Assembly: GCA_016938275.1 (NCBI GenBank)
Contig: JAFGUZ010000204.1
Location: forward strand, 9,820-73,819
Reading direction: 5' to 3'
DNA: 64,000 nucleotides
Source of the DNA: Candidatus Delongbacteria bacterium
Lineage (GTDB): Bacteria > UBA4055
The position numbers and the translations under genes are program-made. The notes beneath the pieces were generated by a model. It was given only the letters and a program-made list of their open reading frames with translations. It searched no databases and was not told where the DNA came from. Below are positions 1-64,000 of the stretch, piece by piece (positions within the stretch are counted from its first letter, which is position 1; every line of letters begins with the position of its first letter).

Positions 1-308
1 TTCACATCTATGATAAATATTTGATTCTTACTATCTTTACCATCTGCCTTACGAATAATAGCTAAAGTTCTACCATCTGAAGACCATTTTGGTGATTGAC
101 AATTACCATCTATCTTACTTGACAACTGGGTGTGCTTTTTCTTCTTTACTTCATATAACCAAAGTTCGCTGATATATTTGTTGTCATTCCAATCGGTAGC
201 AAGTTTCTTGTATACTACCATTGTTCCATCATTATTAACAACTACTGATCCAATTTTCTCAAGTGAAATTATCTCCTCAATTGAAAAATGTTTTCTTTTT
301 ATTGTCAT
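1..308 (-). CDS. S9-family serine peptidase, N-terminal beta-propeller part (5' end only; the gene runs off the left edge)
   Basis: Not in the ORF track because there is no stop in the window. Reverse translation from ATG (rc of 306-308) gives MTIKRKHFSIEEIISLEKIG...CQSPKWSSDGRTLAIIRKADGKDSKNQIFIIDV. SPxWSxDGxxLA is the typical propeller-blade motif of acylaminoacyl/prolyl-oligopeptidase-type enzymes. AGGAG (rc of 315-319) lies 6 nt upstream of the ATG. Confidence 0.55.
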   Translation of the reverse strand, partial: MTIKRKHFSIEEIISLEKIGSVVVNNDGTMVVYKKLATDWNDNKYISELWLYEVKKKKHTQLSSKIDGNCQSPKWSSDGRTLAIIRKADGKDSKNQIFIIDV

Positions 309-364
309 ATATTTCTCCTAATATAACTGTTTGAATAATTTATAAAAGCAATGAGCGTTATTAC

Positions 365-496
365 TTGTAACGTTGAGTGTATGCGTAGTGGCGGATTTCG
401 GAACTTTTCGCTATCAAACCGAGATGGTGTTGGTGCGAGTCACAAACCTTGATATTTACTACTTACTCCGCCATTACGTATGACACATTGTTGGTG
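365..496 (-). other. attC-like imperfect palindromic recombination site (R''-L''...L'-R' layout), 3' of the DUF262 gene
   Basis: Minus-strand reading: CACCAAC-AAT-GTGT[C]ATACGTAATGGCGGA-(71 nt)-TCCGCCACTACGCATACAC-TCAAC-GTTACAA. The stem is 19 bp (plus-strand 377-395 with 467-486). It has two G-T wobbles that exist only on the plus (bottom) strand and one bulged base (G482). It starts 8 nt after the stop codon at 504-506. Confidence 0.45.
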
Positions 497-503
497 GTAG
501 TAA

Positions 504-2138
504 TTACTCAAACGAGTCATCACTTTCATTGTCTGTACTATATGGGTCATAATCAATTTCGCCTCTTATCTTAGTTGTTCCAGTCAAGTCAATAATTTCT
601 TCAGCAATTAATTGTTTTCTTTGATTAAAGAACGAATCATAATCAGAATTTTCTAAATGCTCAATACATTTTTCATCTATAAAGTGTGATTTCAATATCG
701 AGAGAAAATTGTTACTATGTGCTTTTTTGATATCGCTAACGATTTGAAGGAAATTTAATTCTTTAGTCTCTGTTCTACTACTAAATAGAATATTTACACA
801 TGATCTAGAATTCTTACTGTTAGACTCCTTATCTATAATATAGTGAAATTGATTTTTGTCAACACTTGATAATAGAGTATTGCTTTCATAAATAATGCCT
901 TCTATTAAATCAATTGGTTTTCTGTTTGCTAATAAAAGAGCAAAAGTCTTGCTATTTGCAAGATTTAATCTAAAATCATCATTAACAAAACGATCAATTG
1001 AAATCTCCTTTTCAATAGGTATTTCATCTATTTTTAATAATGCAAAATTCCGTATTAGTTCTAGATCCCTTGCATTTTGCCCTGTATTTGATGTGCCAAA
1101 ATGCCTTGAAATAGATGTTTTCCAAAACCACTGTTTTAGCTTTAGAATCTGACCCTCACTTGGTCGAGGCTGAAGATTAAAGAATTCCACCAAAAATGTC
1201 AATTGTAGACTGTATGGCAAGTATGCCGCTGTGGGTAGAAATATTTCATTGTGCAAGAACTCTATAGCGTTAATATACCCACTTGTACATTTTTCTGAAG
1301 CTAACTTTAAGTTTTCTGATGTCTCTGATCTTAAACGATCAATATTTTCTCTATTTATTCCTAACCCAGCACAGGCAGAAATATTCCTTAATATATGATT
1401 ATCCGAAATTTCAAAATAATTACGTTTCTGACATTCTCGCTTAATTTGTTCCAAAGCATCATTCAGGTCAAAATCACCTTTCCAAGTTGCAGCACGCATT
1501 AAATCAACAATTGTCAACTTTCGTCCAGTACTATTTATCCTTTCAAAAATTGGTGCTACCTCATTAATTGTCATTTCACCAATTTTAACAACGGCTATTT
1601 TATAATCTTTAATTGATCGTAATAATTTTTCTGCGTTTTTGTAGAATTTCTCTTTTTTAGGATGTGCTTCAAAGGCACTGCATTGTGAAATAAAATCACT
1701 AGTATTTAATAATTTATTCAAAGGAAAGTATTCAATCTTAAACTCATCTTTTGGATAAATAAATCGCTCCTTTTCCAAGTCAAAAGCAACATTCCAAAGA
1801 CTACGTGAATTTTTCCCATCCCAAAATAAGGTACCACATAGGCTAGAGACTCTTTGTTGTCCATCAAGCAAATAGTTAGTTGGATAAAAATCCGTCTCTA
1901 CATTTATTATTAGTTCTGCAATATTCCTTTCACTTACTAATTGTTCAGATGATTGCCATAATAGAATACTCCCTATAGGATATCCATTATAAATACTATC
2001 TAAGAGCTTAATCACTTCTTTTCTCTTCCAAACAAAAGGTCTTTGAAATTTCGGTAATCTGATGTCTCCAACTATAACACCTGTAACAATTTCTTCAATT
2101 CTTTGTATATCTGGTTTTGGGTCTTTATATTTCATCAT
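504..2138 (-). CDS. DUF262 (ParB/Srx-like, GmrSD/SspE N-terminal type) domain protein with no clear DUF1524/HNH module
   Basis: N-terminal motifs are LPKFQRPFVW, GYPIGSILLW and YLLDGQQRVSSL (the DGQQR signature of DUF262). The C-terminal half has only a weak FHYIID...VNILFSS relic where relatives carry the His-Me finger. The tail is acidic. The start overlaps the upstream gene by 14 nt. Confidence 0.75.
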   Translation of the reverse strand: MMKYKDPKPDIQRIEEIVTGVIVGDIRLPKFQRPFVWKRKEVIKLLDSIYNGYPIGSILLWQSSEQLVSERNIAELIINVETDFYPTNYLLDGQQRVSSLCGTLFWDGKNSRSLWNVAFDLEKERFIYPKDEFKIEYFPLNKLLNTSDFISQCSAFEAHPKKEKFYKNAEKLLRSIKDYKIAVVKIGEMTINEVAPIFERINSTGRKLTIVDLMRAATWKGDFDLNDALEQIKRECQKRNYFEISDNHILRNISACAGLGINRENIDRLRSETSENLKLASEKCTSGYINAIEFLHNEIFLPTAAYLPYSLQLTFLVEFFNLQPRPSEGQILKLKQWFWKTSISRHFGTSNTGQNARDLELIRNFALLKIDEIPIEKEISIDRFVNDDFRLNLANSKTFALLLANRKPIDLIEGIIYESNTLLSSVDKNQFHYIIDKESNSKNSRSCVNILFSSRTETKELNFLQIVSDIKKAHSNNFLSILKSHFIDEKCIEHLENSDYDSFFNQRKQLIAEEIIDLTGTTKIRGEIDYDPYSTDNESDDSFE

Positions 2139-3168
2139 TATCCTTTTTAAAAGTTAGAGGTTCAGTTACAACGACATTTTTATCAAAGATATCTTTGTGT
2201 CTTTTATCGAGTAAAAGCCTAGAGTTCATATTTTGAAGAATGTCATAATTGTCAATTAAATATTTGAAGTTTGGATAACCCAAATTTGGCTTATCTGAAT
2301 AGTAGTTGATAGGTGTTAAAGAGTTATAAAAAATTAGAACCAATTCATCTGTTGATAATTGAGCTCTAACAATATTGCAATAAAACTGTTTTTCTTTATC
2401 AGTTATAAGACTAGTTTTATGCACATATTTAAAAATATGGTACAAATTCCTAAAATAGTGCCCTAAATTATATTGATATAAATGAAAAAATCTTTCATAT
2501 TCGGACTTAACTATTTTCTCTTTGTCATCAATTGGTTCACTTATGAAATTTTCAATATCTTGATCTGATAAAGTCTGCAGATTCTTAATTTCTTCCTTTT
2601 CCAATTTTTCAAAGAATGAATGTTGGATGTCTCTTTTTGCTTTAAAATCAGAAACTTCGTTTGCGTCCAATTTAGTTAATGCGGAATATTTGAAGTATTT
2701 ACAATGACTTCTATATTTGAGATCTTTAATCGCACCTATAAAAAACTCTCTCTTTTCGTATGTTTCACCATCTATAGGTTTGATTTTTAGCTTATCAACA
2801 ATTTCGTTATGCAAAGAAAGTAATTGGAAAAAAGTATTCTCAAATCTTTGTTTTTTAAGAGTGTCATTTTGTTTAATAAACTCTCCTCTAGTTTCTTCTA
2901 ACTCTTCTCGTTGTAATTTTAGTTCTCTTTTTTGTAACAAAATTGTAAAAATGATACCTGCAAAAGCTAATGCAGAGAATAATGCATTGATTACACCAAA
3001 TTTGTCACCAAATAAACCTCTAGTTTCAACATCAGAGAGTTTAGAAAGATCTGTTGATACAATTTTATAGTCAATATATTGCCATGAAAAATACCAAAAT
3101 ATGACAACTAAAATAAATAAAATTAAACCAATAATTATATCTTTTGTATTTGAACTATCTGTTTTCAT
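2125..3168 (-). CDS. AbiC-like putative abortive-infection membrane protein (putAbiC family)
   Basis: Two N-terminal TM helices (IIIGLILFILVVIFWYFSW and INALFSALAFAGIIFTILLQ). The family-typical segment is GLFGDKFGVINALFSALAFAGIIFTILLQKRELKLQREELE. Later motifs are FFQLLSLHNEIV, YFRNLYHIFKYV and IVRAQLSTDELVLIFYN. The 347-aa size matches the AbiC family. Recognised from memory of the family, not by search. Confidence 0.65.
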   Translation of the reverse strand: MKTDSSNTKDIIIGLILFILVVIFWYFSWQYIDYKIVSTDLSKLSDVETRGLFGDKFGVINALFSALAFAGIIFTILLQKRELKLQREELEETRGEFIKQNDTLKKQRFENTFFQLLSLHNEIVDKLKIKPIDGETYEKREFFIGAIKDLKYRSHCKYFKYSALTKLDANEVSDFKAKRDIQHSFFEKLEKEEIKNLQTLSDQDIENFISEPIDDKEKIVKSEYERFFHLYQYNLGHYFRNLYHIFKYVHKTSLITDKEKQFYCNIVRAQLSTDELVLIFYNSLTPINYYSDKPNLGYPNFKYLIDNYDILQNMNSRLLLDKRHKDIFDKNVVVTEPLTFKKDNDEI

Positions 3169-3225
3169 TTTTATCTTCCTTTGCCATATTTAATTTATAT
3201 TTTATGTTCATTAGAATACTCTTAT

Positions 3226-3236
3226 TACCACCAACA
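3226..3236. repeat. Right arm of the 11-bp inverted repeat (partner 489-499); contains the core-site-like GTTGGTG on the minus strand
   Basis: Plus 3226-3236 taccaccaaca is the reverse complement of plus 489-499 tgttggtggta. The right arm lies 58 nt (repeat end 3226 to start codon 3168) upstream of the AbiC-like start. The left arm lies 5-15 nt downstream of the DUF262 stop. Confidence 0.6.
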
Positions 3237-3244
3237 TCTGTATT

Positions 3245-3268
3245 CCCTCCCAAATGGGAGGTATTTTT
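3245..3268 (+). terminator. GC-rich hairpin plus T-run on the plus strand (intrinsic-terminator-like, antisense to the cassette)
   Basis: Stem cctccc (3246-3251) pairs with gggagg (3256-3261) across a 4-nt loop aaat, followed by tattttt. There is no U-run on the minus strand. No plus-strand gene is annotated upstream, so the function is unclear. Confidence 0.3.
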
Positions 3269-3327
3269 CCATTAAATATTGCTGCTTATGGCGGGTAGCC
3301 GCCCAATATCGGCTTAAAAGTATCATT

Positions 3328-3612
3328 TTACTCTTCTCCTTCAATAATTAACCGATCCAAAGGATTCTTGAGCTTACCAAAAGCACTTTTAGTTACATGA
3401 TTGCAAATTTCTGTTGTTTTAGAACTTTGATCTCCTAACAATTCTTGAAAATATCTTAGATCAGTACCTTTTTCAAGTAAGTGCATATCAAATAAATGTC
3501 TAAGTGTGTGAATAGAAGCCCATCTATTTATACCAGATTCTACATACTCTGACTTCAAAGCTATTCTCTTTTCATCACTAAAAAGAATTTCACCAAACAA
3601 AATCTCTCTCAA
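3328..3612 (-). pseudogene. Tyrosine recombinase relic, IntI-like C-terminal fragment (about the last 90 aa), catalytically dead
   Basis: The sequence IHTLRHLFDMHLLEKGTDLRYFQELLGDQSSKTTEICNHVTKSAFGKLKNPLDRL matches box II of tyrosine recombinases (HxLRH...LLGH...TxIYTHV). His is replaced by Asp (LGDQ) and the nucleophile Tyr by Cys (EICNHV). The ORF opens at a TTG right after a stop, so the N-terminal two thirds are missing. The tail G..L.NPLDRL resembles integron-integrase C-termini. Confidence 0.75.
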
Positions 3613-4087
3613 AACTATATCCTATTATTCCAAATGAACAATATTATTTTAACAACTAAATCTAACTTTGTCAACGATAATTAACTTACAATTTACAACT
3701 CCAAATTGTAGCTAAATAATATTCCTTTTTTGCATACTCTTCATCATATTAGTTTTTCAAAAATAGTTTTCTTTAAAGTTTTATCAAATTTACCTCTATT
3801 TTTAAAATTTTGTATTCTGATTCTAAACCCCTTCAATAATTTGAAATTTTGATAGTAAATCAGTTCAATTACTATTTTTTTTAACAGCTTCTTTAGTTCA
3901 ATACCTACCTGATAGAGCATTCCTTAGTCGTAGTCTGCCAGCTAAAGTTTTAGCATAATCTCCAAGTTAATTTACACAATGAACTACACGGAGTTTAAAT
4001 TAAGCACCTCTACGTCGAAGCAAAGCGAAATGATTGGCGACAATTCAAACCCTAATAATTTCGTAATAATATTCACCAAAATAAAGG

Positions 4088-6295
4088 CTAAATCGGATAC
4101 TCTTTTGGTGGTATTTCGCCTAATAGATGAGTTACAAAATAATCCCACTTTTTTCTATGAACATAAGATATCCACAAACAATTATGATCAGCATTTGGTA
4201 CAATCAAGATATCAAAGTCTTTATTATACTCTATCAATTTGGCAGCCAAACGAGTTGCTTGAGTGGGCAGAACAATAGGATCAAGTTCTCCATGAATTAT
4301 ATAAAGTTTCCCTTCTAGTTTATGGCAATGTGAAATAGGAGATTGTTCTTTATAAAGCTTTTCATCATACTCTCCTAAATATATTTGTGAATACCAGTAG
4401 CAATGATTACTCCAATCATAAACACCGGAAACAGCAACTCCTACTTTATAGAAATCACCGTAATTAAACAGAGCATTTGCTGTATCAAAACCACCATGAG
4501 AAGCTCCAGTTATTCCAACTCTATCAAGATCCAGATAAGAATACTTTCGTGCAAGCTGTTTTATTGCATAGACATGATCAGGCAATCCACTATCTTTGAA
4601 GTTTTTATATGAGTGCAGGCTAAATTTCCTATTTCTCTTATTTCTTCCTCTACCATCAACCTGTATAACAATAAAACCAAGTTCTGCTAAAGCCTGAGAA
4701 TCATCTCTCCACAAACAGTCTAAAGAGGTGTGGATATATCCATGACCTCCGGTGTAACAATTATCTATTACTGGATATTTTTTATTAGGATCAAAATTTG
4801 ATGGTCTATGAATTAAACCATAAATTTTAGTTTGTTCATCACAGGCAGTTGCTTCAAATACTTCGGGCATAACAAATCCGGTTTTTTCAAGATCTTTTAG
4901 ATCAGATTCTTCTAAAAGCATCAGTTCTCTTCCATCTTTATCTCTAAGTTTGGTTATCCAGCCAAAATCCGGCAAATTATAATTGTCAATTATGTAATCA
5001 AAATTGGGAGAAAATTTAATATTGTGATCTCCTTTATCCGGTGTTAAAAGTTGTAAATTATTCCCATCAAGATCAACTTTATATAAATAGTGCAGATAAG
5101 GATTATGATCATCTTCTCGACCTCCGCAAGCTATAAAATACAATTTCCTTTTTTCTTCATCGCAATGAACAATCTCTGTTACAAAAAATTCTTTATCAGT
5201 GATTTTGTTTTTCAATTCGGCTTTTTGCGTATCATAGAGGTATAAATTACAATATCCGTCTCTTAAACTGCCCCAGATTATTTCATTACTGTTTTCTAAA
5301 ATTTTAACTATCATATTTTCAGGATCAATATACTCCTTGGAAGATTCATCAATAATATCCTTTGTAGTTTTTTCTGCATAATTGTATTCTTTCAAGATAT
5401 ATCGTTTAAAACCTTGTTTCACATCAAGATAGTATAGATAATTATTTTTTTCTAACCACAAATTCATTCCACATATATCTAGGAGCTGTTCTTTATTTAC
5501 TTTCGTTATCTTCATACTGTTAACATCCAGTAAGAAAATCTCAATAAGCGATCTATTATTGATAGCTAAAGATCTCTGCCAGCTTTTTGCTTTAGGCAAC
5601 AAACTGTCAGAAGGCATCGCCTGTACAAAAGTTATTTTTGAAGCCATTCTCATATCAATTCGTGAAAAACATAAAGTATTAGAATCACTAGACCAAGGAT
5701 GATCATAGTATTTAACTATTTCAAACACACCTTTCTTCGTAATTTCAGGCGAAGATAAATCATAACAATACTCAAAATCTTCTACACCATCATAAGTGAT
5801 TTGCCTTTCTTCTTTGGTTCTCAAGTTTCTTAAGTATAAATTATATTCTTTGGCAAAAATTTGAAATTTACCATCAGGACTGACATTTTCAAGTTGCTCT
5901 TTACTTTCATTTTTCTGTAAAGTTATAGCTAAATCAGTTAAGTTTAATTTATATTCTTTATCTTTGTAAGCGAATATAACTTCACTTCCGCAAAATGAAA
6001 TTAGAGTTAAATCCAGACTATCTGCCTCTAATGGCTTTTCTAAAAATTTGTTTAAATTTTCAGCGACTTTCTCAACATTAAAGGCTACTTGTTTAGTATT
6101 GGCTTCAACATCAATTAGCCAAAATTCTTTCTTCCCATCACGAAGATTATTTCTGTATATAAATTGATTGTTTTCTGAATTGAAGATTGGATCTACAGAG
6201 GTTTTGTAAATTCTTTTCTTCATATTTCGCCAAACAGCTTGTTCTGCTCTTTGGTAATTGGCGTATATAGGTGAAGTCTCTACCTTATTTGTCAT
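4088..6295 (-). CDS. Dipeptidyl-peptidase IV-like S9B serine peptidase
   Basis: 735 aa with a long N-terminal propeller region. The C-terminal alpha/beta hydrolase carries the nucleophile motif GITGASHGGF, Asp in IIHGELDPIV and His in NADHNC. Confidence 0.85.
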   Translation of the reverse strand: MTNKVETSPIYANYQRAEQAVWRNMKKRIYKTSVDPIFNSENNQFIYRNNLRDGKKEFWLIDVEANTKQVAFNVEKVAENLNKFLEKPLEADSLDLTLISFCGSEVIFAYKDKEYKLNLTDLAITLQKNESKEQLENVSPDGKFQIFAKEYNLYLRNLRTKEERQITYDGVEDFEYCYDLSSPEITKKGVFEIVKYYDHPWSSDSNTLCFSRIDMRMASKITFVQAMPSDSLLPKAKSWQRSLAINNRSLIEIFLLDVNSMKITKVNKEQLLDICGMNLWLEKNNYLYYLDVKQGFKRYILKEYNYAEKTTKDIIDESSKEYIDPENMIVKILENSNEIIWGSLRDGYCNLYLYDTQKAELKNKITDKEFFVTEIVHCDEEKRKLYFIACGGREDDHNPYLHYLYKVDLDGNNLQLLTPDKGDHNIKFSPNFDYIIDNYNLPDFGWITKLRDKDGRELMLLEESDLKDLEKTGFVMPEVFEATACDEQTKIYGLIHRPSNFDPNKKYPVIDNCYTGGHGYIHTSLDCLWRDDSQALAELGFIVIQVDGRGRNKRNRKFSLHSYKNFKDSGLPDHVYAIKQLARKYSYLDLDRVGITGASHGGFDTANALFNYGDFYKVGVAVSGVYDWSNHCYWYSQIYLGEYDEKLYKEQSPISHCHKLEGKLYIIHGELDPIVLPTQATRLAAKLIEYNKDFDILIVPNADHNCLWISYVHRKKWDYFVTHLLGEIPPKEYPI

Positions 6296-6414
6296 TTATG
6301 ATTCTCCTTAATTTGTTTAATTTATTATTTTCATTGAGCTTTTAAAACAATTAAAGATACAAATTTACAATGCATTTAAACTATCTCAGGCTTTGAAATG
6401 CCAATTTAATCGTA

Positions 6415-6674
6415 TTACCAAATCCAACACAATTCTGAATAAATCCCCTCTTTTGCTAGCAATTTGTTATGATTGCCAAGTTCTGCTACCTGATTGTTAT
6501 TGATAAAGCAATTTGATCAGCATTTATCAAGTTAGAAAGCCGATGTTCTATCATGATTACTGTTCGAGAACTGGCGATTTTGTTAATATCCTCCTGTGCC
6601 AGTTTTTCATTGATATTATCTAAATGGCTTGTAGTTTCGTCAATGATGATTAATTCTGGATTTTTCAAGAGCAA
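6415..6674 (-). pseudogene. ABC exporter ATPase relic (Walker B to C-terminus only, with a frameshift)
   Basis: The listed ORF gives LLKNPELIIIDETTSHLD...VIMIEHRLSNLINADQIALSI, then a stop. The normal C-terminus NNNQVAELGNHNKLLAKEGIYSELCWIW* continues in another frame (6415-6501). No Walker A, signature motif or TMD is present upstream, and the pseudo-start is a TTG directly after a stop. Confidence 0.7.
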
Positions 6675-6819
6675 TATTTTTCACGAAAAGTATAACTAAA
6701 ACTATTGTTTAACTAATAAATAATTTTTCCTTTTAACTTTGTAAATTCTCCACTAAACACATTTCTTGACATATAGGGGTTATTACTATTATCTTGTATT
6801 TGTCAATAATGAGGAAAAT

Positions 6820-7683
6820 ATGGATAATATTGATTTTAAAAATGATCTATTATCTTCAATCGGAATAAACGATGAAGAGTTTTATCTTTTAAAGTCATAT
6901 ATACATAAACACTTTGGCATTAATCTAACAACTCAAAAAAAGTCATTATTAATAGGACGATTACAGAAAGTAATAAAAGACAAAGCACTAAATAGTTTTA
7001 ATGATTATTATAACTTCCTCATAAACGATTCTACAGGTAAAGCAGCTAGTGAGCTCATTAATAAAATTTCTACAAATCATACTTACTTCAATCGAGAAAA
7101 AGCTCATTTTGAATACTACGTCAATTATGCTTTGCCAGATGTTTTAAATAATAACAGCTCAACGAAAATGAAAGATATTCGTATTTGGTGTGCCGCATCT
7201 TCAACAGGAGAAGAACCTTACATGCTCACCATATTGCAGCATGAACTTTCAGAGAAGATTGGAAAATTATGGGATATTGGCTTACTTGCTACTGACATCT
7301 CTATTGAAGTGCTAAATATTGCTAAGAATGGAATTTACGAAACAGAAAAATTGACTGCAATGCCAAAGAGACTTATTCAAAAATATATGCATAAATTTGA
7401 TTCCTCATCCTATCAAATGAATGATAATTTAAGAAATCAGATAGTATTCAGGCGTTTTAATTTAATGAATGATTTTCCTTTCAAATCACAATTTGATATA
7501 ATATTTGCTCGTAATGTCATGATCTATTTTGACCAACAGACAAGGGATAAACTGATAAATAAATTTTATAATTTTCTTAAACCTGGGGGTTATCTATTCA
7601 TCGGTCATTCTGAGACATTAAATAGAGCTACAAATAAATTTATTTCTGTAAATCCTGCTGTTTATCAGAAGCAACCGGAGTAG
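6820..7683 (+). CDS. cheR: Chemotaxis protein methyltransferase CheR
   Basis: Motifs TYFNREKAHF, IWCAASSTGEEPYML and ARNVMIYFD. I prefer the ATG at 6820, preceded by GAGGA (6811-6815), over the TTG at 6766. Confidence 0.9.
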   Translation: MDNIDFKNDLLSSIGINDEEFYLLKSYIHKHFGINLTTQKKSLLIGRLQKVIKDKALNSFNDYYNFLINDSTGKAASELINKISTNHTYFNREKAHFEYYVNYALPDVLNNNSSTKMKDIRIWCAASSTGEEPYMLTILQHELSEKIGKLWDIGLLATDISIEVLNIAKNGIYETEKLTAMPKRLIQKYMHKFDSSSYQMNDNLRNQIVFRRFNLMNDFPFKSQFDIIFARNVMIYFDQQTRDKLINKFYNFLKPGGYLFIGHSETLNRATNKFISVNPAVYQKQPE

Positions 7684-7685
7684 TA

Positions 7686-8732
7686 ATGAAAAAAATAAAA
7701 GTTTTAATAATAGATGACTCTGCACTAATAAGACAACTTTTAAGTCAAGGTCTAGCCTTAGATAATGAGATAGAAATAGTAGGAACAGCAATTGACCCTT
7801 ACAATGCAAGAGACAAAATTGTTGAATTACATCCCGATGTTCTTACATTAGATGTTGAAATGCCAAAAATGGATGGTGTTCAGTTCTTAAAAAAACTAAT
7901 GCCCCAATATCCGATTCCTGTTATTATGGTCAGTTCGTTAACTGAAAAGGGGAAAAAAATCACTTTAGATGCATTGGAAGCAGGTGCAATTGATTTTATA
8001 ACAAAACCTAAAGCTGATCTTGTAAACGGCATGAATAAAATGCTAAATGATTTGGTAAAAAAAATCAAAATAGCATCGACTGTCGATGTTTCCCATTGGA
8101 AGGGAAAGAAAAGAACTGTAATTAAACGCTTAGAAGCTGATAATTCCCTAGATGAATCAACACATAAAATTATAGCTATTGGTGCTTCAACAGGCGGAAC
8201 AGAGGCAATTAAACAAGTAGTAGCAAAATTTCCAGCAACTTTTCCTGGTGTGGTAATTGTTCAGCATATGCCAGCTGGGTTTACAAAAATGTTTGCAGAC
8301 AAACTAAATTCTTTATGTGCAATGGAAGTCAAGGAAGCGGAAGAAGGAGATATAATTACTCCTGGAAAAATTTTGATTGCTCCTGGAGATCATCATCTTG
8401 AAGTGAAGCGTTCTGGTGGATTGTATAGAGCAATTCTTCATAAAAAAGATAAAGTTTCAGGTCATCGTCCAAGTGTAGATGTTCTTTTCAAATCTGTTGC
8501 AGAACATGTTGGTAAAAATGCTATTGGTGTCATATTAACTGGAATGGGTCGTGACGGAGCAGATAATTTACTTACAATGCGAGATGCTGGTGCTAGGACT
8601 ATAGCACAAGATGAAAAAACATCTGTTGTTTACGGAATGCCTAGAGAAGCAACAATCAATGGTGGTGCTGAATATTCTTTACCAATTGATAAAATTGCAG
8701 AAAAAGTAAAATGCTTATTGAGTAAGATTTAA
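7686..8732 (+). CDS. cheB: Protein-glutamate methylesterase CheB (receiver plus methylesterase)
   Basis: Receiver domain VLIIDDSALIR...DVLTLDVEMPKMDG. Esterase motifs GASTGG, GHRPSVD and GMGRDGA. Confidence 0.9.
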   Translation: MKKIKVLIIDDSALIRQLLSQGLALDNEIEIVGTAIDPYNARDKIVELHPDVLTLDVEMPKMDGVQFLKKLMPQYPIPVIMVSSLTEKGKKITLDALEAGAIDFITKPKADLVNGMNKMLNDLVKKIKIASTVDVSHWKGKKRTVIKRLEADNSLDESTHKIIAIGASTGGTEAIKQVVAKFPATFPGVVIVQHMPAGFTKMFADKLNSLCAMEVKEAEEGDIITPGKILIAPGDHHLEVKRSGGLYRAILHKKDKVSGHRPSVDVLFKSVAEHVGKNAIGVILTGMGRDGADNLLTMRDAGARTIAQDEKTSVVYGMPREATINGGAEYSLPIDKIAEKVKCLLSKI

Positions 8733-9325
8733 AATTTCTTCATCAATAATTCTATTACTAAATTAGCTTGCATATTGGCAACAATATGGATTCTAGGACA
8801 ACATAGTCCTTCACTCATATCGGTAGTCTGATCACCACAAACATATAAATTAGCAATTTTTTTTATCTTCAATTCTTCAAATTGACCGTAGCCAGAAATA
8901 CCACTACCTGAAATAACTGGAGTATCACTAAAATTCATGAAATATTCAATAATCGTTTTTTTTGTTTCAGCTAAATCTACAGCTTCAACTATAATATCAC
9001 AATTGTCAAATAAACCAGTAATGTTATCAGAATCTATTTTTAAAAGAATTTTATTAAGTGAAATATTTAGATTAATTCCCTTAAGATACTTCTCGATTGC
9101 ATTTACTTTATATAATCCAATATCATCTAAAAAAAAATGTTGTCTATTTAAGTTTGTAGCTTCAACCTTATCGAAATCACAAATAGTAAAATTTTCAACA
9201 CCTGATCTCGCTAGAGATATAGCAACGTTTGATCCTAGTCCTCCACATCCTATAATTCCTACTCTAATCTTGCATAACTTTTCGTATAATCCATTTACAT
9301 TTCTATTAAATTGAACAGGTATCAT
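8729..9325 (-). CDS. ThiF/MoeB/HesA-family E1-like adenylyltransferase (short ThiF type)
   Basis: Nucleotide-binding fold IGCGGLGSNVAISLARSGV..FTICDFDKVEATNLNRQ. Its start overlaps the xseB stop. Confidence 0.7.
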   Translation of the reverse strand: MIPVQFNRNVNGLYEKLCKIRVGIIGCGGLGSNVAISLARSGVENFTICDFDKVEATNLNRQHFFLDDIGLYKVNAIEKYLKGINLNISLNKILLKIDSDNITGLFDNCDIIVEAVDLAETKKTIIEYFMNFSDTPVISGSGISGYGQFEELKIKKIANLYVCGDQTTDMSEGLCCPRIHIVANMQANLVIELLMKKF

Positions 9326-9516
9326 AAATTCGTAATTTCTCCATTTTCTTTAATTTTCATTAGTTTTCCTTCTGCATTACTGATCTTCTCTTTACAAAGT
9401 TTAAGTAACATTTGTCCCTCTTCATACATTTTCAATGTATCATCTAAATCTATATCCCCTTTTTCCATTTTCTCAATAATTTCGGTCAATCTCTTTACAG
9501 CTTCTTCATATTTCAT
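9322..9516 (-). CDS. xseB: Exodeoxyribonuclease VII small subunit
   Basis: 64 aa. YEEAVKRLTEIIEKMEKGDIDLDDTLKMYEEGQMLLKLCKEKI is the typical XseB helical hairpin. Confidence 0.8.
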   Translation of the reverse strand: MKYEEAVKRLTEIIEKMEKGDIDLDDTLKMYEEGQMLLKLCKEKISNAEGKLMKIKENGEITNL

Positions 9517-9528
9517 ATTTCACTCCAT

Positions 9529-9558
9529 AAAAAAAAGAGCGGTAAACCGCTCTTTTTA
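9529..9558 (-). terminator. Rho-independent terminator after rplQ (A-run/T-run on both sides, potentially bidirectional)
   Basis: Stem agagcgg (9536-9542) pairs with ccgctct (9547-9553) across loop taaa. It is flanked by A7 upstream and T-runs on both strands. Confidence 0.75.
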
Positions 9559-9574
9559 TCTATTTTTAAACAGA

Positions 9575-9961
9575 TTAAGCTTCAGTACTTTCAGCTTTTT
9601 TATTTTCAAAACCTACTAATTGGATAACCGCAGTCTCTGCAGCATCACCTTTTCTGAAACCAGTTCTCACAACTCTTGTATATCCACCATTTCTATCAGC
9701 ATAAACAGGTGCAATTTCTTTGAAAAGAATTCTTGCAATATCTTTATCCTTTAGAAACTTTAAAGATTGTCTTAATGAATTCAAATCACCTTTTTTACCA
9801 AGAGTAATTAACTTCTCTGCAAATCTTCTAGTCTCTTTAGCTTTTACAACAGTTGTAGTAATGCTTTTATGTTCGAATAATGATGCGCATAGATTGCCGA
9901 ACATAGATTTTCTGTGGCTTGCAGTTCTGCTTAATTTTTTTCCTTTAACTCCGTGGCGCAT
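9575..9961 (-). CDS. rplQ: 50S ribosomal protein L17
   Basis: MRHGVKGKKLSRTASHRKSM...GGYTRV; last gene of the alpha operon. Confidence 0.95.
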   Translation of the reverse strand: MRHGVKGKKLSRTASHRKSMFGNLCASLFEHKSITTTVVKAKETRRFAEKLITLGKKGDLNSLRQSLKFLKDKDIARILFKEIAPVYADRNGGYTRVVRTGFRKGDAAETAVIQLVGFENKKAESTEA

Positions 9962-9976
9962 ACTTAATCCTTAAAC

Positions 9977-10981
9977 TTACTTTTTCTTATTATTACCATT
10001 TGTATCATTAAGGAATTTTTCGATATCCATTCCGAAATCAAGACCTCTTTCTCTGAGAACTTTGGTCAACTCAGCCAATGACTTCTTACCAAAGTTTCTG
10101 AACCTTAACATTTCACTTTCTTTTTTCTTAACAAGATCGCCAATTGTTTTAACTTTAGCATCGTTAAGACAGTTGTATGACCTTACAGACAACTCAAGAT
10201 CCTCAATAGGCATCTTAAGAAGATTTTTCTTGTACTGTAGTTCAGGATCTTCTTCTTCGGAATGCTCTTTATCCTCAACAACTTCAAATTTGATAAATAA
10301 ACCGATATGATCTGTCAATATTTGACCTGCAAAAGTAACAGCTTCTTCTGGAGTAACAGATGAGTCTGTTGTTATTTCCATTACCAATTTCTCATAGTCA
10401 GTTCTATCACCAACCCTAGTATTTTCGATAATATAATTTACTTTTGTTACAGGAGAGAAAATACAATCAATAGGTATTGTACCAATTGGATCTTCGTCAC
10501 TTCTGTTCTCTTCAGCACTTACGTAGCCACGACCCAATTTAATATTCAATTCCATACTGAATTCAGCATCTTCATTCAAATTAGCTATTACAGCTTCAGG
10601 ATTATATACTACAACTTCACCATTAGAAGCATCTTCTATATCTTTAGCTGTAAATTGACCTTTACCCTTAAAGTTAAGGGTTACTTTAGCTGATTTACCT
10701 TCAGTTAGCTTCAATTTAACTTGCTTAAGATTTAGAATTATCAAGGCCACATCTTCTACGACACCTTCGATTGTCATAAATTCGTGTTGAACACCTTCGA
10801 TCTTAACACTGTAGATTGCTGCTCCCTGAATGGATGATAAAAGAACCCTTTTCATAGCATGACCAATGGTAACACCAAATCCTCTTCTTAAAGGAGAAAG
10901 CTCAAATTTACCAAAGCTTCTACTATAACTACTTTTATCCAATTTTAGTTCTTCAGGCACTTTGAAGGGTAAAACTATCAT
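9977..10981 (-). CDS. rpoA: DNA-directed RNA polymerase alpha subunit
   Basis: 334 aa. The N-terminal assembly domain has GHAMKRVLLSS and the C-terminal domain has ELSVRSYNCLNDAKVKTIGDL. Confidence 0.95.
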   Translation of the reverse strand: MIVLPFKVPEELKLDKSSYSRSFGKFELSPLRRGFGVTIGHAMKRVLLSSIQGAAIYSVKIEGVQHEFMTIEGVVEDVALIILNLKQVKLKLTEGKSAKVTLNFKGKGQFTAKDIEDASNGEVVVYNPEAVIANLNEDAEFSMELNIKLGRGYVSAEENRSDEDPIGTIPIDCIFSPVTKVNYIIENTRVGDRTDYEKLVMEITTDSSVTPEEAVTFAGQILTDHIGLFIKFEVVEDKEHSEEEDPELQYKKNLLKMPIEDLELSVRSYNCLNDAKVKTIGDLVKKKESEMLRFRNFGKKSLAELTKVLRERGLDFGMDIEKFLNDTNGNNKKK

Positions 10982-11001
10982 AATTTAACACCTTTATTTC
11001 A

Positions 11002-11619
11002 TTACTTAGAGTAAAGCTCGATAATTAACTGCTCATTAATTTTCACTGGAATTTCTTCTCTTCTAGGCTTTTCAGTAAGTTCTCCAACCATATTAGCTTT
11101 GTCAAGTCTTAAGTATGGTAGTGGAGCTTCGCTGATATTTTTCATGCTTTCGTGAATGAATTCCAATTTTTTTGATCTCTCTCTTAGAGCTATTTTATCC
11201 CCAGGTTTTACTGTAAACGAAGGAATATTTACATTAGTTCCATTAACCATAACATGCTTATGTGAAACCATCTGTCTAGCAGCTCTTTGACTTGGTGCAA
11301 AACCAAGTCTGTGTACAAGAGTATCTAATCTACATTCAAGTCTTATGATAAGGTTTTCACCAGTAATACCAGTGTCTTTTTTAGCTTTATCATAAACTGA
11401 TCTAAATTGTTTCTCTAAAAGACCGTAAACATATTTCGCTTTTTGCTTTTCTCTTAGTTGGATAGCATACTCACTCAATTTACCTCTTTTACTCATAGGT
11501 CCATGCTGACCTGGCTTGTATGGTTTTCTCTGCAGAATTCTATCGAATTTCGGCAACCCGAATAAGTTCTCTCCGTATTTTCTACAAATTTTACCTCTTG
11601 GAGTAAAATCTCTTGCCAT
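11002..11619 (-). CDS. rpsD: 30S ribosomal protein S4
   Basis: 205 aa with an S4 RNA-binding domain (LDTLVHRLGFAPSQRAARQMVSHKHVMVNG). Confidence 0.95.
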   Translation of the reverse strand: MARDFTPRGKICRKYGENLFGLPKFDRILQRKPYKPGQHGPMSKRGKLSEYAIQLREKQKAKYVYGLLEKQFRSVYDKAKKDTGITGENLIIRLECRLDTLVHRLGFAPSQRAARQMVSHKHVMVNGTNVNIPSFTVKPGDKIALRERSKKLEFIHESMKNISEAPLPYLRLDKANMVGELTEKPRREEIPVKINEQLIIELYSK

Positions 11620-11636
11620 TCATAAACTCCGTAATG

Positions 11637-12026
11637 TTATATTCTTCTTGCTTTTTTAGGTCTGCATCCATTGTGAGGAACCGGCGTAATATCTTTAATC
11701 GACATAATTTCGATACCGGCAGCATTAAGTGCTCTGATAGCTGATTCTCTACCAGCTCCAGGTCCTTTAACAATGACATGAACTTTTTTCAGACCAAGAC
11801 CCATAGCTTCTTTTGCTATTGAATCCATTGCAGTTGAAGATGCAAAGGCAGTATTTTTCTTAGAACCTTTGTTACCAACCTTTCCACCACTTGACCAGTT
11901 GATTACATTACCATAATTGTCAGTAAGGCAAACAATAGTATTATTAAAAGTAGCTTTAATGTGTGCAACACCTACTGATTCTACTTTTTCCTTTTTCTTC
12001 AGCTTTTTCTTTCTTGTTACAGCCAA
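11637..12026 (-). CDS. rpsK: 30S ribosomal protein S11
   Basis: [14 protein letters not shown]...GSKKNTAFA...RPKKARRI; TTG start. Confidence 0.95.
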
Positions 12027-12053
12027 AGGAATCCTCCTTAAATTAAAAAAATT

Positions 12054-12422
12054 CTACTTTTTATTTTTAATAGCAGCTTTTTTCTTTCCTTTACGTGTAC
12101 GGGCATTAGTTTTAGTTCTCTGTCCATTAACAGGTAAACTTTTTCTGTGTCTAATACCTCTGTAGCATCCTAAGTCCATCAATCTCTTGATAGCAAGCTT
12201 AATTTCAGTTCTAAGATCACCCTCGATCACATATTCATTAACGACTACTTTTCTGATGTCGTCTAATTCTTGTTCTGTAAGATCCTTAATCTTTTTATCA
12301 AGGTCAACCTTAACTTTTCCAAGAATCTCTTTTGATCTTGAACGTCCTACTCCATAGATATAGGTCAATCCAATTTCAACTCTTTTATTTCTTGGTAAGT
12401 CAACACCTGCAATACGTGCCAA
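12054..12422 (-). CDS. rpsM: 30S ribosomal protein S13
   Basis: (M)[23 protein letters not shown]; TTG start preceded by GGGGG. Confidence 0.95.
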
Positions 12423-12432
12423 ATTTGCCCCC

Positions 12433-12546
12433 TTAGCCTTGTCTTTGCTTATGCTTTTTAATTGTACAAATAACTCTTACCACACCGTTTCTCTTGATAA
12501 TTTTGCAATTTTCACAGATCTTTTTTACCGAAGCTCTAACTTTCAT
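12433..12546 (-). CDS. rpmJ: 50S ribosomal protein L36 (zinc-ribbon form)
   Basis: Below the ORF-track size cutoff. Reverse translation gives [37 protein letters not shown], at the canonical position between infA and rpsM. Confidence 0.9.
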
Positions 12547-12560
12547 CTAAAAACTCCTGG

Positions 12561-12779
12561 TTATCTATTCCTGTAAATGATTCTGCCTTTAGTCAAATCA
12601 TAAGGCGAAAGTTCAACTTTAACCCTGTCGCCAGGAACCATTTTTATATAGTGCATTCTCATTTTACCGGAGACATGGGCATTAATAACATGGCCATTTT
12701 CCAGTTCTACTTTGAAGGTAGCGTTTGGAAATATCTCTTTAATTACGCCTTCAGCTTCAATAGTATTACTTTTTGCCAT
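12561..12779 (-). CDS. infA: Translation initiation factor IF-1
   Basis: 72 aa; [44 protein letters not shown]. Confidence 0.95.
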
Positions 12780-12787
12780 AATTTTCC

Positions 12788-13423
12788 CTACTTAATAATT
12801 TCACAGATTTCTTCGTAAATTACGGAGATCTCTCTGTCACCGTCAACATTTTTCAAATTACCTACTTTTTCATAGTACGTAATAAGAGGCTCAGTTGATT
12901 TTTTATAGACTTCTAACCTATTGGATATAGTCTCTTCATTATCATCTGGTCTCTGAATAATCTTTCCACCACATTTTTCACAGTCATCAGACTTTGGAGG
13001 ATTAGTTATCATATTGTAGTCTTGACCACAATTCTGACATAATCTTCTAGCTGTTAATCTGGAAGTTATCTTTTCGAAAGGTACGACTATGTTCAAAACA
13101 TAATCTAACTTAGTACCTAGATTCTTTAACAATTTATCTAAAGACTCAGCTTGAGCGATATTTCTTGGAAAACCATCAAATATAACTCCATTTTTACAAT
13201 CATCAGAAGATAATCTGTCATTTATAATTGCCATTATAATCTCATCAGGTACTAACTCACCACGTTTCATGAATTCAGATGCTTTTTTACCTGATTCAGT
13301 TCCAGCTTTGATTGCATTTCTTAAAAGATCTCCAGTAGATACTTGGATCAATCCTTTTGATTCAAGCAATTTTGCTTGGCTACCTTTCCCAGCACCTGGT
13401 GCACCTAAAAGAAGCAGATTCAT
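12788..13423 (-). CDS. adk: Adenylate kinase (zinc-lid type)
   Basis: P-loop [11 protein letters not shown]. The lid has CQNCG...CEKCGG. Confidence 0.95.
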
Positions 13424-14748
13424 TAAGATCTCCTTCCTTGAAGTTTTCCAGTAGATAAAAATCCGTCATAATGATGCATAAGAAGATACGACTCTATCTT
13501 AGCTAATGTATCTAAAGCAACACCAACGATAATGATTAGACCAGTACCGCCAAAGAATGAAGCTAAATTATAAGATACACCTGGAAAGAAATTAACCACA
13601 AGATTTGGCATAATTGCTATCACTGCTAAAAATAGAGAACCTGGTAATGTTATTCTGCTTACAACAAAATCTAAATAATCAGATGTTTCTTTTCCGGGTT
13701 TTAAACCTGGTATAAAACCATTACCTTGTTTTAGATTATTACTAATATCCTCTGTATTGAAAGCAATAGCTGTATAAAAGTAAGTAAAGAATACAATTAC
13801 AAGAACGTATATTGCCATATAAGAATAGCTGTGATATGCGAAAATATTTAAAATAAATTCACGTACAGGACTTTCTTCTGGCATTAACTGAGCCATTGTA
13901 CTTGGTACAAACATTATTGATTGAGCAAAAATAATAGGCATTACACCTGCGATATTCAATTTAATTGGTAGAAAAGATGCCTGACCACCTTGTACTCTAC
14001 CAGCAATTTGTCTTTTTGCATAGTGAACACTAATTTTTCTCAATGCTTGAGTTAAAGCTACTACAGCAGCAATCGCACCAAGCATACCTACCCAAAGTAG
14101 GATCTCAATAATTATCTCTCTATTATTATTCTGTAATTGAACAACTTCCTCTAGTACAGCTTGTGGAAATCTTGCCACAATACCAAGAGTAATGATCAGG
14201 GATATTCCCTGACCAATACCCTTCAAAGTGATCTGTTCACCAAGCCACATCATAATTACAGTACCTGTAGACAAGATTAACATTGTCATAATCTGAAAGA
14301 AGAGACCAGGATTAGGTACTACCATAACTCCTGAAGAATTCATACTCACCAACAATACAGAAACTCCATAAGCTTGAGCTGCAGATAAAAGTACTGTTCC
14401 ATATCTGGTGTATTGAGTAATCTTTTTTCTTCCCTCTTCATCTTTTTGCATTTTTGCAATAGTTGGAAACACCGTTCCTAATAATTGTATTATAATGGAA
14501 GCAGAGATGTAGGGCATAATCCCCAATGCAAAAATTGCTGCATTTGAGAAAGCTCCTCCAGTAAACATATCAAACATACCAAACAACGAATTTTGAGCTT
14601 GGCTGAAATGATAACTTAAAGCTGTTACATCTATCCCCGGCAACGGGATATGTACACCAACCCTACAGATGAAAAGGATTAAAAGAGTAAATATAATCTT
14701 TTTTCTTAGTTCAGGTATCTTGAATACGGTCTGTAATTTTTCGATCAT
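13423..14748 (-). CDS. secY: Preprotein translocase subunit SecY
   Basis: 441-aa polytopic membrane protein at the canonical position between rplO and adk. Confidence 0.95.
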   Translation of the reverse strand: MIEKLQTVFKIPELRKKIIFTLLILFICRVGVHIPLPGIDVTALSYHFSQAQNSLFGMFDMFTGGAFSNAAIFALGIMPYISASIIIQLLGTVFPTIAKMQKDEEGRKKITQYTRYGTVLLSAAQAYGVSVLLVSMNSSGVMVVPNPGLFFQIMTMLILSTGTVIMMWLGEQITLKGIGQGISLIITLGIVARFPQAVLEEVVQLQNNNREIIIEILLWVGMLGAIAAVVALTQALRKISVHYAKRQIAGRVQGGQASFLPIKLNIAGVMPIIFAQSIMFVPSTMAQLMPEESPVREFILNIFAYHSYSYMAIYVLVIVFFTYFYTAIAFNTEDISNNLKQGNGFIPGLKPGKETSDYLDFVVSRITLPGSLFLAVIAIMPNLVVNFFPGVSYNLASFFGGTGLIIIVGVALDTLAKIESYLLMHHYDGFLSTGKLQGRRS

Positions 14749-15179
14749 AATTCTACAACTTTTCCGTTAGCTTGACTGATTTTATCCACTGCACTTTTTG
14801 TGAAAGCGTGTGCGTGAACTTCTTTGGCCTTATTAATCTCTCCATTACCAAGAATTTTTACTTTTCTGTTAATGTTGATCAGACCTTTACTTTTTAAAAC
14901 TTCTGGAGTTATAACATCTTCTTCAAGTCTATTCAACACTTCAATGTTAATTTCATTGTATTGAATCTTAAAGATATTGTTAAATCCAACTTTTGGAAGC
15001 CTTCTTGTCATAGGTGTTTGACCACCCTCATGATACATCTTCCTGCTGTAACCAGATCTTGATTTTTGACCTTTCTCACCACGACCACTAGTTTTACCCT
15101 TTGATCCTGGTCCACGTCCAACTCTGGTTTTAGCCTTATGTTGCCCCTCATTCGGAGCTAGCTCATTGATTTTAATCAT
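14745..15179 (-). CDS. rplO: 50S ribosomal protein L15
   Basis: GRGPGSKGKTSGRGEKGQKSRSG. Confidence 0.95.
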   Translation of the reverse strand: MIKINELAPNEGQHKAKTRVGRGPGSKGKTSGRGEKGQKSRSGYSRKMYHEGGQTPMTRRLPKVGFNNIFKIQYNEINIEVLNRLEEDVITPEVLKSKGLININRKVKILGNGEINKAKEVHAHAFTKSAVDKISQANGKVVEL

Positions 15180-15192
15180 CGATGTAAATCCC

Positions 15193-15378
15193 TTAAACTT
15201 CTTCTACACAGACAAGGTGTTTTACTTTGAAAATCATACCTCTAATCTGAGGGCAATCTTTGTGTTCTTTAACTTGTTGCATTTTTCTAAGACCTAGAGC
15301 AAAAAGATTACTTTTAATTTTTGCTTTTGATCCTATCATACTTTTAACAAGCTTTACTTTTAACATCTTTTCAGACAT
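15193..15378 (-). CDS. rpmD: 50S ribosomal protein L30
   Basis: 61 aa; LKVKLVKSMIGSKAKIKSNLFALGLRK. Confidence 0.9.
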   Translation of the reverse strand: MSEKMLKVKLVKSMIGSKAKIKSNLFALGLRKMQQVKEHKDCPQIRGMIFKVKHLVCVEEV

Positions 15379-15400
15379 TTGATCCTCATTTCAACTTTTA

Positions 15401-15907
15401 TTAGTTGTAAAGTTTTTCTCTTGAGATTCCTCTTGATTTTAGGAATTCATTTTCACTTTTGATGCTCTTTAAACCTTCAATAGTCGCCTTAACAATATTG
15501 TGGGCGTTGGAACTTCCTTTAGATTTTGAAAGGATATTGTGATATCCCGCACATTCTAAAACCGCTCTTACAACCCCACCGGCAATAATACCAGTACCAG
15601 CTGCAGCAGGTTTAAGAAGAACTTTTGCTGCTCCAAATTTAGCTTCAATTTCATGAGGTACAGTTTGAGCGGAAGTAAAATTTACACTTATTAAATTTTT
15701 CTTAGCTTCTTCAATACCTTTTGCAATTGCATCAGTTACTTCAAGTGCTTTCCCTAGTCCATGACCAACACGTCCGTTTCCATCACCAACAACTACAATC
15801 GCATTAAAACTGAAGTTTTTACCACCTTTTACAACTTTTGTAACACGGTTCAGTTTAACAACTTTTTCTATGAACTGAGGAGCATCATCTTTTACAATTT
15901 TTGCCAA
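15401..15907 (-). CDS. rpsE: 30S ribosomal protein S5
   Basis: [36 protein letters not shown]; TTG start. Confidence 0.95.
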
Positions 15908-15931
15908 AATAGTCCTCTACCAATAATTTTT

Positions 15932-16318
15932 TTAGAATTTAAGTCCACCTTTTCTTGCACCTTCTGCAAGAGCTTTTACTCTACCATGGTATAGGTAACC
16001 ATTACGATCAAATACAATGGCACTAATATTTGCTGCAAGTGCCTTCTTAGCAAGTTCTTCACCTATCAAAGTAGCAATATCAGTTTTAGTCTTAATATTT
16101 TCGTTAGAATCTATCATTGACTTAATTTCTTTCATATTGCTATTGCAACTTACGATAGTGTTACCATCATTGTCATTTATGATCTGAGCATAGATGTGAC
16201 AATTTGATCTAAAAACACTTAGTCTTGGCATCTCTGCCACACCAAATAAGTTTCTACGAACGTGCTTTTTTCTTCTTATTCTTGCAGCTACTTTTTTAAG
16301 TTTAGGTTTTTTGTTCAT
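15932..16318 (-). CDS. rplR: 50S ribosomal protein L18
   Basis: RLSVFRSNCHIYAQIINDNDGNTIV...FDRNGYLYHGRVKALAEGARKGGLKF. Confidence 0.95.
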   Translation of the reverse strand: MNKKPKLKKVAARIRRKKHVRRNLFGVAEMPRLSVFRSNCHIYAQIINDNDGNTIVSCNSNMKEIKSMIDSNENIKTKTDIATLIGEELAKKALAANISAIVFDRNGYLYHGRVKALAEGARKGGLKF

Positions 16319-16361
16319 TTAATAACCTCAAATCCTCATCGAACTTTTTATTGACGCTGCA

Positions 16362-16916
16362 TTACTTCTTCTTAGCAGCTTTACCAGCTTTTCTTATAAT
16401 TCTTTCATCTTTATATCTTAGACCTTTACCTTTGTAAGGTTCTGGTTTTCTAAGACTTCTGATTTTAGAAGCAAACATACCAAGCAATTCTTTATTGATA
16501 CCGCTTAACTTCAAAGATGAAGTATTACTTACCGGTTGAGTTGCTTCAGCTGTGATTCCTTGTGGAATCATAACATAAATAGGGTGTGAATAGCCAAGAG
16601 AAAGTATCAAATAATTACCGGATACTTCCATTTTGTAACCAACTCCATGAAGAATAAGTTCTTTTACAAAACCTTCAGAAACCCCTGTTACTATATTGCT
16701 AATTAAAGCTCTTGTAGTACCATGTATGGCTTTGGAAAATTTTTCTTCATTTTTTCTGGCAACAATTATTTCTTCATTTTCTACGTTTATAGTAACGTAG
16801 TCGGTAAATGCCATACCTAAAGTTCCTTTTGGTCCTTTTGCAGAGATATGATTTCCCGTAATTTCAACTGTAACTCCTTTAGGGATGCTTACAGGTTTTT
16901 TTCCTATTCTTGACAC
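16362..16916 (-). CDS. rplF: 50S ribosomal protein L6
   Basis: (M)SRIGKKPVSIPKGVTV...PEPYKGKGLRYKDE; GTG start. Confidence 0.95.
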   Translation of the reverse strand: MSRIGKKPVSIPKGVTVEITGNHISAKGPKGTLGMAFTDYVTINVENEEIIVARKNEEKFSKAIHGTTRALISNIVTGVSEGFVKELILHGVGYKMEVSGNYLILSLGYSHPIYVMIPQGITAEATQPVSNTSSLKLSGINKELLGMFASKIRSLRKPEPYKGKGLRYKDERIIRKAGKAAKKK

Positions 16917-16932
16917 GTGAAACTCCTAATTA

Positions 16933-17331
16933 TTACCAAACACTACAAAGTACTTCACCACCAACATTCATCTTTTTCGCAGTTTTGTTACTGATAACAC
17001 CTTTTGATGTTGTCATAATAGCGATACCGAAGTTGTTTTTCACTCTTGGCAGCTTGTCAACACTTGCGTAAACTCTCAAACCTGGCTTACTAACACGTTT
17101 AATCTCGTTAATAACGCTGTTTCCATACACATCATATTTTAGATAAACCCTTAAGATACCTTGTTTTGTGTCTCTAATGTTGTAGTATTTTTCAACATAA
17201 GCTTCGTCAAGTAATATCTTAACAATTTTTCTTTTTAAATTTGATGCCGGAATATCAACATATTTATGTTTTGCTTTTGCAGCGTTTCTGATTCTGGTTA
17301 ACAAGTCGGCAACTGGATCAGTCATCGTCAT
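16933..17331 (-). CDS. rpsH: 30S ribosomal protein S8
   Basis: DPVADLLTRIRNA...GGEVLCSVW. Confidence 0.95.
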   Translation of the reverse strand: MTMTDPVADLLTRIRNAAKAKHKYVDIPASNLKRKIVKILLDEAYVEKYYNIRDTKQGILRVYLKYDVYGNSVINEIKRVSKPGLRVYASVDKLPRVKNNFGIAIMTTSKGVISNKTAKKMNVGGEVLCSVW

Positions 17332-17365
17332 ACTTGTAATTCTCCTTAAGTGAATAAAATAAATA

Positions 17366-17551
17366 CTACCAACTAGCTTTTCTTACACCAGTTAATTCTC
17401 CAGCAGCAGCCAATTGTCTGAAACAAATTCTGCAGATACCAAACTCATTCATGTAACCTCTAGGTCTTCCGCATCTGTTACATCTGTTATACTGACGTAC
17501 CTGGAACTTGTTAATTTTTTTAGCTTTGGCTACCATAGACTTTTTTGCCAT
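17366..17551 (-). CDS. rpsN: 30S ribosomal protein S14, type Z (zinc form)
   Basis: 61 aa with CNRCGRP...CRICFR. Confidence 0.95.
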
Positions 17552-17569
17552 GTGCTATTTCCTCTTACC

Positions 17570-18109
17570 TTATTTTTTAAACGGGAAGTCCAATTCTTTT
17601 AAAAGTGCGATTCCCTCTTCATCTGTGTTAGCAGATGTCACAATAGTGATATTGAGTCCATTAGCCTTAATTACACTGTCGAATTTGATTTCAGGGAAAA
17701 CAGTCTGTTCTTTGATACCAAAATTAAAATTTCCTCTTCCATCAAATGATTTTGTAGACATACCGCTAAAGTCTCTGATACGAGGCATAACTATCGTTAC
17801 AAGTCTTTCGTAAAACTCGTACATTTTTTCATCACGAAGAGTTACGTAAGCACCTATTTTCATCCCTTGTCTTAGCTTGAAGTTAGACACAGATCTTTTA
17901 GCTTTAGCTGTTGCAGGCTTCTGACCGCTCATCAAACCCAACTCTTCTACTGCAGCGTCAAGAATTTTTGAGTCTTTGATCGCATCTCCCAACCCCATAT
18001 TGAGAACTATCTTCTCAATTTTTGGTACTTGCATAATAGATGAGTAGTTGAATTTTTCTTTCAGATTGGATCTAACCTCTTCAAGATATTTCTTTTTAAC
18101 TCTTTGCAT
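17570..18109 (-). CDS. rplE: 50S ribosomal protein L5
   Basis: 179 aa; [16 protein letters not shown]...[16 protein letters not shown]. Confidence 0.95.
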
Positions 18110-18133
18110 TTTTTTACCCTTTTTCTACAACAT

Positions 18134-18442
18134 TTACAAAGACTTACTGCAAGCTTTGCAATATCTTGTAACACTGCCGTCTTCATCACGTTTTTTACCG
18201 ATTCTAGCCGCTTTACCGCAACTAGGACAAACAACCATTACATTTGAAACGTGTATAGGCATCTCTTTTTCGACAATCCCACCTGTCTGATTGAACTGAT
18301 TTGGCTTAACATGCTTCTTTGCAATATTAACACCCTCAACAACAACTTTGTTTTTTTCTTTCAGTACAAGTCTTACAACGCCTTCTTTACCCGCATGGTT
18401 GCCCGTAATCACTCTTACTTTGTCGTTTTTAACTACTTTCAT
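18134..18442 (-). CDS. rplX: 50S ribosomal protein L24 (KOW domain; C-terminal CxxC...CxxC)
   Basis: KNDKVRVITGNHAGKEGVV...PIHVSNVMVVCPSCGKAARIGKKRDEDGSVTRYCKACSKSL. Confidence 0.95.
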   Translation of the reverse strand: MKVVKNDKVRVITGNHAGKEGVVRLVLKEKNKVVVEGVNIAKKHVKPNQFNQTGGIVEKEMPIHVSNVMVVCPSCGKAARIGKKRDEDGSVTRYCKACSKSL

Positions 18443-18462
18443 TGCACCAAATCCTGTTTACA

Positions 18463-18831
18463 TTATAATACTTCTGGTGCCAGAGACACAATTTTCATAT
18501 AATTCTTGTCTCTAAGCTCTCTGGCTACAGGACCGAATATCCTAGATCCTTTGACTTCACCTTTAGCATCAAGGATCACGGCAGCGTTTTGATCAAATCT
18601 AATATAAGATCCGTCTGCCCTTCTTAGTTCTTTTGCAGTTCTTACCACTACAGCCTTAACAACTTCGCCCTTTTTAACAGATCCGCCTGTTACAGCGGAT
18701 TTAACTGCACATACAATTACATCTCCAATTCCGGCATATCTTTTTTTAGATCCACCTAGAACTCGGAAACACATCATAGTTTTGGCTCCTGTGTTGTCGG
18801 CTACTGTAAGAATTGTTCCTTCTTGAATCAT
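18463..18831 (-). CDS. rplN: 50S ribosomal protein L14
   Basis: [17 protein letters not shown]...[25 protein letters not shown]. Confidence 0.95.
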
Positions 18832-18846
18832 CGCTCGACCCTAAGT

Positions 18847-19104
18847 TTATTTTTTACGCTCAACTACTTCAACAAGACGCCAAGTTTTTGTCTTACTGAA
18901 TTTTTTCGTTTCCATAACTTTGACCTTGTCACCCTCATTACAAGTGTTTTCTGCATCATGAGCATGAAGTTTTTTAGACTGTTTGTAGTACTTCTTATAG
19001 ATAGGATGTTTTACCATCCTTTCTACAAGAACTGTTATAGTCTTATCCTGCTTATCGCTTACCACTATTCCGACACGGGTCTTTTTTAAGTTCTTTCTTT
19101 CCAT
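18847..19104 (-). CDS. rpsQ: 30S ribosomal protein S17
   Basis: [28 protein letters not shown]. Confidence 0.95.
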
Positions 19105-19168
19105 TAAGTACTCCCTGTATTCAGAATTTCTGAATATAATACAATTATTTTAAAATTGCTAATTTATT

Positions 19169-19363
19169 TTATACTCTTTCACCCTTCTGTGTCAATACTG
19201 TCTTTATTCTGGCAATATCTCTTCTCAAATTTCTAATAGAAAGTGGGTTTTCAAGTTGTTTCAGAGAGTGCTTGAATTTCAGATCGTTTAAATCATTTTC
19301 TGATTCAATTAACTTGGCTTTAAGCTCTTCTACACTTAGTTCCATAATTTCACTAATTTTCAT
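19169..19363 (-). CDS. rpmC: 50S ribosomal protein L29
   Basis: 64 aa; [32 protein letters not shown]. Confidence 0.9.
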
Positions 19364-19365
19364 TC

Positions 19366-19785
19366 CTATTCTCCATACTCGTTTCTACTACAGAATTTGG
19401 TTTTGATAGGAAGCTTGTTTGATGCTAGTGTAAGAGCCTTCCTAGCTACATCTTCTCCGACACCTTGTACTTCAAAAAGAATCTTACCTGGTTTAATAAC
19501 TGCTACCCAGTATTCCGGAGCTCCCTTACCTTTACCCATCCTAGTTTCAGCTGGTTTCTTTGTGATTGGTTTATCCGGGAATATTCTAATCCAAAGCTTA
19601 CCACCCCTTTTCATGGTTCTGGTAATTGCGATCCTGGCAGCCTCTATCTGTCTTGAAGTAATCCAGGCGTGATCCAAAGATTTCAGACCGAAATCACCAA
19701 AATCTATAGTGCTTCCTCTGTAAGCAAATCCTCTTTGAACGTTCTTTTGAACTTTTCTTCTTTTAACTTTTTTTGGCATTAACAT
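19366..19785 (-). CDS. rplP: 50S ribosomal protein L16
   Basis: [13 protein letters not shown]...[24 protein letters not shown]. Confidence 0.95.
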
Positions 19786-19807
19786 ATCGAATCATCTCCA
19801 AGACAAA

Positions 19808-20446
19808 TTATTTTTTCAGGTAAGTAAATTTTTCGCCTTTACAGATCCAGACTTTAACACCGATTCTGCCGTATGGTGTATGAGCTTCACAATTAGCATA
19901 GTCTATATCAGATCTTAGGGTATGAAGAGGTACTCTACCTTTACTGTATCCCTCTACCCTAGCCATATCAGCTCCACCAAGTCTACCACTACAAGAAATT
20001 TTAATACCTTGAGCGTTTGACTTTAATGCTGAATCCATGGCTTTTTTCATGGCTCTTCTAAAATTTACCCTTTTTTCTAGCATTCTTGCTATTCCTTCTG
20101 CAACAAGATATGCATCTAGTTCTGGTCTTTTAATCTCATTGATATAGATCTTGATATTTTGATTGAAAACCATTTTTAATTCTTCTTTGATTTTCTCAAT
20201 CTCAAGTCCTTTACGACCAATGATTATACCAGGCTTAGCTGTATGTATAGAAACGATAAGTTCCTTTGGCTTTCTTTCGATACCTATTTTTGAAATCGCA
20301 GCATCTTGAAGTCTTGTTCTAAGGAACTTTCTAATTTTTAAATCTTCCTCTAATTTCTCAGCATAATTTTTTTCATCAAACCAGAGGGAGTTCCATGTTT
20401 TGTTTACACCTATTCTGATTCCGATAGGATTAACTTTTTGACCCAA
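19808..20446 (-). CDS. rpsC: 30S ribosomal protein S3
   Basis: MGQKVNPIGIRIGVNKTWNSLWF; KH domain. Confidence 0.95.
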   Translation of the reverse strand: MGQKVNPIGIRIGVNKTWNSLWFDEKNYAEKLEEDLKIRKFLRTRLQDAAISKIGIERKPKELIVSIHTAKPGIIIGRKGLEIEKIKEELKMVFNQNIKIYINEIKRPELDAYLVAEGIARMLEKRVNFRRAMKKAMDSALKSNAQGIKISCSGRLGGADMARVEGYSKGRVPLHTLRSDIDYANCEAHTPYGRIGVKVWICKGEKFTYLKK

Positions 20447-20458
20447 CGTAGTCCTCCG

Positions 20459-20803
20459 TTAGTTTTTAGTTGCTACTTCTATAAAAAGATGACTGGATCT
20501 TTTTCTGATTTTTGTAGCTCTTCCTTGAGCTCTTGGCATGATCCTTTTCATAGTAGGACCTTCATCTGCAAACAATCTAGAGATATAAACATCATTTGTA
20601 TCGATATTAGCATCTCTGTTTTTGTCTATAAGATTTGCTACTGCTGACTTTAAAGTTTTCTCTACTGATCTAGCTGCATAATTTGGCGTAAACTTCAAAA
20701 TGCTCAGTGCTGATTCCACATCTCTATTTCTTACAAGATCTAGAACAAGACGAACTTTATTCACAGGATAGCCAATCCATCTTGCTTTAGCAAATGCTTT
20801 CAT
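20459..20803 (-). CDS. rplV: 50S ribosomal protein L22
   Basis: 114 aa; KVRLVLDLVRNRDVESALSILKFTP...RAQGRATKIRKRSSHL. Confidence 0.95.
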   Translation of the reverse strand: MKAFAKARWIGYPVNKVRLVLDLVRNRDVESALSILKFTPNYAARSVEKTLKSAVANLIDKNRDANIDTNDVYISRLFADEGPTMKRIMPRAQGRATKIRKRSSHLFIEVATKN

Positions 20804-20811
20804 TGTAACCT

Positions 20812-21099
20812 CTATTTTTTCTTTGAAGCTTTCTCACTTTTCTTGTCCACATGACCTCTGTAGGTCCTAGTAAGAGAAAATTCACCAAGCTTGTGACCTA
20901 CATGATTTTCTGTAATGTAGACAGGAATAAAGTGCTTTCCATTATGCACAGATATTGTATGACCGATGAATTCAGGAAAGATAGTTGATCTTCTAGACCA
21001 AGTCTTGATAACTTCTTTCTTTTTTGTTTCATTAAGTTTTTCAACTTTATTAAACAAATGCTCATCGACAAATGGACCTTTTTTAACTGATCTTGGCAT
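20812..21099 (-). CDS. rpsS: 30S ribosomal protein S19
   Basis: [15 protein letters not shown]...[27 protein letters not shown]. Confidence 0.95.
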
Positions 21100-21111
21100 T
21101 CTGTCCTCTCA

Positions 21112-21939
21112 CTATTTTCTTCTGTCTTTGATAATGTACTTATTAGTAGTTTTACTTTTGCTTCTAGTTTTGTAACCTTTAGCTAAAGTACCCCAAGGAG
21201 ATCTAGGATGTTTACCACCACAAGTTCTACCTTCACCACCACCATGAGGGTGATCAACAGGGTTCATCGCAGCACCCCTTACGGTTGGTCTAACACCTAA
21301 CCATCTTTTTCTACCGGCTTTACCGAAAACTATGTTCATGTTATCGATATTACCAATTTGACCAAGTGTTGCGTAACACTCTTTGTGTACAAGTCTTACT
21401 TCACCAGAAGGTAGTTTAACATGACAGTAATCACCGTCTTTAGCAGTAAGAACAGCGTATGCACCAGCAGATCTCACTAATTGTCCACCTTTTTTGATTT
21501 TAAGCTCAATATTGTGGATCATCTGTCCTACAGGAATGGCTTTTAGAGGCATTGCGTTTCCGCTTCTGATCTCTACTTCTTCGCCAGAAACAAGTACATC
21601 ACCAACTTTTAATCCATTAGGTGCTAGAATATATCTTTTTTCTCCATCTCTATAATGAAGAAGAGCAATTCTTGCTGTTCTGTTTGGATCGTACTCAATT
21701 GCAGCAACAGTAGCTGGGATATTCTCTTTATCTCTTTTAAAATCTATAATACGATAAGCTCTTTTGTGCCCGCCACCGATATGTCTGGTAGTTATCCTTC
21801 CAAGGTTATTTCTACCACCAGTTTTCTTCTTTTTCGCAAGAAGAGACTTTTCCGGTTTACTTTTTGTAATTTCAGCAAAGTCTGCAACTGTCATGTGTCT
21901 TCTACTTGGCGTATATGGCTTAAACTTTCTTATTGGCAT
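21112..21939 (-). CDS. rplB: 50S ribosomal protein L2
   Basis: 275 aa; [13 protein letters not shown]...[14 protein letters not shown]. Confidence 0.95.
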
Positions 21940-21970
21940 GTGTTTTCTCCATCAAAATCCAATTTCTACA

Positions 21971-22249
21971 TTACTCGTCAAAGAATTCGATTTTTTGACC
22001 TTCTTTAACAGTTACAACAGCTTTTTTATAGGCGCTCTTTCTGCCAATAAATCTACCAACTCTTTTGTACTTCCCAAGGAAATTCATTGTATTAACATCT
22101 GTTACATTAACATTGAATTTACTTTCAACAGCTTTGCAGATTTCAATCTTATTAGCATCTTTAGCAACGATAAAAGTATACTTATTTTCCTTGGATTGAA
22201 GTCCGATGCCTTTTTCAGTAAGCACAGGTTTTTTTAGAATTAACTTCAT
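21971..22249 (-). CDS. rplW: 50S ribosomal protein L23
   Basis: 92 aa; ILKKPVLTEKG...KYTFIV..ANKIEICKAVE. Confidence 0.9.
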   Translation of the reverse strand: MKLILKKPVLTEKGIGLQSKENKYTFIVAKDANKIEICKAVESKFNVNVTDVNTMNFLGKYKRVGRFIGRKSAYKKAVVTVKEGQKIEFFDE

Positions 22250-22250
22250 C

Positions 22251-22910
22251 TTACTTATTCACCTTATCAATTGTTTGTAATGCATCTTTTTGAATAACAA
22301 GGTAATCAGAATTTACTATTTCATAAGTAGAAACTGTATCTGCAACTTGGTACTTAACATTTTTTATGTTTCTGCAAGATTTCAGAATATTAACAGCCCT
22401 GTTATATTTTTCATCGCTGTCCAGATAGCTATAAGAGTCAACAAGAATAAGTACTTTTTTTCCTAAAACTTCCATACCTTTTAAAACTTCAATAAATTTT
22501 GCAGTTTTTGGTACATCAATATCAAAATTATCAAATACTCTAATCGCTGTACTCATGGCTTTATCAGAATAAGCCGATTTCCTGGCAGCTATTTTCTCCT
22601 TCTTATTCATCTTAAGGAAGTAATCTCTAACTTTCGGACCGAAAGTCTTACCACCACCTACAAGAACAGGAGATTTTATATTTCCTCTTCTGGCTCCACC
22701 AGTTCCTTTTTGCTTGAAAAGCTTTTTAGTTGAACCTGTAACCTCAGATCTGCTTTTACATTTTGCATTGCCTTCTCTTTTGTTGGCAAGGTAAGTTACA
22801 ACTGCTTTATGAATAAGGTGTTTTTTAGGCTCGAAACCAAAAACAGCGGGATTTAGTTCCAGTTCACCAGTAATTTTACCCTGGATATCATAAACTGCTA
22901 CTTTTTCCAT
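22251..22910 (-). CDS. rplD: 50S ribosomal protein L4
   Basis: 219 aa; KQKGTGGARRGNIKSPVLVGGGKTFGP. Confidence 0.95.
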   Translation of the reverse strand: MEKVAVYDIQGKITGELELNPAVFGFEPKKHLIHKAVVTYLANKREGNAKCKSRSEVTGSTKKLFKQKGTGGARRGNIKSPVLVGGGKTFGPKVRDYFLKMNKKEKIAARKSAYSDKAMSTAIRVFDNFDIDVPKTAKFIEVLKGMEVLGKKVLILVDSYSYLDSDEKYNRAVNILKSCRNIKNVKYQVADTVSTYEIVNSDYLVIQKDALQTIDKVNK

Positions 22911-22913
22911 CTA

Positions 22914-23540
22914 CTACACCTCCGCCTTTCTAATTGTAAGGATACCGTTCTTACCGCCTGGTACAGAACCCTTAACAAAAAGAATGTTTCTTTCATTGTC
23001 AACTTTCAGAACTTCAAGGTTTTTAACAGTCTTCTTGTCATTACCCATTCTTCCAGCCATTTTTTTACCTTTCCAAACCCTTGATGGCCAAGTACACATA
23101 CCGATAGATCCTGGACCTCTGTGAGATTCATGAGTACCATGGCTGTTCCCTTGAAGGTGGAATCCCCATCTTTTAACAACACCTTGGAAACCTTTACCTT
23201 TTGAAACACCAGTAACTGTTACCTCATCACCTTGTTGAAAAATGCTTACATCAAAAACTGTTCCAACTTCAATTTTACTAGCTCCGTCAAATCTGAACTC
23301 TTTAAGAACATACTTTGGAGCTACATTAGCTTTTCTAAAATGACCTAAAAGAGGCTTAGAAACTCTTTGCTCTTTTTTATCCATGAAACCAATTTGTACG
23401 GCTTCATACTTGTCATTTTCAATTGTTTTTACCTGCACAACTGAGCAGGGACCAACTTCTATTACTGTCACAGCGAATTCTCTTCCTGTAGGACCAAAGT
23501 AGCTAGTCATTCCAATTTTTTTTCCGATAATTCCGTGCAT
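22914..23540 (-). CDS. rplC: 50S ribosomal protein L3
   Basis: MHGIIGKKIGMTSYF...SKGKGFQGVVKRWGF. Confidence 0.95.
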   Translation of the reverse strand: MHGIIGKKIGMTSYFGPTGREFAVTVIEVGPCSVVQVKTIENDKYEAVQIGFMDKKEQRVSKPLLGHFRKANVAPKYVLKEFRFDGASKIEVGTVFDVSIFQQGDEVTVTGVSKGKGFQGVVKRWGFHLQGNSHGTHESHRGPGSIGMCTWPSRVWKGKKMAGRMGNDKKTVKNLEVLKVDNERNILFVKGSVPGGKNGILTIRKAEV

Positions 23541-23549
23541 TATCTTTTC

Positions 23550-23858
23550 CTATACTTTTACTTCGATACTTACACCAGCGGGAAGCTCTAAGCTAGTTAA
23601 AGCGTCCATAGTTTTTTGACTTGAATTAAGAATTTCAATCAATCTTTTGTAAACTCTTTTTTCAAACTGCTCTCTAGATTTCTTATCAGCGAAAACTGAT
23701 CTTAACACAGTATAAATAGTTCTCTTAGTAGGCAGAGGAACAGGTCCGGATACTACCGCACCTGTTTCTTTTGCTTTTCTGATAATTTTTTGAGCAGAGA
23801 TGTCGATCAAATTATAATCATAAGATTTTAGTTTAATCTTTAATTTTTGACCTGCCAT
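23550..23858 (-). CDS. rpsJ: 30S ribosomal protein S10
   Basis: 102 aa; [15 protein letters not shown]...GPVPLPTK. Confidence 0.95.
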
Positions 23859-23881
23859 TAAAACCTCTTTCTCACCAATTA

Positions 23882-25072
23882 TTAGTCGTTAATATCTACA
23901 ACAGCACCAGCACCAATTGTTCTACCACCTTCACGAATAGCAAATCTAAGACCTTTTTCCATAGCGATAGGATAAATCAAATCTACGAAAATCTCAGTGT
24001 TATCACCAGGCATGATCATCTCAGTACCTTCTTTTAAGTGGATAGAGCCAGTAACGTCAGTTGTTCTGAAATAGAATTGTGGTCTGTAGTTATCAAAGAA
24101 AGGTTTGTGTCTTCCACCTTCTTTTTCTGTTAGAACATAAACCTCAGCTCTAAATTTACTGTGTGGAGTAACTGAACCTGGTTTACAGATAACCATACCT
24201 CTTTCAATAGCTTTCTTGTCAACACCTCTAAGAAGAAGACCAACGTTATCACCAGCTTGTCCTTCATCAAGAAGCTTTCTAAACATTTCAACACCAGTAC
24301 AAACTGATTTAAGATTTGCACCAAGACCGATGATTTGAACCTCTTCACCAACCTTAACAATACCTCTTTCAATTCTACCAGTCGCAACTGTACCTCTACC
24401 AGTAATAGAGAAAACATCTTCAACAGGCATCAAGAAAGGTTTGTCTTGATCACGGTCAGGAGTAGGAATGTATTCATCAACAGCTTTCATAAGATCAAGA
24501 ATACATTGGATTTTTTCTGGATCTTCTGGGTGTTCAAGAGCGTTTAGTGCAGATCCTCTAACAATAGGTATCTCGTCAGATGGGAATGAGTATTTATCAA
24601 GAAGTTCTTGAATTTCCATTTCAACTAGTTCAAGAAGCTCTTCATCATCTACCATATCAACTTTGTTTAAGAAAACTACCATGTATGGAACGTTAACCTG
24701 TTTAGCAAGAAGAATGTGCTCTTTTGTCTGAGGCATAGGTCCGTCAGAAGCAGATACTACAAGAATAGCTCCATCCATCTGAGCAGCACCAGTAACCATA
24801 TTCTTTACATAGTCAGCGTGACCTGGACAATCTACGTGAGCGTAGTGTCTGTTTAAAGTTTCATATTCAACGTGAGCTGTGGAGATAGTAATACCTCTCT
24901 CTTTTTCTTCTGGTGCTTTATCAATCTCGTCAAAGTTCATTACTTTTGAACCTGTAATTTTACTTAAAACAAGAGTTATAGCAGCTGTAAGAGTTGTTTT
25001 ACCATGATCCACGTGACCGATAGTTCCGATATTTACGTGTGGCTTACTCCTATCGAATTTTTCCTTAGCCAT
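23882..25072 (-). CDS. tuf: Elongation factor Tu
   Basis: 396 aa; [22 protein letters not shown]. Confidence 0.98.
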
Positions 25073-25114
25073 CCTAAATCCTCCAATTATACTTTACAGT
25101 TTAGGAACCCGGGC

Positions 25115-27184
25115 TTATACTCCGATTCCCATACCTTTTAAAATTTTTGTTAGAACATCTTTCGGTACAACACTGTTTTCCTTAAACTGCATGGAATACG
25201 ATGCCCTACCGGAAGAGATAGATCTCAACCTGTCAGTGTAACCAAACATCTCCGACAAAGGTACTAATGCTCTAATTATCTGATAACCTTCTTTAAGTTC
25301 TAGACCTTCAATTCTTCCTCTTCTAGAAGCTAAGTCACCAGTAATACCGCCTACATACATTTCAGGAGTATTTACTTCTACCATCATTACAGGCTCAAGT
25401 AAATCAGTTTTAGCTTTAACTAGAGCTTCCTTAACAGCAATTGAGGAACAAATTCTAAAAGCCATTTCTGATGAGTCAACAGGGTGAAAATTTCCATCTA
25501 CTAATTCTACTTCTAGATCTAATATTGGGAATCCAGCTGTTGGACCAGAAGTAATTGCTTCTTTTGCACCATCTGCAACTGCAGGAATATACTCTTTAGG
25601 AATAGCACCACCGACAATTTTGTTAATAAACACAAGACCTTTATTTTTCTCTCCAGGTCTTACATTCATTCTTACATGTGCAAACTGACCTTTACCACCA
25701 GATTGTTTAGCATATTTGTAATCTTCATAAATCTCAGATTTCATCGCTTCTTTATAAGCAACCTGAGGAGCACCAACATTTGCTAATACACCAAACTCTC
25801 TTTTCATTCTGTCAATAATAATATCTAAATGAAGCTCTCCCATTCCAGAAATAATTGTCTGTCCAGTCTCGTCATTGTAACTAACTCTGAAAGTAGGATC
25901 CTCATCTGATAATTTACTTAACGCCAATGAAAGTTTATCCATATCGGCTTTTGATTTTGGCTCTACAGCAATATGAACAACTGGCTCTGGAAATTCCATG
26001 TTTTCAAAAACAACAGGATGATCCATATCACAAAGAGTATCTCCAGTTCTGGTGTTTTTTAGACCTATAACAGCAATGATATCGCCGGCTTCACAGAAAT
26101 CTTTATCTTCTCTTTTATTGGAAAACATCTGTACTATACGACCAATTCTCTCTCTTTTTCCACTTGTAGCATTCAAAACAGCTTTTCCGGCTTCTGCTCG
26201 TCCAGAATAAACCCTTAAGTAAATCAATTTACCAATATAAGGATCTGTCATAATTTTAAATGCATAAGCTGAAAATTTCTCATCAATTGAGTTTGCTCTT
26301 TCAATCTCATCTTTAGTATCAGGGTCATAACCCTTTTGAGCTGGAGCATCACATGGAGATGGAAGATAATCAAGAACTCCATCAAGAAGACTCTGAACAC
26401 CTTTGTTTTTGAAAGAAGAACCACAAAATACTGGAAGTATCTTCATATCTATTGTAGCCTTACGGATCGCTGATTTTATCTTTTCAACAGAAATCTCTTC
26501 GCCTTCGATAAAAAGTTCCATTAGCTCATCGTCATAATCTGAAATTGATTCAAGCATTATTTCACGATACTCTTTAACCTTTTCCATCATATCAACAGGA
26601 ATATCAATCTCTTCAAAGATTAGACCGTCATCCTGATTATACATTCTGGCTTTCATTCTGATTAGATCAATAATACCACTAAACATTTCACCAACTCCTA
26701 CAGGTATCTGTACTGGTACTGGTGTAGCTTTTAGCCTTTCTCTGATCATTTTTAATACATTATAAAAATCAGCTCCGGTTCTATCCATTTTATTGACAAA
26801 TGCAACCCTAGGAACCTTGTATTTATTTGCCTGTCTCCAAACTGTTTCAGATTGAGGTTCTACGCCGCCAACTGCACAGAACAATGCTATCGCACCATCC
26901 AAAACCCTTAAAGATCTTTCAACCTCGACAGTAAAATCAACGTGACCAGGAGTGTCAATTAAATTTACAGAATAGCCTTTCCAATCAAACCTAGTGGATG
27001 CAGAAGTAATCGTAATTCCTCTTTCCTGCTCCTGTTCCATCCAGTCCATTGTGGCAGTACCTTCATGAACCTCACCCATACGATGAAGTTTTCCGGTGTA
27101 AAACAGAATTCTTTCTGTAGTGGTAGTCTTTCCGGCATCAATATGTGCCATAATACCAATATTTCTTGTCTTATCTAAACTCAT
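25115..27184 (-). CDS. fusA: Elongation factor G
   Basis: 689 aa; [24 protein letters not shown]. Confidence 0.98.
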
Positions 27185-27190
27185 ACACCT

Positions 27191-27664
27191 CTACCATTTA
27201 AAGTGAGCGAATGCCTTGTTGGCCTCAGCCATCTTATGCATATCCTCTTTTTTCTTAACTGAAGCACCTTCATTTTTGAAAGCAGCTAAAAGCTCTGCAG
27301 CAAGCTTATCAGACATTTTATTACCACTTCTTTTTCTAGAGTTAGTAATAATCCATCTGATAGCAAGGGCTTCTTTTCTATCCTGTCTAATTTCCACAGG
27401 AACCTGATAATTGGATCCACCAATTCTTCTTGATTTTACCTCAAGGGTAGGCTTAACATTATCTACCGCAGCTCTGAATAGCTCGTTACCCTTTTTACCT
27501 TTTTCTTTTGATTCCATAATGGCTAAAGCATCATAAAAAATTCTTTCAGAAATTGATTTTTTCCCATCAACCATCATAGTGTTAATGAACTTAGCAATCA
27601 AAAGATCCTTGTAAACTGGATCTGGTAGAATAGTCCTTTTAATAGCCTTTGATCTTCTTGACAT
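27191..27664 (-). CDS. rpsG: 30S ribosomal protein S7
   Basis: [18 protein letters not shown]...[11 protein letters not shown]. Confidence 0.95.
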
Positions 27665-27689
27665 TAAACAATCCTCATCAATTTAATTT

Positions 27690-28064
27690 TTAGGCCTTTG
27701 GTCTCTTAGCACCGTACTTAGATCTACCCTGTTTTCTTCCTTCAACGCCGGAAGTATCCTGAGTACCTCTGATAATGTGATATCTAACACCTGGTAAATC
27801 CTTAACCCTTCCACCTCTGATAAGAACTACAGAGTGTTCCTGAAGATTATGGCCTTCACCTGGAATATAGGCAGTAACTTCCATTGAATTTGAAAGTCTC
27901 ACCCTTGCGATTTTTCTAAGAGCCGAGTTAGGCTTCTTAGGTGTTGTAGTAGTAATTTTTGTACAAACCCCTCTTTTTTGTGGGCATGCCTGAAGTGCAG
28001 GTGATTTGGTTTTAACCTTTTCAACTGCTCTTCCTAATCTTACTAGCTGATTCACTGTTGGCAT
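27690..28064 (-). CDS. rpsL: 30S ribosomal protein S12
   Basis: MPTVNQLVR...[10 protein letters not shown]...[13 protein letters not shown]. Confidence 0.98.
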
Positions 28065-28304
28065 TACAATTTCTCCGTATAATATTGTATCTTAACTAGT
28101 CATCTTTTTATTTATCGAATATTACGAATAATACCGATTCTATCATTTTAGCATGCAGCCCATCCGTCTGCAAACTATGATGCGAATTGAGAAGATAATA
28201 AATGACAATGTAAATGTCAATTTTTTTTTATTTATAAAAAGCGAAATAAACATTATATTTTGTACAGGCAAGAGAAACTCTGATAATTGAAACACGGAGA
28301 GTTA

Positions 28305-28841
28305 ATGATTGATGGAAATTGTATTTTTTTAGGAGAGAATCTTTCAGGCAAAACTCAATTTTTAGATACTACCTACAAACAATTCTCTCAGAGAGAGAAA
28401 GCGATCATTCGTTCAGCCCCAGTTTTCTTTTATAGCAAAGTTCAAGATGAACTTTTTTTCAATAATTCCAAGTATGAAAATAATGTATCTCAGATACTGG
28501 AGATTTCTAATATAAGCACAAGTCAAGAATGTTATTCTCTATCTGGGGGAGAAAAGCAGATTTTAAATTTGTGTTGTCATATTGCTTCTGGGTCAAAATA
28601 CCTTTTTATCGATGACAACATGGACATGGTCAACAATAAAATAAAGAATAAGATATACAGCTTGATAATTACTTTTGGTGTAAAACTCTTTTCAACTTCT
28701 ACTTACATTCAGATTAATGGCTTTGTATTCGATAGCTACTACTTAATAAAAAATTCTAAAATTATAGAAAAACTGCATTTCAATGAGATAGAGAACAATT
28801 TTGATGTCTTTCTTGAAAATAATATTGGTTTGATTTGGTGA
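28305..28841 (+). CDS. Short orphan ABC-ATPase-like protein (degenerate; no partner permease nearby)
   Basis: Walker A-like GENLSGKT, signature LSGGEKQ, and Walker B-like YLFIDDN with no catalytic Glu. No H-loop is recognisable. I prefer the ATG at 28305, preceded by GGAGA, over the TTG at 28287. Confidence 0.45.
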   Translation: MIDGNCIFLGENLSGKTQFLDTTYKQFSQREKAIIRSAPVFFYSKVQDELFFNNSKYENNVSQILEISNISTSQECYSLSGGEKQILNLCCHIASGSKYLFIDDNMDMVNNKIKNKIYSLIITFGVKLFSTSTYIQINGFVFDSYYLIKNSKIIEKLHFNEIENNFDVFLENNIGLIW

Positions 28842-28913
28842 TTATGTTAAATTTAGTTAAATATTGTTTTTTGTATATCTTCAAAGATTACTTGATTAAA
28901 AAATGAGGTTAAA

Positions 28914-29927
28914 ATGAGATTACTAATTACAGGAACCGCAGGATTTATAGGCTACCATCTCTCGAAAACTATTTGTCAGCAGAATACCGATCTCGAATTG
29001 TATTGCTTAGACAACATTAATGATTATTACGACACGGAGTTAAAGTTTAGTAGATTGGATGATCTTGGATTTAAAAAGGAATTGATTTCAGAAAACAATT
29101 TTATCCCTTCACAAAAATATGAAAAGCTTTACTTTTATAAATGTGATCTTGAAAATAGAGAGAATATAAAAAGAATTTTTCATGAGTATAGATTTGATAT
29201 TGTTTGCAATTTAGCAGCTCAAGCAGGTGTAAGATACAGCTTACAAAACCCATATACTTACATTGATTCGAATATTTCAGGATTTTTAAACATTTTAGAA
29301 AACTGCCGAAATTTTAATGTAAAGAAATTGGTTTATGCAAGTTCATCATCAGTTTATGGGAATAGTGATAATGAAGTTTTCAAAACAAGCGATAGAGTGG
29401 ACAATCCTATTTCTCTTTATGCTGCTACTAAAAAATCAAACGAACTCATGGCGTATACATATTCACACTTATTTAATATTGAAACCATTGGTTTAAGGTT
29501 TTTTACTGTTTACGGTCCTTGGGGTAGACCAGATATGGCCTACTACTCTTTTACAAATTCTATATTACAAGATAAACCCATAAAAGTTTTTAACAATGGC
29601 GATCTTGCCAGAGATTTCACGTATATAGATGATATAGTAGAAGGAATAAGAAGAATTATATTTGCTCCTTTACAAGAAAAAAAATATAGCATCTACAATA
29701 TTGGTAATGGAAAACCTGTAAACCTACTTGAATTCATACAGGTAATTGAATCCGAATTGAATAAAGAAGCAATAAAAGAGTATGTGCCAATGCAACCAGG
29801 AGATGTTTCTACAACACATGCAGATGTTACTGATTTAGAAAATTTTGTAAACTATAAACCTAAAACCTCACTTCAAGAAGGAATTCGTAAATTTATCGGT
29901 TGGTACAGAGATTATTACAAATCTTGA
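28914..29927 (+). CDS. NAD-dependent epimerase/dehydratase, UDP-glucuronate 4-epimerase-like
   Basis: Rossmann motif LITGTAGFIGYHL and catalytic SSSSVYG...YAATKKSNE (YxxxK). The overall pattern is that of extended SDRs of the CapI/LpsL type. Confidence 0.85.
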   Translation: MRLLITGTAGFIGYHLSKTICQQNTDLELYCLDNINDYYDTELKFSRLDDLGFKKELISENNFIPSQKYEKLYFYKCDLENRENIKRIFHEYRFDIVCNLAAQAGVRYSLQNPYTYIDSNISGFLNILENCRNFNVKKLVYASSSSVYGNSDNEVFKTSDRVDNPISLYAATKKSNELMAYTYSHLFNIETIGLRFFTVYGPWGRPDMAYYSFTNSILQDKPIKVFNNGDLARDFTYIDDIVEGIRRIIFAPLQEKKYSIYNIGNGKPVNLLEFIQVIESELNKEAIKEYVPMQPGDVSTTHADVTDLENFVNYKPKTSLQEGIRKFIGWYRDYYKS

Positions 29928-31777
29928 AACTCTTTTCTGCTTATGAAACTGTAAACAAATTTATTGTCAACCAATAAACTGTCATTCCTATAAACTATTT
30001 CATCTTTTTCAGATATGATGTTAAAGTTTGTAGGAATATGTTTTATATGGATTTTTTCTTCCAAATTACTATAAACCATATATTTTTTTTCTATATATAT
30101 TGAATCGGATTTCGCATTATCCAAGAGTTCAAGAATCTTTTCGTTTGATGCTTTAATTTCTCCAGTGAATATAAAACGAGTCCCGGAGAGTTCCCTTCTT
30201 GAAAAGAATCTTTTTAAAACTGAATCAATTCTAGTATTATCCAGATCTTTGAATATCCCAATCTTATGGCTATGGAGATAAATTCCTTTTTCTACAAATT
30301 TATAATCACTTACGTAATCAATACTTTTAAGTGATAAGAACATTAAGATAATTGCAAGGCTTATTGTTAAAACTCTGAATCTTTTTACAACGAATAAAGA
30401 CAATAACAAAGAATAAAAAACCAGTACCTCTTCCGAAGAAGTGTTATAATGTATATGAAATGAAGTTAATGAAGCAAAAAAATCATTTGTTTTGTTGATA
30501 AATACCACTAATCTATCAGCGTAAAATGAAAACATCTCTCCAAAAAATAATAGCCCATGAGTTATAGACGCCAATGTTCCAAACAACATGCTAGCTCCTG
30601 TTAATAAAACTAGCAAAGGACCGCTTATTATTGAAAGTGGATTATAAAAACCGAAGAGATTAAAAATGTAAAATGACAATGAAATAAATACTGAAACGCC
30701 TATAAAGTAGGGCTTAGTGAATTTATTTATAATTTTACTTTTGCAATTTGTTAACAATTCATTTGAAATCAGGATTCCATATATTGCTAAATATGACAAA
30801 ATAAACCCAGCAGTAAGAGAAGAACCCTTTATAAAGAATATTGAAAATATTCCAGCGAGTGCAGGAAGATCGTATAGTTTGTAAACCCTATCTGTATAAT
30901 AACTCGAATAAAAGAAAATTATCATCAATCCTGCCCTTACGACAGAAGGTGCTGCTCCAGTTAACAAGATGTAAAAAATAATTATCGAACTTTTAATAAT
31001 ATTATTGATATGAAAACTATTGGGATATCGCTTTGGAATCAATCTAAATAATAAAATTAGAAACCCAACGTGTAAACCAGAAACTGCTAAAAGATGTGCT
31101 GAACCACTTTTTCTAAATGTTTCGAGTTCATCATTCTCGAAACCAGATTTATCACCAAGTAAAACACCTATTAAAAAATTTGAAGTTGACCTCGCAGAGC
31201 TATCTAATATTTTTTTCTTTAAAAAATCCCTGGATTTTGAAACAAACTCTTCGATGATATTTCTATGAAAACTTCCAACTTCATCAATTTTAACTTTATC
31301 TAAAGTATAAACAATTCCTTTTATCATATTCAGTCTGAAAAGATCTCTCTCAAGATACTCTACAGGTTTCCTGAACTTTTTTATAGTACCAGAAACAACT
31401 AAATCTGATCCGACTTTATAGTCGCCATGCATCAGAAAAAAACTTACACCAACCTTGTTTAGCAAATCAAAACAATTTATGGAAACCCCTGTACTTAACT
31501 CCCGTACTTCTTTCACTCTAACTTTCAAATTTACTATCCTCTGTTCTTTTAAAGATTTGTAAACCCTGAAATCATTCATATAGTGTACTGACGAATTTAG
31601 AAAGCCAATTATAAAAAAAATAAAAACGACCCTTACCTTTCTTATTGCTAAACAGGCGATCGAAACAATCAAAATCAGTAATGGATTCAACTCAAAACCA
31701 GCGGATAAAAGTTCAAATGAAACGTTATAGCCTAGAAATAGTGAAAAAAATATTAAAGAAATATACCATTTATCCAT
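29915..31777 (-). CDS. comEC: ComEC/Rec2-family DNA internalisation channel protein (no metallo-beta-lactamase domain)
   Basis: Polytopic membrane protein with the competence-domain motif FRKSGSAHLLAVSGLHVGFL. No HxHxDH motif occurs in the C-terminal 150 aa. Its 3' end overlaps the convergent epimerase gene by 13 nt. Confidence 0.8.
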   Translation of the reverse strand: MDKWYISLIFFSLFLGYNVSFELLSAGFELNPLLILIVSIACLAIRKVRVVFIFFIIGFLNSSVHYMNDFRVYKSLKEQRIVNLKVRVKEVRELSTGVSINCFDLLNKVGVSFFLMHGDYKVGSDLVVSGTIKKFRKPVEYLERDLFRLNMIKGIVYTLDKVKIDEVGSFHRNIIEEFVSKSRDFLKKKILDSSARSTSNFLIGVLLGDKSGFENDELETFRKSGSAHLLAVSGLHVGFLILLFRLIPKRYPNSFHINNIIKSSIIIFYILLTGAAPSVVRAGLMIIFFYSSYYTDRVYKLYDLPALAGIFSIFFIKGSSLTAGFILSYLAIYGILISNELLTNCKSKIINKFTKPYFIGVSVFISLSFYIFNLFGFYNPLSIISGPLLVLLTGASMLFGTLASITHGLLFFGEMFSFYADRLVVFINKTNDFFASLTSFHIHYNTSSEEVLVFYSLLLSLFVVKRFRVLTISLAIILMFLSLKSIDYVSDYKFVEKGIYLHSHKIGIFKDLDNTRIDSVLKRFFSRRELSGTRFIFTGEIKASNEKILELLDNAKSDSIYIEKKYMVYSNLEEKIHIKHIPTNFNIISEKDEIVYRNDSLLVDNKFVYSFISRKEFQDL

Positions 31778-31849
31778 AATAATTATTATCTTTATAGTTC
31801 AACAGGTATGAATCTGTACTTAGTTAATTTAATATAATAAAAGGTGATT

Positions 31850-32284
31850 ATGAACAAAAATCTACTGGCAATAATTATATCTGTACTTGCTTTTGCTGCT
31901 ATACTCTACATTAATAAGAGAGAGAACATCGAATTTCTAAGAAACTCAAATATTGATAAGTTTGGAACAGAGAAAATTTCTACTGTACTTGAATCTCTTT
32001 TCCCTGATGGAGAATGGTATGAAAGCAATAACGGGTACATCACCTTCAGAACGTCCTTAGATGAAGGCAAGATATTGATATTGAAGTTTACTGCAAGCTT
32101 TGAAATGAATCAAGTTGAGTTCGTAGAAGCATTTTGGGCATATAGTAAAGAGTATGTACAAAAAGCATTGGTCATACTCGATGAAAATGGTGATAAAATT
32201 CAAAATAAGAGCAAGGTTTACGAATATATTACCTCTAAACATGTACTCAATGATTCTGAATTAAAATTACAATTAGCTCAATAA
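31850..32284 (+). CDS. Hypothetical membrane-anchored or secreted protein
   Basis: N-terminal hydrophobic segment LLAIIISVLAFAAILYI. The ATG at 31850 follows an AAGG. No recognisable family. Confidence 0.45.
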   Translation: MNKNLLAIIISVLAFAAILYINKRENIEFLRNSNIDKFGTEKISTVLESLFPDGEWYESNNGYITFRTSLDEGKILILKFTASFEMNQVEFVEAFWAYSKEYVQKALVILDENGDKIQNKSKVYEYITSKHVLNDSELKLQLAQ

Positions 32285-32363
32285 TCTATTTTATTTTAAA
32301 TTGACCTCTTGACTTTTACAAATGAATTACCTTTTATGAGGGTAATTTATTGTGGAAATAATA

Positions 32364-35255
32364 ATGAGTATAAATTCATCAGATCTACGACATATCAGGC
32401 TGAACGAGTTCGTAGCTATAGATATTGAAACAACTGGTTTAAATACATATGTTGATAAAATTATTGAAATTGCAGCAGTAAGATTTGTTGATGGTGAAAA
32501 AACTGATACTTTTCAAACTTTTATAGATCCTGGAATGAAACTACCTGATGAGATCTCTCAAATAACAGGAATAAGAGATGATGATCTTATTGGTAAACCA
32601 GAAATTGATAAAGTTTTACCAAGTTTTTTTGAGTTCATAGGAACCTCCCCACTCGTTGGACACAATATATCTTTTGATTTAGAATTTTTAAAATATTATG
32701 CAGCGGTATACGGAGTAGAAACTTCTTTTAGGACAGCAAAAGTTCATGACACTCTCCTACTTTCTCAGATTTTCTTCCCCAAAGGTCCAATCAGCTATAA
32801 ACTTTCAGTTTTAAAAGATTTTTTCGGTTTCGATGGTAATGACCATAGAGCATTAGATGATTCTATTACTTGTGGAAATATTCTTTTAAGAATAGCGGAA
32901 GAAGCTGTAAGCCTTTCAGATGAAATAGTCAAAAATCTAGCTGAGGTCTCTTTAGGATTTGAATTTGTTGGAAAACAGTTCATTCTTGATCTGGCAAATT
33001 TTTATGGTAAAACCAGTTTTAATAGAAAATTAGGTGTTAAGCAAAAGAAATATTCAGACTCATACAATTTCATAATTAAAGATTCTGAACTAAATGAGGA
33101 AATGAAAAAGGTTCTTCTAACTGATGATATAATTGATAAAATATTTCTTCCTGGTGGTCTCCTCGACAAGAATATAAAAAAATTTGAGTATAGAGAAGAG
33201 CAATACACATTTGCAAAAGCAGCATTTGAAGCATATAAAAACAATAAAATACTTGTAACTGAAGCTGGAACAGGTGTGGGGAAATCTTTTGCTTATCTCT
33301 TCCCTTCCGCAATCAATGCTGTTTTAAATGATGAAAAAGTAGTAATTACTACAAACACAAAAAATTTACAAGAACAAATTTTTTATAAAGACATTCCTGT
33401 TATTCATCAATTATTGGGAGGCATTTTTTCATCTGTTATCCTGAAAGGTAGAAACAATTATCTCTGCATAAACAGATATGAATCTGTATTGAGACATCCC
33501 ACAAACTCATTGAATGGAAATGAACAGGCTGCTAGATTTTTACCTTTAGTAGTTTGGGCTGGTAAAACTGCTACCGGAGACATTGAAGAAAACAGTGGAT
33601 TCAAAAAAGGCTACAATTATGACATATGGAATAAGGTTGAATCTGACTCTAGTTTCTGTTTAGGAAAAAAGTGCAAACATTATAATTCATGTCACGCAAT
33701 TGGGATTAGAAAAAAAGCTTTCAAATCAGATTTGGTAATTATAAATCATTCTCTACTATTTTCAGATATCATTTCTGATAGTGCTGTTCTTGGTCAATAT
33801 TCTCACCTAGTTGTTGATGAAGCTCATAATATCGAAAACGCAGCCACCAATTATCTTGGCGAGGAGTTTTCCTTCAATTTAATACGTAATATTTGTAATA
33901 GAATTATCACATCAGATAATAAGCACGGAAATTTGATAAAACTTGAAAGAGCTATCGCAACTGAAATAAAAGATAAAAATCTTTCAGATAAGATTATTGC
34001 TCTCATTGATCAACTAAAAGATAAAAACAAGGTGCTTTATGAAGTTTCAAAAAGTTTTTTTGATCAATTGGGACAAAACCTCTTAAGTAAAAATTATGCC
34101 GAATCAAATTCTTTGATAAAAAAACGATTTAAGGATTCTGAAGAAATCTTCGGTGATTTTGAACATGAAAAAGAAAAATTTAAATCAGTATTTGAAGATC
34201 ATATCGGCTTAATTAAAAGAATTGACCATCTTCTAAATACTTTTGACGAAAATCCTTTCCCTGACCATGAAACAATAAAACAAGAGTTTGTCTCAATCAA
34301 TGAAAACGCCCTGGGAGCATACTCCACTTTCAATTTTTTTAATGATACTAGTAGAGAGAATTTTGTTTTCTGGTATGAACTTGGAATAAAAGATGGCAAT
34401 GTTTCATTAAAACTAAGCTCTGCCCCACTTGATGTGTCGCCAATATTAAAAGATAATTTATATGAAAATCTTTCTTCTGTAATTCTAACAAGTGCAACAC
34501 TTACCATAGAGAGACGTTTTAAGTATATGCAAAAAAAATTAGGTCTGGCTGAAATAGATCCTGACAAGATTGAAACATTGATGCTTGGCTCTCCTTTTAA
34601 TTTAAAAAAACAATTAAGAGTAATAACTCCATCGTTTATAGCCTCGCCAAAAATGAGTGCAATATATGAAAAAGATGTAGAAAATATATTAGGTGAACTT
34701 ATAGAAAACTTTGATCAGGGAACTTTAGTACTTTTTACGAGTTATAAGTTGATGAGTTCAATGGCATATAAATTGAGAGACAAGTTCAAAAAAACTGGTA
34801 GAACATTATTAGTTCAAGGTAAGGAATCTACGAGAACTGACTTAGTTAAAAATTTCAAGAAAATAAGGAATTCATTTCTTTTTGGAACTGATAGTTTTTG
34901 GGAAGGTGTTGATGTTCCCGGCGATGCTTTGGAAGCTCTTGTAATTGTAAAATTACCATTTTCTGTTCCAACTGAGCCAGTGATTGAAGCAAGAATTGAA
35001 GAGATTGAAAAATCGGGAAATAACTCTTTTATGCACTACTCTGTTCCGGAAGCAATCTTGAAATTTAAACAAGGAATTGGAAGACTTATAAGAACTGCAG
35101 ATGATTACGGTGCTGTTTATATACTTGACAGCAGAGTAATAAACACCAGATGGGGTCAAGCTTTCGTAAATTCTCTTCCAGTACTTCCTGAAATACCAAA
35201 AAATTTGCAAAATCTAAAAACTATCACAGAAGAAATTTTTGGAGAAAAATTATGA
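32364..35255 (+). CDS. dinG: DinG-family ATP-dependent helicase fused to an N-terminal DnaQ-like 3'-5' exonuclease
   Basis: Exonuclease motifs FVAIDIETTGL, GHNISFDLEFL and HRALDDS. Helicase motifs TEAGTGVGKS (Walker A) and VVDEAHNIENAA (DEAH). The architecture matches that of Bacillus-type DinG. Confidence 0.85.
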   Translation: MSINSSDLRHIRLNEFVAIDIETTGLNTYVDKIIEIAAVRFVDGEKTDTFQTFIDPGMKLPDEISQITGIRDDDLIGKPEIDKVLPSFFEFIGTSPLVGHNISFDLEFLKYYAAVYGVETSFRTAKVHDTLLLSQIFFPKGPISYKLSVLKDFFGFDGNDHRALDDSITCGNILLRIAEEAVSLSDEIVKNLAEVSLGFEFVGKQFILDLANFYGKTSFNRKLGVKQKKYSDSYNFIIKDSELNEEMKKVLLTDDIIDKIFLPGGLLDKNIKKFEYREEQYTFAKAAFEAYKNNKILVTEAGTGVGKSFAYLFPSAINAVLNDEKVVITTNTKNLQEQIFYKDIPVIHQLLGGIFSSVILKGRNNYLCINRYESVLRHPTNSLNGNEQAARFLPLVVWAGKTATGDIEENSGFKKGYNYDIWNKVESDSSFCLGKKCKHYNSCHAIGIRKKAFKSDLVIINHSLLFSDIISDSAVLGQYSHLVVDEAHNIENAATNYLGEEFSFNLIRNICNRIITSDNKHGNLIKLERAIATEIKDKNLSDKIIALIDQLKDKNKVLYEVSKSFFDQLGQNLLSKNYAESNSLIKKRFKDSEEIFGDFEHEKEKFKSVFEDHIGLIKRIDHLLNTFDENPFPDHETIKQEFVSINENALGAYSTFNFFNDTSRENFVFWYELGIKDGNVSLKLSSAPLDVSPILKDNLYENLSSVILTSATLTIERRFKYMQKKLGLAEIDPDKIETLMLGSPFNLKKQLRVITPSFIASPKMSAIYEKDVENILGELIENFDQGTLVLFTSYKLMSSMAYKLRDKFKKTGRTLLVQGKESTRTDLVKNFKKIRNSFLFGTDSFWEGVDVPGDALEALVIVKLPFSVPTEPVIEARIEEIEKSGNNSFMHYSVPEAILKFKQGIGRLIRTADDYGAVYILDSRVINTRWGQAFVNSLPVLPEIPKNLQNLKTITEEIFGEKL

Positions 35256-36385
35256 AAGCATATATAGCTGTTTTATTTCTGTTTTTTACTCTTAATGCTA
35301 AAGTCTTTTTACAAATTGCAGACTATACCGACGAAGGGTATATCTGTCACGGATTATCAAAGAATATCACTTCACACATTCCTGAAGTAGAGACAACTTT
35401 AAGTAATAAGGATAATGCGTCTGAGGATTACAAAAACATTTCATCAGATTTGGATAAAAATGATGAATTTATAATTATTACTGTAACGAAATCTGGAGTA
35501 AAATACACCGCTATAGGTAGTGTGCGAAATAGAAATGGTCACGAATCTGATTTTACTGGGAAATTATATGGAACAGAAAAAAACCTTCATGAGTTTTACA
35601 GGAAAATTTTGAAAAAAATTCTAGCCCAAACAAAATCAAGAGCCCCACTTCAAATTTTGGATTCTACAAACGATAATTATGTTTTTTTAAAAATTGTTCA
35701 AGCCAGATACTATTCTAGTATAGATGAGAATAAAAAGGCCATTTACTATTTAGAATCTATCGCTGATTATGTTAATAAGAATGATGAATTGAGAGAATTC
35801 TATAGTTCACTCGGTGGAGATCAAGAAAATTTGGTGGATCATAAACTAATCTCTCTAAAAAATCCAAAATCTTCCTTTTCCTTCAATGATTTTATCTCAA
35901 ACTGTTATAGTATTAAAATTGATGAGGTAAAGGTCGACCATTGCAAAGATGATTCAACTTTAGTGAATATACATATTGCCTATAATATTTTTCTAAAGCC
36001 TTTGTATAAGAGAATTTTGATGCAAGGATTGAAAGAAAGTGATGGTGAAACAAAACTTAACAATTATAATATCTACACATATAGTTCTGATGATGATCTT
36101 TCAGGAAGATTCATAGATATAATCAAATCTCAAAAAATAAAAGTTTCATTGATGTATGGCGACTCAGTTTTAACAGAACAAGAAACTTTTATTTCGATGA
36201 CAACTTTTGATAAAGGAGCATATAGAGAAGGTGTACCAGTCTTCCCAATAATGCCTCTTGGTCCAGCCGATAACAAATTTAAATTAACTCCTAAAACAAC
36301 TGCAGATATTTTTATTGAAGAGTTCTCTTTTGAGTCATTTGAAAAAGTCGACAATTATATTTTCAATGTTGTGATCGAGAAATAA
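35252..36385 (+). CDS. Hypothetical secreted protein
   Basis: Signal-peptide-like MKAYIAVLFLFFTLNA. Its start overlaps the dinG stop. No recognisable family. Confidence 0.5.
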   Translation: MKAYIAVLFLFFTLNAKVFLQIADYTDEGYICHGLSKNITSHIPEVETTLSNKDNASEDYKNISSDLDKNDEFIIITVTKSGVKYTAIGSVRNRNGHESDFTGKLYGTEKNLHEFYRKILKKILAQTKSRAPLQILDSTNDNYVFLKIVQARYYSSIDENKKAIYYLESIADYVNKNDELREFYSSLGGDQENLVDHKLISLKNPKSSFSFNDFISNCYSIKIDEVKVDHCKDDSTLVNIHIAYNIFLKPLYKRILMQGLKESDGETKLNNYNIYTYSSDDDLSGRFIDIIKSQKIKVSLMYGDSVLTEQETFISMTTFDKGAYREGVPVFPIMPLGPADNKFKLTPKTTADIFIEEFSFESFEKVDNYIFNVVIEK

Positions 36386-36482
36386 TCTTAAAAGATTTTA
36401 GATTTTAGTAAAAAATATATTTTTCGAGGCAACTTTTTCTTTTTTTGTTTGTCTATAACATAGAACGAACAAGGAGTTGACT

Positions 36483-37703
36483 ATGAAAAAGCTTACCTTC
36501 CTAATGATACTACTAATATCGAGCTTGGTTTATGGAAATGACAGTGGCTTGATTTACGGAACCGTTAAAACAGAAGACGGTGAAATTTTCAAAGGAAATA
36601 TTCGCTGGGATGATGAAGAGATTATGTGGATGGACTTTTTTAATTCAAACAAAGAAGAAAATGAGTACGAAGACATTGTCCCCGATACAAGAAGTAGAAA
36701 AGAAAAAAAGAAAACTTTTGTTATCGGTGGATTTAAAGTGTTTACAGATAAAACCGATTCACACTTTTTTTTCAGTTCCACTACCCACCAGTTCCAATCA
36801 ATGTTTGGTGATATAGATAGGATTGAAGTTGTTGGTTCTGATGCAGCAATTGTCCATATGAAAAATGGTAAAAAATATGATTTCGAAGGTGGTTCAAACG
36901 ATTTAGGAACAACTATAAGAATCATGGATCATGAGCTGGGTACAGTAAAACTTAATTGGTCCAAAATTAAAGAAGTACAGTTTGATGATACTCCTTCAAG
37001 ATTAGATTCTAAATTTGGGGAACCTTTATATGGTAAGCTTGAAACCGATGCAGGTATTTTTGAAGGATATATTATCTGGGATAAAGAAGAGAGAATTTCC
37101 AGTGACAAACTCGATGGAGACACCAAAAATGGAGAAATGTCCATTGAATTTGGTAATATTAAATCCATAGAAAGAGATGGAAGAGGCGTAGAAGTTACTC
37201 TAAAATCAGGAAGAGATTTCTATATGAAAGGTACAAATGATGTCAATTCCGATAATAGAGGGATTATTGTTAATATTCCTGAAATGGGGAGAATTGAATG
37301 TCAATGGAGAGAATTTAGAAAAGTTACATTTTTTGATAAGCCAGCTAAAGACCTACCGGAGTATGATGACTTTGAAAAAGATGGACAACTTAAAGGTGTG
37401 GTTGAAACCGAAGACGATAAGAGTTTCGAGGGAAATATAATATATGATTACGATGAAGCTTATGGTTATGAAGTGCTGAACGGTTCAAAAGATGATATAT
37501 CTTACTCTATACCTTTCAAATTTATAAAATCTATCAAACCAAAAAATTTTAACAGCTCATACATTACTTTAAGAAACGGTAAAGAGATTGTTTTAGGAGA
37601 TGAAAGAGATGTCAGTGACGAAAATTCAGGTATTCTTGTAAGTAAAGGTGATGAATACGAGAAAATAGATTGGGAAGACATAAAAGAAATAACTTTTAAA
37701 TAA
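36483..37703 (+). CDS. Hypothetical secreted protein built of three tandem ~110-130-aa modules
   Basis: Signal peptide MKKLTFLMILLISSLVYG, with AAGGAG 6 nt before the ATG at 36483. The repeated motifs are YGTVKTEDGEIFKGNIRWDDEE, YGKLETDAGIFEGYIIWDKEE and LKGVVETEDDKSFEGNIIYDYDE. Confidence 0.6.
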   Translation: MKKLTFLMILLISSLVYGNDSGLIYGTVKTEDGEIFKGNIRWDDEEIMWMDFFNSNKEENEYEDIVPDTRSRKEKKKTFVIGGFKVFTDKTDSHFFFSSTTHQFQSMFGDIDRIEVVGSDAAIVHMKNGKKYDFEGGSNDLGTTIRIMDHELGTVKLNWSKIKEVQFDDTPSRLDSKFGEPLYGKLETDAGIFEGYIIWDKEERISSDKLDGDTKNGEMSIEFGNIKSIERDGRGVEVTLKSGRDFYMKGTNDVNSDNRGIIVNIPEMGRIECQWREFRKVTFFDKPAKDLPEYDDFEKDGQLKGVVETEDDKSFEGNIIYDYDEAYGYEVLNGSKDDISYSIPFKFIKSIKPKNFNSSYITLRNGKEIVLGDERDVSDENSGILVSKGDEYEKIDWEDIKEITFK

Positions 37704-37790
37704 TTTATTAAAATTTGTGCAACAATATCTGGTTATTATACTTGTGACCTTCTCCGATCAATAAACCTTTCAAGAACGATGACCAGTAAA

Positions 37791-37815
37791 AAGCCCCGAT
37801 ATCGGGGTTTTTTTA
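37791..37815 (+). terminator. Rho-independent terminator
   Basis: Stem ccccgat (37794-37800) pairs with atcgggg (37801-37807), followed by T7. Confidence 0.8.
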
Positions 37816-38228
37816 TTGCTTGTTAATATATCATGTTGCCGCATTGAATTCAGATTATTATAACATTCCAATGCAAATTGTATGTTATTATGAGGATAAG
37901 GATAACAAATGAAAAAACATTAACTTGTTATCAAAGTTATACAATTTTTATAATATTTTATTTTGTTTAATTTCTTATGTCTATAGAGAAAAAAACTTTT
38001 CTAAAATAAATTTACTTATCGTAAGATAATTACTGGTTGGCACTTCGATGATTATTTTTGTCTTGAAGACATAAATTCTCAACTGATAATTATGACATAT
38101 ACTCCATTTATTATGATATGTATACCCTCTATCGTTACGATGAATAATTATATCTAATTACTACAGAATTTATGACAACTAATTCAATTTTTATTAGTCT
38201 ATAAGGAAATCAAATTCGTGGAGAAAAT

Positions 38229-39752
38229 ATGAAGTTTTTATTCATTTCCGTCATAACCGTTCTTCTTTTATCATGTTCAAAAAAATACATTCTAAAAAAT
38301 TATAGTGAAACGCCAAAATTTGATATCCAAGAATCTGAAATGTATCAAAATTCTAATAGTTTTCAACAAGACTTTATTTACATGGTTCAAGCTTTAAAAA
38401 GTAAGCACCCTGACCTTTACTTTACATTGTCAAAAGAGGAATTTGATGACGAATACAGTATAGTAATGCAAAAACTAAATGTTGTAGAATCAGAAATAGA
38501 GTTTCAGATAATTGTCCAACAATTCCTGGCAAAACTAAATGATGGACACACAAACTTAGCACTTTTTGATATTTTTGATTGTAATGAGATTTTTCCCATA
38601 CAATTTAAATTTATCGATAACCACTTATATATATTGAATATTGATAAAAGTTTCAGATATGAACTCATTGGCAAGGAAATAAAAAGGATAAATAACAAGC
38701 CTGTATTAGGAGTTCTAAAAGGTTTAGGCAGCTTCATATCAGCTGAAAATGAATTTCATAAGATGAATATTTTATCAAAAAAATATCTGAACAATCCTAC
38801 TTTTCTTAAAACATATGATTTTATTAAGACTGATTCATTGAATTTAACGATAGCAGTAAATGATACGGATGAAAATTTGGTTTTACCGATTTCTGATGAT
38901 TTTGATTTCTACAAAACTAAAGAAAATACTCATTATATAACATCTAAAAAATCAACACCTTTCTATTATTCATTAATAGAGAATGAAAAAATAGCTTATT
39001 TTCAATTCAATATGTTTATGGATTTCAATGTATGGTTGAATTGGGTTAGTAAAGCTCCATTTTTTTTGAAACCAATAATATATCCAGTCGGGTTTGTTCA
39101 TAAAACATATAGCCAGGCTTTTAATGAATACTACACTGCATATTTTGACAATTTTTTAGAAGAGATGTTTACTGAAATTAATAAAAAAAATATAACCAAT
39201 TTGATAATTGATTTAAGGAATAATGGAGGTGGAAATTCTACTTTAGGAAAACAATTTATAAAATATATACCTACAAAAAGTGAAGAACTCAAAGATTTTA
39301 TGGTTTATCCGTACTGGGAGTATTTCAAAAAAGATACAATGACCTACAAATCTGACTTTTTTTCTCAAGTTGATTCTGAGGATTCCGATTTTTATATAAA
39401 ACCATCCGTTCAGTATAATGGTAATATCTATATTTTAATCGGTGAAAATACGTTCAGTAGTGCAGTGGATTTTGCAACACTATTAAAAGATAACAATATT
39501 GGAAATTTTGTTGGTACTCCTACCGGAGGGAAGCCATCATCATTCGGTGATTTAGTTTTTGTAAAATTACCAAATCATGAAAATATATTAGGACATTCAT
39601 GGAAATTTTTTCAAAGACCGGATCGTAGTAAAGACAAAGAAATAACTCTATGGCCAGACTATGTTATCTACCCTTCGATTAATGATATTATAAATGGAGA
39701 TGATGCTCAATTTGACTTTATTATTAACAAAATCTTGATTGATAAGAGATAA
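38229..39752 (+). CDS. S41-family peptidase, lipoprotein
   Basis: Lipobox LLLSCSK. S41 motifs IIDLRNNGGGNS and GENTFSSAVDFATLLKD. Confidence 0.75.
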   Translation: MKFLFISVITVLLLSCSKKYILKNYSETPKFDIQESEMYQNSNSFQQDFIYMVQALKSKHPDLYFTLSKEEFDDEYSIVMQKLNVVESEIEFQIIVQQFLAKLNDGHTNLALFDIFDCNEIFPIQFKFIDNHLYILNIDKSFRYELIGKEIKRINNKPVLGVLKGLGSFISAENEFHKMNILSKKYLNNPTFLKTYDFIKTDSLNLTIAVNDTDENLVLPISDDFDFYKTKENTHYITSKKSTPFYYSLIENEKIAYFQFNMFMDFNVWLNWVSKAPFFLKPIIYPVGFVHKTYSQAFNEYYTAYFDNFLEEMFTEINKKNITNLIIDLRNNGGGNSTLGKQFIKYIPTKSEELKDFMVYPYWEYFKKDTMTYKSDFFSQVDSEDSDFYIKPSVQYNGNIYILIGENTFSSAVDFATLLKDNNIGNFVGTPTGGKPSSFGDLVFVKLPNHENILGHSWKFFQRPDRSKDKEITLWPDYVIYPSINDIINGDDAQFDFIINKILIDKR

Positions 39753-39900
39753 TATTTAAAATCTTCCTTTAAGAACAAAGTATGAATATTTCTATAGAAA
39801 TAGAAAATAACTTAATATTTTAAGACATCAATAATCTTAAAATAGTCTCTAATGAAAATTGCCTTTGGTTATTGTTAAACTTGTGTCTTACAGCTACAAC

Positions 39901-40155
39901 CTAATTATAAATTTTTCCCATCAAAGAATCTAGTTGTCTAATGGACGAGCTTATTCTTGTTTGTATAGTCTCGAAAAAAACGTTATCAGAATTTTTAATT
40001 TGTCTTAATTGTTTTCTCTTTAGCTCTTTTATCTTTTCTTCTGACAGTCTGCTTTCATTTTCAGATTTAATTCTTTCTAGAATCTCGCTGATTTCTCCGG
40101 TAAGATCCAATCTAGAGATCATAATTGACTTTGATATTCCACTCTGAATTCTCAT
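39901..40155 (-). CDS. Hypothetical protein co-transcribed with flgM (possibly an FlgN-like chaperone; function not supported by motifs)
   Basis: 84-aa helical, charged protein. Its ATG overlaps the flgM stop (ATGA). Only the position suggests a flagellar role. Confidence 0.4.
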   Translation of the reverse strand: MRIQSGISKSIMISRLDLTGEISEILERIKSENESRLSEEKIKELKRKQLRQIKNSDNVFFETIQTRISSSIRQLDSLMGKIYN

Positions 40156-40523
40156 AGGTTAATATCCAGCTCATCCAAAATATTACCAGCTGTTTCGTAC
40201 AGGACAGAATCATTATTGTAATAACCTTCATTTACTCTTTTTCTCACATTTTCCAATTTGGCTTTTCTGTCCACTATGATTTCATTTTCATTTCTATCTT
40301 CAAGATGATTTATCTTTAAAAGATTAAACACATTGAAATTATCAGATTCAAAAAGATTTACTTTATTTACAAGGTTAGATTCTGAGTTTATGATTCTCTC
40401 TTCTTTTAATTCCGAAATGTAACCATTGAGTAGTTCCTTGAACGAACCACTCTTTACCTCAGTCTTTTTTGTCTGATTAGTATCTTTTATCTGATCTGTA
40501 TTTGTCAATTTTCTAATCTGCAT
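40152..40523 (-). CDS. flgM: Anti-sigma-28 factor FlgM-like
   Basis: The C-terminal segment KLENVRKRVNEGYYNNDSVLYETAGNILDEL matches the FlgM signature (I..G.Y.vd...iA..ll). The N-terminus is disordered and polar. Confidence 0.6.
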   Translation of the reverse strand: MQIRKLTNTDQIKDTNQTKKTEVKSGSFKELLNGYISELKEERIINSESNLVNKVNLFESDNFNVFNLLKINHLEDRNENEIIVDRKAKLENVRKRVNEGYYNNDSVLYETAGNILDELDINL

Positions 40524-40690
40524 GTGTTACCTTTTATAGACATTCTACAGCATTACACACAATGTGCACCTTAATTAATGCAAATACAGAGCCACAGAAA
40601 CATCAAAAACTATTTCAGGACATGGCAACTAAGATAAAATAAACTGTTACCTTTTAAATACAATTACACAATGATATGTTACACTAAATA

Positions 40691-42451
40691 TTATATTTGA
40701 ATATTATTCTCATCAAAAAACTGTTTAATCTCTTTTTTAATTTTTTGATAGCTATCCAGTTTCAGACATTTTTCGACTAGTTTAACGCATTCTGAGAGGT
40801 CTAAATTATAGATTAAATTTTTAATTGTTGGAAGAGAAGGGACAGAAACACTGATATTGTATATTCCTAAACCAATAAGGATTGGAACAGCTTCTGGTAT
40901 GCTTGCCATTAACCCGCAGACACTTATAAATTTCCCCGATTTAGATGATGATTGAACAGCCTGCTTAATTAACATTAGAACCGAAGGATCCAAAGAGTCG
41001 TATAGATATGTAACCTTGTTATTACCTCTGTCTGTAGCAAGGGTATATTGGGTTAAATCATTTGAACCAATACTGAAAAAATCACAATATTTAGAAATCC
41101 GATCCGCCATCAAAATCGCCGATGGAATCTCCAGCATAACTCCAATTTCTAAATCGTGGTTAACTTCGTAGCCTTCACCTTCAAGCCTTTCTTGTACTCC
41201 ACCAATGATCCTTTTGAGTTTTCTGACTTCATCAACTGTTGTAACAAATGGAATAAGTAATTTTACAGCTTTATTCAACCCGGCTGTACGTAAAATCGCT
41301 CTTATATGAGGAATAAGAATATCTTTTCTTTTGAATAAAAGCCTAATTCCTCTTAGACCAAGGAATGGATTGTCTTCATGTGATGAAAAACGACCTAAAA
41401 GCTTATCTCCTCCGATATCTAAAAGTCTGATAGTAAATTTATCAGGTGATACAGCTTTAGCAATTTTATTATAGATCTCGAATTGTTCGTTTTCTGTAAG
41501 AAGACCTGTTTTTTTCTCAAAAATGAACTCAGTGCGAAACAACCCAACACCTTCAGATGTGTATTTTTTAGAATCACCTAACTCTTCATCAGATTGAATA
41601 TTGTAAGCAATCTTGATCTCTTTTCCATCTTTAGTAAAAGACTTACTCCCTATCAACTTTTTATCAATCTCTTTAAATCTGCTTCTTCTCTCGTCAATAA
41701 GTGCCTTAAACTTTGTTATAGTCTGGCTATCTGGATCCAGAATCACAATTCCAGTGTCTCCGTCAATTATCATAAATTCACATTTGGAAATTTCTGCAAT
41801 TATTCCCGCAACACCAACTATAGCCGGAATCCCCATTGATCTGGATAAAATTGCTGTATGACTTGCTTCTCCCCCGTATTCCGTTACAAAACCTAGAGTA
41901 TTTTTTCTATTCAAACCTATTGCATCAGAAGGAAAAATATTTGTTGATACCACCAAACTTGGCTCTGAATGTTTATTGTAGTCAAGAGGTCTGTTCTCAC
42001 TAAACATAAGATTTCTAACTACTCTTCTACAAACATCTTCTAAATCAAAAGCCCGTTGAGAAAGGTACTCATTTTCTGAATTTTCCAAAACCGACTGGTA
42101 CTCTTTCATAACCTTGCTTACAGCATAAGAAGCATTTACTCGATTTTCTGTAATAAAATCTTTAATTTCGCTTTTTAAAACTTCATCTTCCAATATCAAA
42201 AAGTGTGCATCAAAAATAGATGCAGCTTCTTCCCCACCTTTGAACTTAGCTTTCTTCTGATCAGATTTAAGGTCTCTAATGGCTTGCTTTAAACTACCTT
42301 CATACAATGATATCTCTTTTTCAAGATCAACCACTTTTTCTGGTTCTGGAGCTATAAGCATTTCATGAACATACAGAAATGGTTTACCTAAACTAATCCC
42401 GGGACTTACTCCGGTTCCTTTTAAAATTTTTTCGCCTTTTTTACCGGGCAT
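40691..42451 (-). CDS. ptsI: Phosphoenolpyruvate-protein phosphotransferase (PTS Enzyme I)
   Basis: Active-site His motif GGEASHTAILSRSMGIPAIVG and the PEP-utilising motif IGSNDLTQYTLA. Confidence 0.92.
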   Translation of the reverse strand: MPGKKGEKILKGTGVSPGISLGKPFLYVHEMLIAPEPEKVVDLEKEISLYEGSLKQAIRDLKSDQKKAKFKGGEEAASIFDAHFLILEDEVLKSEIKDFITENRVNASYAVSKVMKEYQSVLENSENEYLSQRAFDLEDVCRRVVRNLMFSENRPLDYNKHSEPSLVVSTNIFPSDAIGLNRKNTLGFVTEYGGEASHTAILSRSMGIPAIVGVAGIIAEISKCEFMIIDGDTGIVILDPDSQTITKFKALIDERRSRFKEIDKKLIGSKSFTKDGKEIKIAYNIQSDEELGDSKKYTSEGVGLFRTEFIFEKKTGLLTENEQFEIYNKIAKAVSPDKFTIRLLDIGGDKLLGRFSSHEDNPFLGLRGIRLLFKRKDILIPHIRAILRTAGLNKAVKLLIPFVTTVDEVRKLKRIIGGVQERLEGEGYEVNHDLEIGVMLEIPSAILMADRISKYCDFFSIGSNDLTQYTLATDRGNNKVTYLYDSLDPSVLMLIKQAVQSSSKSGKFISVCGLMASIPEAVPILIGLGIYNISVSVPSLPTIKNLIYNLDLSECVKLVEKCLKLDSYQKIKKEIKQFFDENNIQI

Positions 42452-42717
42452 TATTCCTCGTAAAATTTATCTTCAATAAGTTTCACCAGCTCTTTGAGAC
42501 ACTCCTCTTCATCGTTTCCACTGCATTTAACAGTTAGAAACGAACCGTTCTCAGCGGCAAGCATCATAACACCCATTATAGATTTTGCATTTATTTCGTA
42601 ACCATCTTTTTCAATAAACACATCGGATTTATACTTTGAAGAAATTTTTACAAACTTAGCAGCTGGTCTTGCATGCAAGCCTAGTTTATTTGTTATTTTA
42701 ACCTTTGAACTAACCAT
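42451..42717 (-). CDS. ptsH: Phosphocarrier protein HPr
   Basis: His-15 motif LGLHARPAA and Ser-46 region NAKSIMGVMML. Confidence 0.92.
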   Translation of the reverse strand: MVSSKVKITNKLGLHARPAAKFVKISSKYKSDVFIEKDGYEINAKSIMGVMMLAAENGSFLTVKCSGNDEEECLKELVKLIEDKFYEE

Positions 42718-43057
42718 AAAATTCCCTATTGGTTATTGATGAGACCTATTATTCATCCGTCACATTCCGTCCCGACTTTTTATTAAATAATATATATAAG
42801 TTTAGGTTTAATCAATAATTTTATTTAGGAATAAGCAATATAAAAAATAATACAACTCCATTATTAAACTCCTAATTTCTCTTTTGATTGTTTCATTATC
42901 ATGTTGAAACTATATATAATTTTTTTTCTAAGAGTTTAAAATAATAGTGCTTAAAAAATTATGATATAATTGAAGCATCATCCATTATACATTGCGAAAG
43001 ATAAATTGAATTATTATTTTCCGGTTCCTTTACACCAATTAACAAGGGGAGGTTAAA

Positions 43058-43330
43058 ATGGTGATGGTTTTTTCATTGATTGGATTAGGTATTATTGTAG
43101 GATTTGTATTTAGAAAAAAAGAACTTGTATTTAAATTAAATGAAAAATTCACAATGTATTCGATTTATCTTTTGTTGTTTCTTCTTGGAGTTTCTGTTGG
43201 TATGAACGAAGAAATAATTTCCAATATTGATAAAATTGGTTTAGATGTGTTTGTAATAACACTGGGAGCGGTACTGGGTAGTGTAATTGCCAGTTGGATT
43301 CTTTTTAAAACATTTTTTAGGAATCATTAA
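43058..43330 (+). CDS. LysO-family (DUF340) exporter, small N-terminal subunit
   Basis: 90 aa with three TM segments, immediately upstream of the large DUF340 gene. This is the split arrangement seen in many genomes. Confidence 0.55.
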   Translation: MVMVFSLIGLGIIVGFVFRKKELVFKLNEKFTMYSIYLLLFLLGVSVGMNEEIISNIDKIGLDVFVITLGAVLGSVIASWILFKTFFRNH

Positions 43331-43331
43331 A

Positions 43332-43952
43332 ATGAAGAGCAGTATTAAAATATTATTATTTTTTATTATAGGTGTCTTTGTTGCCCTTTTATCAAAAGAT
43401 ACAAATCTTAATAAAATCCTTGTATTTATAAAGGATAAGGATTTAACTACTTACGCCCTTTATTTACTCATGTTTCTAGTTGGAATTGGTGTTGGAGGAG
43501 ATACTAAATCATGGACTATTTTAAAAAAATTTAGTTTTAAAATAGTGCTGGTTCCCATCGCAACAATAATTGGATCATTATTTGGGGGAGTTCTTTTGGG
43601 TTATTTCTCCGGCCTTTTCACAATTGATGAGGCTTTAGCCGTTTCATCCGGACTTGGCTATTATAGTTTGTCGAGTATTTTGATTACGGAAATCAGATCT
43701 GAAACATTAGGAGTTATAGCATTATTATCCAATATTTTGAGAGAACTTATGACATTGATTTTGACTCCTTTTTTTGCATATGCATTTGGAAAACTAGCTC
43801 CTATAGCAAGCGGAGGAGCTACTTCAATGGATACTACGCTTCCAATAATTACTAGATATGTTGGAAAAGAATATGCAATGATATCAGTTTTTAGTGGTAC
43901 AGTGCTAACCCTAGCTGTCCCAATTTTGGTTCCGTTGATGCTTAAATTGTAA
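43332..43952 (+). CDS. LysO-family (DUF340) lysine exporter, large subunit
   Basis: Motifs SGLGYYSLSSILITE and SGGATSMDTTLPII. The ATG at 43332 is 1 nt after the upstream stop. Confidence 0.7.
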   Translation: MKSSIKILLFFIIGVFVALLSKDTNLNKILVFIKDKDLTTYALYLLMFLVGIGVGGDTKSWTILKKFSFKIVLVPIATIIGSLFGGVLLGYFSGLFTIDEALAVSSGLGYYSLSSILITEIRSETLGVIALLSNILRELMTLILTPFFAYAFGKLAPIASGGATSMDTTLPIITRYVGKEYAMISVFSGTVLTLAVPILVPLMLKL

Positions 43953-44098
43953 CTTTTCATAAACAGTGTTTATTTTAGTTTTTTAGGGTAATGACTATCA
44001 TATATGCTCTAATTCCAATTGAGGATCAATATATTGGGATACTTAATTAAAAACCTACATGTGTAATTATATTGTAATAATAAAAAAAAATATTATAT

Positions 44099-44506
44099 TT
44101 GCCGATTGTAATTGACTATTTACACGAAAGTGAAAGGGTTATGTACAGATTATTACAAAAGTTCAAACCAGGTGATCGGATAAATGGGAAAGTCATTCGT
44201 CTAGAGGATCAATATAGAGGACTTTACATAGTAGAAATTTTTGGTCAGTGGATGACTGCAAAATCTGAAAAAATTTTATCTATTGGTGAAGAAATTACTT
44301 TTGAAGTAATCTCGGGATCTCCTTTACCAGGTTTGAAAATTGTTGAACAAGTCAAAAAACAGGATCGAAATGTAAATATTCTCATTTCCTGTGGTATAGA
44401 ACCTTCCCTCAAAAATTTAAACCTTCTAAAAGTTTATATTGAAGACGGAGGATATGTCCAAAAAGATGAATTGATCAGATATTTCAAGAGGCAAAATGAG
44501 TTATAA
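44099..44506 (+). CDS. Hypothetical protein
   Basis: ORF with a TTG start (alternative ATG at MYRLLQ...). It overlaps the dus start by 11 nt, which suggests co-transcription. No recognisable family. Confidence 0.4.
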   Translation: MPIVIDYLHESERVMYRLLQKFKPGDRINGKVIRLEDQYRGLYIVEIFGQWMTAKSEKILSIGEEITFEVISGSPLPGLKIVEQVKKQDRNVNILISCGIEPSLKNLNLLKVYIEDGGYVQKDELIRYFKRQNEL

Positions 44507-45545
44507 AATAGGAAATTTAACTTTAGACAATCCAATTATTCTCGCTCCAATGGATGGTTACACCGACATACCATTCAGAACAATAATCAAAGAGATGGGA
44601 GCTGATCTAATTTATACTGAATTCGCACATTCAGATGCACTTCTCTATGAAAATATACGTTCTATGAAAAAAGTTAGGATTTTAGAAGAGGAACGTCCTG
44701 TAGTAATTCAAATCTTTGGTAAGGATCCGGATAAGATGGCGAGAGCAGCAAAATTGATGGAAGAATTAAACCCTGATTATCTTGATTTAAATTTCGGCTG
44801 CCCATCTCCAACTGTTGCTGGAAATGGAAGTGGATCAGCTCTACTTAAGAACCTTCCCCTTTTGGAAAAAATATGTGAGACAGTAGTAAGCACAGTAAAA
44901 TTACCGGTTACAGCAAAAACCAGAATAGGTTGGGACTCAAAAACAATAAACATTCTGGAAACAGTGAAAGTATTTGAGAGGACGGGAATACAAGCTGTAA
45001 CCCTTCACCCAAGAACCAGAGCTCAAAAATTTACAGGTCTTTCAGATTGGTCGTTTATAAAACTTTTGAAAGAAAACACGCATTTACCCGTAATTGGAAA
45101 TGGTGACATAAGAACACCGGAAGACGCTAAAAGAATGTTCGATGAAACATCTTGTGATGGCGTGATGATAGGAAGGGAAGCCATCTCAAATCCATGGATT
45201 TTTAAGCAAGTTCAAGATTTTTTAAATTCTGGTGTCTATGAAAAAGAGATTCCTATCCATGAAAGAATAAGAGTTTGCCAAAGGCATATTGATCTAGCCA
45301 CTATCTGGAAAGGTGAAGTCAGGGCAATGTTTGAAATGAGGAAATTGTATGGTTACTACTTTAAAGGAATCCCCAACTTAAAAAGATTTAAAAAATTGGC
45401 TTTTGCATCGTCAGATATACAGGAGATAAAAGGCTATGTAGACAATATTGAATCAATTGTAAATGATGAAAAGCTAGATATATTGGAACTACCTCCAGTA
45501 AAAAATCTGAAAGCATATATTAAAAAAAATGGAGATATCGAATAG
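44496..45545 (+). CDS. dus: tRNA-dihydrouridine synthase
   Basis: Motifs ILAPMDGYTDIPFR, DLNFGCP and HPRTRAQ. Confidence 0.88.
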   Translation: MSYKIGNLTLDNPIILAPMDGYTDIPFRTIIKEMGADLIYTEFAHSDALLYENIRSMKKVRILEEERPVVIQIFGKDPDKMARAAKLMEELNPDYLDLNFGCPSPTVAGNGSGSALLKNLPLLEKICETVVSTVKLPVTAKTRIGWDSKTINILETVKVFERTGIQAVTLHPRTRAQKFTGLSDWSFIKLLKENTHLPVIGNGDIRTPEDAKRMFDETSCDGVMIGREAISNPWIFKQVQDFLNSGVYEKEIPIHERIRVCQRHIDLATIWKGEVRAMFEMRKLYGYYFKGIPNLKRFKKLAFASSDIQEIKGYVDNIESIVNDEKLDILELPPVKNLKAYIKKNGDIE

Positions 45546-45585
45546 TTAGCACTTCATTATAAGATCTACTATTATATTTGCAGAA

Positions 45586-47013
45586 TTATTCTTTAAGTTT
45601 ACCCCTTTTGACCAACGTAGCCCAAGAAACATCAAGTAATCTGGCAGCTTTGTTGATATTTCCATCAGTAATTTCCAAGGCTTTTTTTGTAACCATATAT
45701 TCAATTTCTGAGAATTTTGGACCATTTTCATCAAATCTTATGATGAGTTCATTATTAACTGAAGCATAATTTTTTGTAGATGAGTGAAGATAAGGAGAAA
45801 GATGTGAGAGTCTCACTATATTATCATCAAACAAAAGTACAATTCTCTCTATAATATTTTTCAATTCTCTAATATTTCCAGGCCATTCGTAGGATAATAG
45901 AAAATCAACTGCATCAGAAGAAAAACCTTCAAACTTTTTCTTTCGTAGTAGAGAGCTTTTTTTTAGAAAATTTTCCGCCAGAGGGATGATTTCTTCCTTT
46001 CTTTTTCTTAAAGGACTAAGCTCTATATGCCCCGTATTCAATCTGTAAAAAAGTTCAGGTCGAAATAATTTCTCTTCAATCTTCTTTTCTATATCATGAT
46101 TTGTTGCACAAACTATTCGAACATTTACAGAAACAGGAACGACTCCGCCAACTTTGTAAAAATTTTTCTCCTGTAGTACTCTCAAAAGTTTAGGCTGCAT
46201 TTCAATTGGCATATCACCAATTTCATCTAAAAAAAGAGTTCCACCGTCTGCTAATTCAAGTTTCCCTTTTTTCCCCTTTGAGTCAGCTCCAGTAAATGCA
46301 CCCTGATCATAACCAAAAATTTCACTTTCAAATAAAGAAGAGGATACTGCTGCACAATTTATCGAGATAAAAGGTTTTTCACTTCCATTTGTACCATGAT
46401 GAATAAATCTTGCCATAACCTCTTTACCGGTTCCAGACTCTCCAGTGATTAAGCATGGAATATCAGAGTTTTCATGAAGTTTTAAGGCAAAGTCGTAAGC
46501 TTTTGACATAGATTTTGAGGTAGTATTAAAATACTCTTCATTACCAATTAAGTTAATAAAATCAACCAAATTATTTTTTGTAGATATTATTTTACTACTG
46601 AGAATTTCTTTTTCTCTTTTTAAGGATTGGTTCTCTTTATGTAGCTCACGCTTTTCTTCAGATCTTTCTATTACAGTAATTAGCTCTTCAACATTGATTG
46701 GTTTGATTAGGTAATCAAAAGCTCCTTCCCTAAGTGCAGTTACACAACTATTTAAATCACCAAAGCCAGTAATTAAAATAACATCTGTTTCATCACCCTG
46801 CTCAGACTCTTTAACTTTCTTTAATAAGTCCAATCCAGTCATACCTGTCATTCTAATATCAGAAATAATTATTTCAGGTTTGACAGAATGGTATTTTGAC
46901 ATTGCATTATCGCATGAATTAAACACAGAAAGTTCTATTTTTTCTTCAAATTTTAAAAAATTTTCTATAGCCAATCTACTCTGATCATCATCATCAATAA
47001 GAAATATTTTCAT
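45586..47013 (-). CDS. Sigma-54-dependent response regulator (NtrC family: receiver, AAA+ and Fis-type HTH)
   Basis: Receiver KIFLIDDD...ISDIRMTGMTG. AAA+ motifs GESGTGKE, GAFTGA and LFLDEIGDM. C-terminal HTH GNINKAARLLDVSWATL. The ATG at 47013 is 1 nt from the kinase stop. Confidence 0.88.
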   Translation of the reverse strand: MKIFLIDDDDQSRLAIENFLKFEEKIELSVFNSCDNAMSKYHSVKPEIIISDIRMTGMTGLDLLKKVKESEQGDETDVILITGFGDLNSCVTALREGAFDYLIKPINVEELITVIERSEEKRELHKENQSLKREKEILSSKIISTKNNLVDFINLIGNEEYFNTTSKSMSKAYDFALKLHENSDIPCLITGESGTGKEVMARFIHHGTNGSEKPFISINCAAVSSSLFESEIFGYDQGAFTGADSKGKKGKLELADGGTLFLDEIGDMPIEMQPKLLRVLQEKNFYKVGGVVPVSVNVRIVCATNHDIEKKIEEKLFRPELFYRLNTGHIELSPLRKRKEEIIPLAENFLKKSSLLRKKKFEGFSSDAVDFLLSYEWPGNIRELKNIIERIVLLFDDNIVRLSHLSPYLHSSTKNYASVNNELIIRFDENGPKFSEIEYMVTKKALEITDGNINKAARLLDVSWATLVKRGKLKE

Positions 47014-47014
47014 A

Positions 47015-48664
47015 TCACTCCACACATTTAGGGAAAACTATTTCAAAGAAAGCTCCACCTTCTAAATTATTACCGTAGTTAATCTTGCCACTCATCGAAT
47101 CTACATAGTGTTTTACTATTGCAAGACCAAGTCCCATTCCATCTTTTGATTTTTTTGTTGAAAAAAGAGGATCGAATATATCTTTATTTTCAATATTTTC
47201 GATACCATTTCCATTATCTTTTACCAAAATTTTAATAAAATCATTAACAACATCAGTTTGCAAATCAATTCTCTTAATATTCACAATTGTTTCATCAAGA
47301 GCTTGCATTGAATTAACTAGTAGATTGATTATTATCTGTTCCAAATATATGGAATTTCCTAGTAGTTCTAGAACTTCTTCAGAACTTTTATAATTTAAAA
47401 CTATACTATGTGATGTAATTTGAGATTTCAACAGATCCAAAGCATTTTTAATTGTATTATCAACATTGATTTTTTCAAAATTCGAATTTGAGTCATTTAT
47501 CCAGAATGATCGCATATGTGAGATAATAGAACTTATTCTTTCAGCAGCTTGCTTAGTCTGAACTATAGATTCATAATAATTATCACTTAATTTTTTTTCC
47601 TTTTTCTCTCTGTATAGTATTCCGGAAATATTAACCATTATTGAATTTAAAGGTTGGTTTATCTCATGTGTAATACCTGCCGCCATTACTCCTATTGAGG
47701 CTAATCTAGTATGTTTTTCGGCAACCTGAACCATTTCTAATTCATTTGACTTCTCTTTATACTTTTTTTCAAGATAGTTAATCTTTGTATTCATAAGATT
47801 AGAGCTTACTTTTTCTTTAAACTTTAACATTAGTTTAAGATATTCGCTTTGTTTTTTATACTCTTCAATTGATTCGTATAAGTTAGAAAGACTTTGATAT
47901 GCAAACCAAAGTATTTCGTCATTATTTTGTTCTTTTGCAACCCTTAAAGCGTATTCGAAATGATTTAAGGCTTCAAAATATTCATGCTTTAATGATTTCG
48001 TGTATCCTAGACCCATTTCAATAAAACCATCGTATCTTGCAATCTTTAGTTTTTTATTCAATTCTTTTGCAATTAACAAGTTTTCTTCGGCGATGTCATA
48101 ATTACCTAATATATTCTCCATCTCAGCTTTATTTATATAGCATTGTATGAGTAAATCATGATCGTTGTTTTCATTACAGATTCTGAAACTTATATCTAAA
48201 TATTTTTGAGCTAATACAAAATTATGTTCATCAACGTATTTTTGAGCTAAGTTTAAATTGGGCTGGATAGAGTTACTGTTGAAAGAAACACTTTTTGCAT
48301 AACATTCTTTCGCTTTATCATGTAAATCAATTGCAGAATAAAAAACACCCATATTATTATAAATCCTTGAAAGCTCATCAGGATTTTCTTCTTCATTAAC
48401 ATATGATGCTGCAGCAAAAGTATATTCTAAAGCTAAATCAATCTCTAATGCCCTAAAATGATATAAACTTACCGAAGTATAGCTTTGAGATTTTAATTTA
48501 ACAGAGTCTGTTTTATCAATATTATTAATTAGATATTCTGCAAACTCTTTTTGAACTTCTTGTGGTTCAGTTTCTTTGATTAAATTTAGGATCTCATTGG
48601 CTTTTTTTAATTTAAAATCTATATCTGTAATTTCATGAAACTCTTTTTTAAGTCTTTCAAACAT
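47015..48664 (-). CDS. Cytoplasmic sensor histidine kinase with an N-terminal TPR region
   Basis: H-box GITHEINQPLN. ATPase motifs KDNGNGI and GMGLGLAIV. No TM segment is evident. TPR-like repeats occupy the first ~300 aa. Confidence 0.8.
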   Translation of the reverse strand: MFERLKKEFHEITDIDFKLKKANEILNLIKETEPQEVQKEFAEYLINNIDKTDSVKLKSQSYTSVSLYHFRALEIDLALEYTFAAASYVNEEENPDELSRIYNNMGVFYSAIDLHDKAKECYAKSVSFNSNSIQPNLNLAQKYVDEHNFVLAQKYLDISFRICNENNDHDLLIQCYINKAEMENILGNYDIAEENLLIAKELNKKLKIARYDGFIEMGLGYTKSLKHEYFEALNHFEYALRVAKEQNNDEILWFAYQSLSNLYESIEEYKKQSEYLKLMLKFKEKVSSNLMNTKINYLEKKYKEKSNELEMVQVAEKHTRLASIGVMAAGITHEINQPLNSIMVNISGILYREKKEKKLSDNYYESIVQTKQAAERISSIISHMRSFWINDSNSNFEKINVDNTIKNALDLLKSQITSHSIVLNYKSSEEVLELLGNSIYLEQIIINLLVNSMQALDETIVNIKRIDLQTDVVNDFIKILVKDNGNGIENIENKDIFDPLFSTKKSKDGMGLGLAIVKHYVDSMSGKINYGNNLEGGAFFEIVFPKCVE

Positions 48665-48903
48665 TTTGACCTCCGTATTGATTTTAAAATAATCAAAAGA
48701 TTGTGAATTTGAAAAGGTTGTTTTGACTGATTTTTAAAAGATATTCACATATTTTAAATTCAATTCAAGAAAAACAAAAATGGAATCAATACAAAATTAA
48801 AATTTTTATAATTTATGATCTTTATCCTAATTTTTTTTTCAATTTATTGTTTAGTTTTAAGCGTAAGAACACTGATGGTAAATTAAAATAAAAAGGAGGC
48901 ATT

Positions 48904-49287
48904 ATGCCAAAAATCAACAGATACGTAGACATTAGCCAAATCGACAAAGAAGCTAAAAAAGATTATATCGACAGACACTCACCATTTTTACACTGCCAAT
49001 CAAATGCTAAAAAAGGTGAAAAATTTACTGTAAAAGTTAAAGTTGGTAACGAGTACAAACACCCAGACGATTTCGATCACTACATTTCTTACGTACAATT
49101 GTGGAATGGCGAAGTTTTCTTAGGTGAAGCTCATTTTACTCCTGGAGTACTTGGAAATATGCCTGGTCAAGTTGAAGTTGACTTCAATATTATACCTACA
49201 AAAAACATGAAACTGGTAGCAATGGCATATTGTACAAAACATGGTTTATGGGAAAGCGATCCTATTGAGGTTGAAGTTACTGAATAA
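48904..49287 (+). CDS. Superoxide reductase, 1Fe (neelaredoxin) type
   Basis: All five Fe ligands line up with the family: DRHSP (His), YKHPDDFDHY (two His) and AYCTKHGLWES (Cys and His). A strong AAGGAGG RBS precedes the start. Confidence 0.75.
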   Translation: MPKINRYVDISQIDKEAKKDYIDRHSPFLHCQSNAKKGEKFTVKVKVGNEYKHPDDFDHYISYVQLWNGEVFLGEAHFTPGVLGNMPGQVEVDFNIIPTKNMKLVAMAYCTKHGLWESDPIEVEVTE

Positions 49288-49308
49288 TAATCTAATTTAT
49301 AAAAGACA

Positions 49309-49340
49309 AAAAAAAGCCGATAATCCCCGGCTTTTTTTTA
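49309..49340 (+). terminator. Probable Rho-independent terminator after the SOR gene
   Basis: A-run, then stem agccg (49315-49319) pairing with cggct (49328-49332), then T8. The stem is short, so confidence is moderate. Confidence 0.55.
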
Positions 49341-49454
49341 TTCTCAAAAAATTATTATCTTTCTTCATAAATTCGACAGCTTGTAATTAAACTAATAATT
49401 GACTTATCTGGTATAAAATTTTATCTTCCTTTGTTAAATTGAAAGGATTTCTGA

Positions 49455-50240
49455 TTGCTATTAAATAAAGAATTTTTCATAAGATCTATAGTTACAATAA
49501 TTTTTGGACCTTTGTTGCTATTTCTTCCATTTAGTGGAATAGAGTTCTACACTGGCTTTACTATTCTAATTGCCACTGTTGGTGCATGGGAAATTTGGAT
49601 TATGAGTAAAAAAATTTCCCCTTTAAAGGCTCTTATCATTCCCGGAGTAATTATTTTTGCATCTTATTATAGTGGCTTTATTTCATCTTTTATAATATCC
49701 ATTCTTCTACTTCTCATTCTTTTTACTATGGAAACTTTTCAAAATAATGAAAAATTCCTTCAATCTATTGGAACTATAATGCTTATCACTGTTTACACAG
49801 GGTACTTTATTATTTTTCAAATTGAGATTTTAAGGGAATTTTCACCAGAGTACATAATTTTAATATTTTTAACAATTTGGGCTACCGATATTTTCGCTTA
49901 TATAGGTGGAAGTACCTATGGTAGACATAAACTTTGTCCTACCGTAAGTCCAAAAAAATCAGTTGAAGGGGCGTTAACAGGCTTAATTATGGGTTGTAGC
50001 GTAGGGAGTATTTACGCTGTATATATGGGCTTGTTTAGTATTAAAGAAAGTGTTATTATTACTGCAGTCGTATCATCTGCAGGTCAATTAGGGGATCTAT
50101 TTGAATCAAAAATTAAAAGGATGTACAATATAAAAGATTCTTCAAAACTTATTCCTGGGCATGGCGGTGTGCTTGATAGATTTGATAGCTTTATATTTGC
50201 AACCCCTTTTATGTATATTTGTGTTAAACTTTGGTTATAG
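49455..50240 (+). CDS. cdsA: Phosphatidate cytidylyltransferase
   Basis: Signature SPKKSVEGALTG...GHGGVLDRFDS. Polytopic membrane protein with a TTG start. Confidence 0.85.
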   Translation: MLLNKEFFIRSIVTIIFGPLLLFLPFSGIEFYTGFTILIATVGAWEIWIMSKKISPLKALIIPGVIIFASYYSGFISSFIISILLLLILFTMETFQNNEKFLQSIGTIMLITVYTGYFIIFQIEILREFSPEYIILIFLTIWATDIFAYIGGSTYGRHKLCPTVSPKKSVEGALTGLIMGCSVGSIYAVYMGLFSIKESVIITAVVSSAGQLGDLFESKIKRMYNIKDSSKLIPGHGGVLDRFDSFIFATPFMYICVKLWL

Positions 50241-50299
50241 TTTGCCTCAGATATATTAAATCATTACCTTATATCGAAGAATGTTAATTGGGAGCGAAA

Positions 50300-50683
50300 A
50301 TGCTTAGCGGTTACGAACTCGCACGAAAAATTGTTGATTTGATGCTTGAAAAAAAAGCAATGGATGTAAAAATTATTGACCTAAAAGGTCAGAATACTAG
50401 TTTCGATTTTTTTGTTTTGGCTACAGGAACAGTAGACCAGCACATTAGAACTATCTCTGAGTATGTAAGAAGAGAGCTTTCACAAGAAGGCGTAAAACCT
50501 GTAACTTTAGAAGGAACTTCAAATCTTACATGGGTACTTCAAGATTACTCAGATGTAATTGTACACATTTTTAACACTGAAACAAGAGCACATTACAGGC
50601 TTGAAACATTGTTTGATGATTGTGAAATAGAAGAATATACTGAAGAATCTTTGGTTGTAGAGCAGGAAGATTCTGAGGATTAG
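50300..50683 (+). CDS. rsfS: Ribosome silencing factor RsfS (iojap family)
   Basis: Motifs KKAMDVKIIDLKG..TSFDFFVLATG and VHIFNTETRAHYRLE. The ATG at 50300 follows GGAG. Confidence 0.8.
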   Translation: MLSGYELARKIVDLMLEKKAMDVKIIDLKGQNTSFDFFVLATGTVDQHIRTISEYVRRELSQEGVKPVTLEGTSNLTWVLQDYSDVIVHIFNTETRAHYRLETLFDDCEIEEYTEESLVVEQEDSED

Positions 50684-50690
50684 TTCATAA

Positions 50691-51416
50691 ATGGAAGCAC
50701 TTGCATTTGATCTGGGAAATACAAATTGCTCGGTTTATTATCTGAATAGTGATGTAATCTATCTTGTTGAAAAAACAGATGTTGAAAATCTTAATAATGA
50801 TTTTTTTGAGAGGCTTTGTGAAATATACAAAGCCTCTTGTTTTATTCTATCTTCTGTAAATCCAAAGCTAAACGATTTATTCACTAATTTTTTTCAGGAA
50901 AAGTTACATATCGTCAATTTTGAAGATGCTTTCTTTCTGTCAAATTATAAAACAATGAAAACATTAGGTTCTGATCGAATTTGCAATTGTCTAGGAGCGA
51001 TAAAGCTTTATAAAAAAAATGTAATTGTTTTTGATTTTGGTACATGCCTTACGGCAGAGGTGATAAACCCTGAAGGTATTTTTGTTGGTGGATTTATTTT
51101 CCCTGGTCCAAATTTATTGTTTAGCTCAATGAATAGAGGAACTGGTTTGCTACCAATGATCAATTTTGAAAGACCAGAAAACTTTTCAGGCCTATCTACC
51201 GAAGAGTCTCTTAAATTTGGTGTATACCATGGGCTTACTGGACTATGTAAAGAACTTGTAGCTTCAGTTCAAAAAGAGTATAATTCAAAATTTAGAATTA
51301 TTGCCACTGGTGGATACCCTGAATTTTTTAAAAATGAATTTTCAGATAATTGGGAGATTATTAAAGATTTGTCTGCTATCGGAATGAAAGAAATAGTAAA
51401 AAAAAGATATGAATAA
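50691..51416 (+). CDS. coaX: Type III pantothenate kinase
   Basis: Motifs AFDLGNTN, GSDRI and a C-terminal ATGG. Confidence 0.8.
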   Translation: MEALAFDLGNTNCSVYYLNSDVIYLVEKTDVENLNNDFFERLCEIYKASCFILSSVNPKLNDLFTNFFQEKLHIVNFEDAFFLSNYKTMKTLGSDRICNCLGAIKLYKKNVIVFDFGTCLTAEVINPEGIFVGGFIFPGPNLLFSSMNRGTGLLPMINFERPENFSGLSTEESLKFGVYHGLTGLCKELVASVQKEYNSKFRIIATGGYPEFFKNEFSDNWEIIKDLSAIGMKEIVKKRYE

Positions 51417-52737
51417 AATAGTTCTCTACATACTAATTTTAGCATCATTTATTTTTCTGACTGGACAACAAATCAAGTTTGATTCTATTGGACAGTACAA
51501 GCAATTTCCAGATGGAAGAATAAAAATTAATGAAGTTAAAAAATTCCAATACGGTATTTTTGGAATAAACTGTGATGAGGGAATCATAGGAAGTGATAAA
51601 AAATCTGTTGAGCTAAAAGGTAATGTAGTTTTGTGGGATACTTTGAGATATATTACCTGCGACAAGGCTAATATTACAGAATATTCTGATATGCATAGGG
51701 CTTTTTTTAATGACAATGTTTTTGTAAGTCAGGATAGCGTAAGAATATGGGCAAATTCAGGTAGATTTGACGAATTGACTCATTTCACAGCCTTTAATGA
51801 TTCTATCGAAGTTCGATACGATATTTATCCTTCAGCTATGTATTGTCAAAGTATGACATATAATGATGATAGCGGAAAATTACAGTCTAGTAGGACTGAA
51901 AATATTGTTTATATCGATTCTGTTTATAAGGTGACTCTGACCAGCAATGAGGTTGAATACAATACTAAAACGAATATTTTATCAATTAACAAAAAACATG
52001 ACTATTTTGTGGAGCGGATTGAAAAAGGTAGATTCGAACCTAATATTATAAAAAAATTGAACTATAAACAATTCCTTCAATTTCCTACAGATTCACTTGA
52101 TAGAGTTAGAATAAGCACTATAAAATCAAAAGCTTTTTTCAATACGGGAGTTTACGAGTTTATTAGTAGGGTTATGGTAGTTCATACAGATTCATTGGAC
52201 AAAATAACAGTTTTAAAATGTGATACTATGCATATAGATCAAAATATTGAAAGAGTAAACTTCAATGGCAATTTCTCACTTAGCAACGATTCTGTAAGTA
52301 TTGTTGGTGGTAAGGCTGTTCTTAATTGGAAGAAAAACCAGTTGATTGTATACAATCAACCAAAGCTTTCTTTTAATGATAATGAAGCTATTGGTGACTC
52401 ATGTCATATTTTCTATGATAAAGCAGGTTTGGATGAGATCAATATTTATGGAAGTGGTAAGCTATTAAATCCTGTTAGGCAGGGTTTAAATCTGATGAAT
52501 ACAATAGATGGTAGATATATCTCTATGGATTTTGAGGATAATGATCCAAAATCTTTAAAAGTGATAAGACAAGCACAATGTACGTACTACTCTGAATCGG
52601 ATTCTCTGGGTAATTATGCTAAAAATATCGCATCTGGAGATACTTTATTTCTAGAGTTTGATAAAAAAAAGCTTTCAAAAATTACTGTTATTGGTGGAGT
52701 AAAGGGTAGATATCTTCCGGGAGTAAAAAATGAATGA
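51409..52737 (+). CDS. OstA/LptA-like domain protein (possible LptC/LptA-type LPS transport component)
   Basis: N-terminal anchor followed by beta-rich sequence. VELKGNVVLWDTLRYITCDKANI resembles OstA_N repeats. It overlaps lptB downstream, which is the usual lptC/A-lptB order. Confidence 0.45.
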   Translation: MNKIVLYILILASFIFLTGQQIKFDSIGQYKQFPDGRIKINEVKKFQYGIFGINCDEGIIGSDKKSVELKGNVVLWDTLRYITCDKANITEYSDMHRAFFNDNVFVSQDSVRIWANSGRFDELTHFTAFNDSIEVRYDIYPSAMYCQSMTYNDDSGKLQSSRTENIVYIDSVYKVTLTSNEVEYNTKTNILSINKKHDYFVERIEKGRFEPNIIKKLNYKQFLQFPTDSLDRVRISTIKSKAFFNTGVYEFISRVMVVHTDSLDKITVLKCDTMHIDQNIERVNFNGNFSLSNDSVSIVGGKAVLNWKKNQLIVYNQPKLSFNDNEAIGDSCHIFYDKAGLDEINIYGSGKLLNPVRQGLNLMNTIDGRYISMDFEDNDPKSLKVIRQAQCTYYSESDSLGNYAKNIASGDTLFLEFDKKKLSKITVIGGVKGRYLPGVKNE

Positions 52738-53467
52738 TAATTCCAGTTTGATGGCGAGAGATTTAAAAAAAACATATGGTAAAAGACAGGTTGTAAAAGG
52801 AGTCGATCTTGAATTACGCAAGGGAGAAATTGTTGGTCTTTTAGGTCCCAATGGTGCTGGAAAAACTACTTCTTTTTATATGCTTGCAGGAATTATCAAA
52901 CCTAGTGGTGGTTCTGTTTATCTAAAGGGTAAAGATGTTTCTAAATCTCCTATGTATATAAGGGCAAGGATGGGGCTTGGATATTTACCTCAGGAGGCTT
53001 CTGTTTTTAGAAAATTGACAGTTGAAGAGAATATTTTGGCAATTCTTGAAACGGTAGAAAAAGACAAAAAAATCAGGATGGAAAAACTAGAACACTTTCT
53101 GGATGAATTGAGTATTAAGCATATCAGAAAAAGTAAAGGGTACGCTCTGAGTGGAGGTGAAAGACGTAGGGTAGAGATTACAAGAGCTCTTGTTACAAAT
53201 CCTGACTTTATTCTACTTGACGAACCTTTTGCTGGTGTTGATCCTGTTACTATAGAATCCATTCAAAAAATAATTTATGATCTAAAGTATAAAAATATTG
53301 GGATTTTGATTACAGATCACAATGTTCATGAAACACTGAAAATCACCGATAGGTCTTACCTTCTTTTTGATGGTAAAATCATGATTGAAGGAGATAGGAT
53401 TACTCTATCAAATGATCCAGAAGCCAGAAAATTGTATCTTGGTGAAAATTTTAAACTGGATCGTTAG
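52730..53467 (+). CDS. lptB: LPS export ABC transporter ATP-binding protein LptB
   Basis: Motifs GPNGAGKTT, LSGGERRRVEI and ILLDEPFAGVDP. The LptB-typical C-terminus is ARKLYLGENFKL. Confidence 0.88.
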   Translation: MNDNSSLMARDLKKTYGKRQVVKGVDLELRKGEIVGLLGPNGAGKTTSFYMLAGIIKPSGGSVYLKGKDVSKSPMYIRARMGLGYLPQEASVFRKLTVEENILAILETVEKDKKIRMEKLEHFLDELSIKHIRKSKGYALSGGERRRVEITRALVTNPDFILLDEPFAGVDPVTIESIQKIIYDLKYKNIGILITDHNVHETLKITDRSYLLFDGKIMIEGDRITLSNDPEARKLYLGENFKLDR

Positions 53468-53630
53468 CAAGTAGTGCATCACTTTATGCTTCTCAGTAAA
53501 AATTTGGCTTTTGTTATATGACAACTATTTTTTAAAATGAACCTGTATGTTTAAGAGATGATTTTTTTATCTCTAAATGTAACTTTTAATTCACACCCAA
53601 GAAAATAAGAATCTCAATAGCTTACTTATA

Positions 53631-53772
53631 CAGGCTGAGCTTGAGCACCGTGTGCTGGGTGAAGCCGGTTCAATATGGAATGAAGACGAACCAAGAAAAG
53701 ATATTTCAGATGTCAGCCACCATCAAAGTGACAGACATCGATTCTTAAAGAATCCAGCAACTTCATCGCTGG
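53631..53772 (+). ncRNA. Candidate structured RNA (class and strand unknown); GC-rich island in an AT-rich intergenic region
   Basis: About 140 nt that is visibly GC-richer than its flanks. Five local hairpins: 53644-48/53652-56, 53667-71/53688-92, 53709-14/53734-39, 53740-44/53750-54 and 53754-58/53768-72. The only ORF here (53652..53876, GTG start) has no RBS and no recognisable family. Confidence 0.3.
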
Positions 53773-54037
53773 AAATTAAAAGTAAAATGCTAGTTTTAAA
53801 AATTTACATACTTCATCAAAAACTTATACTGAGAGATGAATGGATTGTGTTTCTAAAAATTGAATCGATTAGATAAAACTTTACACTAATTAAAGGTTTA
53901 TAGTTTTAACTATAAGTGAGAAAGGAGAAAAAAAATTGCATAATGTATAAAATTAACTTAAAATATCCTTATGTAGCACAGACAAATAGATCCTACGCTA
54001 TGATTTTTCACAATTACAGATATAGAGAAGAGAGAAC

Positions 54038-57000
54038 ATGAAAAAGAAATTCACTCCAGATTTTATTATAGATAAACATCTTCAAAAAGAAACTAGCGGA
54101 ACTTTTGAATCGTTTGTCCTTTTTATTGATATTGCAGGTTTTACGGCTATGACTGAAAAACTTATGCAACAAGGCAAATATGGAGTTGAAGAACTTTCTG
54201 ATATATTAGAATTTCTATTTACTACTTCCGTAAAAGCTGTCTATGATAATGGTGGGTTTATAATAAATTTTGCTGGTGATGCCTTTACAGCTCTTTTCAT
54301 CCCAGAAAAAGATAGTGAGAATGAGATTGTGGGAAATCTCTTGAAAAGTGTACAAACTATTTCCAGATTTTTCAAAAAAAATGAAAAATACAGATCGAAT
54401 TCTGGAGAATTCAACTTTTCTGTAAAGATAGGTCTTGGTTTTGGTAAGGTAAGTTATGGTATCGATGGACAAGATGATTATAAACTTTACTATTTTAAGG
54501 GTGATGCGATAGATAAAGCAGCAGAAGCTGAACATCAAGCTGTCAAAGGAGAAGTTTGGTTTTCTAAAGATTGTTTACCTCATTTTAAAAAATATTTAAG
54601 TAAAACAGAAGAGCGAGATTCTTTTTATAAAATTTTATCCTTTAAACGGTATAAAACAGAAAAGAGAAAAACTAAGAAGCTATCGTATAGCAAAAAAATA
54701 AATGAAATTTTTTCTGGAAAGAATGAGTTGAAATTTGCAAAAGGGGAGTTTCGAAATATAGTTTCAGTTTTTATATCTTTTGATGGAGATTATGATTTCT
54801 CCAAGTTAATTCAAGAACTCATAAAATTAGTCAAGCTCTACGGAGGGTCAAAACCTAAAATTGATTTTGGTGATAAAGGTGCAACAGTTATTGTTTTCTT
54901 TGGAACTCCAATTGCCTACGAAAATTATCAGGAAAGAGCTTTAAGATTTATCTTGGATTTCAATTCTGGAATGGATGGTAAAATACAATTTAGAGCAGGT
55001 TTAGCTGAAGGTCTAGTTTATACAGGTTTGAATGGATCTGCAAGACGAAATGAATTTACATGTTTAGGAAATACTGTTAATCAAAGTGCTCGTTTTATGA
55101 TGAAAGCTAAGTGGGGAGAAATTTTAACTGATCAAAAGCTAGCAAAACAAGCAGGTTTTAAGTTTTCGTATGAAGGTAATTTGAATTATAAAGGTAGGGA
55201 AGAAGTGATTCCCACATATAAATTAGAAGAAAGAACCACGAGCAATATAAGAGAATATAATGAGAGGTTAATTGGAAGAAAAAGTGAGCTAGAAATTTTA
55301 AGCCAAATAGCAAATCTAACATTAACTAGAGAAAATCTACAAGAGATAGTTTATATTGATGGTCCTGCTGGAATTGGTAAAAGTATGCTTCTAAATAAAT
55401 TTGCCAGCAGTAGAAAATCTGAGTTTCAACACCTGTATTTGAGTTGTGAAGAGATTTTGAAGAAAAGTTTCAACCCTTTCAGCTATCTTTTATTTAACTT
55501 TTTTGACCAAAACGATAAATTATCTAAAACTACAAATAAAGGGAAGTTTGAAACAATTTTTACAAAACTTAAGACAGACGTAATTGATGAAGAGATTGTT
55601 TCTGAACTTAATCGAACAAAGTCAGTTTTAGCAGCATTGATAGATATTGATTATGAAGACTCATTGTATCAAAATCTTGATCCTAAAGGACGTTTTGAAA
55701 ACACTAAACTTTCACTTATAAATTTTTTTAAATCACAAGCTAAGATGAAACCTATAATTATAGAAATTGATGATCTTCACTCCATTGATAGCGATAGTAA
55801 AATTGTACTTGAAGAGTTGATTTCAGGACTTAAAGAGCTTCCTGTGATTGTTTTAGCTTCATGCCGTTTTCTTAATGATGGATCAAACTATAAGCTCAAT
55901 TTGCCTGAAGATATTAAAGAAACACGTATAAACTTAGAGCATTTGAGTAAGGAAGATTCCAAAGAGTTAATTTTAGATCGTTTAAAATTAAACAAGCTAG
56001 ATTCGCATACTGTAGATATTATAACAGAAAAAAGCCAAGGTAATCCTTTTTACTTAGATCAAATAATTCTTTATCTAAAAGAGCTGAATGTGTTCAATGA
56101 AGAAGGTAAGTTAACTACTGAAAATTTTGAGTTTCCTAGTAATATCAATACGATTATTATTTCTCGTATTGATAAATTGGCTACTAATTTACAGGAAATT
56201 ATTAAAACTGCATCAGTCTTAGGTAAGGAGTTTGCCACTAATCTTCTCTCCATCGTTTTACAAAAGGCTGGAAATCAGCTTTTGGGGTTTGACAATAATA
56301 TGAAAGAGGGTGAGCATCAACAGATTTGGCATTCGCTGACTGAACTTTCATATATTTTTAAGCATACCTTTATTAGAGAAGTTGTTTATGGTATGCAACT
56401 TAAGAAGAGATTGCAAAAACTGCATAAATTTGTAGCTGGAAGCTTGGAAGAGGTTTACGCTAAAAATATCGACTCCAAACTTGCTGATATTGCTTATCAC
56501 TTTTATGAAGCAGAGGAAGGTGACAAAGCCCTAGAGTATTATTTTAGGGCGGGGAAATATTGTCGAAATAACTATCAAAATCAAAAGGCTTTGGATTATT
56601 TCAATAGGTGGTTAGAAATAGCGGAGAAAAAGCTGGGCGTAAAAGATAGAGATAAAGATTTTGAAAAGCTAGAAATTACAGATGAGAATAGAAGTTTAGT
56701 TGAAAAGTACATTGAAGTTTGTGAACTTGATATTGATTTTTTAAACAGAATCTCTAATTCGCTAGTAAATAACTCAAGCAGAATTGAGCTTTCCATTAAA
56801 ATAGCAGAAAAATTAGGAAGTGATTTCTACAAAGGAATTTGCAATTTAAATCGAGGTAATAATTTCTTAGATGAAAATAATTATAATGATGCTGAATCAC
56901 ATTTGAACAAAGCTAAAGACTTTTTTAACTTAAAAGATGACAATAAAAAATTATCCATAATATACTATACCTTTGGAGTTTTAAACTGGAAAAAAGGTGA

Positions 57001-57733
57001 CCTAAAAAGCTCTATTAAATATTTTAAATTTTCTCTGGAGTCTTCAACTAGAATTCAAAATAGTATTTCCAGAAAGAAAGCAGAGGCTAGAGCATATGCA
57101 AATTTAGCAAATGTTTATGATTTTGCAGGTAAACAAAAGGAAGTTTTAGATTTCTATAATAGAGCACTACAAATACAATTAGAAATAGGAAATAAAAGAG
57201 AGATTCAATATATCTATGGAAACTTGGGTGTTTTTTGTTTTCTTCAAGGAGATTATGAGAAAGCAATTGAATTGTACAATAAAAAAATGATTTTCTGTAA
57301 AGAAATTGGAGATATAAAAGAAGAAGCAATTGCTTTAAGTAATCTTGGTTATACTTATTTTAAGCTTAAAGATTATAAAAAAGCTGATAGTTTATATTTC
57401 AAAAGCCTTAATATATTTAAAAGAATAAATGCAAGTGAGAATATAATTAACACTTATTCAAACTTGGGACAAAGCCTTAGAAAACAAAAACTTTATAGCG
57501 ACTCCCGAAGCTATTTTGAAAAAGCTTTAGAATTACTAAAGAAGTTTTCATTTCCTTTTTTAGAAGCAGAAGTTAAAATTGAGACTGCTCATAATTATTT
57601 ACAAAAAGGAGAGTATCAAGAAGCATTGATACTATGTAATGAAGGCTTAGAGATAGCAAAAAAAATTGGACATGCTGAATATTTGGAAAATGGAAAAATT
57701 TTAAAAGAAAAAATTGAAAAACATTTGAGATAA
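54038..57733 (+). CDS. Tandem class III nucleotidyl cyclase domains, STAND/AAA P-loop NTPase and TPR array
   Basis: CHD1 has FVLFIDIAGFTAMTEKL and FAGDAFTALF. CHD2 has FGDKGATVIVFFG and LGNTVNQSARFMMKA. P-loop IDGPAGIGKSML and Walker B IIIEIDDLHSID. The C-terminal ~450 aa are TPR-like repeats. Confidence 0.8.
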   Translation: MKKKFTPDFIIDKHLQKETSGTFESFVLFIDIAGFTAMTEKLMQQGKYGVEELSDILEFLFTTSVKAVYDNGGFIINFAGDAFTALFIPEKDSENEIVGNLLKSVQTISRFFKKNEKYRSNSGEFNFSVKIGLGFGKVSYGIDGQDDYKLYYFKGDAIDKAAEAEHQAVKGEVWFSKDCLPHFKKYLSKTEERDSFYKILSFKRYKTEKRKTKKLSYSKKINEIFSGKNELKFAKGEFRNIVSVFISFDGDYDFSKLIQELIKLVKLYGGSKPKIDFGDKGATVIVFFGTPIAYENYQERALRFILDFNSGMDGKIQFRAGLAEGLVYTGLNGSARRNEFTCLGNTVNQSARFMMKAKWGEILTDQKLAKQAGFKFSYEGNLNYKGREEVIPTYKLEERTTSNIREYNERLIGRKSELEILSQIANLTLTRENLQEIVYIDGPAGIGKSMLLNKFASSRKSEFQHLYLSCEEILKKSFNPFSYLLFNFFDQNDKLSKTTNKGKFETIFTKLKTDVIDEEIVSELNRTKSVLAALIDIDYEDSLYQNLDPKGRFENTKLSLINFFKSQAKMKPIIIEIDDLHSIDSDSKIVLEELISGLKELPVIVLASCRFLNDGSNYKLNLPEDIKETRINLEHLSKEDSKELILDRLKLNKLDSHTVDIITEKSQGNPFYLDQIILYLKELNVFNEEGKLTTENFEFPSNINTIIISRIDKLATNLQEIIKTASVLGKEFATNLLSIVLQKAGNQLLGFDNNMKEGEHQQIWHSLTELSYIFKHTFIREVVYGMQLKKRLQKLHKFVAGSLEEVYAKNIDSKLADIAYHFYEAEEGDKALEYYFRAGKYCRNNYQNQKALDYFNRWLEIAEKKLGVKDRDKDFEKLEITDENRSLVEKYIEVCELDIDFLNRISNSLVNNSSRIELSIKIAEKLGSDFYKGICNLNRGNNFLDENNYNDAESHLNKAKDFFNLKDDNKKLSIIYYTFGVLNWKKGDLKSSIKYFKFSLESSTRIQNSISRKKAEARAYANLANVYDFAGKQKEVLDFYNRALQIQLEIGNKREIQYIYGNLGVFCFLQGDYEKAIELYNKKMIFCKEIGDIKEEAIALSNLGYTYFKLKDYKKADSLYFKSLNIFKRINASENIINTYSNLGQSLRKQKLYSDSRSYFEKALELLKKFSFPFLEAEVKIETAHNYLQKGEYQEALILCNEGLEIAKKIGHAEYLENGKILKEKIEKHLR

Positions 57734-57743
57734 TGGAGTAAAT

Positions 57744-59276
57744 ATGAGAAAAAGTATATTATTCATAGTGTTACTAATATTAGTAACAGGTCTAAAATCA
57801 GAGGAAAATCTTTTTGAAATTAGAAACAGTGATGATAAAAAAGTACTTGAGATTGCAAATGATGGTTTAAGAGTTTTTAATCCAGAAACTGATCTAACTG
57901 GTGTACAGCTTGATACACTAATAAATATTTCCAATAAAGGCATAAACGTTTTTATAGATAAGAGCGATCAAAAAGGTGTTACAAGATCTTTTTCTGTCGT
58001 TTCAGCTGATGATTTAGATAAAGGGTCAAAAAGTAGTGACAGAAATGTGTTTGAAATTTCTGCTCAGACAAGTCTCAATTCAAACGAAGTCATCGACAGA
58101 CCAATGATGCTCTGGTATCCTCACCAAGATAGAAACGCTTTCAGAGTTGGTCATGTTTTTATAGAATCTCCAGAAGAAGTAGGTGTCAACTCCTTTGCTT
58201 CCGGTTATAAATCGAACGCCAGAGGTAATTATTCTCAAGCCATGGGGTATTTGTGTAGTGCAAATGGTAATAACTCCACAGCAATTGGTGATGGTTCTGA
58301 AGCAAACGGCTTTTCCTCTTTTGCCTTTGGATTTTCTAATTTTGCAAATGGAACTTCATCTACAGCTTTAGGTAATGGTAGTTCTGCAAATGGTGTTAGC
58401 AGTATAACTTTGGGAAGAGGACTAAAAGCCAGAACATATAATGAAATAGTTGTTGGTGCTTTTAATGCTCCTTACAGTGATGGAGATTCCACAAGTTGGG
58501 TTCAAACCGATCCTTTATTTACTGTCGGGAATGGTTTTACATCATGGCCATCCCATGTTAGAAAAAATGCTATGGTGATTTACAAGAATGGAAATACAGA
58601 ATTTTCTGATAATGTGGGTATCGGTGGGCAAAATGATGTAGAAGAGAATCATAGATTAATAGTTAGATCAAGTACCAATACTTCCGGAAATCCAACACCA
58701 TATTCAACAGCACTCATTGAAAATACTTATACTGGATCAAATAAATCGATGGCATTACATGTAGTTGGAAGCGGAACTGATGTACCTATGTTAGTCTCAC
58801 AAAAAGGTACAGGAGATGTTTTTCGTTGTGATTCATATTTGGGAACTAATACCTGGACACCTGTTTTCAAAGTTACTAATGCTGGAAAAATATACACCAG
58901 ATATGCTGGTTTGGGAACGGGTACTGGATATGACCTACACTTAACCGATTCTGGTGAAATAATAAAAGTTTCTTCTTCTAAACGTTACAAGAAGGATATA
59001 AATGGTCTTGAAGTAGACTACAATAAATTTATGTCTTTAAGACCTGTAAATTTTACTTGGAATGAAACTTCAGCCACTCCAGAGAAAAAAGATTTGGGTC
59101 TTATTGCTGAAGAAGTAGAAAAGGTAGATAAATCTTTAGCAACTTACAATGAAGATGGTTCTATAGAAGGGGTTGATTATCAAAAAGTAAACATCATGCT
59201 TTTGAAGGTAGTTCAAGATCAGCAAAAGATGATTGATGAGCTAAACGAAAGGCTGAAAAAACTGGAAGGTAAATAG
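57744..59276 (+). CDS. Secreted fibre protein: YadA/tail-fibre-like head repeats plus a C-terminal S74 intramolecular-chaperone domain
   Basis: Signal peptide. Repeats NSTAIGDGSEANGFSSFAFGFSNFANGTSSTALGNGSSANGVSSITLG. The C-terminus SSSKRYKKDINGLE...LRPVNFTWNE...DLGLIAEEVEKVD...GVDYQKVNIMLLKVVQDQQKMIDELNERLKKLE matches the endosialidase/tail-fibre chaperone domain. Confidence 0.7.
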   Translation: MRKSILFIVLLILVTGLKSEENLFEIRNSDDKKVLEIANDGLRVFNPETDLTGVQLDTLINISNKGINVFIDKSDQKGVTRSFSVVSADDLDKGSKSSDRNVFEISAQTSLNSNEVIDRPMMLWYPHQDRNAFRVGHVFIESPEEVGVNSFASGYKSNARGNYSQAMGYLCSANGNNSTAIGDGSEANGFSSFAFGFSNFANGTSSTALGNGSSANGVSSITLGRGLKARTYNEIVVGAFNAPYSDGDSTSWVQTDPLFTVGNGFTSWPSHVRKNAMVIYKNGNTEFSDNVGIGGQNDVEENHRLIVRSSTNTSGNPTPYSTALIENTYTGSNKSMALHVVGSGTDVPMLVSQKGTGDVFRCDSYLGTNTWTPVFKVTNAGKIYTRYAGLGTGTGYDLHLTDSGEIIKVSSSKRYKKDINGLEVDYNKFMSLRPVNFTWNETSATPEKKDLGLIAEEVEKVDKSLATYNEDGSIEGVDYQKVNIMLLKVVQDQQKMIDELNERLKKLEGK

Positions 59277-59280
59277 AATT

Positions 59281-60477
59281 ATGAGACATTCTAAACTTTT
59301 TTCATCTCTGATACTACTTTGTTTTGCTTCTTTTGTTTCTGGTAGTATAGTTATCAATCCTGGTGCAAAGGTAGTACAATTTGCAGGAAAAGCTTCATTT
59401 AGTGGAAATTTGATAAATAATGGTATTTTTTCAGCAAATGGAGAAAGCTCGTTTATAGGAAGTAATAATTCTATTATTTCAGGAGTTAATGAGTTTTATT
59501 CTATGAGTATCAATAAAAGTAGCGGTTCTGTCATTATTGCTAATGATATCCGAATATTAAATAATTTATCATTTCAAAATGGAAACCTTATAACTGGCGA
59601 CTATACTGTTTCTCTAGAGAATTCTGGAACTTTAAGTGGAGAGTCTTCGAGTTCCTCTATCATTGGAAATCTTTATATATCCAGATATGTTAATACTACT
59701 GCAAATAGTTTAGGTAATGCGGGTTTGTCAATCAGTAGTGGATTGGATAATCTTGGTATCGTTAAGCTGTATAGAACTACAGGAACAAATGGAATTGTAA
59801 ATATTAATTCAGCAGATGGTATAAAGCGTAAATGGTATATTTCTCCTCAAAACCAACCATTACATGGGCGAGATATTACTTTTAATTGGTTAGCAAATGA
59901 AGATAATGGCATCGACTTAACTAGATCTAAAGTGTGGCTGAGTAGTAATGGCAACAATTGGCAAACAATAGGACAATTAACGAATGCTTCAGTTACAAGA
60001 TCAATTACTGTTCCCACTACATATTTTGGTCACTTAACAGTAAATTCATCCAGTGAGCCACTTCCGAGCTCAATTACTTTTGAAGAGGATGGAAGCAAAG
60101 TTGTTAATTTTACTGCTTATATTTCTGGAGCTAAGAAGAAAGCTCAAAAGTTTAGTAAGAAAATTAGTCAAGTCTCTGAATTTAACAAAGCAACTACTCT
60201 TACTGTAACTGGAAATAATAATATTATAGCTGATATCAATGGATTTGATGTAACTTTTTCGGCAAACGAGGATTGGAATGGTACTGAAAATTTAGAATTT
60301 TCTGTATATGATCCTGCAAAAGGCTCAACTATACTTGGAACTGTTGCGGTTATAGTTTCGCCAGTGAATGATCCACCGGTAAATACGACCCCACCTTCAA
60401 TTTACATGCCTATACCACGAATTGGTGGTGTTATAAATGGAAGTGTAGGTGTCTGGAATGATGATAAGGATCAATAA
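59281..60477 (+). CDS. Secreted beta-rich surface protein with an Ig/cadherin-like C-terminal segment
   Basis: Signal peptide LLCFASFVSG. The C-terminus SPVNDPPVNTTPPSI is typical of adhesin-type repeat domains. The gene lies 4 nt downstream of the fibre gene. Confidence 0.5.
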   Translation: MRHSKLFSSLILLCFASFVSGSIVINPGAKVVQFAGKASFSGNLINNGIFSANGESSFIGSNNSIISGVNEFYSMSINKSSGSVIIANDIRILNNLSFQNGNLITGDYTVSLENSGTLSGESSSSSIIGNLYISRYVNTTANSLGNAGLSISSGLDNLGIVKLYRTTGTNGIVNINSADGIKRKWYISPQNQPLHGRDITFNWLANEDNGIDLTRSKVWLSSNGNNWQTIGQLTNASVTRSITVPTTYFGHLTVNSSSEPLPSSITFEEDGSKVVNFTAYISGAKKKAQKFSKKISQVSEFNKATTLTVTGNNNIIADINGFDVTFSANEDWNGTENLEFSVYDPAKGSTILGTVAVIVSPVNDPPVNTTPPSIYMPIPRIGGVINGSVGVWNDDKDQ

Positions 60478-60870
60478 CCTCATCAATAAATTCATTCAAT
60501 ATAATTGTATATGTTATATACCATTTTATTTGAAATATTTAGGGTGTTGAATATCTTTAAGACCTGACTATTTTTATCTGATCAGCATAATATTTCATGA
60601 ATGCTTTGAATAATAGAACTGAAATCATGATTAAGATTAAGCCGTTAAATAAATTCTCTCAGTATATAATTTTTGACTCTTATTCATTATAAAATTGTTT
60701 TGATAAGATTTAATTGTTAACGGAATTTTTTTTTAAAAATATTGACAACATTTGTTTAACATCTTACTGTTATTTGATGATAAATCTTTTTTTAAGTGTA
60801 GGATGGTATGTTAAAGTGTTTTATAAGAATATCTTTAATTTCAGTAAATATAGTTTAGGAGTTTGTTTAT

Positions 60871-62742
60871 ATGAAAAGTTTTTCAAATGTAATATTATTT
60901 ATAATTAGTCTTATAGTTGTATCGTGTTCTGACTTAGAAAACGTGTCTCCATTTTATTCGATGAAATGGATTGATGGTGATTTGCATGTTCAAATTGATC
61001 AGGATGAGAAAGAATTGTTTACTGTTGTTGAAATTGAAAAAGTATCGTTTAATAAAATATGTAATGAACTAAAATCAAATTCATATTCTTGGAAATATGA
61101 TTTAATTGAAGATTTTGTAAAAACGTTACGAAATTTAGGATTAGAAATTACAAAAGAATTAACAGTAAAATTAAAAACTACTACGGGTGCTATTGTTGAA
61201 AAAGAAGTTATTTTATCTAAAAGTAAATGGATAAATAACACCCTAGAAATTCATGATTATCCAATTGATGAGTATACCTCTGCTAATCCGAACAATGCAT
61301 ATGATTTTTTGAAATTGGAACCTCTTAAAGAAGCTACATCTATAAAACGTAATAAAAGTGCTCTATCGAGTGTTATTTCAAAACAAGTTGCTGTAGATTA
61401 CATTGATAGATTACAAGGAATAATAGAGAACAACTTCTCTTACAAGGAAAGGTTTAATGGGAGCTATTTGGAGGCTTTATCTGTTCTAAGAAATTCTATT
61501 GGGGATTCAATTTTTATATCCGACCTAGAGAGCAAAGTGAGTAAATTTATTGCATTGTTTGGAGATGGACATGCTGGCTATATTTTTTCAAATGGTAGAT
61601 ATAACAATCTTTATCTCCCATTTTTAATTAACAAAATCAATGGAGAATACATTGCTTTTAATAATGATCGAGATTCATTTTTAGAACCAGAATATCCGAT
61701 AATTGAAAAAATAGATGGAGTTGATATAAACAAATGGATTGAAGTAGCTAAGTTGTATATCCCAAGAGGTTCAAATCAATATATCTCTATTAACGAAGTT
61801 AAAAAATTAAGAGAGATTAACCAATTACGATTAGAATTGAATCTTCCTTTAGAAGATAGAGTTTGTTTAGAGCTTAGCTCATTGGACCGATCATCAAGTA
61901 AAAAAATTCAACTTGATCTTATCGAATCGAAACCACAATACGGAACAGGTTATGACAATGTTTCAAAGATTTTAGATAGCAATATTGGTTATCTTCGAAT
62001 AAAAAAAATGGAGAAAACAAGTGATGATATAATAAAACAAATGGATAACTTCAGGTCAACTGACGCCCTTATTATTGATGTAAGAGGTAATGGTGGAGGT
62101 AACCGAAAAATTATAGTTGATCTTTTACCCTATTTTTTAGATGAAAATGAATTTTATGTATCAAATTTAGCGAAATACTGTATTCAGCCTTATGACGAAA
62201 AAAATGTAAAAGAAGGGTATTTAGAAGATCGATTTATGTATCCTATATCATCTGATAAGTTTAACGAATTTGAGAAAAATGAATTAAAACAATTTATAAA
62301 CACTTTTGAGCCTGTTTGGGTTCCAAATGATGAAAAATTTTCAGAGTGGCATTTTATGGTTCACAGAAAGAAAGACAATCCTTTAAGCTACAAATATGAT
62401 AAGGAAGTTATAATATTGATGGATTCGAACTGTTTTAGTGCTACAGATGTGCTTTTAAATGCTTTTAAAGGTCGAAAAAACGTCACGATGATTGGTGCTC
62501 CAAGCGGAGGTGGAAGCGGAAGATCTTATATTTATTTCTTTCCTAGTGACCCAATCAATCTTTTAAGACTTTCAACAATGATTTCGTATAAAACTAATGG
62601 AGAATTGATCGAAGGAAATGGAATCTATCCGGATATTTTCAAAGAAGAATCTATTACTGATTTTACTGGTAAATCTGATTCTATTTTAGACGCTGCTATA
62701 GAAGTTATAAAGAAAGGGCAGACACTTAATACTAGAGAATAA
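60871..62742 (+). CDS. S41-family peptidase, lipoprotein (paralog of 38229..39752)
   Basis: Lipobox LIVVSCSD. S41 motifs IIDVRGNGGGN and DSNCFSATDVLLNAFKG. Confidence 0.75.
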   Translation: MKSFSNVILFIISLIVVSCSDLENVSPFYSMKWIDGDLHVQIDQDEKELFTVVEIEKVSFNKICNELKSNSYSWKYDLIEDFVKTLRNLGLEITKELTVKLKTTTGAIVEKEVILSKSKWINNTLEIHDYPIDEYTSANPNNAYDFLKLEPLKEATSIKRNKSALSSVISKQVAVDYIDRLQGIIENNFSYKERFNGSYLEALSVLRNSIGDSIFISDLESKVSKFIALFGDGHAGYIFSNGRYNNLYLPFLINKINGEYIAFNNDRDSFLEPEYPIIEKIDGVDINKWIEVAKLYIPRGSNQYISINEVKKLREINQLRLELNLPLEDRVCLELSSLDRSSSKKIQLDLIESKPQYGTGYDNVSKILDSNIGYLRIKKMEKTSDDIIKQMDNFRSTDALIIDVRGNGGGNRKIIVDLLPYFLDENEFYVSNLAKYCIQPYDEKNVKEGYLEDRFMYPISSDKFNEFEKNELKQFINTFEPVWVPNDEKFSEWHFMVHRKKDNPLSYKYDKEVIILMDSNCFSATDVLLNAFKGRKNVTMIGAPSGGGSGRSYIYFFPSDPINLLRLSTMISYKTNGELIEGNGIYPDIFKEESITDFTGKSDSILDAAIEVIKKGQTLNTRE

Positions 62743-63038
62743 AATAGAGAGCGACACATGGGATAAATATTTCATGCTTTTCATAATATCAAATCCATTT
62801 ATTGTTTGTATCAATTTAGCTTCAATTGGAGTTATTTTTAACAATGTAAAACTCATATTTTCTATAATGAAAATAACTCTGGTAATATCTGACGCCTATT
62901 TTTGGGTAGATAATTATCATTATTGAATTTTGTTATTGAAACACTAGATATAACTAATTATGAATTTCTAAGAAAATACTTTTACTTAAAATTATTCAAA
63001 TCGATTTTATTTTGATTATAGAAGTCCATAAGTAAATG

Positions 63039-64000
63039 TTATTTAAAAATGATTCTATTTGTTACAGAATCACCATTCATAGTTACTTTCATATAACCTG
63101 CTAATCCATCAAGTTCAGAGCCATTAACATAAATTGTACTGGAATCAGGATCATCAGTTTCATAACCCAGAATATTACAAATCAGATTGCTCAGTTCAAA
63201 ATGAGATCTAACAGATTTAGCTTTTTGATAGAAGGGGTCGTCTCTTTTGAGTCCTAAAAAAACTAATGGAACTTCATATATAGTTGGATGAATCCATCCA
63301 TGTCCTTTTTTACCATCTTCACCTAGGAATTCCCCATGATCGGAAACGTAAATTAAGTAGGTATCATTCCCTAAAACTTTCCTAAAATAGTTATAAATTC
63401 TTTTTAAAAAGCTATCAGTATAGGAGACTGTATTGTCATAAGGGTTCTCAAAAATATTGAAATCATCACTATAATAGTTGTAAGGGGAATGCGAACCTCG
63501 TTGTTGTATTAGTATAAAATTATCATTATCATTAAATTTGCAATTTTCAATATATTTAACAATATCCATATCATATGACCCTGACAGGTTATAATTGTTT
63601 TTTAAAGTGGTTCTGTTTTCGTAAAGGTCAACATTCTCAAATCGGAATAAATCAATCAACGTTTCTACCTCATTTTTTGACTGTCCAGAAATGAATGATG
63701 TGTTAAACCCATTATCTTTAGCTAACTTAAAAAGATTGTTTTCGCCATCAACTAATTGATTTGTATCAGGATATTTTAATCTATTTAATAATGTTGCAAA
63801 TGAAACCTTTGTCATAGTTCCACCCGAAAAAATCTTTCGATAAGTTACGAGAGAGTCTGTGTTTAAGGAGTCCAGAAAAGGAGTTGTTTTTTCACTATAT
63901 CCATACAAACTCAATCTATCCCATCTCAGCGATTCGCCAAAAACAAGTATTACGTTTCTTTTTGGATTATTTTCGACAATTTTTGGAGTAGATAATTCAA
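63039..64000 (-). CDS. Phosphoethanolamine-transferase/sulfatase-family enzyme (EptA-like catalytic domain); 5' end beyond the right edge
   Basis: The listed M at 63914 is a TTG (Leu). The frame stays open to 64000 and reads ...NVILVFGESLRWDRLSLYGYSEKTTPFL. Later motif YVSDHGEFLGEDGKKGHGW. Confidence 0.75.
   Translation of the reverse strand, partial: ELSTPKIVENNPKRNVILVFGESLRWDRLSLYGYSEKTTPFLDSLNTDSLVTYRKIFSGGTMTKVSFATLLNRLKYPDTNQLVDGENNLFKLAKDNGFNTSFISGQSKNEVETLIDLFRFENVDLYENRTTLKNNYNLSGSYDMDIVKYIENCKFNDNDNFILIQQRGSHSPYNYYSDDFNIFENPYDNTVSYTDSFLKRIYNYFRKVLGNDTYLIYVSDHGEFLGEDGKKGHGWIHPTIYEVPLVFLGLKRDDPFYQKAKSVRSHFELSNLICNILGYETDDPDSSTIYVNGSELDGLAGYMKVTMNGDSVTNRIIFK

Follow-up and report, generated by a model that had tools for sequence, protein, structure and literature searches.

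A probable attC-type recombination site closing a two-gene anti-phage module beside an integron-like integrase remnant in a Candidatus Delongbacteria contig

We analyzed a 64,000-nucleotide stretch of contig JAFGUZ010000204.1 from a Candidatus Delongbacteria bacterium, hereafter called the window. Read along the minus strand, the locus of interest begins with a DPP-IV peptidase gene (6295 to 4088), which is followed by a non-coding stretch of 470 bp with a promoter-like site at its end, the remnant of an integrase gene, a spacer, two cargo genes annotated as anti-phage functions, and a palindrome; beyond the palindrome lie two S9 peptidase genes, a nucleotidyltransferase gene, and uvrA (table 1). 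The two cargo genes overlap by 14 nt. An exact-protein look-up with the 544-aa GmrSD_N ORF returned no record, and gene callers choose a 543-aa start for this gene. The two small hairpins of the spacer are G+C-rich, and the first resembles a terminator of the plus strand (CCTCCCAAATGGGAGG followed by TATTTTT). The promoter-like site stands directly upstream of the dead integrase ORF and reads toward the defence genes, a position in which this consensus match may act as a cassette promoter. It was also observed that the proposed cassette and the remnant lie inside a run of three S9-family peptidase paralogues (window 1-308 and 4088-6295; L001 15988-20672). No cassette array was found at the locus: the window plus L001 contained one site, with ordinary peptidase genes downstream.

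Table 1. Features of the locus, with their coordinates in the window
Feature	Position	Strand	Basis
Attachment site of attC type (proposed), whole	363..498	-	extent from covariance models R1 and R2
R' box GTTACAA	365..371	-	sequence
Proposed gene cassette as integrated, 2864 bp	371..3234	-	two GTT cores and R''/cassette-start complementarity
L' arm	377..395	-	pair table
Variable central part, 71 nt, with internal TATCAA/TTGATA stem	396..466	-	folds
L'' arm, with an extra unpaired base at 482	467..486	-	pair table, folds
R'' box CACCAAC (496 to 490), extended to TTACTACCACCAAC	490..503	-	sequence; 14/15 complementary to 3222-3236
Cargo gene 2, GmrSD_N (DUF262), PADLOC PDC-M55C	504..2138	-	Pfam 4.4e-30; PADLOC 1.5e-88
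Cargo gene 1, putative AbiC/AbiP-like abortive-infection protein	2125..3168	-	Pfam putAbiC 1.8e-17; PADLOC AbiP/AbiC
First cassette bases GTTGGTGGTAATAA, the cassette's own R' half	3222..3235	-	complementarity; circle-junction fold
Putative attI: 92-bp spacer from integrase stop to cassette, with two small hairpins (3246-3261, 3289-3302)	3236..3327	-	position, inferred
Integrase remnant, last ~75 residues, 94-codon ORF	3328..3612	-	profile match, alignment
Promoter-like TTGACA-17-TAAAAT with extended -10 TG	3646..3674	- (3674 to 3646)	11/12 consensus match only

The sequence-only reading had described 365-496 as an imperfect palindrome with the architecture of an integron attC site, and each base-level detail that it gave was borne out by our pair table. 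The arms (plus strand 377-395 with 486-467) form 19 pairs, 17 of which were again counted as Watson-Crick, with G.T pairs on the plus strand at 383:479 and 388:474, and G482 of the plus strand (C on the gene strand) is left unpaired 4 bp into the L box. The R boxes, GTTGGTG at 490-496 (reverse complement CACCAAC) and TTGTAAC at 365-371 (reverse complement GTTACAA), each agree with the RYYYAAC / GTTRRRY consensus at 5 of 7 positions, and they are separated from the L boxes by spacers of 3 nt (AAT) and 5 nt (TCAAC). The central loop (396-466) is 71 nt long and carries, as had been claimed, a second GTTGGTG (reverse complement CACCAAC) at 429-435, which is conserved only in part among the nearest related sites. 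Pairing reaches beyond the limits originally drawn, as 357-365 pairs with 504-496 and 368-372 with 493-489, and all of the non-Watson-Crick pairs of this extended palindrome (7/7) are G.T on the plus strand.

We searched for palindromes of the form AAC...GTT with an L-box stem using a custom scan, for which 70 windows simulated under a first-order Markov model served as the null. The palindrome was the top of the window (score 15; runner-up 12), and a score of at least 15 was reached in 3 of the 70 simulated windows. Because that many simulated windows score equally, the structure alone is weak evidence; it is marginally beyond chance, and its significance comes from the context and from the homologues described below. 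As single-stranded DNA, the plus strand folded at -17.7 kcal/mol (z -1.9) and the minus strand at -15.6 kcal/mol (z -1.8). The preferential folding of the bottom strand (here the plus strand), which had been put forward as an attC feature, therefore held for the window copy and did not hold across its family, described below, in which the bottom strand was the stabler one in just 37 of 101 members; in the commonest subfamily, one wobble favours each strand. We accordingly dropped the folding advantage as a general argument for attC.

Other roles for the palindrome were weighed against the same folds. As RNA, the plus strand folded at -52.7 kcal/mol (z -3.9), a stability that follows from the fact that the 7/7 non-Watson-Crick pairs become G.U on this strand, and the value could point to a structured plus-strand small RNA, antisense to the operon. 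The strand asymmetry is, however, absent from the family, where pair 20:138 favours the opposite strand, no convincing plus-strand promoter was seen upstream, and there was no Rfam match, with nothing relevant returned for the palindrome by either the gathering or the permissive scan; we consider a small RNA extremely improbable. The gene strand bears on a second possibility, that the palindrome does no more than end transcription of the AbiC-like/GmrSD operon or stabilise its 3' UTR. It begins 7 nt beyond the GmrSD_N (DUF262) stop codon (504-506) in the orientation of the gene, TTGCTTTTAT comes after it, and the gene-strand RNA folds at -35.5 kcal/mol; yet this fold is ordinary (z -1.5), and a terminator scan that looks for a short G+C-rich stem followed by a T run did not call it. 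This explanation also fails to account for the AAC/GTT ends, for a cassette start complementary to the palindrome, for the remnant of an integrase, and for the occurrence of the same site behind unrelated genes in arrays, and it is thus very unlikely to be the whole account, but the palindrome could still terminate transcription as a side effect. A dispersed repeat of the REP/MITE type, the counter-reading that the sequence-only reading had named, would fit an imperfect palindrome whose G+C content (0.44) exceeds that of its surroundings (~0.31); against it, we found a single copy in 86 kb of contig, and members of the family stand at the 3' ends of ORFs that run the same way and in arrays beside integrases, which leaves this explanation with next to no probability.

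The boundaries of the two-gene module were more informative. In an integron cassette, the bases that follow the crossover at the cassette start are the missing half of the cassette's own R box. At this locus, the 14 nt at the cassette start (minus strand, 3235 to 3222, GTTGGTGGTAATAA) form the complement of the palindrome's R'' side (503 to 490, TTACTACCACCAAC), and the slightly longer stretch 3222-3236 (TTATTACCACCAACA, 15 nt) agrees with the inverted complement of 489-503 at all but one position (14/15). Thus, on the gene strand, the module opens with G/TTGGTGGTAATAA and closes with TTACTACCACCAAC before the stem of the palindrome (the slash marks the crossover here and below). This complementarity is what an excised circular integron cassette requires and therefore supports the reading of the module as a cassette. 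When the circle was joined in silico, its junction formed a 15-bp R helix, with folding energies of -27.2 kcal/mol for the bottom strand and -24.3 kcal/mol for the top strand, and the same complementarity rule was true for the first cassettes of two related loci (L006 and L022). Excision would be expected to leave an empty site with the junction GGGAGGGAATACAGATG/TTACAAGTAATAACGCTCATTGC and to yield a circle with the junction CGCATACACTCAACG/TTGGTGGTAATAAGAGTATTC; the exact cassette boundaries are now stated and can be checked in reads. A search for an empty-site relative via the DPP-IV neighbour reached a next relative that was just 39% identical, which made the comparison impossible.

We then considered the integrase remnant. 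Its best NCBIfam match was the integron integrase family TIGR02249, at positions 245-315 of 315, with 62 bits compared with 55 for XerD. Near-invariant sites are substituted, among them the catalytic tyrosine, which is replaced by cysteine (TTEICNHV for TTEIYTHV), and the histidine of LLGH, which is replaced by aspartate. A word-indexed homologue search with the 94-aa remnant returned only the remnant itself, and an exhaustive search of representatives found relatives merely 55-62% identical over ~70 residues, whose cluster names were uninformative. The remnant contains neither of the two peptide patterns used in a scan of the genome collection. Two Logan contigs from run SRR13394436 break exactly at both edges of the remnant (window 3328-3612; L001 12651-12990), which might reflect repetition or variability of this stretch within the sample, perhaps through an intact copy elsewhere.

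The full-length relatives of the remnant comprise 345-480 residues and match TIGR02249 in two pieces, under the cut-off. The IntI-specific insertion of ~50 residues (IntI1 residues ~195-245) is absent from every close relative and every array-bearing relative, and all of them score below the TIGR02249 cut-off. In a tblastn comparison with IntI1 185-245, the 19 canonical IntI loci covered 60-61 of the 61 residues, and the close relatives of the remnant covered 19-45. Each of the nearest full-length relatives, P0020 (L006) and P0006 (L011), stands ahead of a co-oriented row of small, unrelated genes, between which lie GC-rich palindromes with the layout ..AAC-3 nt-L''...L'-5 nt-GTT.., and successive sites in these rows obey the R'/R'' complementarity rule. 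In one of the arrays (L011 13770-13860 and 17330-17410), we also observed very short 'cassettes' that contain no ORF (GTTGGGCAG...CTGCCCAAC and then a 50-nt palindrome) and are repeated within the array.

A genome scan with one genome per species, for which an alignment of the relatives' integrases served as the query, returned 80 loci. The closest was an Ignavibacteriota MAG (L013), in which the integrase is followed by an array of ~141-nt sites with the cassette ORFs on the same strand, and many Bacteroidota came next. In cultured Bacteroidota (L022, L023, L025, L016, L017, and L086; ~9000-20000), arrays of ~135-nt sites lie directly downstream of a co-oriented integrase that is without the IntI-specific insertion and fails the TIGR02249 cut-off. 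The integrases of L022 and L025 (370 and 345 residues) match the profile only from residue ~75-98 onward, which implies an N-terminal extension.

Homologues of the window site were found in such arrays, namely in Flavobacterium aciduliphilum DSM 25663 (L025 17389-17525) and Algoriphagus ornithinivorans DSM 15282 (L022 13001-13137). These two sites and the window site have in common the block CGTAATGGCGG, the block AAATCCGCCACTACGC ~73 nt further on, and the AAC/GTT ends, and their outer L boxes differ from that of the window by compensatory changes. The inner stem GTAATGGCGG...CCGCCACTAC is common to at least 120 metagenome contigs and to the two cultured Bacteroidota. A metagenome scan with the pattern GTAATGGCGGN{60,90}CCGCCACTAC matched at least 120 contigs; among the matches listed, there were 123 instances of the pattern, comprising 1 chance match, 8 cut by a contig end, and 114 complete instances, and AAC and GTT stood at the expected distance in 102 of the complete instances among these matches. 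One metagenomic site (L134) is ~92% identical to the window site over its full length and differs in its R''/R' flanks, as is expected for a different cassette.

An alignment of 101 sequences that includes the window site (A4) was used to examine the stem; because the search pattern fixes them, its 20 inner-stem columns do not vary. Standard pairs filled 86% of the pair cells, and eight outer L-box pairs were altered on both sides. The covariation score was 0.208, compared with 0.084 after shuffling, where 0 of 500 trials reached the observed value, and no more than 0.066 once partners had been slid. In the commonest subfamily, the L box is free of bulged bases and the spacers measure 1 and 5 nt. 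Two covariance models were also applied, both with rough E-values owing to short calibration: R1 was built from A4, window site included, and R2 was built here without the window site, from 13 sites in the arrays of other genomes. R1 recognized a single site in the window plus L001, at 363-498 on the minus strand (72.7 bits, E 2e-15; 25 bits on the plus strand), and R2 recognized the same interval and strand with 60.1 bits (E about 1e-12), the next match having an E of 0.47. A significant match to an attC-type covariance model was thus obtained with R2, a family model of our own in place of the IntegronFinder model named by the sequence-only reading. The classical attC sites in L057 and L071 were not detected by R1.

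R1 also revealed arrays downstream of and co-oriented with an integrase, with 8 sites in Algibacter onchidii, 6 in a Flavobacterium MAG, 5 in Flavobacteriaceae S0862, 4 in F. aciduliphilum, and 3 in Polaribacter, and further co-oriented arrays in Aquiflexum, Gilvibacter, and a Calditrichales MAG; these array sites were chosen without the 20-nt pattern, save for two sites already known. The taxa in which the site family was seen are Bacteroidota, Calditrichales, and the source MAG, which is Delongbacteria/Cloacimonadota-like; a related array in Ignavibacteriota carries ~141-nt sites of its own. The SecY of the source MAG shows 83% identity to that of a Candidatus Cloacimonadota MAG and 70-75% identity to those of Candidatus Delongbacteria.

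The genes next to these sites were consistent with cassettes. In 55 of 95 family loci, R'' coincides with the end of an ORF that lies on the same strand and has at least 100 codons; for a converging ORF, this was so in 8 of 63. In F. aciduliphilum, the sites follow a C5-methylase/HaeII pair and an MmeI-like enzyme (cassettes 10491-17525), and in A. ornithinivorans the site follows a STAND NTPase of 884 residues (10335-13137). Ten large cargo proteins from metagenomes comprised three of the GmrSD type, one ABC ATPase, one protein with a beta-lactamase fold, one DprA-like protein, and four unknowns. The metagenome loci L124, L162, and L202 are among the family-site cassettes with large defence genes. 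In three other loci (L096, L115, and L182), GTCAG..TGTGAAAAAACT stands where the GTT R' box would be expected; the three have this flank in common, which may be an array end or an attachment context. In L183 (794-3073), a family site immediately precedes the gene for a tyrosine recombinase of 302 residues, behind which comes an ORF of 388 residues; such a layout is unlike that of the arrays and may belong to another element.

The site was also compared with known systems. The 60-nt attC of aadA1, the sequence of which was verified in plasmid R100, reads CTAAC-AATTC-GTT[C]AAGCC...GGCTTAAC-TCAAGC-GTTAGAT, and the window site reads CCAAC-AAT-GTGT[C]ATACG...CGCATACAC-TCAAC-GTT. The two are alike in the box order R''-L''-variable-L'-R', in the AAC/GTT ends, in spacers that start with AAT and TCAA, and in an extra C a few base pairs into L''. 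Like integron attC sites in general, the window site directly follows the cassette ORF and has an R'' that can pair with the opening bases of its cassette, and the family sites form direct repeats along arrays. The spacers differ, being 5 and 6 nt in the aadA1 site, 3 and 5 nt in the window, and 1 and 5 nt in the main subfamily. Unlike classical attC, the family has a 10-bp inner stem with a fixed A.C mismatch (part of the search pattern, so that its invariance is by construction) and a central part of ~72 nt that recurs across distant taxa; for comparison, the attC repeats of Vibrio cholerae measure ~125 nt.

The integrases provide the main difference. Classical IntI uses the IntI-specific insertion to hold flipped-out bases, and the integrases that neighbour the family sites are without it, unlike those of classical integrons. 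Treponema-type co-oriented integrases, too, as far as is known, carry the IntI-specific domain that is missing from the clade described here. In other respects the arrangement is like that of Treponema integrons (mentioned in PMC4889954), in which integrase, attI, and cassettes run in one direction. Smyshlyaev et al. (2021) described the insertion as "not fully conserved" in an integron-like subgroup (PMC8138268). The locus is also like degraded integrons and CALIN with intI pseudogenes (PMC4889954, PMC9024848), in which attC stands beside a decayed integrase gene. It is unlike CALIN in having a single attC, and because IntegronFinder 2 reports CALIN from two sites upward (PMC4889954, PMC9024848), the locus would go unreported under its default settings.

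These properties of the integrases raise an alternative mechanism, in which the cassette site is recombined as duplex DNA at its AAC/GTT core by Xer-like integrases, in the style of Xer/dif or pdif. XerA and XerD profiles score the relatives as high as the IntI profile does, IntI1 residues ~195-245 are absent, and the family shows no bottom-strand folding preference. In pdif modules, inverted short repeats surround a gene module, and the module in the window is likewise flanked by a 15-nt inverted repeat. A duplex core site, however, would have no need of ~20 bp of stem that lie far from the crossover and are preserved by compensatory changes. Moreover, the array sites are direct repeats and not alternating inverted ones, and the layout fits classical attC. 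A folded site for a Xer-type recombinase is known from the CTX phage, the attP of which is a folded single strand with a ~150-nt hairpin; the family sites differ from both CTX attP and pdif in forming direct-repeat arrays with an adjacent dedicated integrase, and no dif-like site of the 11-6-11 type was noticed on inspection. We therefore regard duplex recombination as unlikely, albeit considerably less so than the non-recombinational roles considered above.

Taken together, the complementarity at the junction, the integrase remnant, the arrays of its relatives, the homologous sites, the match to R2, and the single copy all supported the attC interpretation with which the sequence-only reading had begun. 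We concluded that the palindrome is very likely an attC-type recombination site, belonging to a captured anti-phage cassette of two genes beside a decayed integron-like integrase. The cassette is single and probably immobile. The locus is not a textbook integron, because its integrase clade is without the IntI-specific insertion; as the remnant is a fragment, the integrase type is not directly readable from it, and recombination through a folded single strand is an extrapolation from integrons.

On this basis, the following course of events may be proposed. The cassette would have been captured at an attachment site just downstream of the co-oriented gene of an integron-like tyrosine recombinase, and this gene would later have acquired mutations and lost all but its last 94 codons. 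On the model of integrons, one strand, here presumably the plus strand, would fold into a hairpin in which R''/R' and L''/L' form two recombinase-binding boxes with an unpaired spacer between them and G482 flipped out. The recombinase would cut AA/C in the R box and exchange the strand with attI or with another attC, so that the predicted crossover lies between G371 and T370 on the gene strand (AA/C on the plus strand). The site would now be inert, provided that no intact integrase gene exists in another part of the genome.

Anti-phage cassettes of sedentary chromosomal integrons (10.1101/2024.07.02.601686) offer a parallel in that the cargo is a defence system, and the sites related to that of the window follow R-M, STAND-NTPase, and GmrSD genes. 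The same preprint stresses small, streamlined systems of Vibrio and lists Bacteroidota among the clades in which earlier work had found no integrons (10.1101/2024.07.02.601686); unlike the streamlined Vibrio cassettes, those described here measure 2.8-4 kb and hold one or two long genes. In the openly accessible literature, we found no description of arrays with such sites in the Bacteroidota group. It is quite conceivable, if still somewhat short of probable, that the window site is a stray member of a widespread and apparently undescribed integron class of the FCB group. The integrase of this class would be without the IntI-specific domain, often extended at the N terminus, and co-oriented with the cassettes; its attC would measure ~135 nt with a recurring inner stem, and its cassettes would often be multi-kilobase defence systems.

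For the source genome, a captured cassette explains the presence of a two-gene anti-phage module between peptidase genes. Beyond it, cassette arrays with sites of this family occur in cultured Flavobacteriia and Cytophagia as well as in at least 120 metagenome contigs, beside recombinases that current integron finders reject because the IntI-specific domain is absent. Elements of the proposed class fail the IntI criterion of IntegronFinder, which, if the class is real, would explain the near-absence of reported integrons in Bacteroidota. If the recombinases are active, integron-style gene capture would be much commoner in the Bacteroidota group than has been reported, the IntI insertion would not be strictly required at attC-like hairpins, and large defence systems, besides streamlined ones, would travel as cassettes.

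Follow-up and report, generated by a model that had tools for sequence, protein, structure and literature searches.

The segment 365-3612 of the window, by which we mean the whole 64,000-nt stretch of contig analysed here, is best read as what is left of an integron-like platform for gene capture, consisting of a dead recombinase stub and one intact cassette; we put the probability of this reading at about 80%. On the minus strand the order is recombinase relic, 93-nt junction, 5' cassette boundary, putAbiC gene, GmrSD_N gene and attC site. The cassette implied by the first-pass annotation spans 371..3234 (2,864 bp), and every feature coordinate given there was borne out when the window sequence was read again.

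The attC site, the cassette boundary and the cargo

The attC site occupies 365..499 on the minus strand, where it gives a profile match, folds, and ranks first in a structure scan. Read on that strand it consists of R'' (TAC)CACCAAC (reverse complement of 490-499), the spacer AAT, the L'' arm (467-486), a variable loop (396-466), the L' arm (377-395), the spacer TCAAC and R' GTTACAA (reverse complement of 365-371). An nhmmer profile built from 14 attC sites of unrelated genomes matches 365-499 with 30.2 bits (E=1.5e-8) over model positions 3-130 of 133; the next match has E=5.8, and no shuffled window exceeds 6.9 bits. A purpose-written scanner for AAC...stem...GTT structures, run over both strands of the whole window, ranks 365-496(-) first with a score of 13.8, followed by an unrelated site at 10.5. 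The attC-like site proposed earlier to follow the gene pair is thus the best attC-shaped structure in 64 kb.

The two arms form a 19-bp stem, which on the plus (bottom) strand carries one extrahelical G (482) and two G.T wobbles. The site is an imperfect palindrome that folds as a single strand and has the AAC/GTT cores and the extrahelical base of attC sites. When the excised form is rebuilt, an additional 10-bp R helix is gained and the bottom-strand fold changes from -17.7 to -26.9 kcal/mol (a gain of about 9 kcal/mol). In both the present and the rebuilt excised form, the bottom strand folds more stably than the top strand.

A covariance model (R1) built from eight short attC sites of about 68 nt gave no match in the window, whether its filters were left at default or switched off. 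R1 was judged too narrow, since most long sites escaped it as well and the sites of L256, L258, L272, L274, L293, L169 and L170 (the L numbers denote loci in other genomes) were not recovered either. A scan of the window with Rfam, which holds no attC family, delivered no matches. A MAFFT alignment of long attC sites yielded no RNAalifold consensus, since the arms of these sites are out of register.

The 5' boundary of the cassette, G|TTGGTGGTA, lies at 3226..3235 on the minus strand, with the crossover between 3235 and 3234, and is complementary to the cassette's own R''. On the plus strand the inverted repeat reads GTTGGTGGTA at 490-499 and TACCACCAAC at 3226-3235, and the complementarity extends to 11 nt (489-499 versus 3226-3236). 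The upstream copy is located 58-67 nt ahead of the ATG of the putAbiC gene (3168). Agreement between R'' and the R' now present at 365-371 is limited to GTT. In the window the 10-mer is present three times, whereas 100 dinucleotide shuffles predict 0.02 occurrences; one of the three, the copy of GTTGGTGGTA at 52303, falls within a coding sequence and was attributed to chance.

Nine distinct close copies of the pair were compared, and six have a GTT.../...AAC inverted repeat at the same places but with differing sequences. The variants are TACCACCAAC in the window, TACCGCCAAC in L084, TACCTCCAAC in L086, CCGGTAAC in L088, GCCACTAAC in L169 and TTCCGATAAC in L170; the changes are compensatory and follow the pattern TACC[A/G/T]CCAAC. 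In L169 and L170 the pair is located between attC repeats on both sides (about 130 nt and about 190 nt), and the 5' boundary in L170 agrees with the pair's own R'' and not with that of the site before it. A covariance model places an attC site in L084 whose end coincides with the boundary (28.6 bits, E=5.7e-5). The first-pass annotation was therefore right about the crossover at G|TT: the complementarity over 10-11 nt is real, it is maintained by compensatory changes in homologous cassettes, and the same pair occurs inside cassette arrays. Absence of the repeat from homologous pairs had been named as an observation that would count against an integron origin, and the repeat is in fact kept in other genomes. 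The three other copies of the pair show no attC signature, which indicates that the pair also occurs outside cassettes.

It is extremely improbable that the element is instead a small non-autonomous transposon with GTTGGNGGTA ends (10-bp inverted repeats) and that the hairpin behind the second gene serves as a terminator or in regulation. Terminal inverted repeats would also co-vary, because both ends are bound by one enzyme, and a stem-loop behind a stop codon occupies the usual place of a terminator. Yet the repeats always begin with GTT and end with AAC while the remainder differs fully among copies, and the downstream site fits the attC profile across 128 positions. Repeated attC sites on either side of the same pair in L169 and L170 also speak against a transposon, as do the missing T-run after the stem on the coding strand and the lack of a visible target-site duplication.

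The first gene of the cassette (2125..3168, minus strand) encodes a 347-aa membrane-anchored protein of the putAbiC family (PF16872, 64.1 bits; cut-off 22), with PADLOC matches to AbiP (3e-11) and AbiC (5e-9). Homologues with 72-83% identity adjoin a GmrSD_N gene in other genomes. The second gene (504..2138, minus strand), which overlaps the first by 14 nt, encodes a 544-aa DUF262/GmrSD_N protein (PF03235, 105.7 bits; cut-off 33.2) that matches the PADLOC model PDC-M55C over its full length (1.5e-88). PF03235 is its only Pfam domain (residues 14-217), and no nuclease domain (DUF1524/HNH) was detected in residues 218-544.

The conserved putAbiC plus DUF262/GmrSD_N module is a predicted abortive-infection-type anti-phage system. 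With GmrSD, lactococcal AbiC/AbiP and PDC-M55 it has in common the N-terminal PF03235 domain, the PF16872 domain and the full-length PDC-M55C match. GmrSD type IV enzymes combine DUF262 with DUF1524 (His-Me finger), whereas the second cassette gene holds DUF262 only and falls outside that definition; of PDC-M55, no component is matched by the putAbiC protein. Two-gene anti-phage cassettes such as Sucellos and Toutatis are known from sedentary chromosomal as well as mobile integrons (10.1101/2024.07.02.601686). The window cassette resembles them as a small two-gene defence-type module within a single cassette but differs in gene content, in its large size (2.86 kb) and in host phylum, and its own role in defence is a prediction.

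The recombinase relic and its relatives

The relic of a tyrosine recombinase lies at 3328..3612 on the minus strand, within a 94-aa open reading frame starting with TTG, and comprises the C-terminal ~75 residues of the catalytic domain. Its C-terminus reads ...TTEICNHVTKSAFGKLKNPLDRLIIEGEE. The catalytic tyrosine is replaced by cysteine (EICNHV) and the catalytic histidine by aspartate (LLGH to LLGD). No remnant of the N-terminal part of a recombinase was found in any frame of 3201-4300. Directly upstream of the reading frame lies a match to a sigma-70-like promoter (3646..3674, minus strand; TTGACA-17-TAAAAT with TG) that agrees with 11 of 12 consensus positions; this predicted promoter could give read-through transcription into the cassette.

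The relic matches PF00589 with 32.8 bits. TIGR02249 is the top NCBIfam model (62 bits, positions 245-315 of 315), with XerD at 55 bits; the XerC/XerD models as a group give 45-55 bits, with cut-offs of 330-335. Among solved structures VchIntIA is nearest (46 bits), followed by XerA (33) and XerD (32). A profile of the 49 nearest full-length relatives gives 106.8 bits at profile positions 301-371 of 374. The family assignment of the relic is based on only about 70 residues, the stretch that tells presence from absence of the IntI-specific domain being deleted. Relatives were found by exhaustive HMMER search; a word-indexed homologue search returned the relic alone.

The first-pass annotation described the tail of the relic as resembling IntI rather than XerC/D. 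This holds in so far as VchIntIA is the best structure and TIGR02249 the best NCBIfam model, but ...SPLD.L is widespread in Xer-like recombinases, and the nearest relatives fall below the IntI cut-off and lack the IntI-specific insertion. Because of these last two properties, the relic is, on sequence comparison, a leftover of an integron-like recombinase and not of a canonical IntI. An origin from a Xer chromosome-dimer recombinase (XerC/D/A) is not supported, as the relatives score below all Xer cut-offs, adjoin attC arrays and do not stand in a housekeeping context.

We consider it very unlikely that the relic stems from a canonical IntI with the additional domain (ALxxKYP...DPRSG...RHH segment) and that its C-terminus merely resembles the insertion-less family. 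The top rank of TIGR02249 and of VchIntIA would fit such an origin, and the additional domain is unreadable in the relic since the discriminating region has been deleted from it. Identity to canonical IntI proteins, including the FCB-group L315, is however 41-46% (55-65 bits), compared with up to 63% (up to 88.6 bits) to insertion-less array-associated proteins. The nearest recombinase is that of L249 (63%), and six further array-associated recombinases (L252, L251, L260, L258, L256 and L297) follow with 51-62% identity (76-85 bits). The co-oriented layout and the short spacer also fit the insertion-less family.

In this family the nearest relatives of the relic lack the IntI-specific insertion and are immediately followed by attC arrays of the same orientation in Bacteroidota. 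The insertion region measures 16 residues in the family member P0006 versus 57 in VchIntIA, and the best family member scores about 230 bits against TIGR02249, for which the cut-off is 265. The additional domain near patch III that defines canonical IntI is missing from the nearest full-length relatives; in the relic this region is deleted. For the N-terminal extension of the family only sub-threshold matches to HARP and DUF5710 were obtained.

A co-oriented attC site follows downstream in seven of the eight closest recombinases for which at least 1 kb of downstream sequence is available, and all covariance-model hits at such loci (17/17) are downstream and on the same strand. The co-oriented, 'inverted' layout noticed in the first reading is correct for the window and is the usual arrangement in the family of the relic. 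The arrays contain up to eight or more attC sites, occur in several isolate genomes as well as in MAGs, and bear the G|TT crossover signature. The family includes the recombinases of L260 (Flavobacteriaceae bacterium S0862) and L263 (Winogradskyella ursingii HL4150). Between adjacent sites of an array, R'(n) is complementary to R''(n+1) at four of four variable positions in 8/16 pairs (permutation mean 0.9), and to its own R'' in 0/16.

For nine intact platforms, a sequence complementary to the extended R'' of the first detected attC site was located 34-320 nt past the recombinase stop, with a length of 9-10 nt in eight of them and 7 nt in L274. The corresponding distance in the window is 93 nt. 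This junction (3236..3327, minus strand), presumably the remnant of the attI side, contains two G+C-rich hairpins (3290-3304 and 3246-3261) and no match to the attC profile, and no conserved attI motif could be defined. The hairpin at 3246-3261 was rejected as a terminator, its T-run being on the opposite strand.

The locus might alternatively be an isolated cassette (SALIN) that a trans-acting integrase placed into a secondary GTT/GWT site (attG), the stub being left over from an unrelated element. Such an origin would explain a single attC site without a working integrase and the position of the element between housekeeping genes; cassettes standing alone outside integrons are frequent, and insertion into attG has been demonstrated (10.1101/2022.09.11.507474). 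We nevertheless regard it as unlikely, as the stub belongs to a recombinase family found upstream of co-oriented attC arrays, and orientation and stop-to-boundary distance (93 nt versus 34-320 nt) are as in intact platforms. That both features adjoin each other by chance is unlikely.

Neither a second attC site nor an intact recombinase was found in about 72 kb of the contig. The genes that flank the element encode housekeeping peptidases. A synteny search with the neighbouring DPPIV gene delivered no relative above 39% identity, and in the nearest relative by SecY (83%) synteny is gone after rplQ. In consequence of this lack of a close relative sharing the locus, no orthologous locus with an intact or an empty site was found.

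Proposed history and relation to known integrons

From these features we infer that a circular cassette of 2.86 kb was captured while its attC site was folded as a single strand, the bottom strand being the plus strand of the window. In the folded site R'' TACCACCAAC would have been paired with R' GTTGGTGGTA. Strand exchange at G|TT would then have split the R' box, so that TTGGTGGTA opens the cassette (from 3234 downwards) and the G closes it (371), joined to TTACAA of the former insertion site. The platform would have been of the type found in Bacteroidota and other FCB bacteria, with a recombinase gene co-oriented with the cassettes and an insertion point tens to hundreds of bases past its stop codon. 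The recombinase gene would afterwards have lost about three quarters of its length (the 5' part) and both the catalytic tyrosine and histidine. With these losses the platform should be unable to act in cis; since the attC site is intact, a related recombinase acting in trans could still release the cassette.

With canonical integrons (the Vibrio cholerae superintegron, class 1) the window shares a G|TT-bounded cassette, the R''/L''/L'/R' boxes, an extrahelical base on the R''-proximal arm, the stabler bottom strand and a 5' end complementary to the cassette's own R''. Complementarity of R'(n) with R''(n+1) is likewise common to canonical integrons and the arrays of related loci. In contrast to canonical integrons, the family of the relic lacks the IntI insertion near patch III, the window and its relatives have a co-oriented recombinase gene and an R-box pairing extended to 9-10 bp, and the recombinase in the window is a dead stub. 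For the chromosomal integrons with 'inverted integrase' in Treponema spp., the integrases are reported as IntI with the additional domain, which the family of the relic does not have. As in SALIN and CALIN elements, the window contains a single attC site without a functional integrase, so IntegronFinder would probably call the locus SALIN. It differs from these by a recombinase relic in the position of the platform, of a family that the intI_Cterm profile would miss. Integrase pseudogenes beside CALINs are rare (15/279; PMC4889954).

The cited passages define IntI by the additional domain, which they report to be required for activity (Messier & Roy 2001 via PMC9668308; PMC4889954). Recombinases without this domain that occur close to attC sites have been discounted as IntI (PMC4889954). 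The chances appear even that relic and attC site represent an unrecognised integron-like class in Bacteroidota/FCB, without the IntI domain and with an N-terminal extension of ~100-200 residues, co-oriented arrays and insertion 30-300 nt past the stop. In this reading the insertion-less family would act on attC sites.

The window locus alone is a fossil. Coming from the MAG of an FCB-group candidate phylum with a relationship to Candidatus Delongbacteria, it extends integron-type recombination to that phylum, and the two-gene putAbiC plus DUF262 module is an addition to the defence-type integron cassettes. If the proposed class exists, current tools that require intI_Cterm would assign such arrays to CALIN or SALIN, and integrons of this lineage would be under-counted. 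If these enzymes recombine attC, which standard attI x attC recombination assays would test directly, they would constitute a second structural solution to the recognition of single-stranded attC sites, and integrons in Bacteroidota would be far commoner than reported.

Locus layout and genomic setting

In its SecY the host shares 83% identity with a protein labelled Candidatus Cloacimonadota and 70-75% with ones labelled Candidatus Delongbacteria; KSB1, Calditrichaeota, Zixibacteria and Bacteroidetes give remoter matches. This places the low-G+C host in a candidate phylum of the FCB group. The element is encoded on the minus strand and consists of a 94-aa ORF that is the C-terminal relic of a tyrosine recombinase (3612..3328), a spacer of 159 nt to gene 1, gene 1 (putAbiC, 347 aa, 3168..2125), the overlapping gene 2 (GmrSD_N, 544 aa, 2138..504) and a structured region of 135 nt (499..365), past which no additional small co-oriented ORFs were found. 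The coordinates and sequences reported for this locus in the first-pass annotation all proved correct.

Housekeeping-type S9 peptidase genes are located on either side, and the element splits three clustered genes for S9-family peptidases (735, 668 and 677 aa; window 4088-6295 (-) and L001:12861-17545). Between a DPPIV-like peptidase gene and cheR, a 62-aa ORF (6486-6674 (-)) resembling a C-terminal fragment of an ABC-transporter ATPase (...LIIIDETTSHLD...) is probably a further gene relic. An independent assembly of run SRR13394436 has contig breaks on both sides of the relic ORF, 28 nt ahead of it and 22 nt past its stop (window 3200-3700; end of L004, start of L002); low coverage, strain variation or a repeat may be the cause. 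Records of the relic protein are confined to two contigs, both of 93.8 kb.

The attC site and its two-gene cassette

Three matches to the 10-mer GTTGGTGGTA lie in the window against 0.02 expected. Two of them are at 490-499 (+) and 3226-3235 (-); the third exact copy, at 52303-52312 (+) within a coding region (…IVGGK…), is taken as chance. A 19-bp stem is made by arms 377-395 and 467-486; on the plus strand it contains a single extrahelical G (482) and two G.T wobbles. Both wobbles become A.C mismatches on the minus strand, and folding is thus better on the plus (bottom) strand. In coding-strand order the site reads (TAC)CACCAAC, AAT, L'' arm, 71-nt loop, L' arm, TCAAC and GTTACAA. When the circular form is rebuilt by joining the cassette's own R'' ... 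G to the 5'-boundary TTGGTGGTA, a 10-bp R helix is gained and the bottom-strand fold energy falls from -17.7 to -26.9 kcal/mol.

A G+C-weighted scanner (AAC, 4-6 nt, anchored imperfect stem, 5-8 nt, GTT) ranked 365-496 (-) first on both strands of the 64 kb, scoring it at 13.8 and the next unrelated site at 10.5. For an nhmmer profile, 14 attC sites of about 130 nt each were taken only from loci of the relic's recombinase relatives, none of them linked to the gene pair. The profile matched the window at 494->368 (-) with 30.2 bits (E=1.5e-8), spanning model positions 3-130 of 133; the second-best match had E=5.8, and 30 shuffled windows reached at most 6.9 bits. A covariance model of eight short sites (~68 nt) gave no match in the window, but it missed most long sites too, and this result is therefore read as a lack of sensitivity.

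Homologues of putAbiC (72-83% identity) and GmrSD_N (56-68%) occur in Arenibacter palladensis, several Bacteroidota MAGs and metagenome contigs, and the pair is a conserved two-gene module, its cargo function predicted to be anti-phage. The inverted repeat GTT.../...AAC is present in six of nine distinct close copies, with arms 1-34 nt past the stop codon and 24-97 nt ahead of the first ATG. Downstream and upstream arms are TACCACCAAC and GTTGGTGGTA in the window, TACCGCCAAC and GTTGGCGGTA in L084 (A. palladensis), TACCTCCAAC and GTTGGAGGTA in L086, CCGGTAAC and GTTACCGG in L088, GCCACTAAC and GTTAGTGGC in L169, and TTCCGATAAC and GTTATCGGAA in L170. The repeats of the window, L084 and L086 are one compensatory pair apart.

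Homogeneous attC repeats (~130 nt in L169, ~190 nt in L170) flank the gene pair on either side, which places it within an array there. In L170 the 5' boundary fits the R'' of the pair itself (…CGATAAC) and differs from the R'' one site earlier (…CGCTAAC), exactly as expected of G|TT crossover. A covariance-model attC match in L084 (28.6 bits, E=5.7e-5) stops at the boundary GTTGGCG. A G+C-rich insert of about 110 nt, without an attC profile match, lies past the R'' of that cassette (L084:7640-7760), and the attC may be disrupted. Three copies (L331, L332/333 and L334-336) show no inverted-repeat or attC signature; the pair thus occurs outside cassettes too.

The recombinase relic and its family

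The PF00589 match of the relic is confined to the last 52 profile positions. The first-pass annotation had found its tail closer to integron-integrase C-termini than to XerC/D tails, but ...SPLD.L is common among Xer-like proteins, including those of Patescibacteria and archaea, and is not diagnostic alone. TIGR02249 (integron integrase) is the best curated model (62 bits, reaching the very end of the model; XerD 55 bits), and VchIntIA the best solved structure (46 bits; XerA 33, XerD 32). However, an exhaustive HMMER search delivered much closer relatives (55-62% identity, up to 83 bits), which lack the IntI insertion; the relic is IntI-like, but its source family is without the IntI domain.

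Against a profile of 49 full-length relatives the relic scores 106.8 bits at positions 301-371 of 374. Across all frames of 3201-4300 this was the only match; the gene has thus cleanly lost its 5' three quarters. Among the positions invariant in the family, the relic's catalytic tyrosine is changed (Y->C), as are the His of LLGH (H->D) and four others. Directly upstream of the truncated ORF is a near-consensus sigma-70-type promoter match (3646-3674 (-), TTGACA-17-TAAAAT with TG); since the gene has lost its 5' part, its original promoter cannot be this one.

The relatives are not canonical IntI. All 49 fall under the TIGR02249 cut-off (first member 195 bits versus 265; best E-value 2.4e-68), and their VchIntIA match falls into two pieces. 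P0006, in a Bacteroidia MAG (L249) and with 63% the most similar to the relic among the fetched loci, has 16 residues in place of VchIntIA's 57. Array-associated members carry (A/G)KGxKDR about 60 residues ahead of HTLRHS, where canonical IntI proteins in the same scan have an ALxxKYPxA...WxWxxVFP...DPRSG...RHH segment.

Association of the family with attC arrays

At least eight canonical attC sites directly follow the P0006 gene in the same orientation. Among 80 loci fetched by the family profile and scanned strand-blind, seven of the eight closest with at least 1 kb of downstream sequence have attC-shaped sites downstream on the same strand and almost none upstream; covariance-model matches in family loci were downstream and co-oriented in 17 of 17. 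Array loci include the isolate genomes of Aquiflexum sp., Flavobacteriaceae bacterium S0862 and Winogradskyella ursingii. Adjacent sites carry the integron signature: R'(n), in its variable half, is a perfect complement of R''(n+1) in 8/16 detected neighbour pairs and of its own R'' in 0/16 (permutations: mean 0.9, maximum 5).

Nine intact platforms carry, 34-320 nt past the recombinase stop, a complement to the extended R'' of their first detected attC (9-10 nt long in eight, 7 nt in L274); in the window it is located 93 nt past the relic stop. The form common to cassette 5' ends is GTTnnnnnnAAT. In orientation and spacing the window therefore repeats the layout of these platforms. Two short G+C-rich hairpins are located between relic and cassette boundary (3246-3261 and 3290-3304; CCTCCCAAATGGGAGG, GGCGGGTAGCCGCCC), and the equivalent region of L258, L274 and L289 contains hairpins too.

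The attC profile match, the G|TT boundary, the homologous cassettes and this layout bear out the proposal of a decayed integron-like platform with a single two-gene cassette, to which we assign a probability of about 0.8. Insertion of the cassette at a secondary site beside an unrelated stub is the main rival and appears improbable; isolated cassettes (SALIN, attG insertion) are known, as are integrase pseudogenes near CALINs, two-gene defence cassettes, integron cassettes in general, attC folding, G|TT crossover and co-oriented 'inverted' integrases (PMC4889954, PMC9024848, 10.1101/2022.09.11.507474, 10.1101/2024.07.02.601686).

In L249 the recombinase stop codon is directly followed by three 26-nt direct repeats (TTGTTACGCAACTCATATAGTGAATT, spacing 34 nt; 9425-9518), which may bind the integrase as part of an attI-type site. 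The same array holds two copies of an identical ORF-less mini-cassette (13765-13848 and 17327-17410) with complementary 14-nt ends (GTTGGGCAGAAATC...GATTTCTGCCCAAC), and AT-rich tandem repeats of about 110-120 nt between two attC sites (15860-16400).

Cury et al. (PMC4889954) noted few insertion-less recombinases near attC, each with <3 sites, and concluded that they are not IntI; IntegronFinder 2.0 found almost no complete integrons in Bacteroidetes, and Smyshlyaev et al. called the insertion 'not fully conserved' within their integron-like subgroup. The limited library searched held no description of arrays served by insertion-less, co-oriented recombinases. Such recombinases, of 380-540 aa and directly upstream of arrays of canonical attC sites, were observed in Bacteroidota isolates and MAGs (L249:8001-17410, L258, L260, L263, L256, L272, L274, L289 and L293). 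Tools requiring intI_Cterm would label these arrays CALINs, and the systematic tie of the insertion-less family to attC arrays is the part deserving follow-up.

Follow-up and report, generated by a model that had tools for sequence, protein, structure and literature searches.

An AbiC/P-family membrane protein encoded with a BrxU/GmrSD-like DUF262 protein whose nuclease site is degraded: a candidate two-gene anti-phage unit

Two overlapping genes lie on the reverse strand near the start of the window, that is, the whole stretch of 64,000 nucleotides analysed here; the same sequence was found in two assemblies, the NCBI MAG GCA_016931755.1 and a Logan assembly. Gene 1 (positions 2125..3168; this and all the features described below are on the (-) strand) encodes a 347-aa membrane protein of the AbiC/P family, as assigned from its ORF, Pfam and PADLOC matches and an AF2 model, while gene 2 (504..2138) encodes a 544-aa BrxU/GmrSD-like DUF262 protein with a degraded His-Me finger, as assigned from its ORF, a Pfam match to GmrSD_N only, PADLOC and Foldseek. 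A preliminary description of this DNA had reported a 14-nt overlap between the genes, and we found both ORFs exactly at the coordinates it gave: the reading frames share positions 2125..2138 (ATGATGAAATATAA), or 11 nt if gene 2 starts at its second ATG, an arrangement suggesting that translation of gene 2 is coupled to that of gene 1. Upstream of the pair and of the recombinase relic described below, a sigma-70-like promoter (TTGACA-17-TAAAAT with a TG, 3646..3674) is predicted by consensus match only (11/12).

The assignment of the gene 1 product to a two-transmembrane (TM) putAbiC family, also made in the preliminary description, was borne out by Pfam, hydropathy and the AF2 model. The putAbiC domain (PF16872; aa 231-315, 2224..2478) was matched with an E-value of 1.8e-17 and 64 bits, against a cut-off of 22, and the PADLOC models for AbiP and AbiC gave weak matches of 34-42 bits (3e-11 and 5e-9, respectively). 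TM helix 1 spans aa 11-29 (3082..3138; Kyte-Doolittle 19-residue window score 2.68, AF2 helix 6-37) and TM helix 2 spans aa 59-77 (2938..2994; hydropathy, AF2 helix 46-125), with hydropathy peaks at both positions in all the homologs examined. A near-invariant motif, GDxFGxxNALFSxLAFxGIIxT, sits just before and inside TM helix 2, where the alignment revealed invariant residues at G51, G54, D55, F57, G58, N61, L63, F64, S65, A68, G71 and T75; the motif is also retained by prophage relatives with only ~25-30% overall identity. The AF2 model (pLDDT 85) had no match below E=0.3 in Foldseek searches against PDB and BFVD, so no function could be transferred from structure. AbiC and AbiP are phage-resistance proteins validated by experiment, anchored in the membrane by an essential TM segment; AbiP has a soluble domain that binds nucleic acid, and a phage protein is presumed to be needed for AbiP activation (PMC13064643). 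The window protein resembles these lactococcal proteins in its putAbiC domain, its N-terminal anchor (two TM helices, as in AbiC), its all-helical extra-membrane domain and the lack of a detectable enzymatic fold, and it may act as a membrane effector.

Unlike the single-gene AbiC and AbiP, the window protein has a DUF262 partner gene and an insert of ~70 residues (aa ~160-228, 2485..2691), delimited by alignment and by comparison of insert lengths. This insert measured 69-76 residues in 28/28 paired AbiC-like proteins, against 0-47 residues in 71/71 unpaired ones, and every insert-bearing AbiC-like protein examined was paired with DUF262, which suggests an obligate pairing for this subclade. 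The insert may be the surface on which the DUF262 partner docks. Short AbiC-like proteins with no DUF262 partner are common, on prophage contigs among others.

In the gene 2 product, the DUF262 domain with intact FQRPFVW and DGQQR motifs that the preliminary description had recognised was confirmed. Pfam GmrSD_N (PF03235) matched aa 14-217 (1488..2099) with an E-value of 4.4e-30, and the motifs of this ParB-like NTPase domain were found at aa 31-37 (FQRPFVW), aa 44-48 (KLLDS, equivalent to RLFDS) and aa 92-96 (DGQQR, nt 1851-1865); the DGQQR, QR..VW and LxDS elements were invariant in 46/46 paired and 69/69 standalone DUF262 proteins. A sequence search of the PDB retrieved only BrxU, through its N-terminal domain (1.6e-13). 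A Foldseek search of the PDB returned only chains A and B of 7p9m (E-values 8e-5 and 8e-4, probability 1.0, 589 aligned columns), obtained with an AF2 model in which the N-terminal DUF262 domain is poor and of low confidence. The protein shares with BrxU/GmrSD (PDB 7P9K/7P9M; Eco94GmrSD) the succession of an N-terminal DUF262 domain, a helical middle domain and a C-terminal beta-beta-alpha module.

The window protein departs from those enzymes, which work as single polypeptides, in that its gene shares an overlapping operon with one for a membrane protein, and also in this last module. GmrSD_C/DUF1524 gave no Pfam match in the gene 2 product, and none even at E<=10 when the C-terminus was searched in isolation; the C-terminus of a standalone relative matched the same model with E=2.3e-4. 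The preliminary description had read the sequence FHYIID...VNILFSS as what remains of DUF1524. The relatives show that this reading is right: in them, the same position holds a clear His-Me finger. Alignments and DSSP place the relic at aa ~425-465 (744..866), where NQFHYIID...VNILFSSRTE (FHYIID at aa 431-436, VNILFSS at aa 448-454) stands for the xEFHHIFP...NICxLNxxNNR of the relatives. In HYIID, as compared with HHIFP, the catalytic His is replaced by Tyr433 and the Pro by Asp, and the distal Asn and NN[RK] residues are lost, although the beta-beta-alpha scaffold is retained in the AF2 model (DSSP strands 431-433 and 450-452, helix 463-473). In GmrSD/BrxU-family enzymes the equivalent catalytic motif is DHIYP (PMC8565348), to which the HHIFP...N...N of the standalone relatives corresponds. 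A frameshift, or a compensated frameshift, masking an intact HNH motif was ruled out, since stop codons abound in both alternative frames. With the catalytic His lost, DNA cleavage by the window protein is unlikely. The protein ends in an acidic tail (…DYDPYSTDNESDDSFE; 507..566), a feature enriched in, and not exclusive to, the paired proteins: the net charge of the last 20 residues averaged -5.7 in paired and -1.2 in standalone proteins (MWU p=3.6e-6).

The pair sits in a unit that had been described as cassette-like and adjacent to a recombinase relic, and both terms are apt, as it adjoins an attC-like folding site and a 94-aa C-terminal fragment of an integron-integrase-like tyrosine recombinase. 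Typical attC sites, 57-141 nt long, carry R''/R' cores around an imperfect palindrome and fold as single-stranded DNA (ssDNA) into an R box, an unpaired spacer and an L box with one or more extrahelical bases, followed by a variable loop. Downstream of gene 2, ssDNA and RNA folding revealed a 132-nt attC-like site (365..496), composed of R'' CACCAAC (496-490), an imperfect palindrome and R' GTTACAA (371-365), whose cores agree with the consensus RYYYAAC/GTTRRRY at the AAC/GTT positions only. At the opposite end, a repeat search located the putative upstream cassette boundary (3222..3236), with a core-like GTTGGTG (3235-3229) and GTAATAA. This boundary forms a 14/15 inverted repeat with 489-503, a level reached by 0/60 shuffles, and provides the R-box stem of the reconstituted site. 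In the ssDNA fold, the reconstituted junction had an R box of 15 bp followed by a spacer and a bulged L stem, and its bottom strand reached -26.9 kcal (z -5.2), compared to -17.7 for the linear form. The site was unique within the window and among the fetched loci, and an Rfam scan of window positions 1-4400 found nothing, which means that the 3' hairpin belongs to no known RNA family. Reading the flanking repeats as a transposon or MITE was discarded because there is neither a transposase nor a target duplication and an attC site explains more. At 21 other paired loci, flanking inverted repeats were found at chance level only, and they are not general to the pair.

The recombinase fragment (3328..3612; Pfam Phage_integrase, 7.6e-8) is inactive, with a Cys at the position of the catalytic Tyr (EICNH). 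Among NCBIfam models, it matched positions 245-315 of the 315 of the integron integrase model TIGR02249 (4.9e-17, far below the cut-off) and, with nearly the same score, XerD (7e-15); the region of the IntI-diagnostic additional domain is missing from the relic, and no more recombinase fragments were found upstream of it. The window pair looks like an integron-type cassette beside a dead integrase. Defence systems are known as integron cassettes (bioRxiv 10.1101/2024.07.02.601686), but here a lone cassette, not an array, lies beside the integrase remnant.

The preliminary description had suggested testing whether the two families are recurrent neighbours, and they are: an AbiC-like gene lies immediately upstream in 11/80 species-level genomes with a DUF262 relative, and a DUF262 gene lies immediately downstream in 17/80 metagenomic AbiC-like loci, to which further single pairs can be added (loci L003, L089, L207 and L208 and a K. 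pneumoniae IncFII/IncR plasmid). Altogether, we found 43 non-identical AbiC-like/DUF262 pairs, with adjacency directly verified in 27, in Bacteroidota, Pseudomonas, Xanthomonadales, Burkholderiales, Halobacteriovorax and a conjugative Klebsiella plasmid; carriers include the K. pneumoniae plasmid OW969918.1 (nt 13052-15645) and P. putida KH-21-134 (locus L031, 4997-7572). The Klebsiella version had no match in complete E. coli genomes. The order was always AbiC-like then DUF262, with a spacing of -26 to +9 nt in the 26 pairs besides that of the window. No other neighbour of the pair was conserved, the next neighbour cluster comprising <=4 loci. Several pairs are located in defence islands, close to PD-Lambda-1 and an Mrr-like gene, an Avs2-like gene, QatBCD, AriA, MADS or RmrA. 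At one locus, L077, both genes of the pair carry frameshifts. The partners co-diverge (mirror-tree r=0.87, Mantel p~5e-4), as is also expected for any two co-travelling genes.

Loss of the nuclease motif accompanies the pairing. Counted column-wise in the alignment, the catalytic His was kept in 68/69 standalone proteins but in only 3/27 directly verified pairs and 12/43 of all pairs (Fisher p=2.7e-18, uncorrected for phylogeny; such contingency statistics are inflated by shared ancestry). In different paired lineages it has been deleted or changed to S, K, R, T, F, Y, A, N, C or D, and the invariant Glu, present in 69/69 standalone proteins, persists in 3/43 paired ones. Mean identity in the His-Me region was 0.23-0.26 in paired clades and 0.56-0.57 in standalone ones, versus 0.71-0.83 and 0.67-0.71, respectively, in the N-terminal domain. 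The term HNH-less used in the preliminary description holds for the window protein but is not universal, since a paired subclade of 10 sequences keeps HHxxP...N...N. Members of this subclade may still cut DNA, and their retention of the H/N/N residues means that the partner is no strict replacement for the nuclease. A single origin of all the paired proteins was not supported, joint monophyly of the two main paired clades receiving bootstrap values of 18% and 0% in the NJ trees of the two proteins.

The preliminary description did not recognise the pairing as a named defence system, and within PADLOC-DB v2 and the indexed literature this remains so. It had held that an already catalogued pair, or two families that never co-occur, would speak against its reading; the families do co-occur, and the pair is absent from PADLOC-DB v2, where AbiC-like partners matched only the single-gene AbiC/AbiP models. 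The indexed literature yielded no paper connecting DUF262 with AbiC or PF16872, and nothing on PDC-M55, an uncharacterised PADLOC candidate whose component C was matched by the gene 2 product over its full length (1.5e-88). Paired and standalone DUF262 relatives alike matched PDC-M55C, at 257-307 bits, a score level which indicates that the window protein belongs to a sister subfamily of PDC-M55C. Components PDC-M55A/B, by contrast, found no match among the AbiC-like proteins, 127 neighbours of 19 paired loci and 10 large neighbours. The component families themselves are known, the type IV restriction scaffold being well studied and AbiC/P a classical Abi family; it is the obligate pairing together with the loss of the restriction nuclease that is so far undescribed in the searchable literature and PADLOC v2.

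Menshen (NsnABC), Dazbog and PD-T4-2 likewise combine a DUF262 protein lacking an active nuclease with an effector encoded by another gene. In those systems the partner is an ATPase/nuclease or some other soluble protein, whereas here it is an AbiC/P membrane protein, and their DUF262 proteins have no DUF1524, whereas the window protein keeps the whole GmrSD-like scaffold, dead His-Me module included. The gene 2 product matched PD-T4-2_A weakly and locally (4e-5, 31 residues), and the PADLOC models for Menshen (Nsn) and Dazbog (Dzb) gave no match. Exchange of a nuclease output for a membrane protein is a theme of CBASS, Pycsar and type III CRISPR systems (e.g. the TM effector Cam1). The pair would share this theme but contains no second-messenger machinery, so coupling would be from protein to protein.

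We consider it moderately probable that the two genes act together as a single anti-phage unit and that this unit originated through effector replacement, and the model of the preliminary description, in which a DUF262 module controls an AbiC-like effector, is supported. Gene 2 would descend from single-gene type IV restriction enzymes of the BrxU/GmrSD type, consisting of a DUF262 NTPase/DNA sensor and a DUF1524 His-Me nuclease. Acquisition of a coupled AbiC/P-family gene upstream would have made the nuclease active site dispensable, and the site would then have degenerated several times over, with strong constraint persisting on the NTPase/sensor domain. As to how the unit might work, we infer a physical interaction, a direction of signalling, a kind of trigger and a role at the membrane: the DUF262 protein would recognise nucleic acid from the phage, with modified DNA, as for GmrSD, BrxU and SspE, as the most plausible trigger, and undergo an NTP-dependent conformational change; the AbiC-like protein would receive this signal in its cytoplasmic helical domain by way of its pair-specific insert of ~70 residues and, anchored in the membrane, would carry out a block or abortive infection. 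The sharper proposal of a modification-dependent abortive infection, in which a type IV restriction-like DUF262 NTPase that no longer cuts would sense modified DNA of the phage and directly activate an AbiC/P effector embedded in the membrane, we advance only tentatively.

Should the pair prove functional, it would add a widespread two-gene defence system, present in Bacteroidota, Pseudomonas and a conjugative Klebsiella plasmid, would demonstrate that evolution can redirect a DUF262 sensor from cutting DNA to driving an output anchored in the membrane, and would make AbiC/P biology more tractable by supplying a defined upstream activator and a defined candidate interface. If modification-dependent abortive infection were true, it would give the first mechanistic handle on the activation and action of a 30-year-old family. 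The gradient from intact to deleted active sites is unusually clear comparative evidence for effector replacement; under modification-dependent abortive infection, the repeated, independent decay of the His-Me finger after partner gain would amount to a natural experiment in which the effector role is being handed over, the HHxxP-retaining subclade being the intermediate.

The most serious alternative, although we judge it rather unlikely, is that the roles are reversed or toxin-antitoxin-like, the AbiC/P-like protein being a self-sufficient sensor-effector and the nuclease-dead DUF262 protein an accessory that provides restraint, an antitoxin or a membrane-recruited DNA-binding NTPase blocking phage DNA without cutting it. 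In Lactococcus, AbiC or AbiP is enough for resistance without a partner gene, so sensing too could lie with the AbiC-like protein, in line with the nucleic-acid binding of the AbiP soluble domain, the presumed need for a phage protein in activation, the frequency of short AbiC-like proteins without DUF262, prophage contigs included, and the first place of the AbiC-like gene in the operon; more speculatively, the acidic DUF262 tail could mimic nucleic acid in a binding groove of the partner. However, all the characterised systems (GmrSD, BrxU and SspE) use DUF262 as their sensing/NTPase module, the N-terminal DUF262 domain is more conserved in paired than in standalone proteins, which fits a retained sensor, and repeated loss of the nuclease is most simply explained by an output supplied by the partner.

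It is improbable that two independent, functionally uncoupled single-gene defence genes merely travel together. Defence genes do cluster in islands, both families also occur as single genes, and co-inheritance alone predicts the co-divergence, but this would leave unexplained the fixed order and narrow spacing across phyla, an insert found in 28/28 paired and 0/71 unpaired proteins, a loss of the nuclease motif tied to pairing (the His being kept in 68/69 standalone proteins) and the absence of any other recurrent neighbour. Still less credible is a non-defence role as a membrane-tethered ParB/Srx-superfamily NTPase for DNA segregation or mobile-element maintenance: DUF262 does fall within the ParB NTPase superfamily and the pair is carried by a conjugative plasmid and by a cassette, yet its full-length architecture and fold match BrxU/GmrSD, the partner comes from a validated Abi family, the neighbours are defence genes, and no parS-like or partition partner genes accompany it. 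Equally doubtful is that gene 2 is a decaying, functionless type IV restriction remnant beside an unrelated Abi gene, as the degraded active site, the frameshifted pair at L077 and the dead recombinase adjoining the window unit might suggest, given that its ORF is full length and stop-free, the NTPase motifs are invariant (46/46), N-terminal identity reaches 0.83 within its clade, the helices C-terminal to the relic can still be aligned and the pair has been maintained over deep divergence, down to 43-46% identity.

Both genes were found exactly where the preliminary description had placed them. Gene 1, at 2125..3168 (-), encodes an AbiC-like protein of 347 aa (putAbiC, PF16872, 1.8e-17 in Pfam) whose two transmembrane (TM) segments, aa 11-29 and 59-77, were identified by hydropathy and in the AF2 model (pLDDT 85). 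Gene 2, at 504..2138 (-), encodes a protein of 544 aa harbouring the motifs FQRPFVW, DGQQR, FHYIID and VNILFSS, for which the Pfam search gave GmrSD_N/DUF262 (PF03235, 4.4e-30) as sole assignment, with no match to GmrSD_C/DUF1524. The two reading frames overlap by 14 nt (ATGATGAAATATAA). The family assignments, the overlap and the missing DUF1524 domain had all been claimed beforehand, and they hold. Two S9-peptidase genes flank the whole insert (about 307-4087), and the window sequence was also found in the MAG GCA_016931755.1 and in an independent Logan assembly.

The only solved relative of the gene 2 protein was BrxU, a type IV restriction enzyme of the GmrSD family, which matched the N-terminal domain by sequence and the full length by fold (Foldseek, probability 1.0); the AF2 model of the gene 2 protein is confident for residues 220-525 only. 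Alignment of relatives about 50% identical, from Bacillus, Clostridium, Bacteroidota and other taxa, revealed a C-terminal His-Me finger, xE[FY]HH[IF]FP...N[IF]xxL...[SN]N[KR]xI, which is equivalent to the DHIYP motif (D474/H475) of BrxU/GmrSD (PMC8565348). The C-terminus of one standalone relative, with no AbiC-like partner, matched Pfam GmrSD_C with E=2.3e-4, slightly below the gathering score. At these positions the window protein reads NQFHYIID...VNILFSSRTE, the catalytic His being replaced by Tyr433 and the Pro by Asp, and the distal Asn being lost. Since relatives carry the finger, the window positions are degraded and no intact motif was hidden in the other reading frames of gene 2, the earlier statement that only a remnant remains was correct. 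The beta-beta-alpha scaffold is still predicted in the AF2 model (strands 431-433 and 450-452, helix 463-473). One standalone relative with an intact motif (L005 8001-9605, Bacillus inaquosorum GCA_026795075.1) lies within an SPbeta-like prophage, next to YosH, YorP and a DNA methylase, and looks like a prophage-borne type IV restriction-like gene.

The two families proved to be recurrent neighbours. A scan of one genome per species yielded 80 loci with a gene 2 relative, 11 of which carried an AbiC-like gene directly upstream on the same strand: a Bacteroidota MAG, Arenibacter palladensis, Pseudomonas alabamensis, P. mangrovi, P. putida, Novilysobacter, Arsukibacterium, Herminiimonas, Variovorax, a Cellvibrionaceae MAG (both genes frameshifted) and Halobacteriovorax. 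At the remaining 69/80 loci no AbiC-like gene occurred within 6 kb, nor was any further neighbour conserved: apart from the AbiC-like genes, no cluster of neighbours comprised more than 4 loci. Conversely, a DUF262 gene lay directly downstream at 17/80 metagenomic AbiC-like loci, but at 0/36 AbiC-like genes located on viral contigs. Further pairs were confirmed directly at four loci (L003, L089, L207 and L208), and another (L209) occupies positions 13052-15645 of the K. pneumoniae plasmid OW969918.1 (conjugative, IncFII/IncR), where both genes are annotated "hypothetical protein" and a CdiA toxin gene lies a few kb upstream. Intergenic spacing ranged from -26 to +9 nt (26 pairs). In the Cellvibrionaceae MAG (L077 5019-7600) the frameshifts split both genes, which points to a decaying module there unless the assembly is in error.

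Loss of the nuclease site was associated with the presence of the partner. The de-duplicated set comprised 69 complete standalone proteins and 43 paired DUF262 proteins, with adjacency directly verified for 27 and inferred from shared contigs for 16. The catalytic columns of the standalone proteins were practically intact (Glu, Pro and both Asn in 69/69, catalytic His in 68/69), whereas the paired proteins retained the Glu in 3/43 and the catalytic His in 12/43 (3/27 of those directly verified); for His loss, Fisher p=2.7e-18, a value inflated by shared ancestry. In paired proteins, depending on the lineage, the His was replaced by S, K, R, T, F, Y, A, N, C or D, or deleted, which argues for several independent decay events. 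Members of a Bacteroidota-type subclade (P0007 to P0023, L091 and L092) are paired yet keep [DE]FHH[IL][IF]P...N...DN, so pairing probably preceded decay of the nuclease site. Mean pairwise identity in the His-Me region was 0.23-0.26 in paired clades versus 0.56-0.57 in standalone groups, and in the N-terminal NTPase domain 0.71-0.83 versus 0.67-0.71. By these identities, constraint in paired proteins is relaxed only locally, the NTPase domain being conserved at least as strongly; DGQQR, QR..VW and LxDS were invariant in 46/46 paired sequences. Paired proteins also tended towards an acidic C-terminal tail (net charge -5.7 versus -1.2 in standalone proteins, p=3.6e-6), a feature not exclusive to them.

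The AbiC-like proteins all share the TM hairpin, with a near-invariant motif, GDxFGxxNALFSxLAFxGIIxT, in TM2 and the preceding loop. This motif is kept in short prophage-borne relatives only ~25-30% identical overall, suggesting a membrane role beyond anchoring. In the AF2 model of gene 1, TM2 is predicted to run on as a long stalk (helix 46-125) that leads to a globular, entirely helical domain; this domain had no informative match in PDB or BFVD. The region equivalent to window aa 160-228 spans 69-76 residues in 28/28 paired AbiC-like proteins and 0-47 in 71/71 unpaired ones, and this pair-specific insert would be the obvious candidate interface with the DUF262 protein. Between the partners, pairwise distances correlated, both overall and within the Proteobacteria-type clade (r=0.87, Mantel p~5e-4). 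In the NJ tree of each protein, two matching deep clades of paired members were recovered, one Bacteroidota-type and one Proteobacteria-type (bootstrap 100 and 99), besides a third paired group (P0071/74/94/96). Joint monophyly of paired proteins was unsupported in both trees (18% and 0%), and therefore we claim no single origin of pairing. According to a 2026 review, AbiC, with two TM helices, and AbiP, with one, form an "AbiC/P" group for which no mechanism is known; it adds that AbiP has a nucleic acid-binding soluble domain and depends on its TM anchor (PMC13064643). Short unpaired AbiC-like genes (235-290 aa) with the same TM2 motif occur on many prophage contigs, and one IMG/VR viral contig (L174) carries tandem paralogs at 3929-4735 and 4748-5551. 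A further short unpaired AbiC-like gene (L087 3767-5882) follows a PDDEXK_9 nuclease-family gene at a distance of 17 nt and may represent a different AbiC-like and nuclease pairing.

GmrSD, BrxU and SspE detect (modified) DNA through their DUF262 domain, whose NTPase cycle switches on the nuclease fused to it. In the pair, the sensor/NTPase is conserved and the fused nuclease dispensable, and there is in addition an Abi protein, anchored in the membrane, co-translated and co-evolving with the DUF262 protein and bearing the pair-specific insert. A hand-over of the effector role, in which the DUF262 protein would sense and the AbiC-like protein execute, is the simplest model. We consider this coupled module somewhat likelier to be right than wrong. 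Its genomic and evolutionary steps are what the data show; that the two proteins interact physically, what triggers them, which way the signal passes and what the AbiC-like protein does at the membrane are what we infer. The main rival, in which sensing falls to the AbiC-like protein and the DUF262 protein acts as its regulator or helper, seems rather unlikely. The candidate DUF262 and AbiC-like system initially proposed is supported, and considerably strengthened by the comparative evidence, its function and mechanism being putative.

Neighbours at 19 paired loci included QatBCD, PD-Lambda-1, Avs2-like, AriA, MADS, RmrA and several PADLOC candidates. The P. putida pair is directly preceded by PD-Lambda-1 and an Mrr-like nuclease, and the Arenibacter palladensis pair by an Avs2-like NTPase of 880 aa. 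After the Avs2-like protein come two small ORFs and a radical-SAM/SPASM protein, and this group (L003 2298-6828) could be another uncharacterised defence cluster. Against PADLOC-DB v2, the gene 2 protein matched PDC-M55C (1.5e-88); as paired and standalone relatives alike scored 257-307 bits, this model represents a sister subfamily. The AbiC-like partners gave weak matches, only to single-gene AbiP/AbiC models, and neither they nor the neighbours of paired loci matched PDC-M55A/B. Full-text literature searches for PDC-M55, DUF262+AbiC, putAbiC and PF16872 found nothing, and surveys of DUF262 systems, covering GmrSD, BrxU, SspE, PD-T4-2, Dazbog and Menshen, include no AbiC or TM partner (PMC12065111, PMC10952713, PMC4619093). 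In these sources the pairing is unnamed, as had been supposed; it combines two kinds of defence protein already known, which makes it a new variant and not a system of an altogether new category.

The pair had also been described as a cassette-like unit beside a recombinase relic. A repeat search found a 14/15 inverted repeat (3222-3236 / 489-503) bracketing exactly both genes, a level reached in 0/60 shuffled flanks; none of 21 other paired loci had a comparable repeat. The downstream arm holds CACCAAC, followed by a ~110-nt imperfect palindrome ending GTTACAA·GTAATAA, and the upstream arm reads GTTGGTG·GTAATAA. When the 3' end is joined to the 5' end, mimicking a circular cassette, a 132-nt attC-like site results (365-496 with 3222-3236; CACCAAC … GTTACAA, with the upstream GTTGGTG core). 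Folded as ssDNA, it shows an R box of 15 bp, a short spacer that stays unpaired, a long L stem in which a base is bulged, and a variable loop; the fold of the bottom strand reaches -26.9 kcal/mol (z=-5.2), versus -17.7 for the linear arrangement. The relic, upstream of the pair at 3328-3612 (-), is a 94-aa C-terminal tyrosine recombinase fragment with Cys at the catalytic Tyr position (EICNH); among NCBIfam models, integron integrase matched it best, the alignment falling at the extreme end of the model, and nothing of the N-terminal part is left further upstream. The attC-like folding and the adjacent fragment point to an integron gene cassette beside a dead integrase, a reading that is probable rather than established, since the cores match the consensus only at AAC/GTT. 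Defence systems are documented in integron cassettes (bioRxiv 10.1101/2024.07.02.601686), and the neighbourhoods of GmrSD genes are enriched in integron-type integrase domains (PMC4619093).

Between the relic and the cassette boundary lie two short GC-rich hairpins, at 3246-3261 (CCTCCCAAATGGGAGG) and 3285-3300 (GGGCGGCTACCCGCC), the first of which scores as a + strand terminator. A 62-aa ORF at 6486-6674 (-), similar to the C-terminus of an ABC-transporter ATPase (…IIIDETTSHLD…), probably represents a gene fragment. Past the left end of the window on the same contig (L001 16600-21632), a Pol-beta-type nucleotidyltransferase gene followed by two tandem UvrA-like genes lies downstream of the second S9 peptidase.
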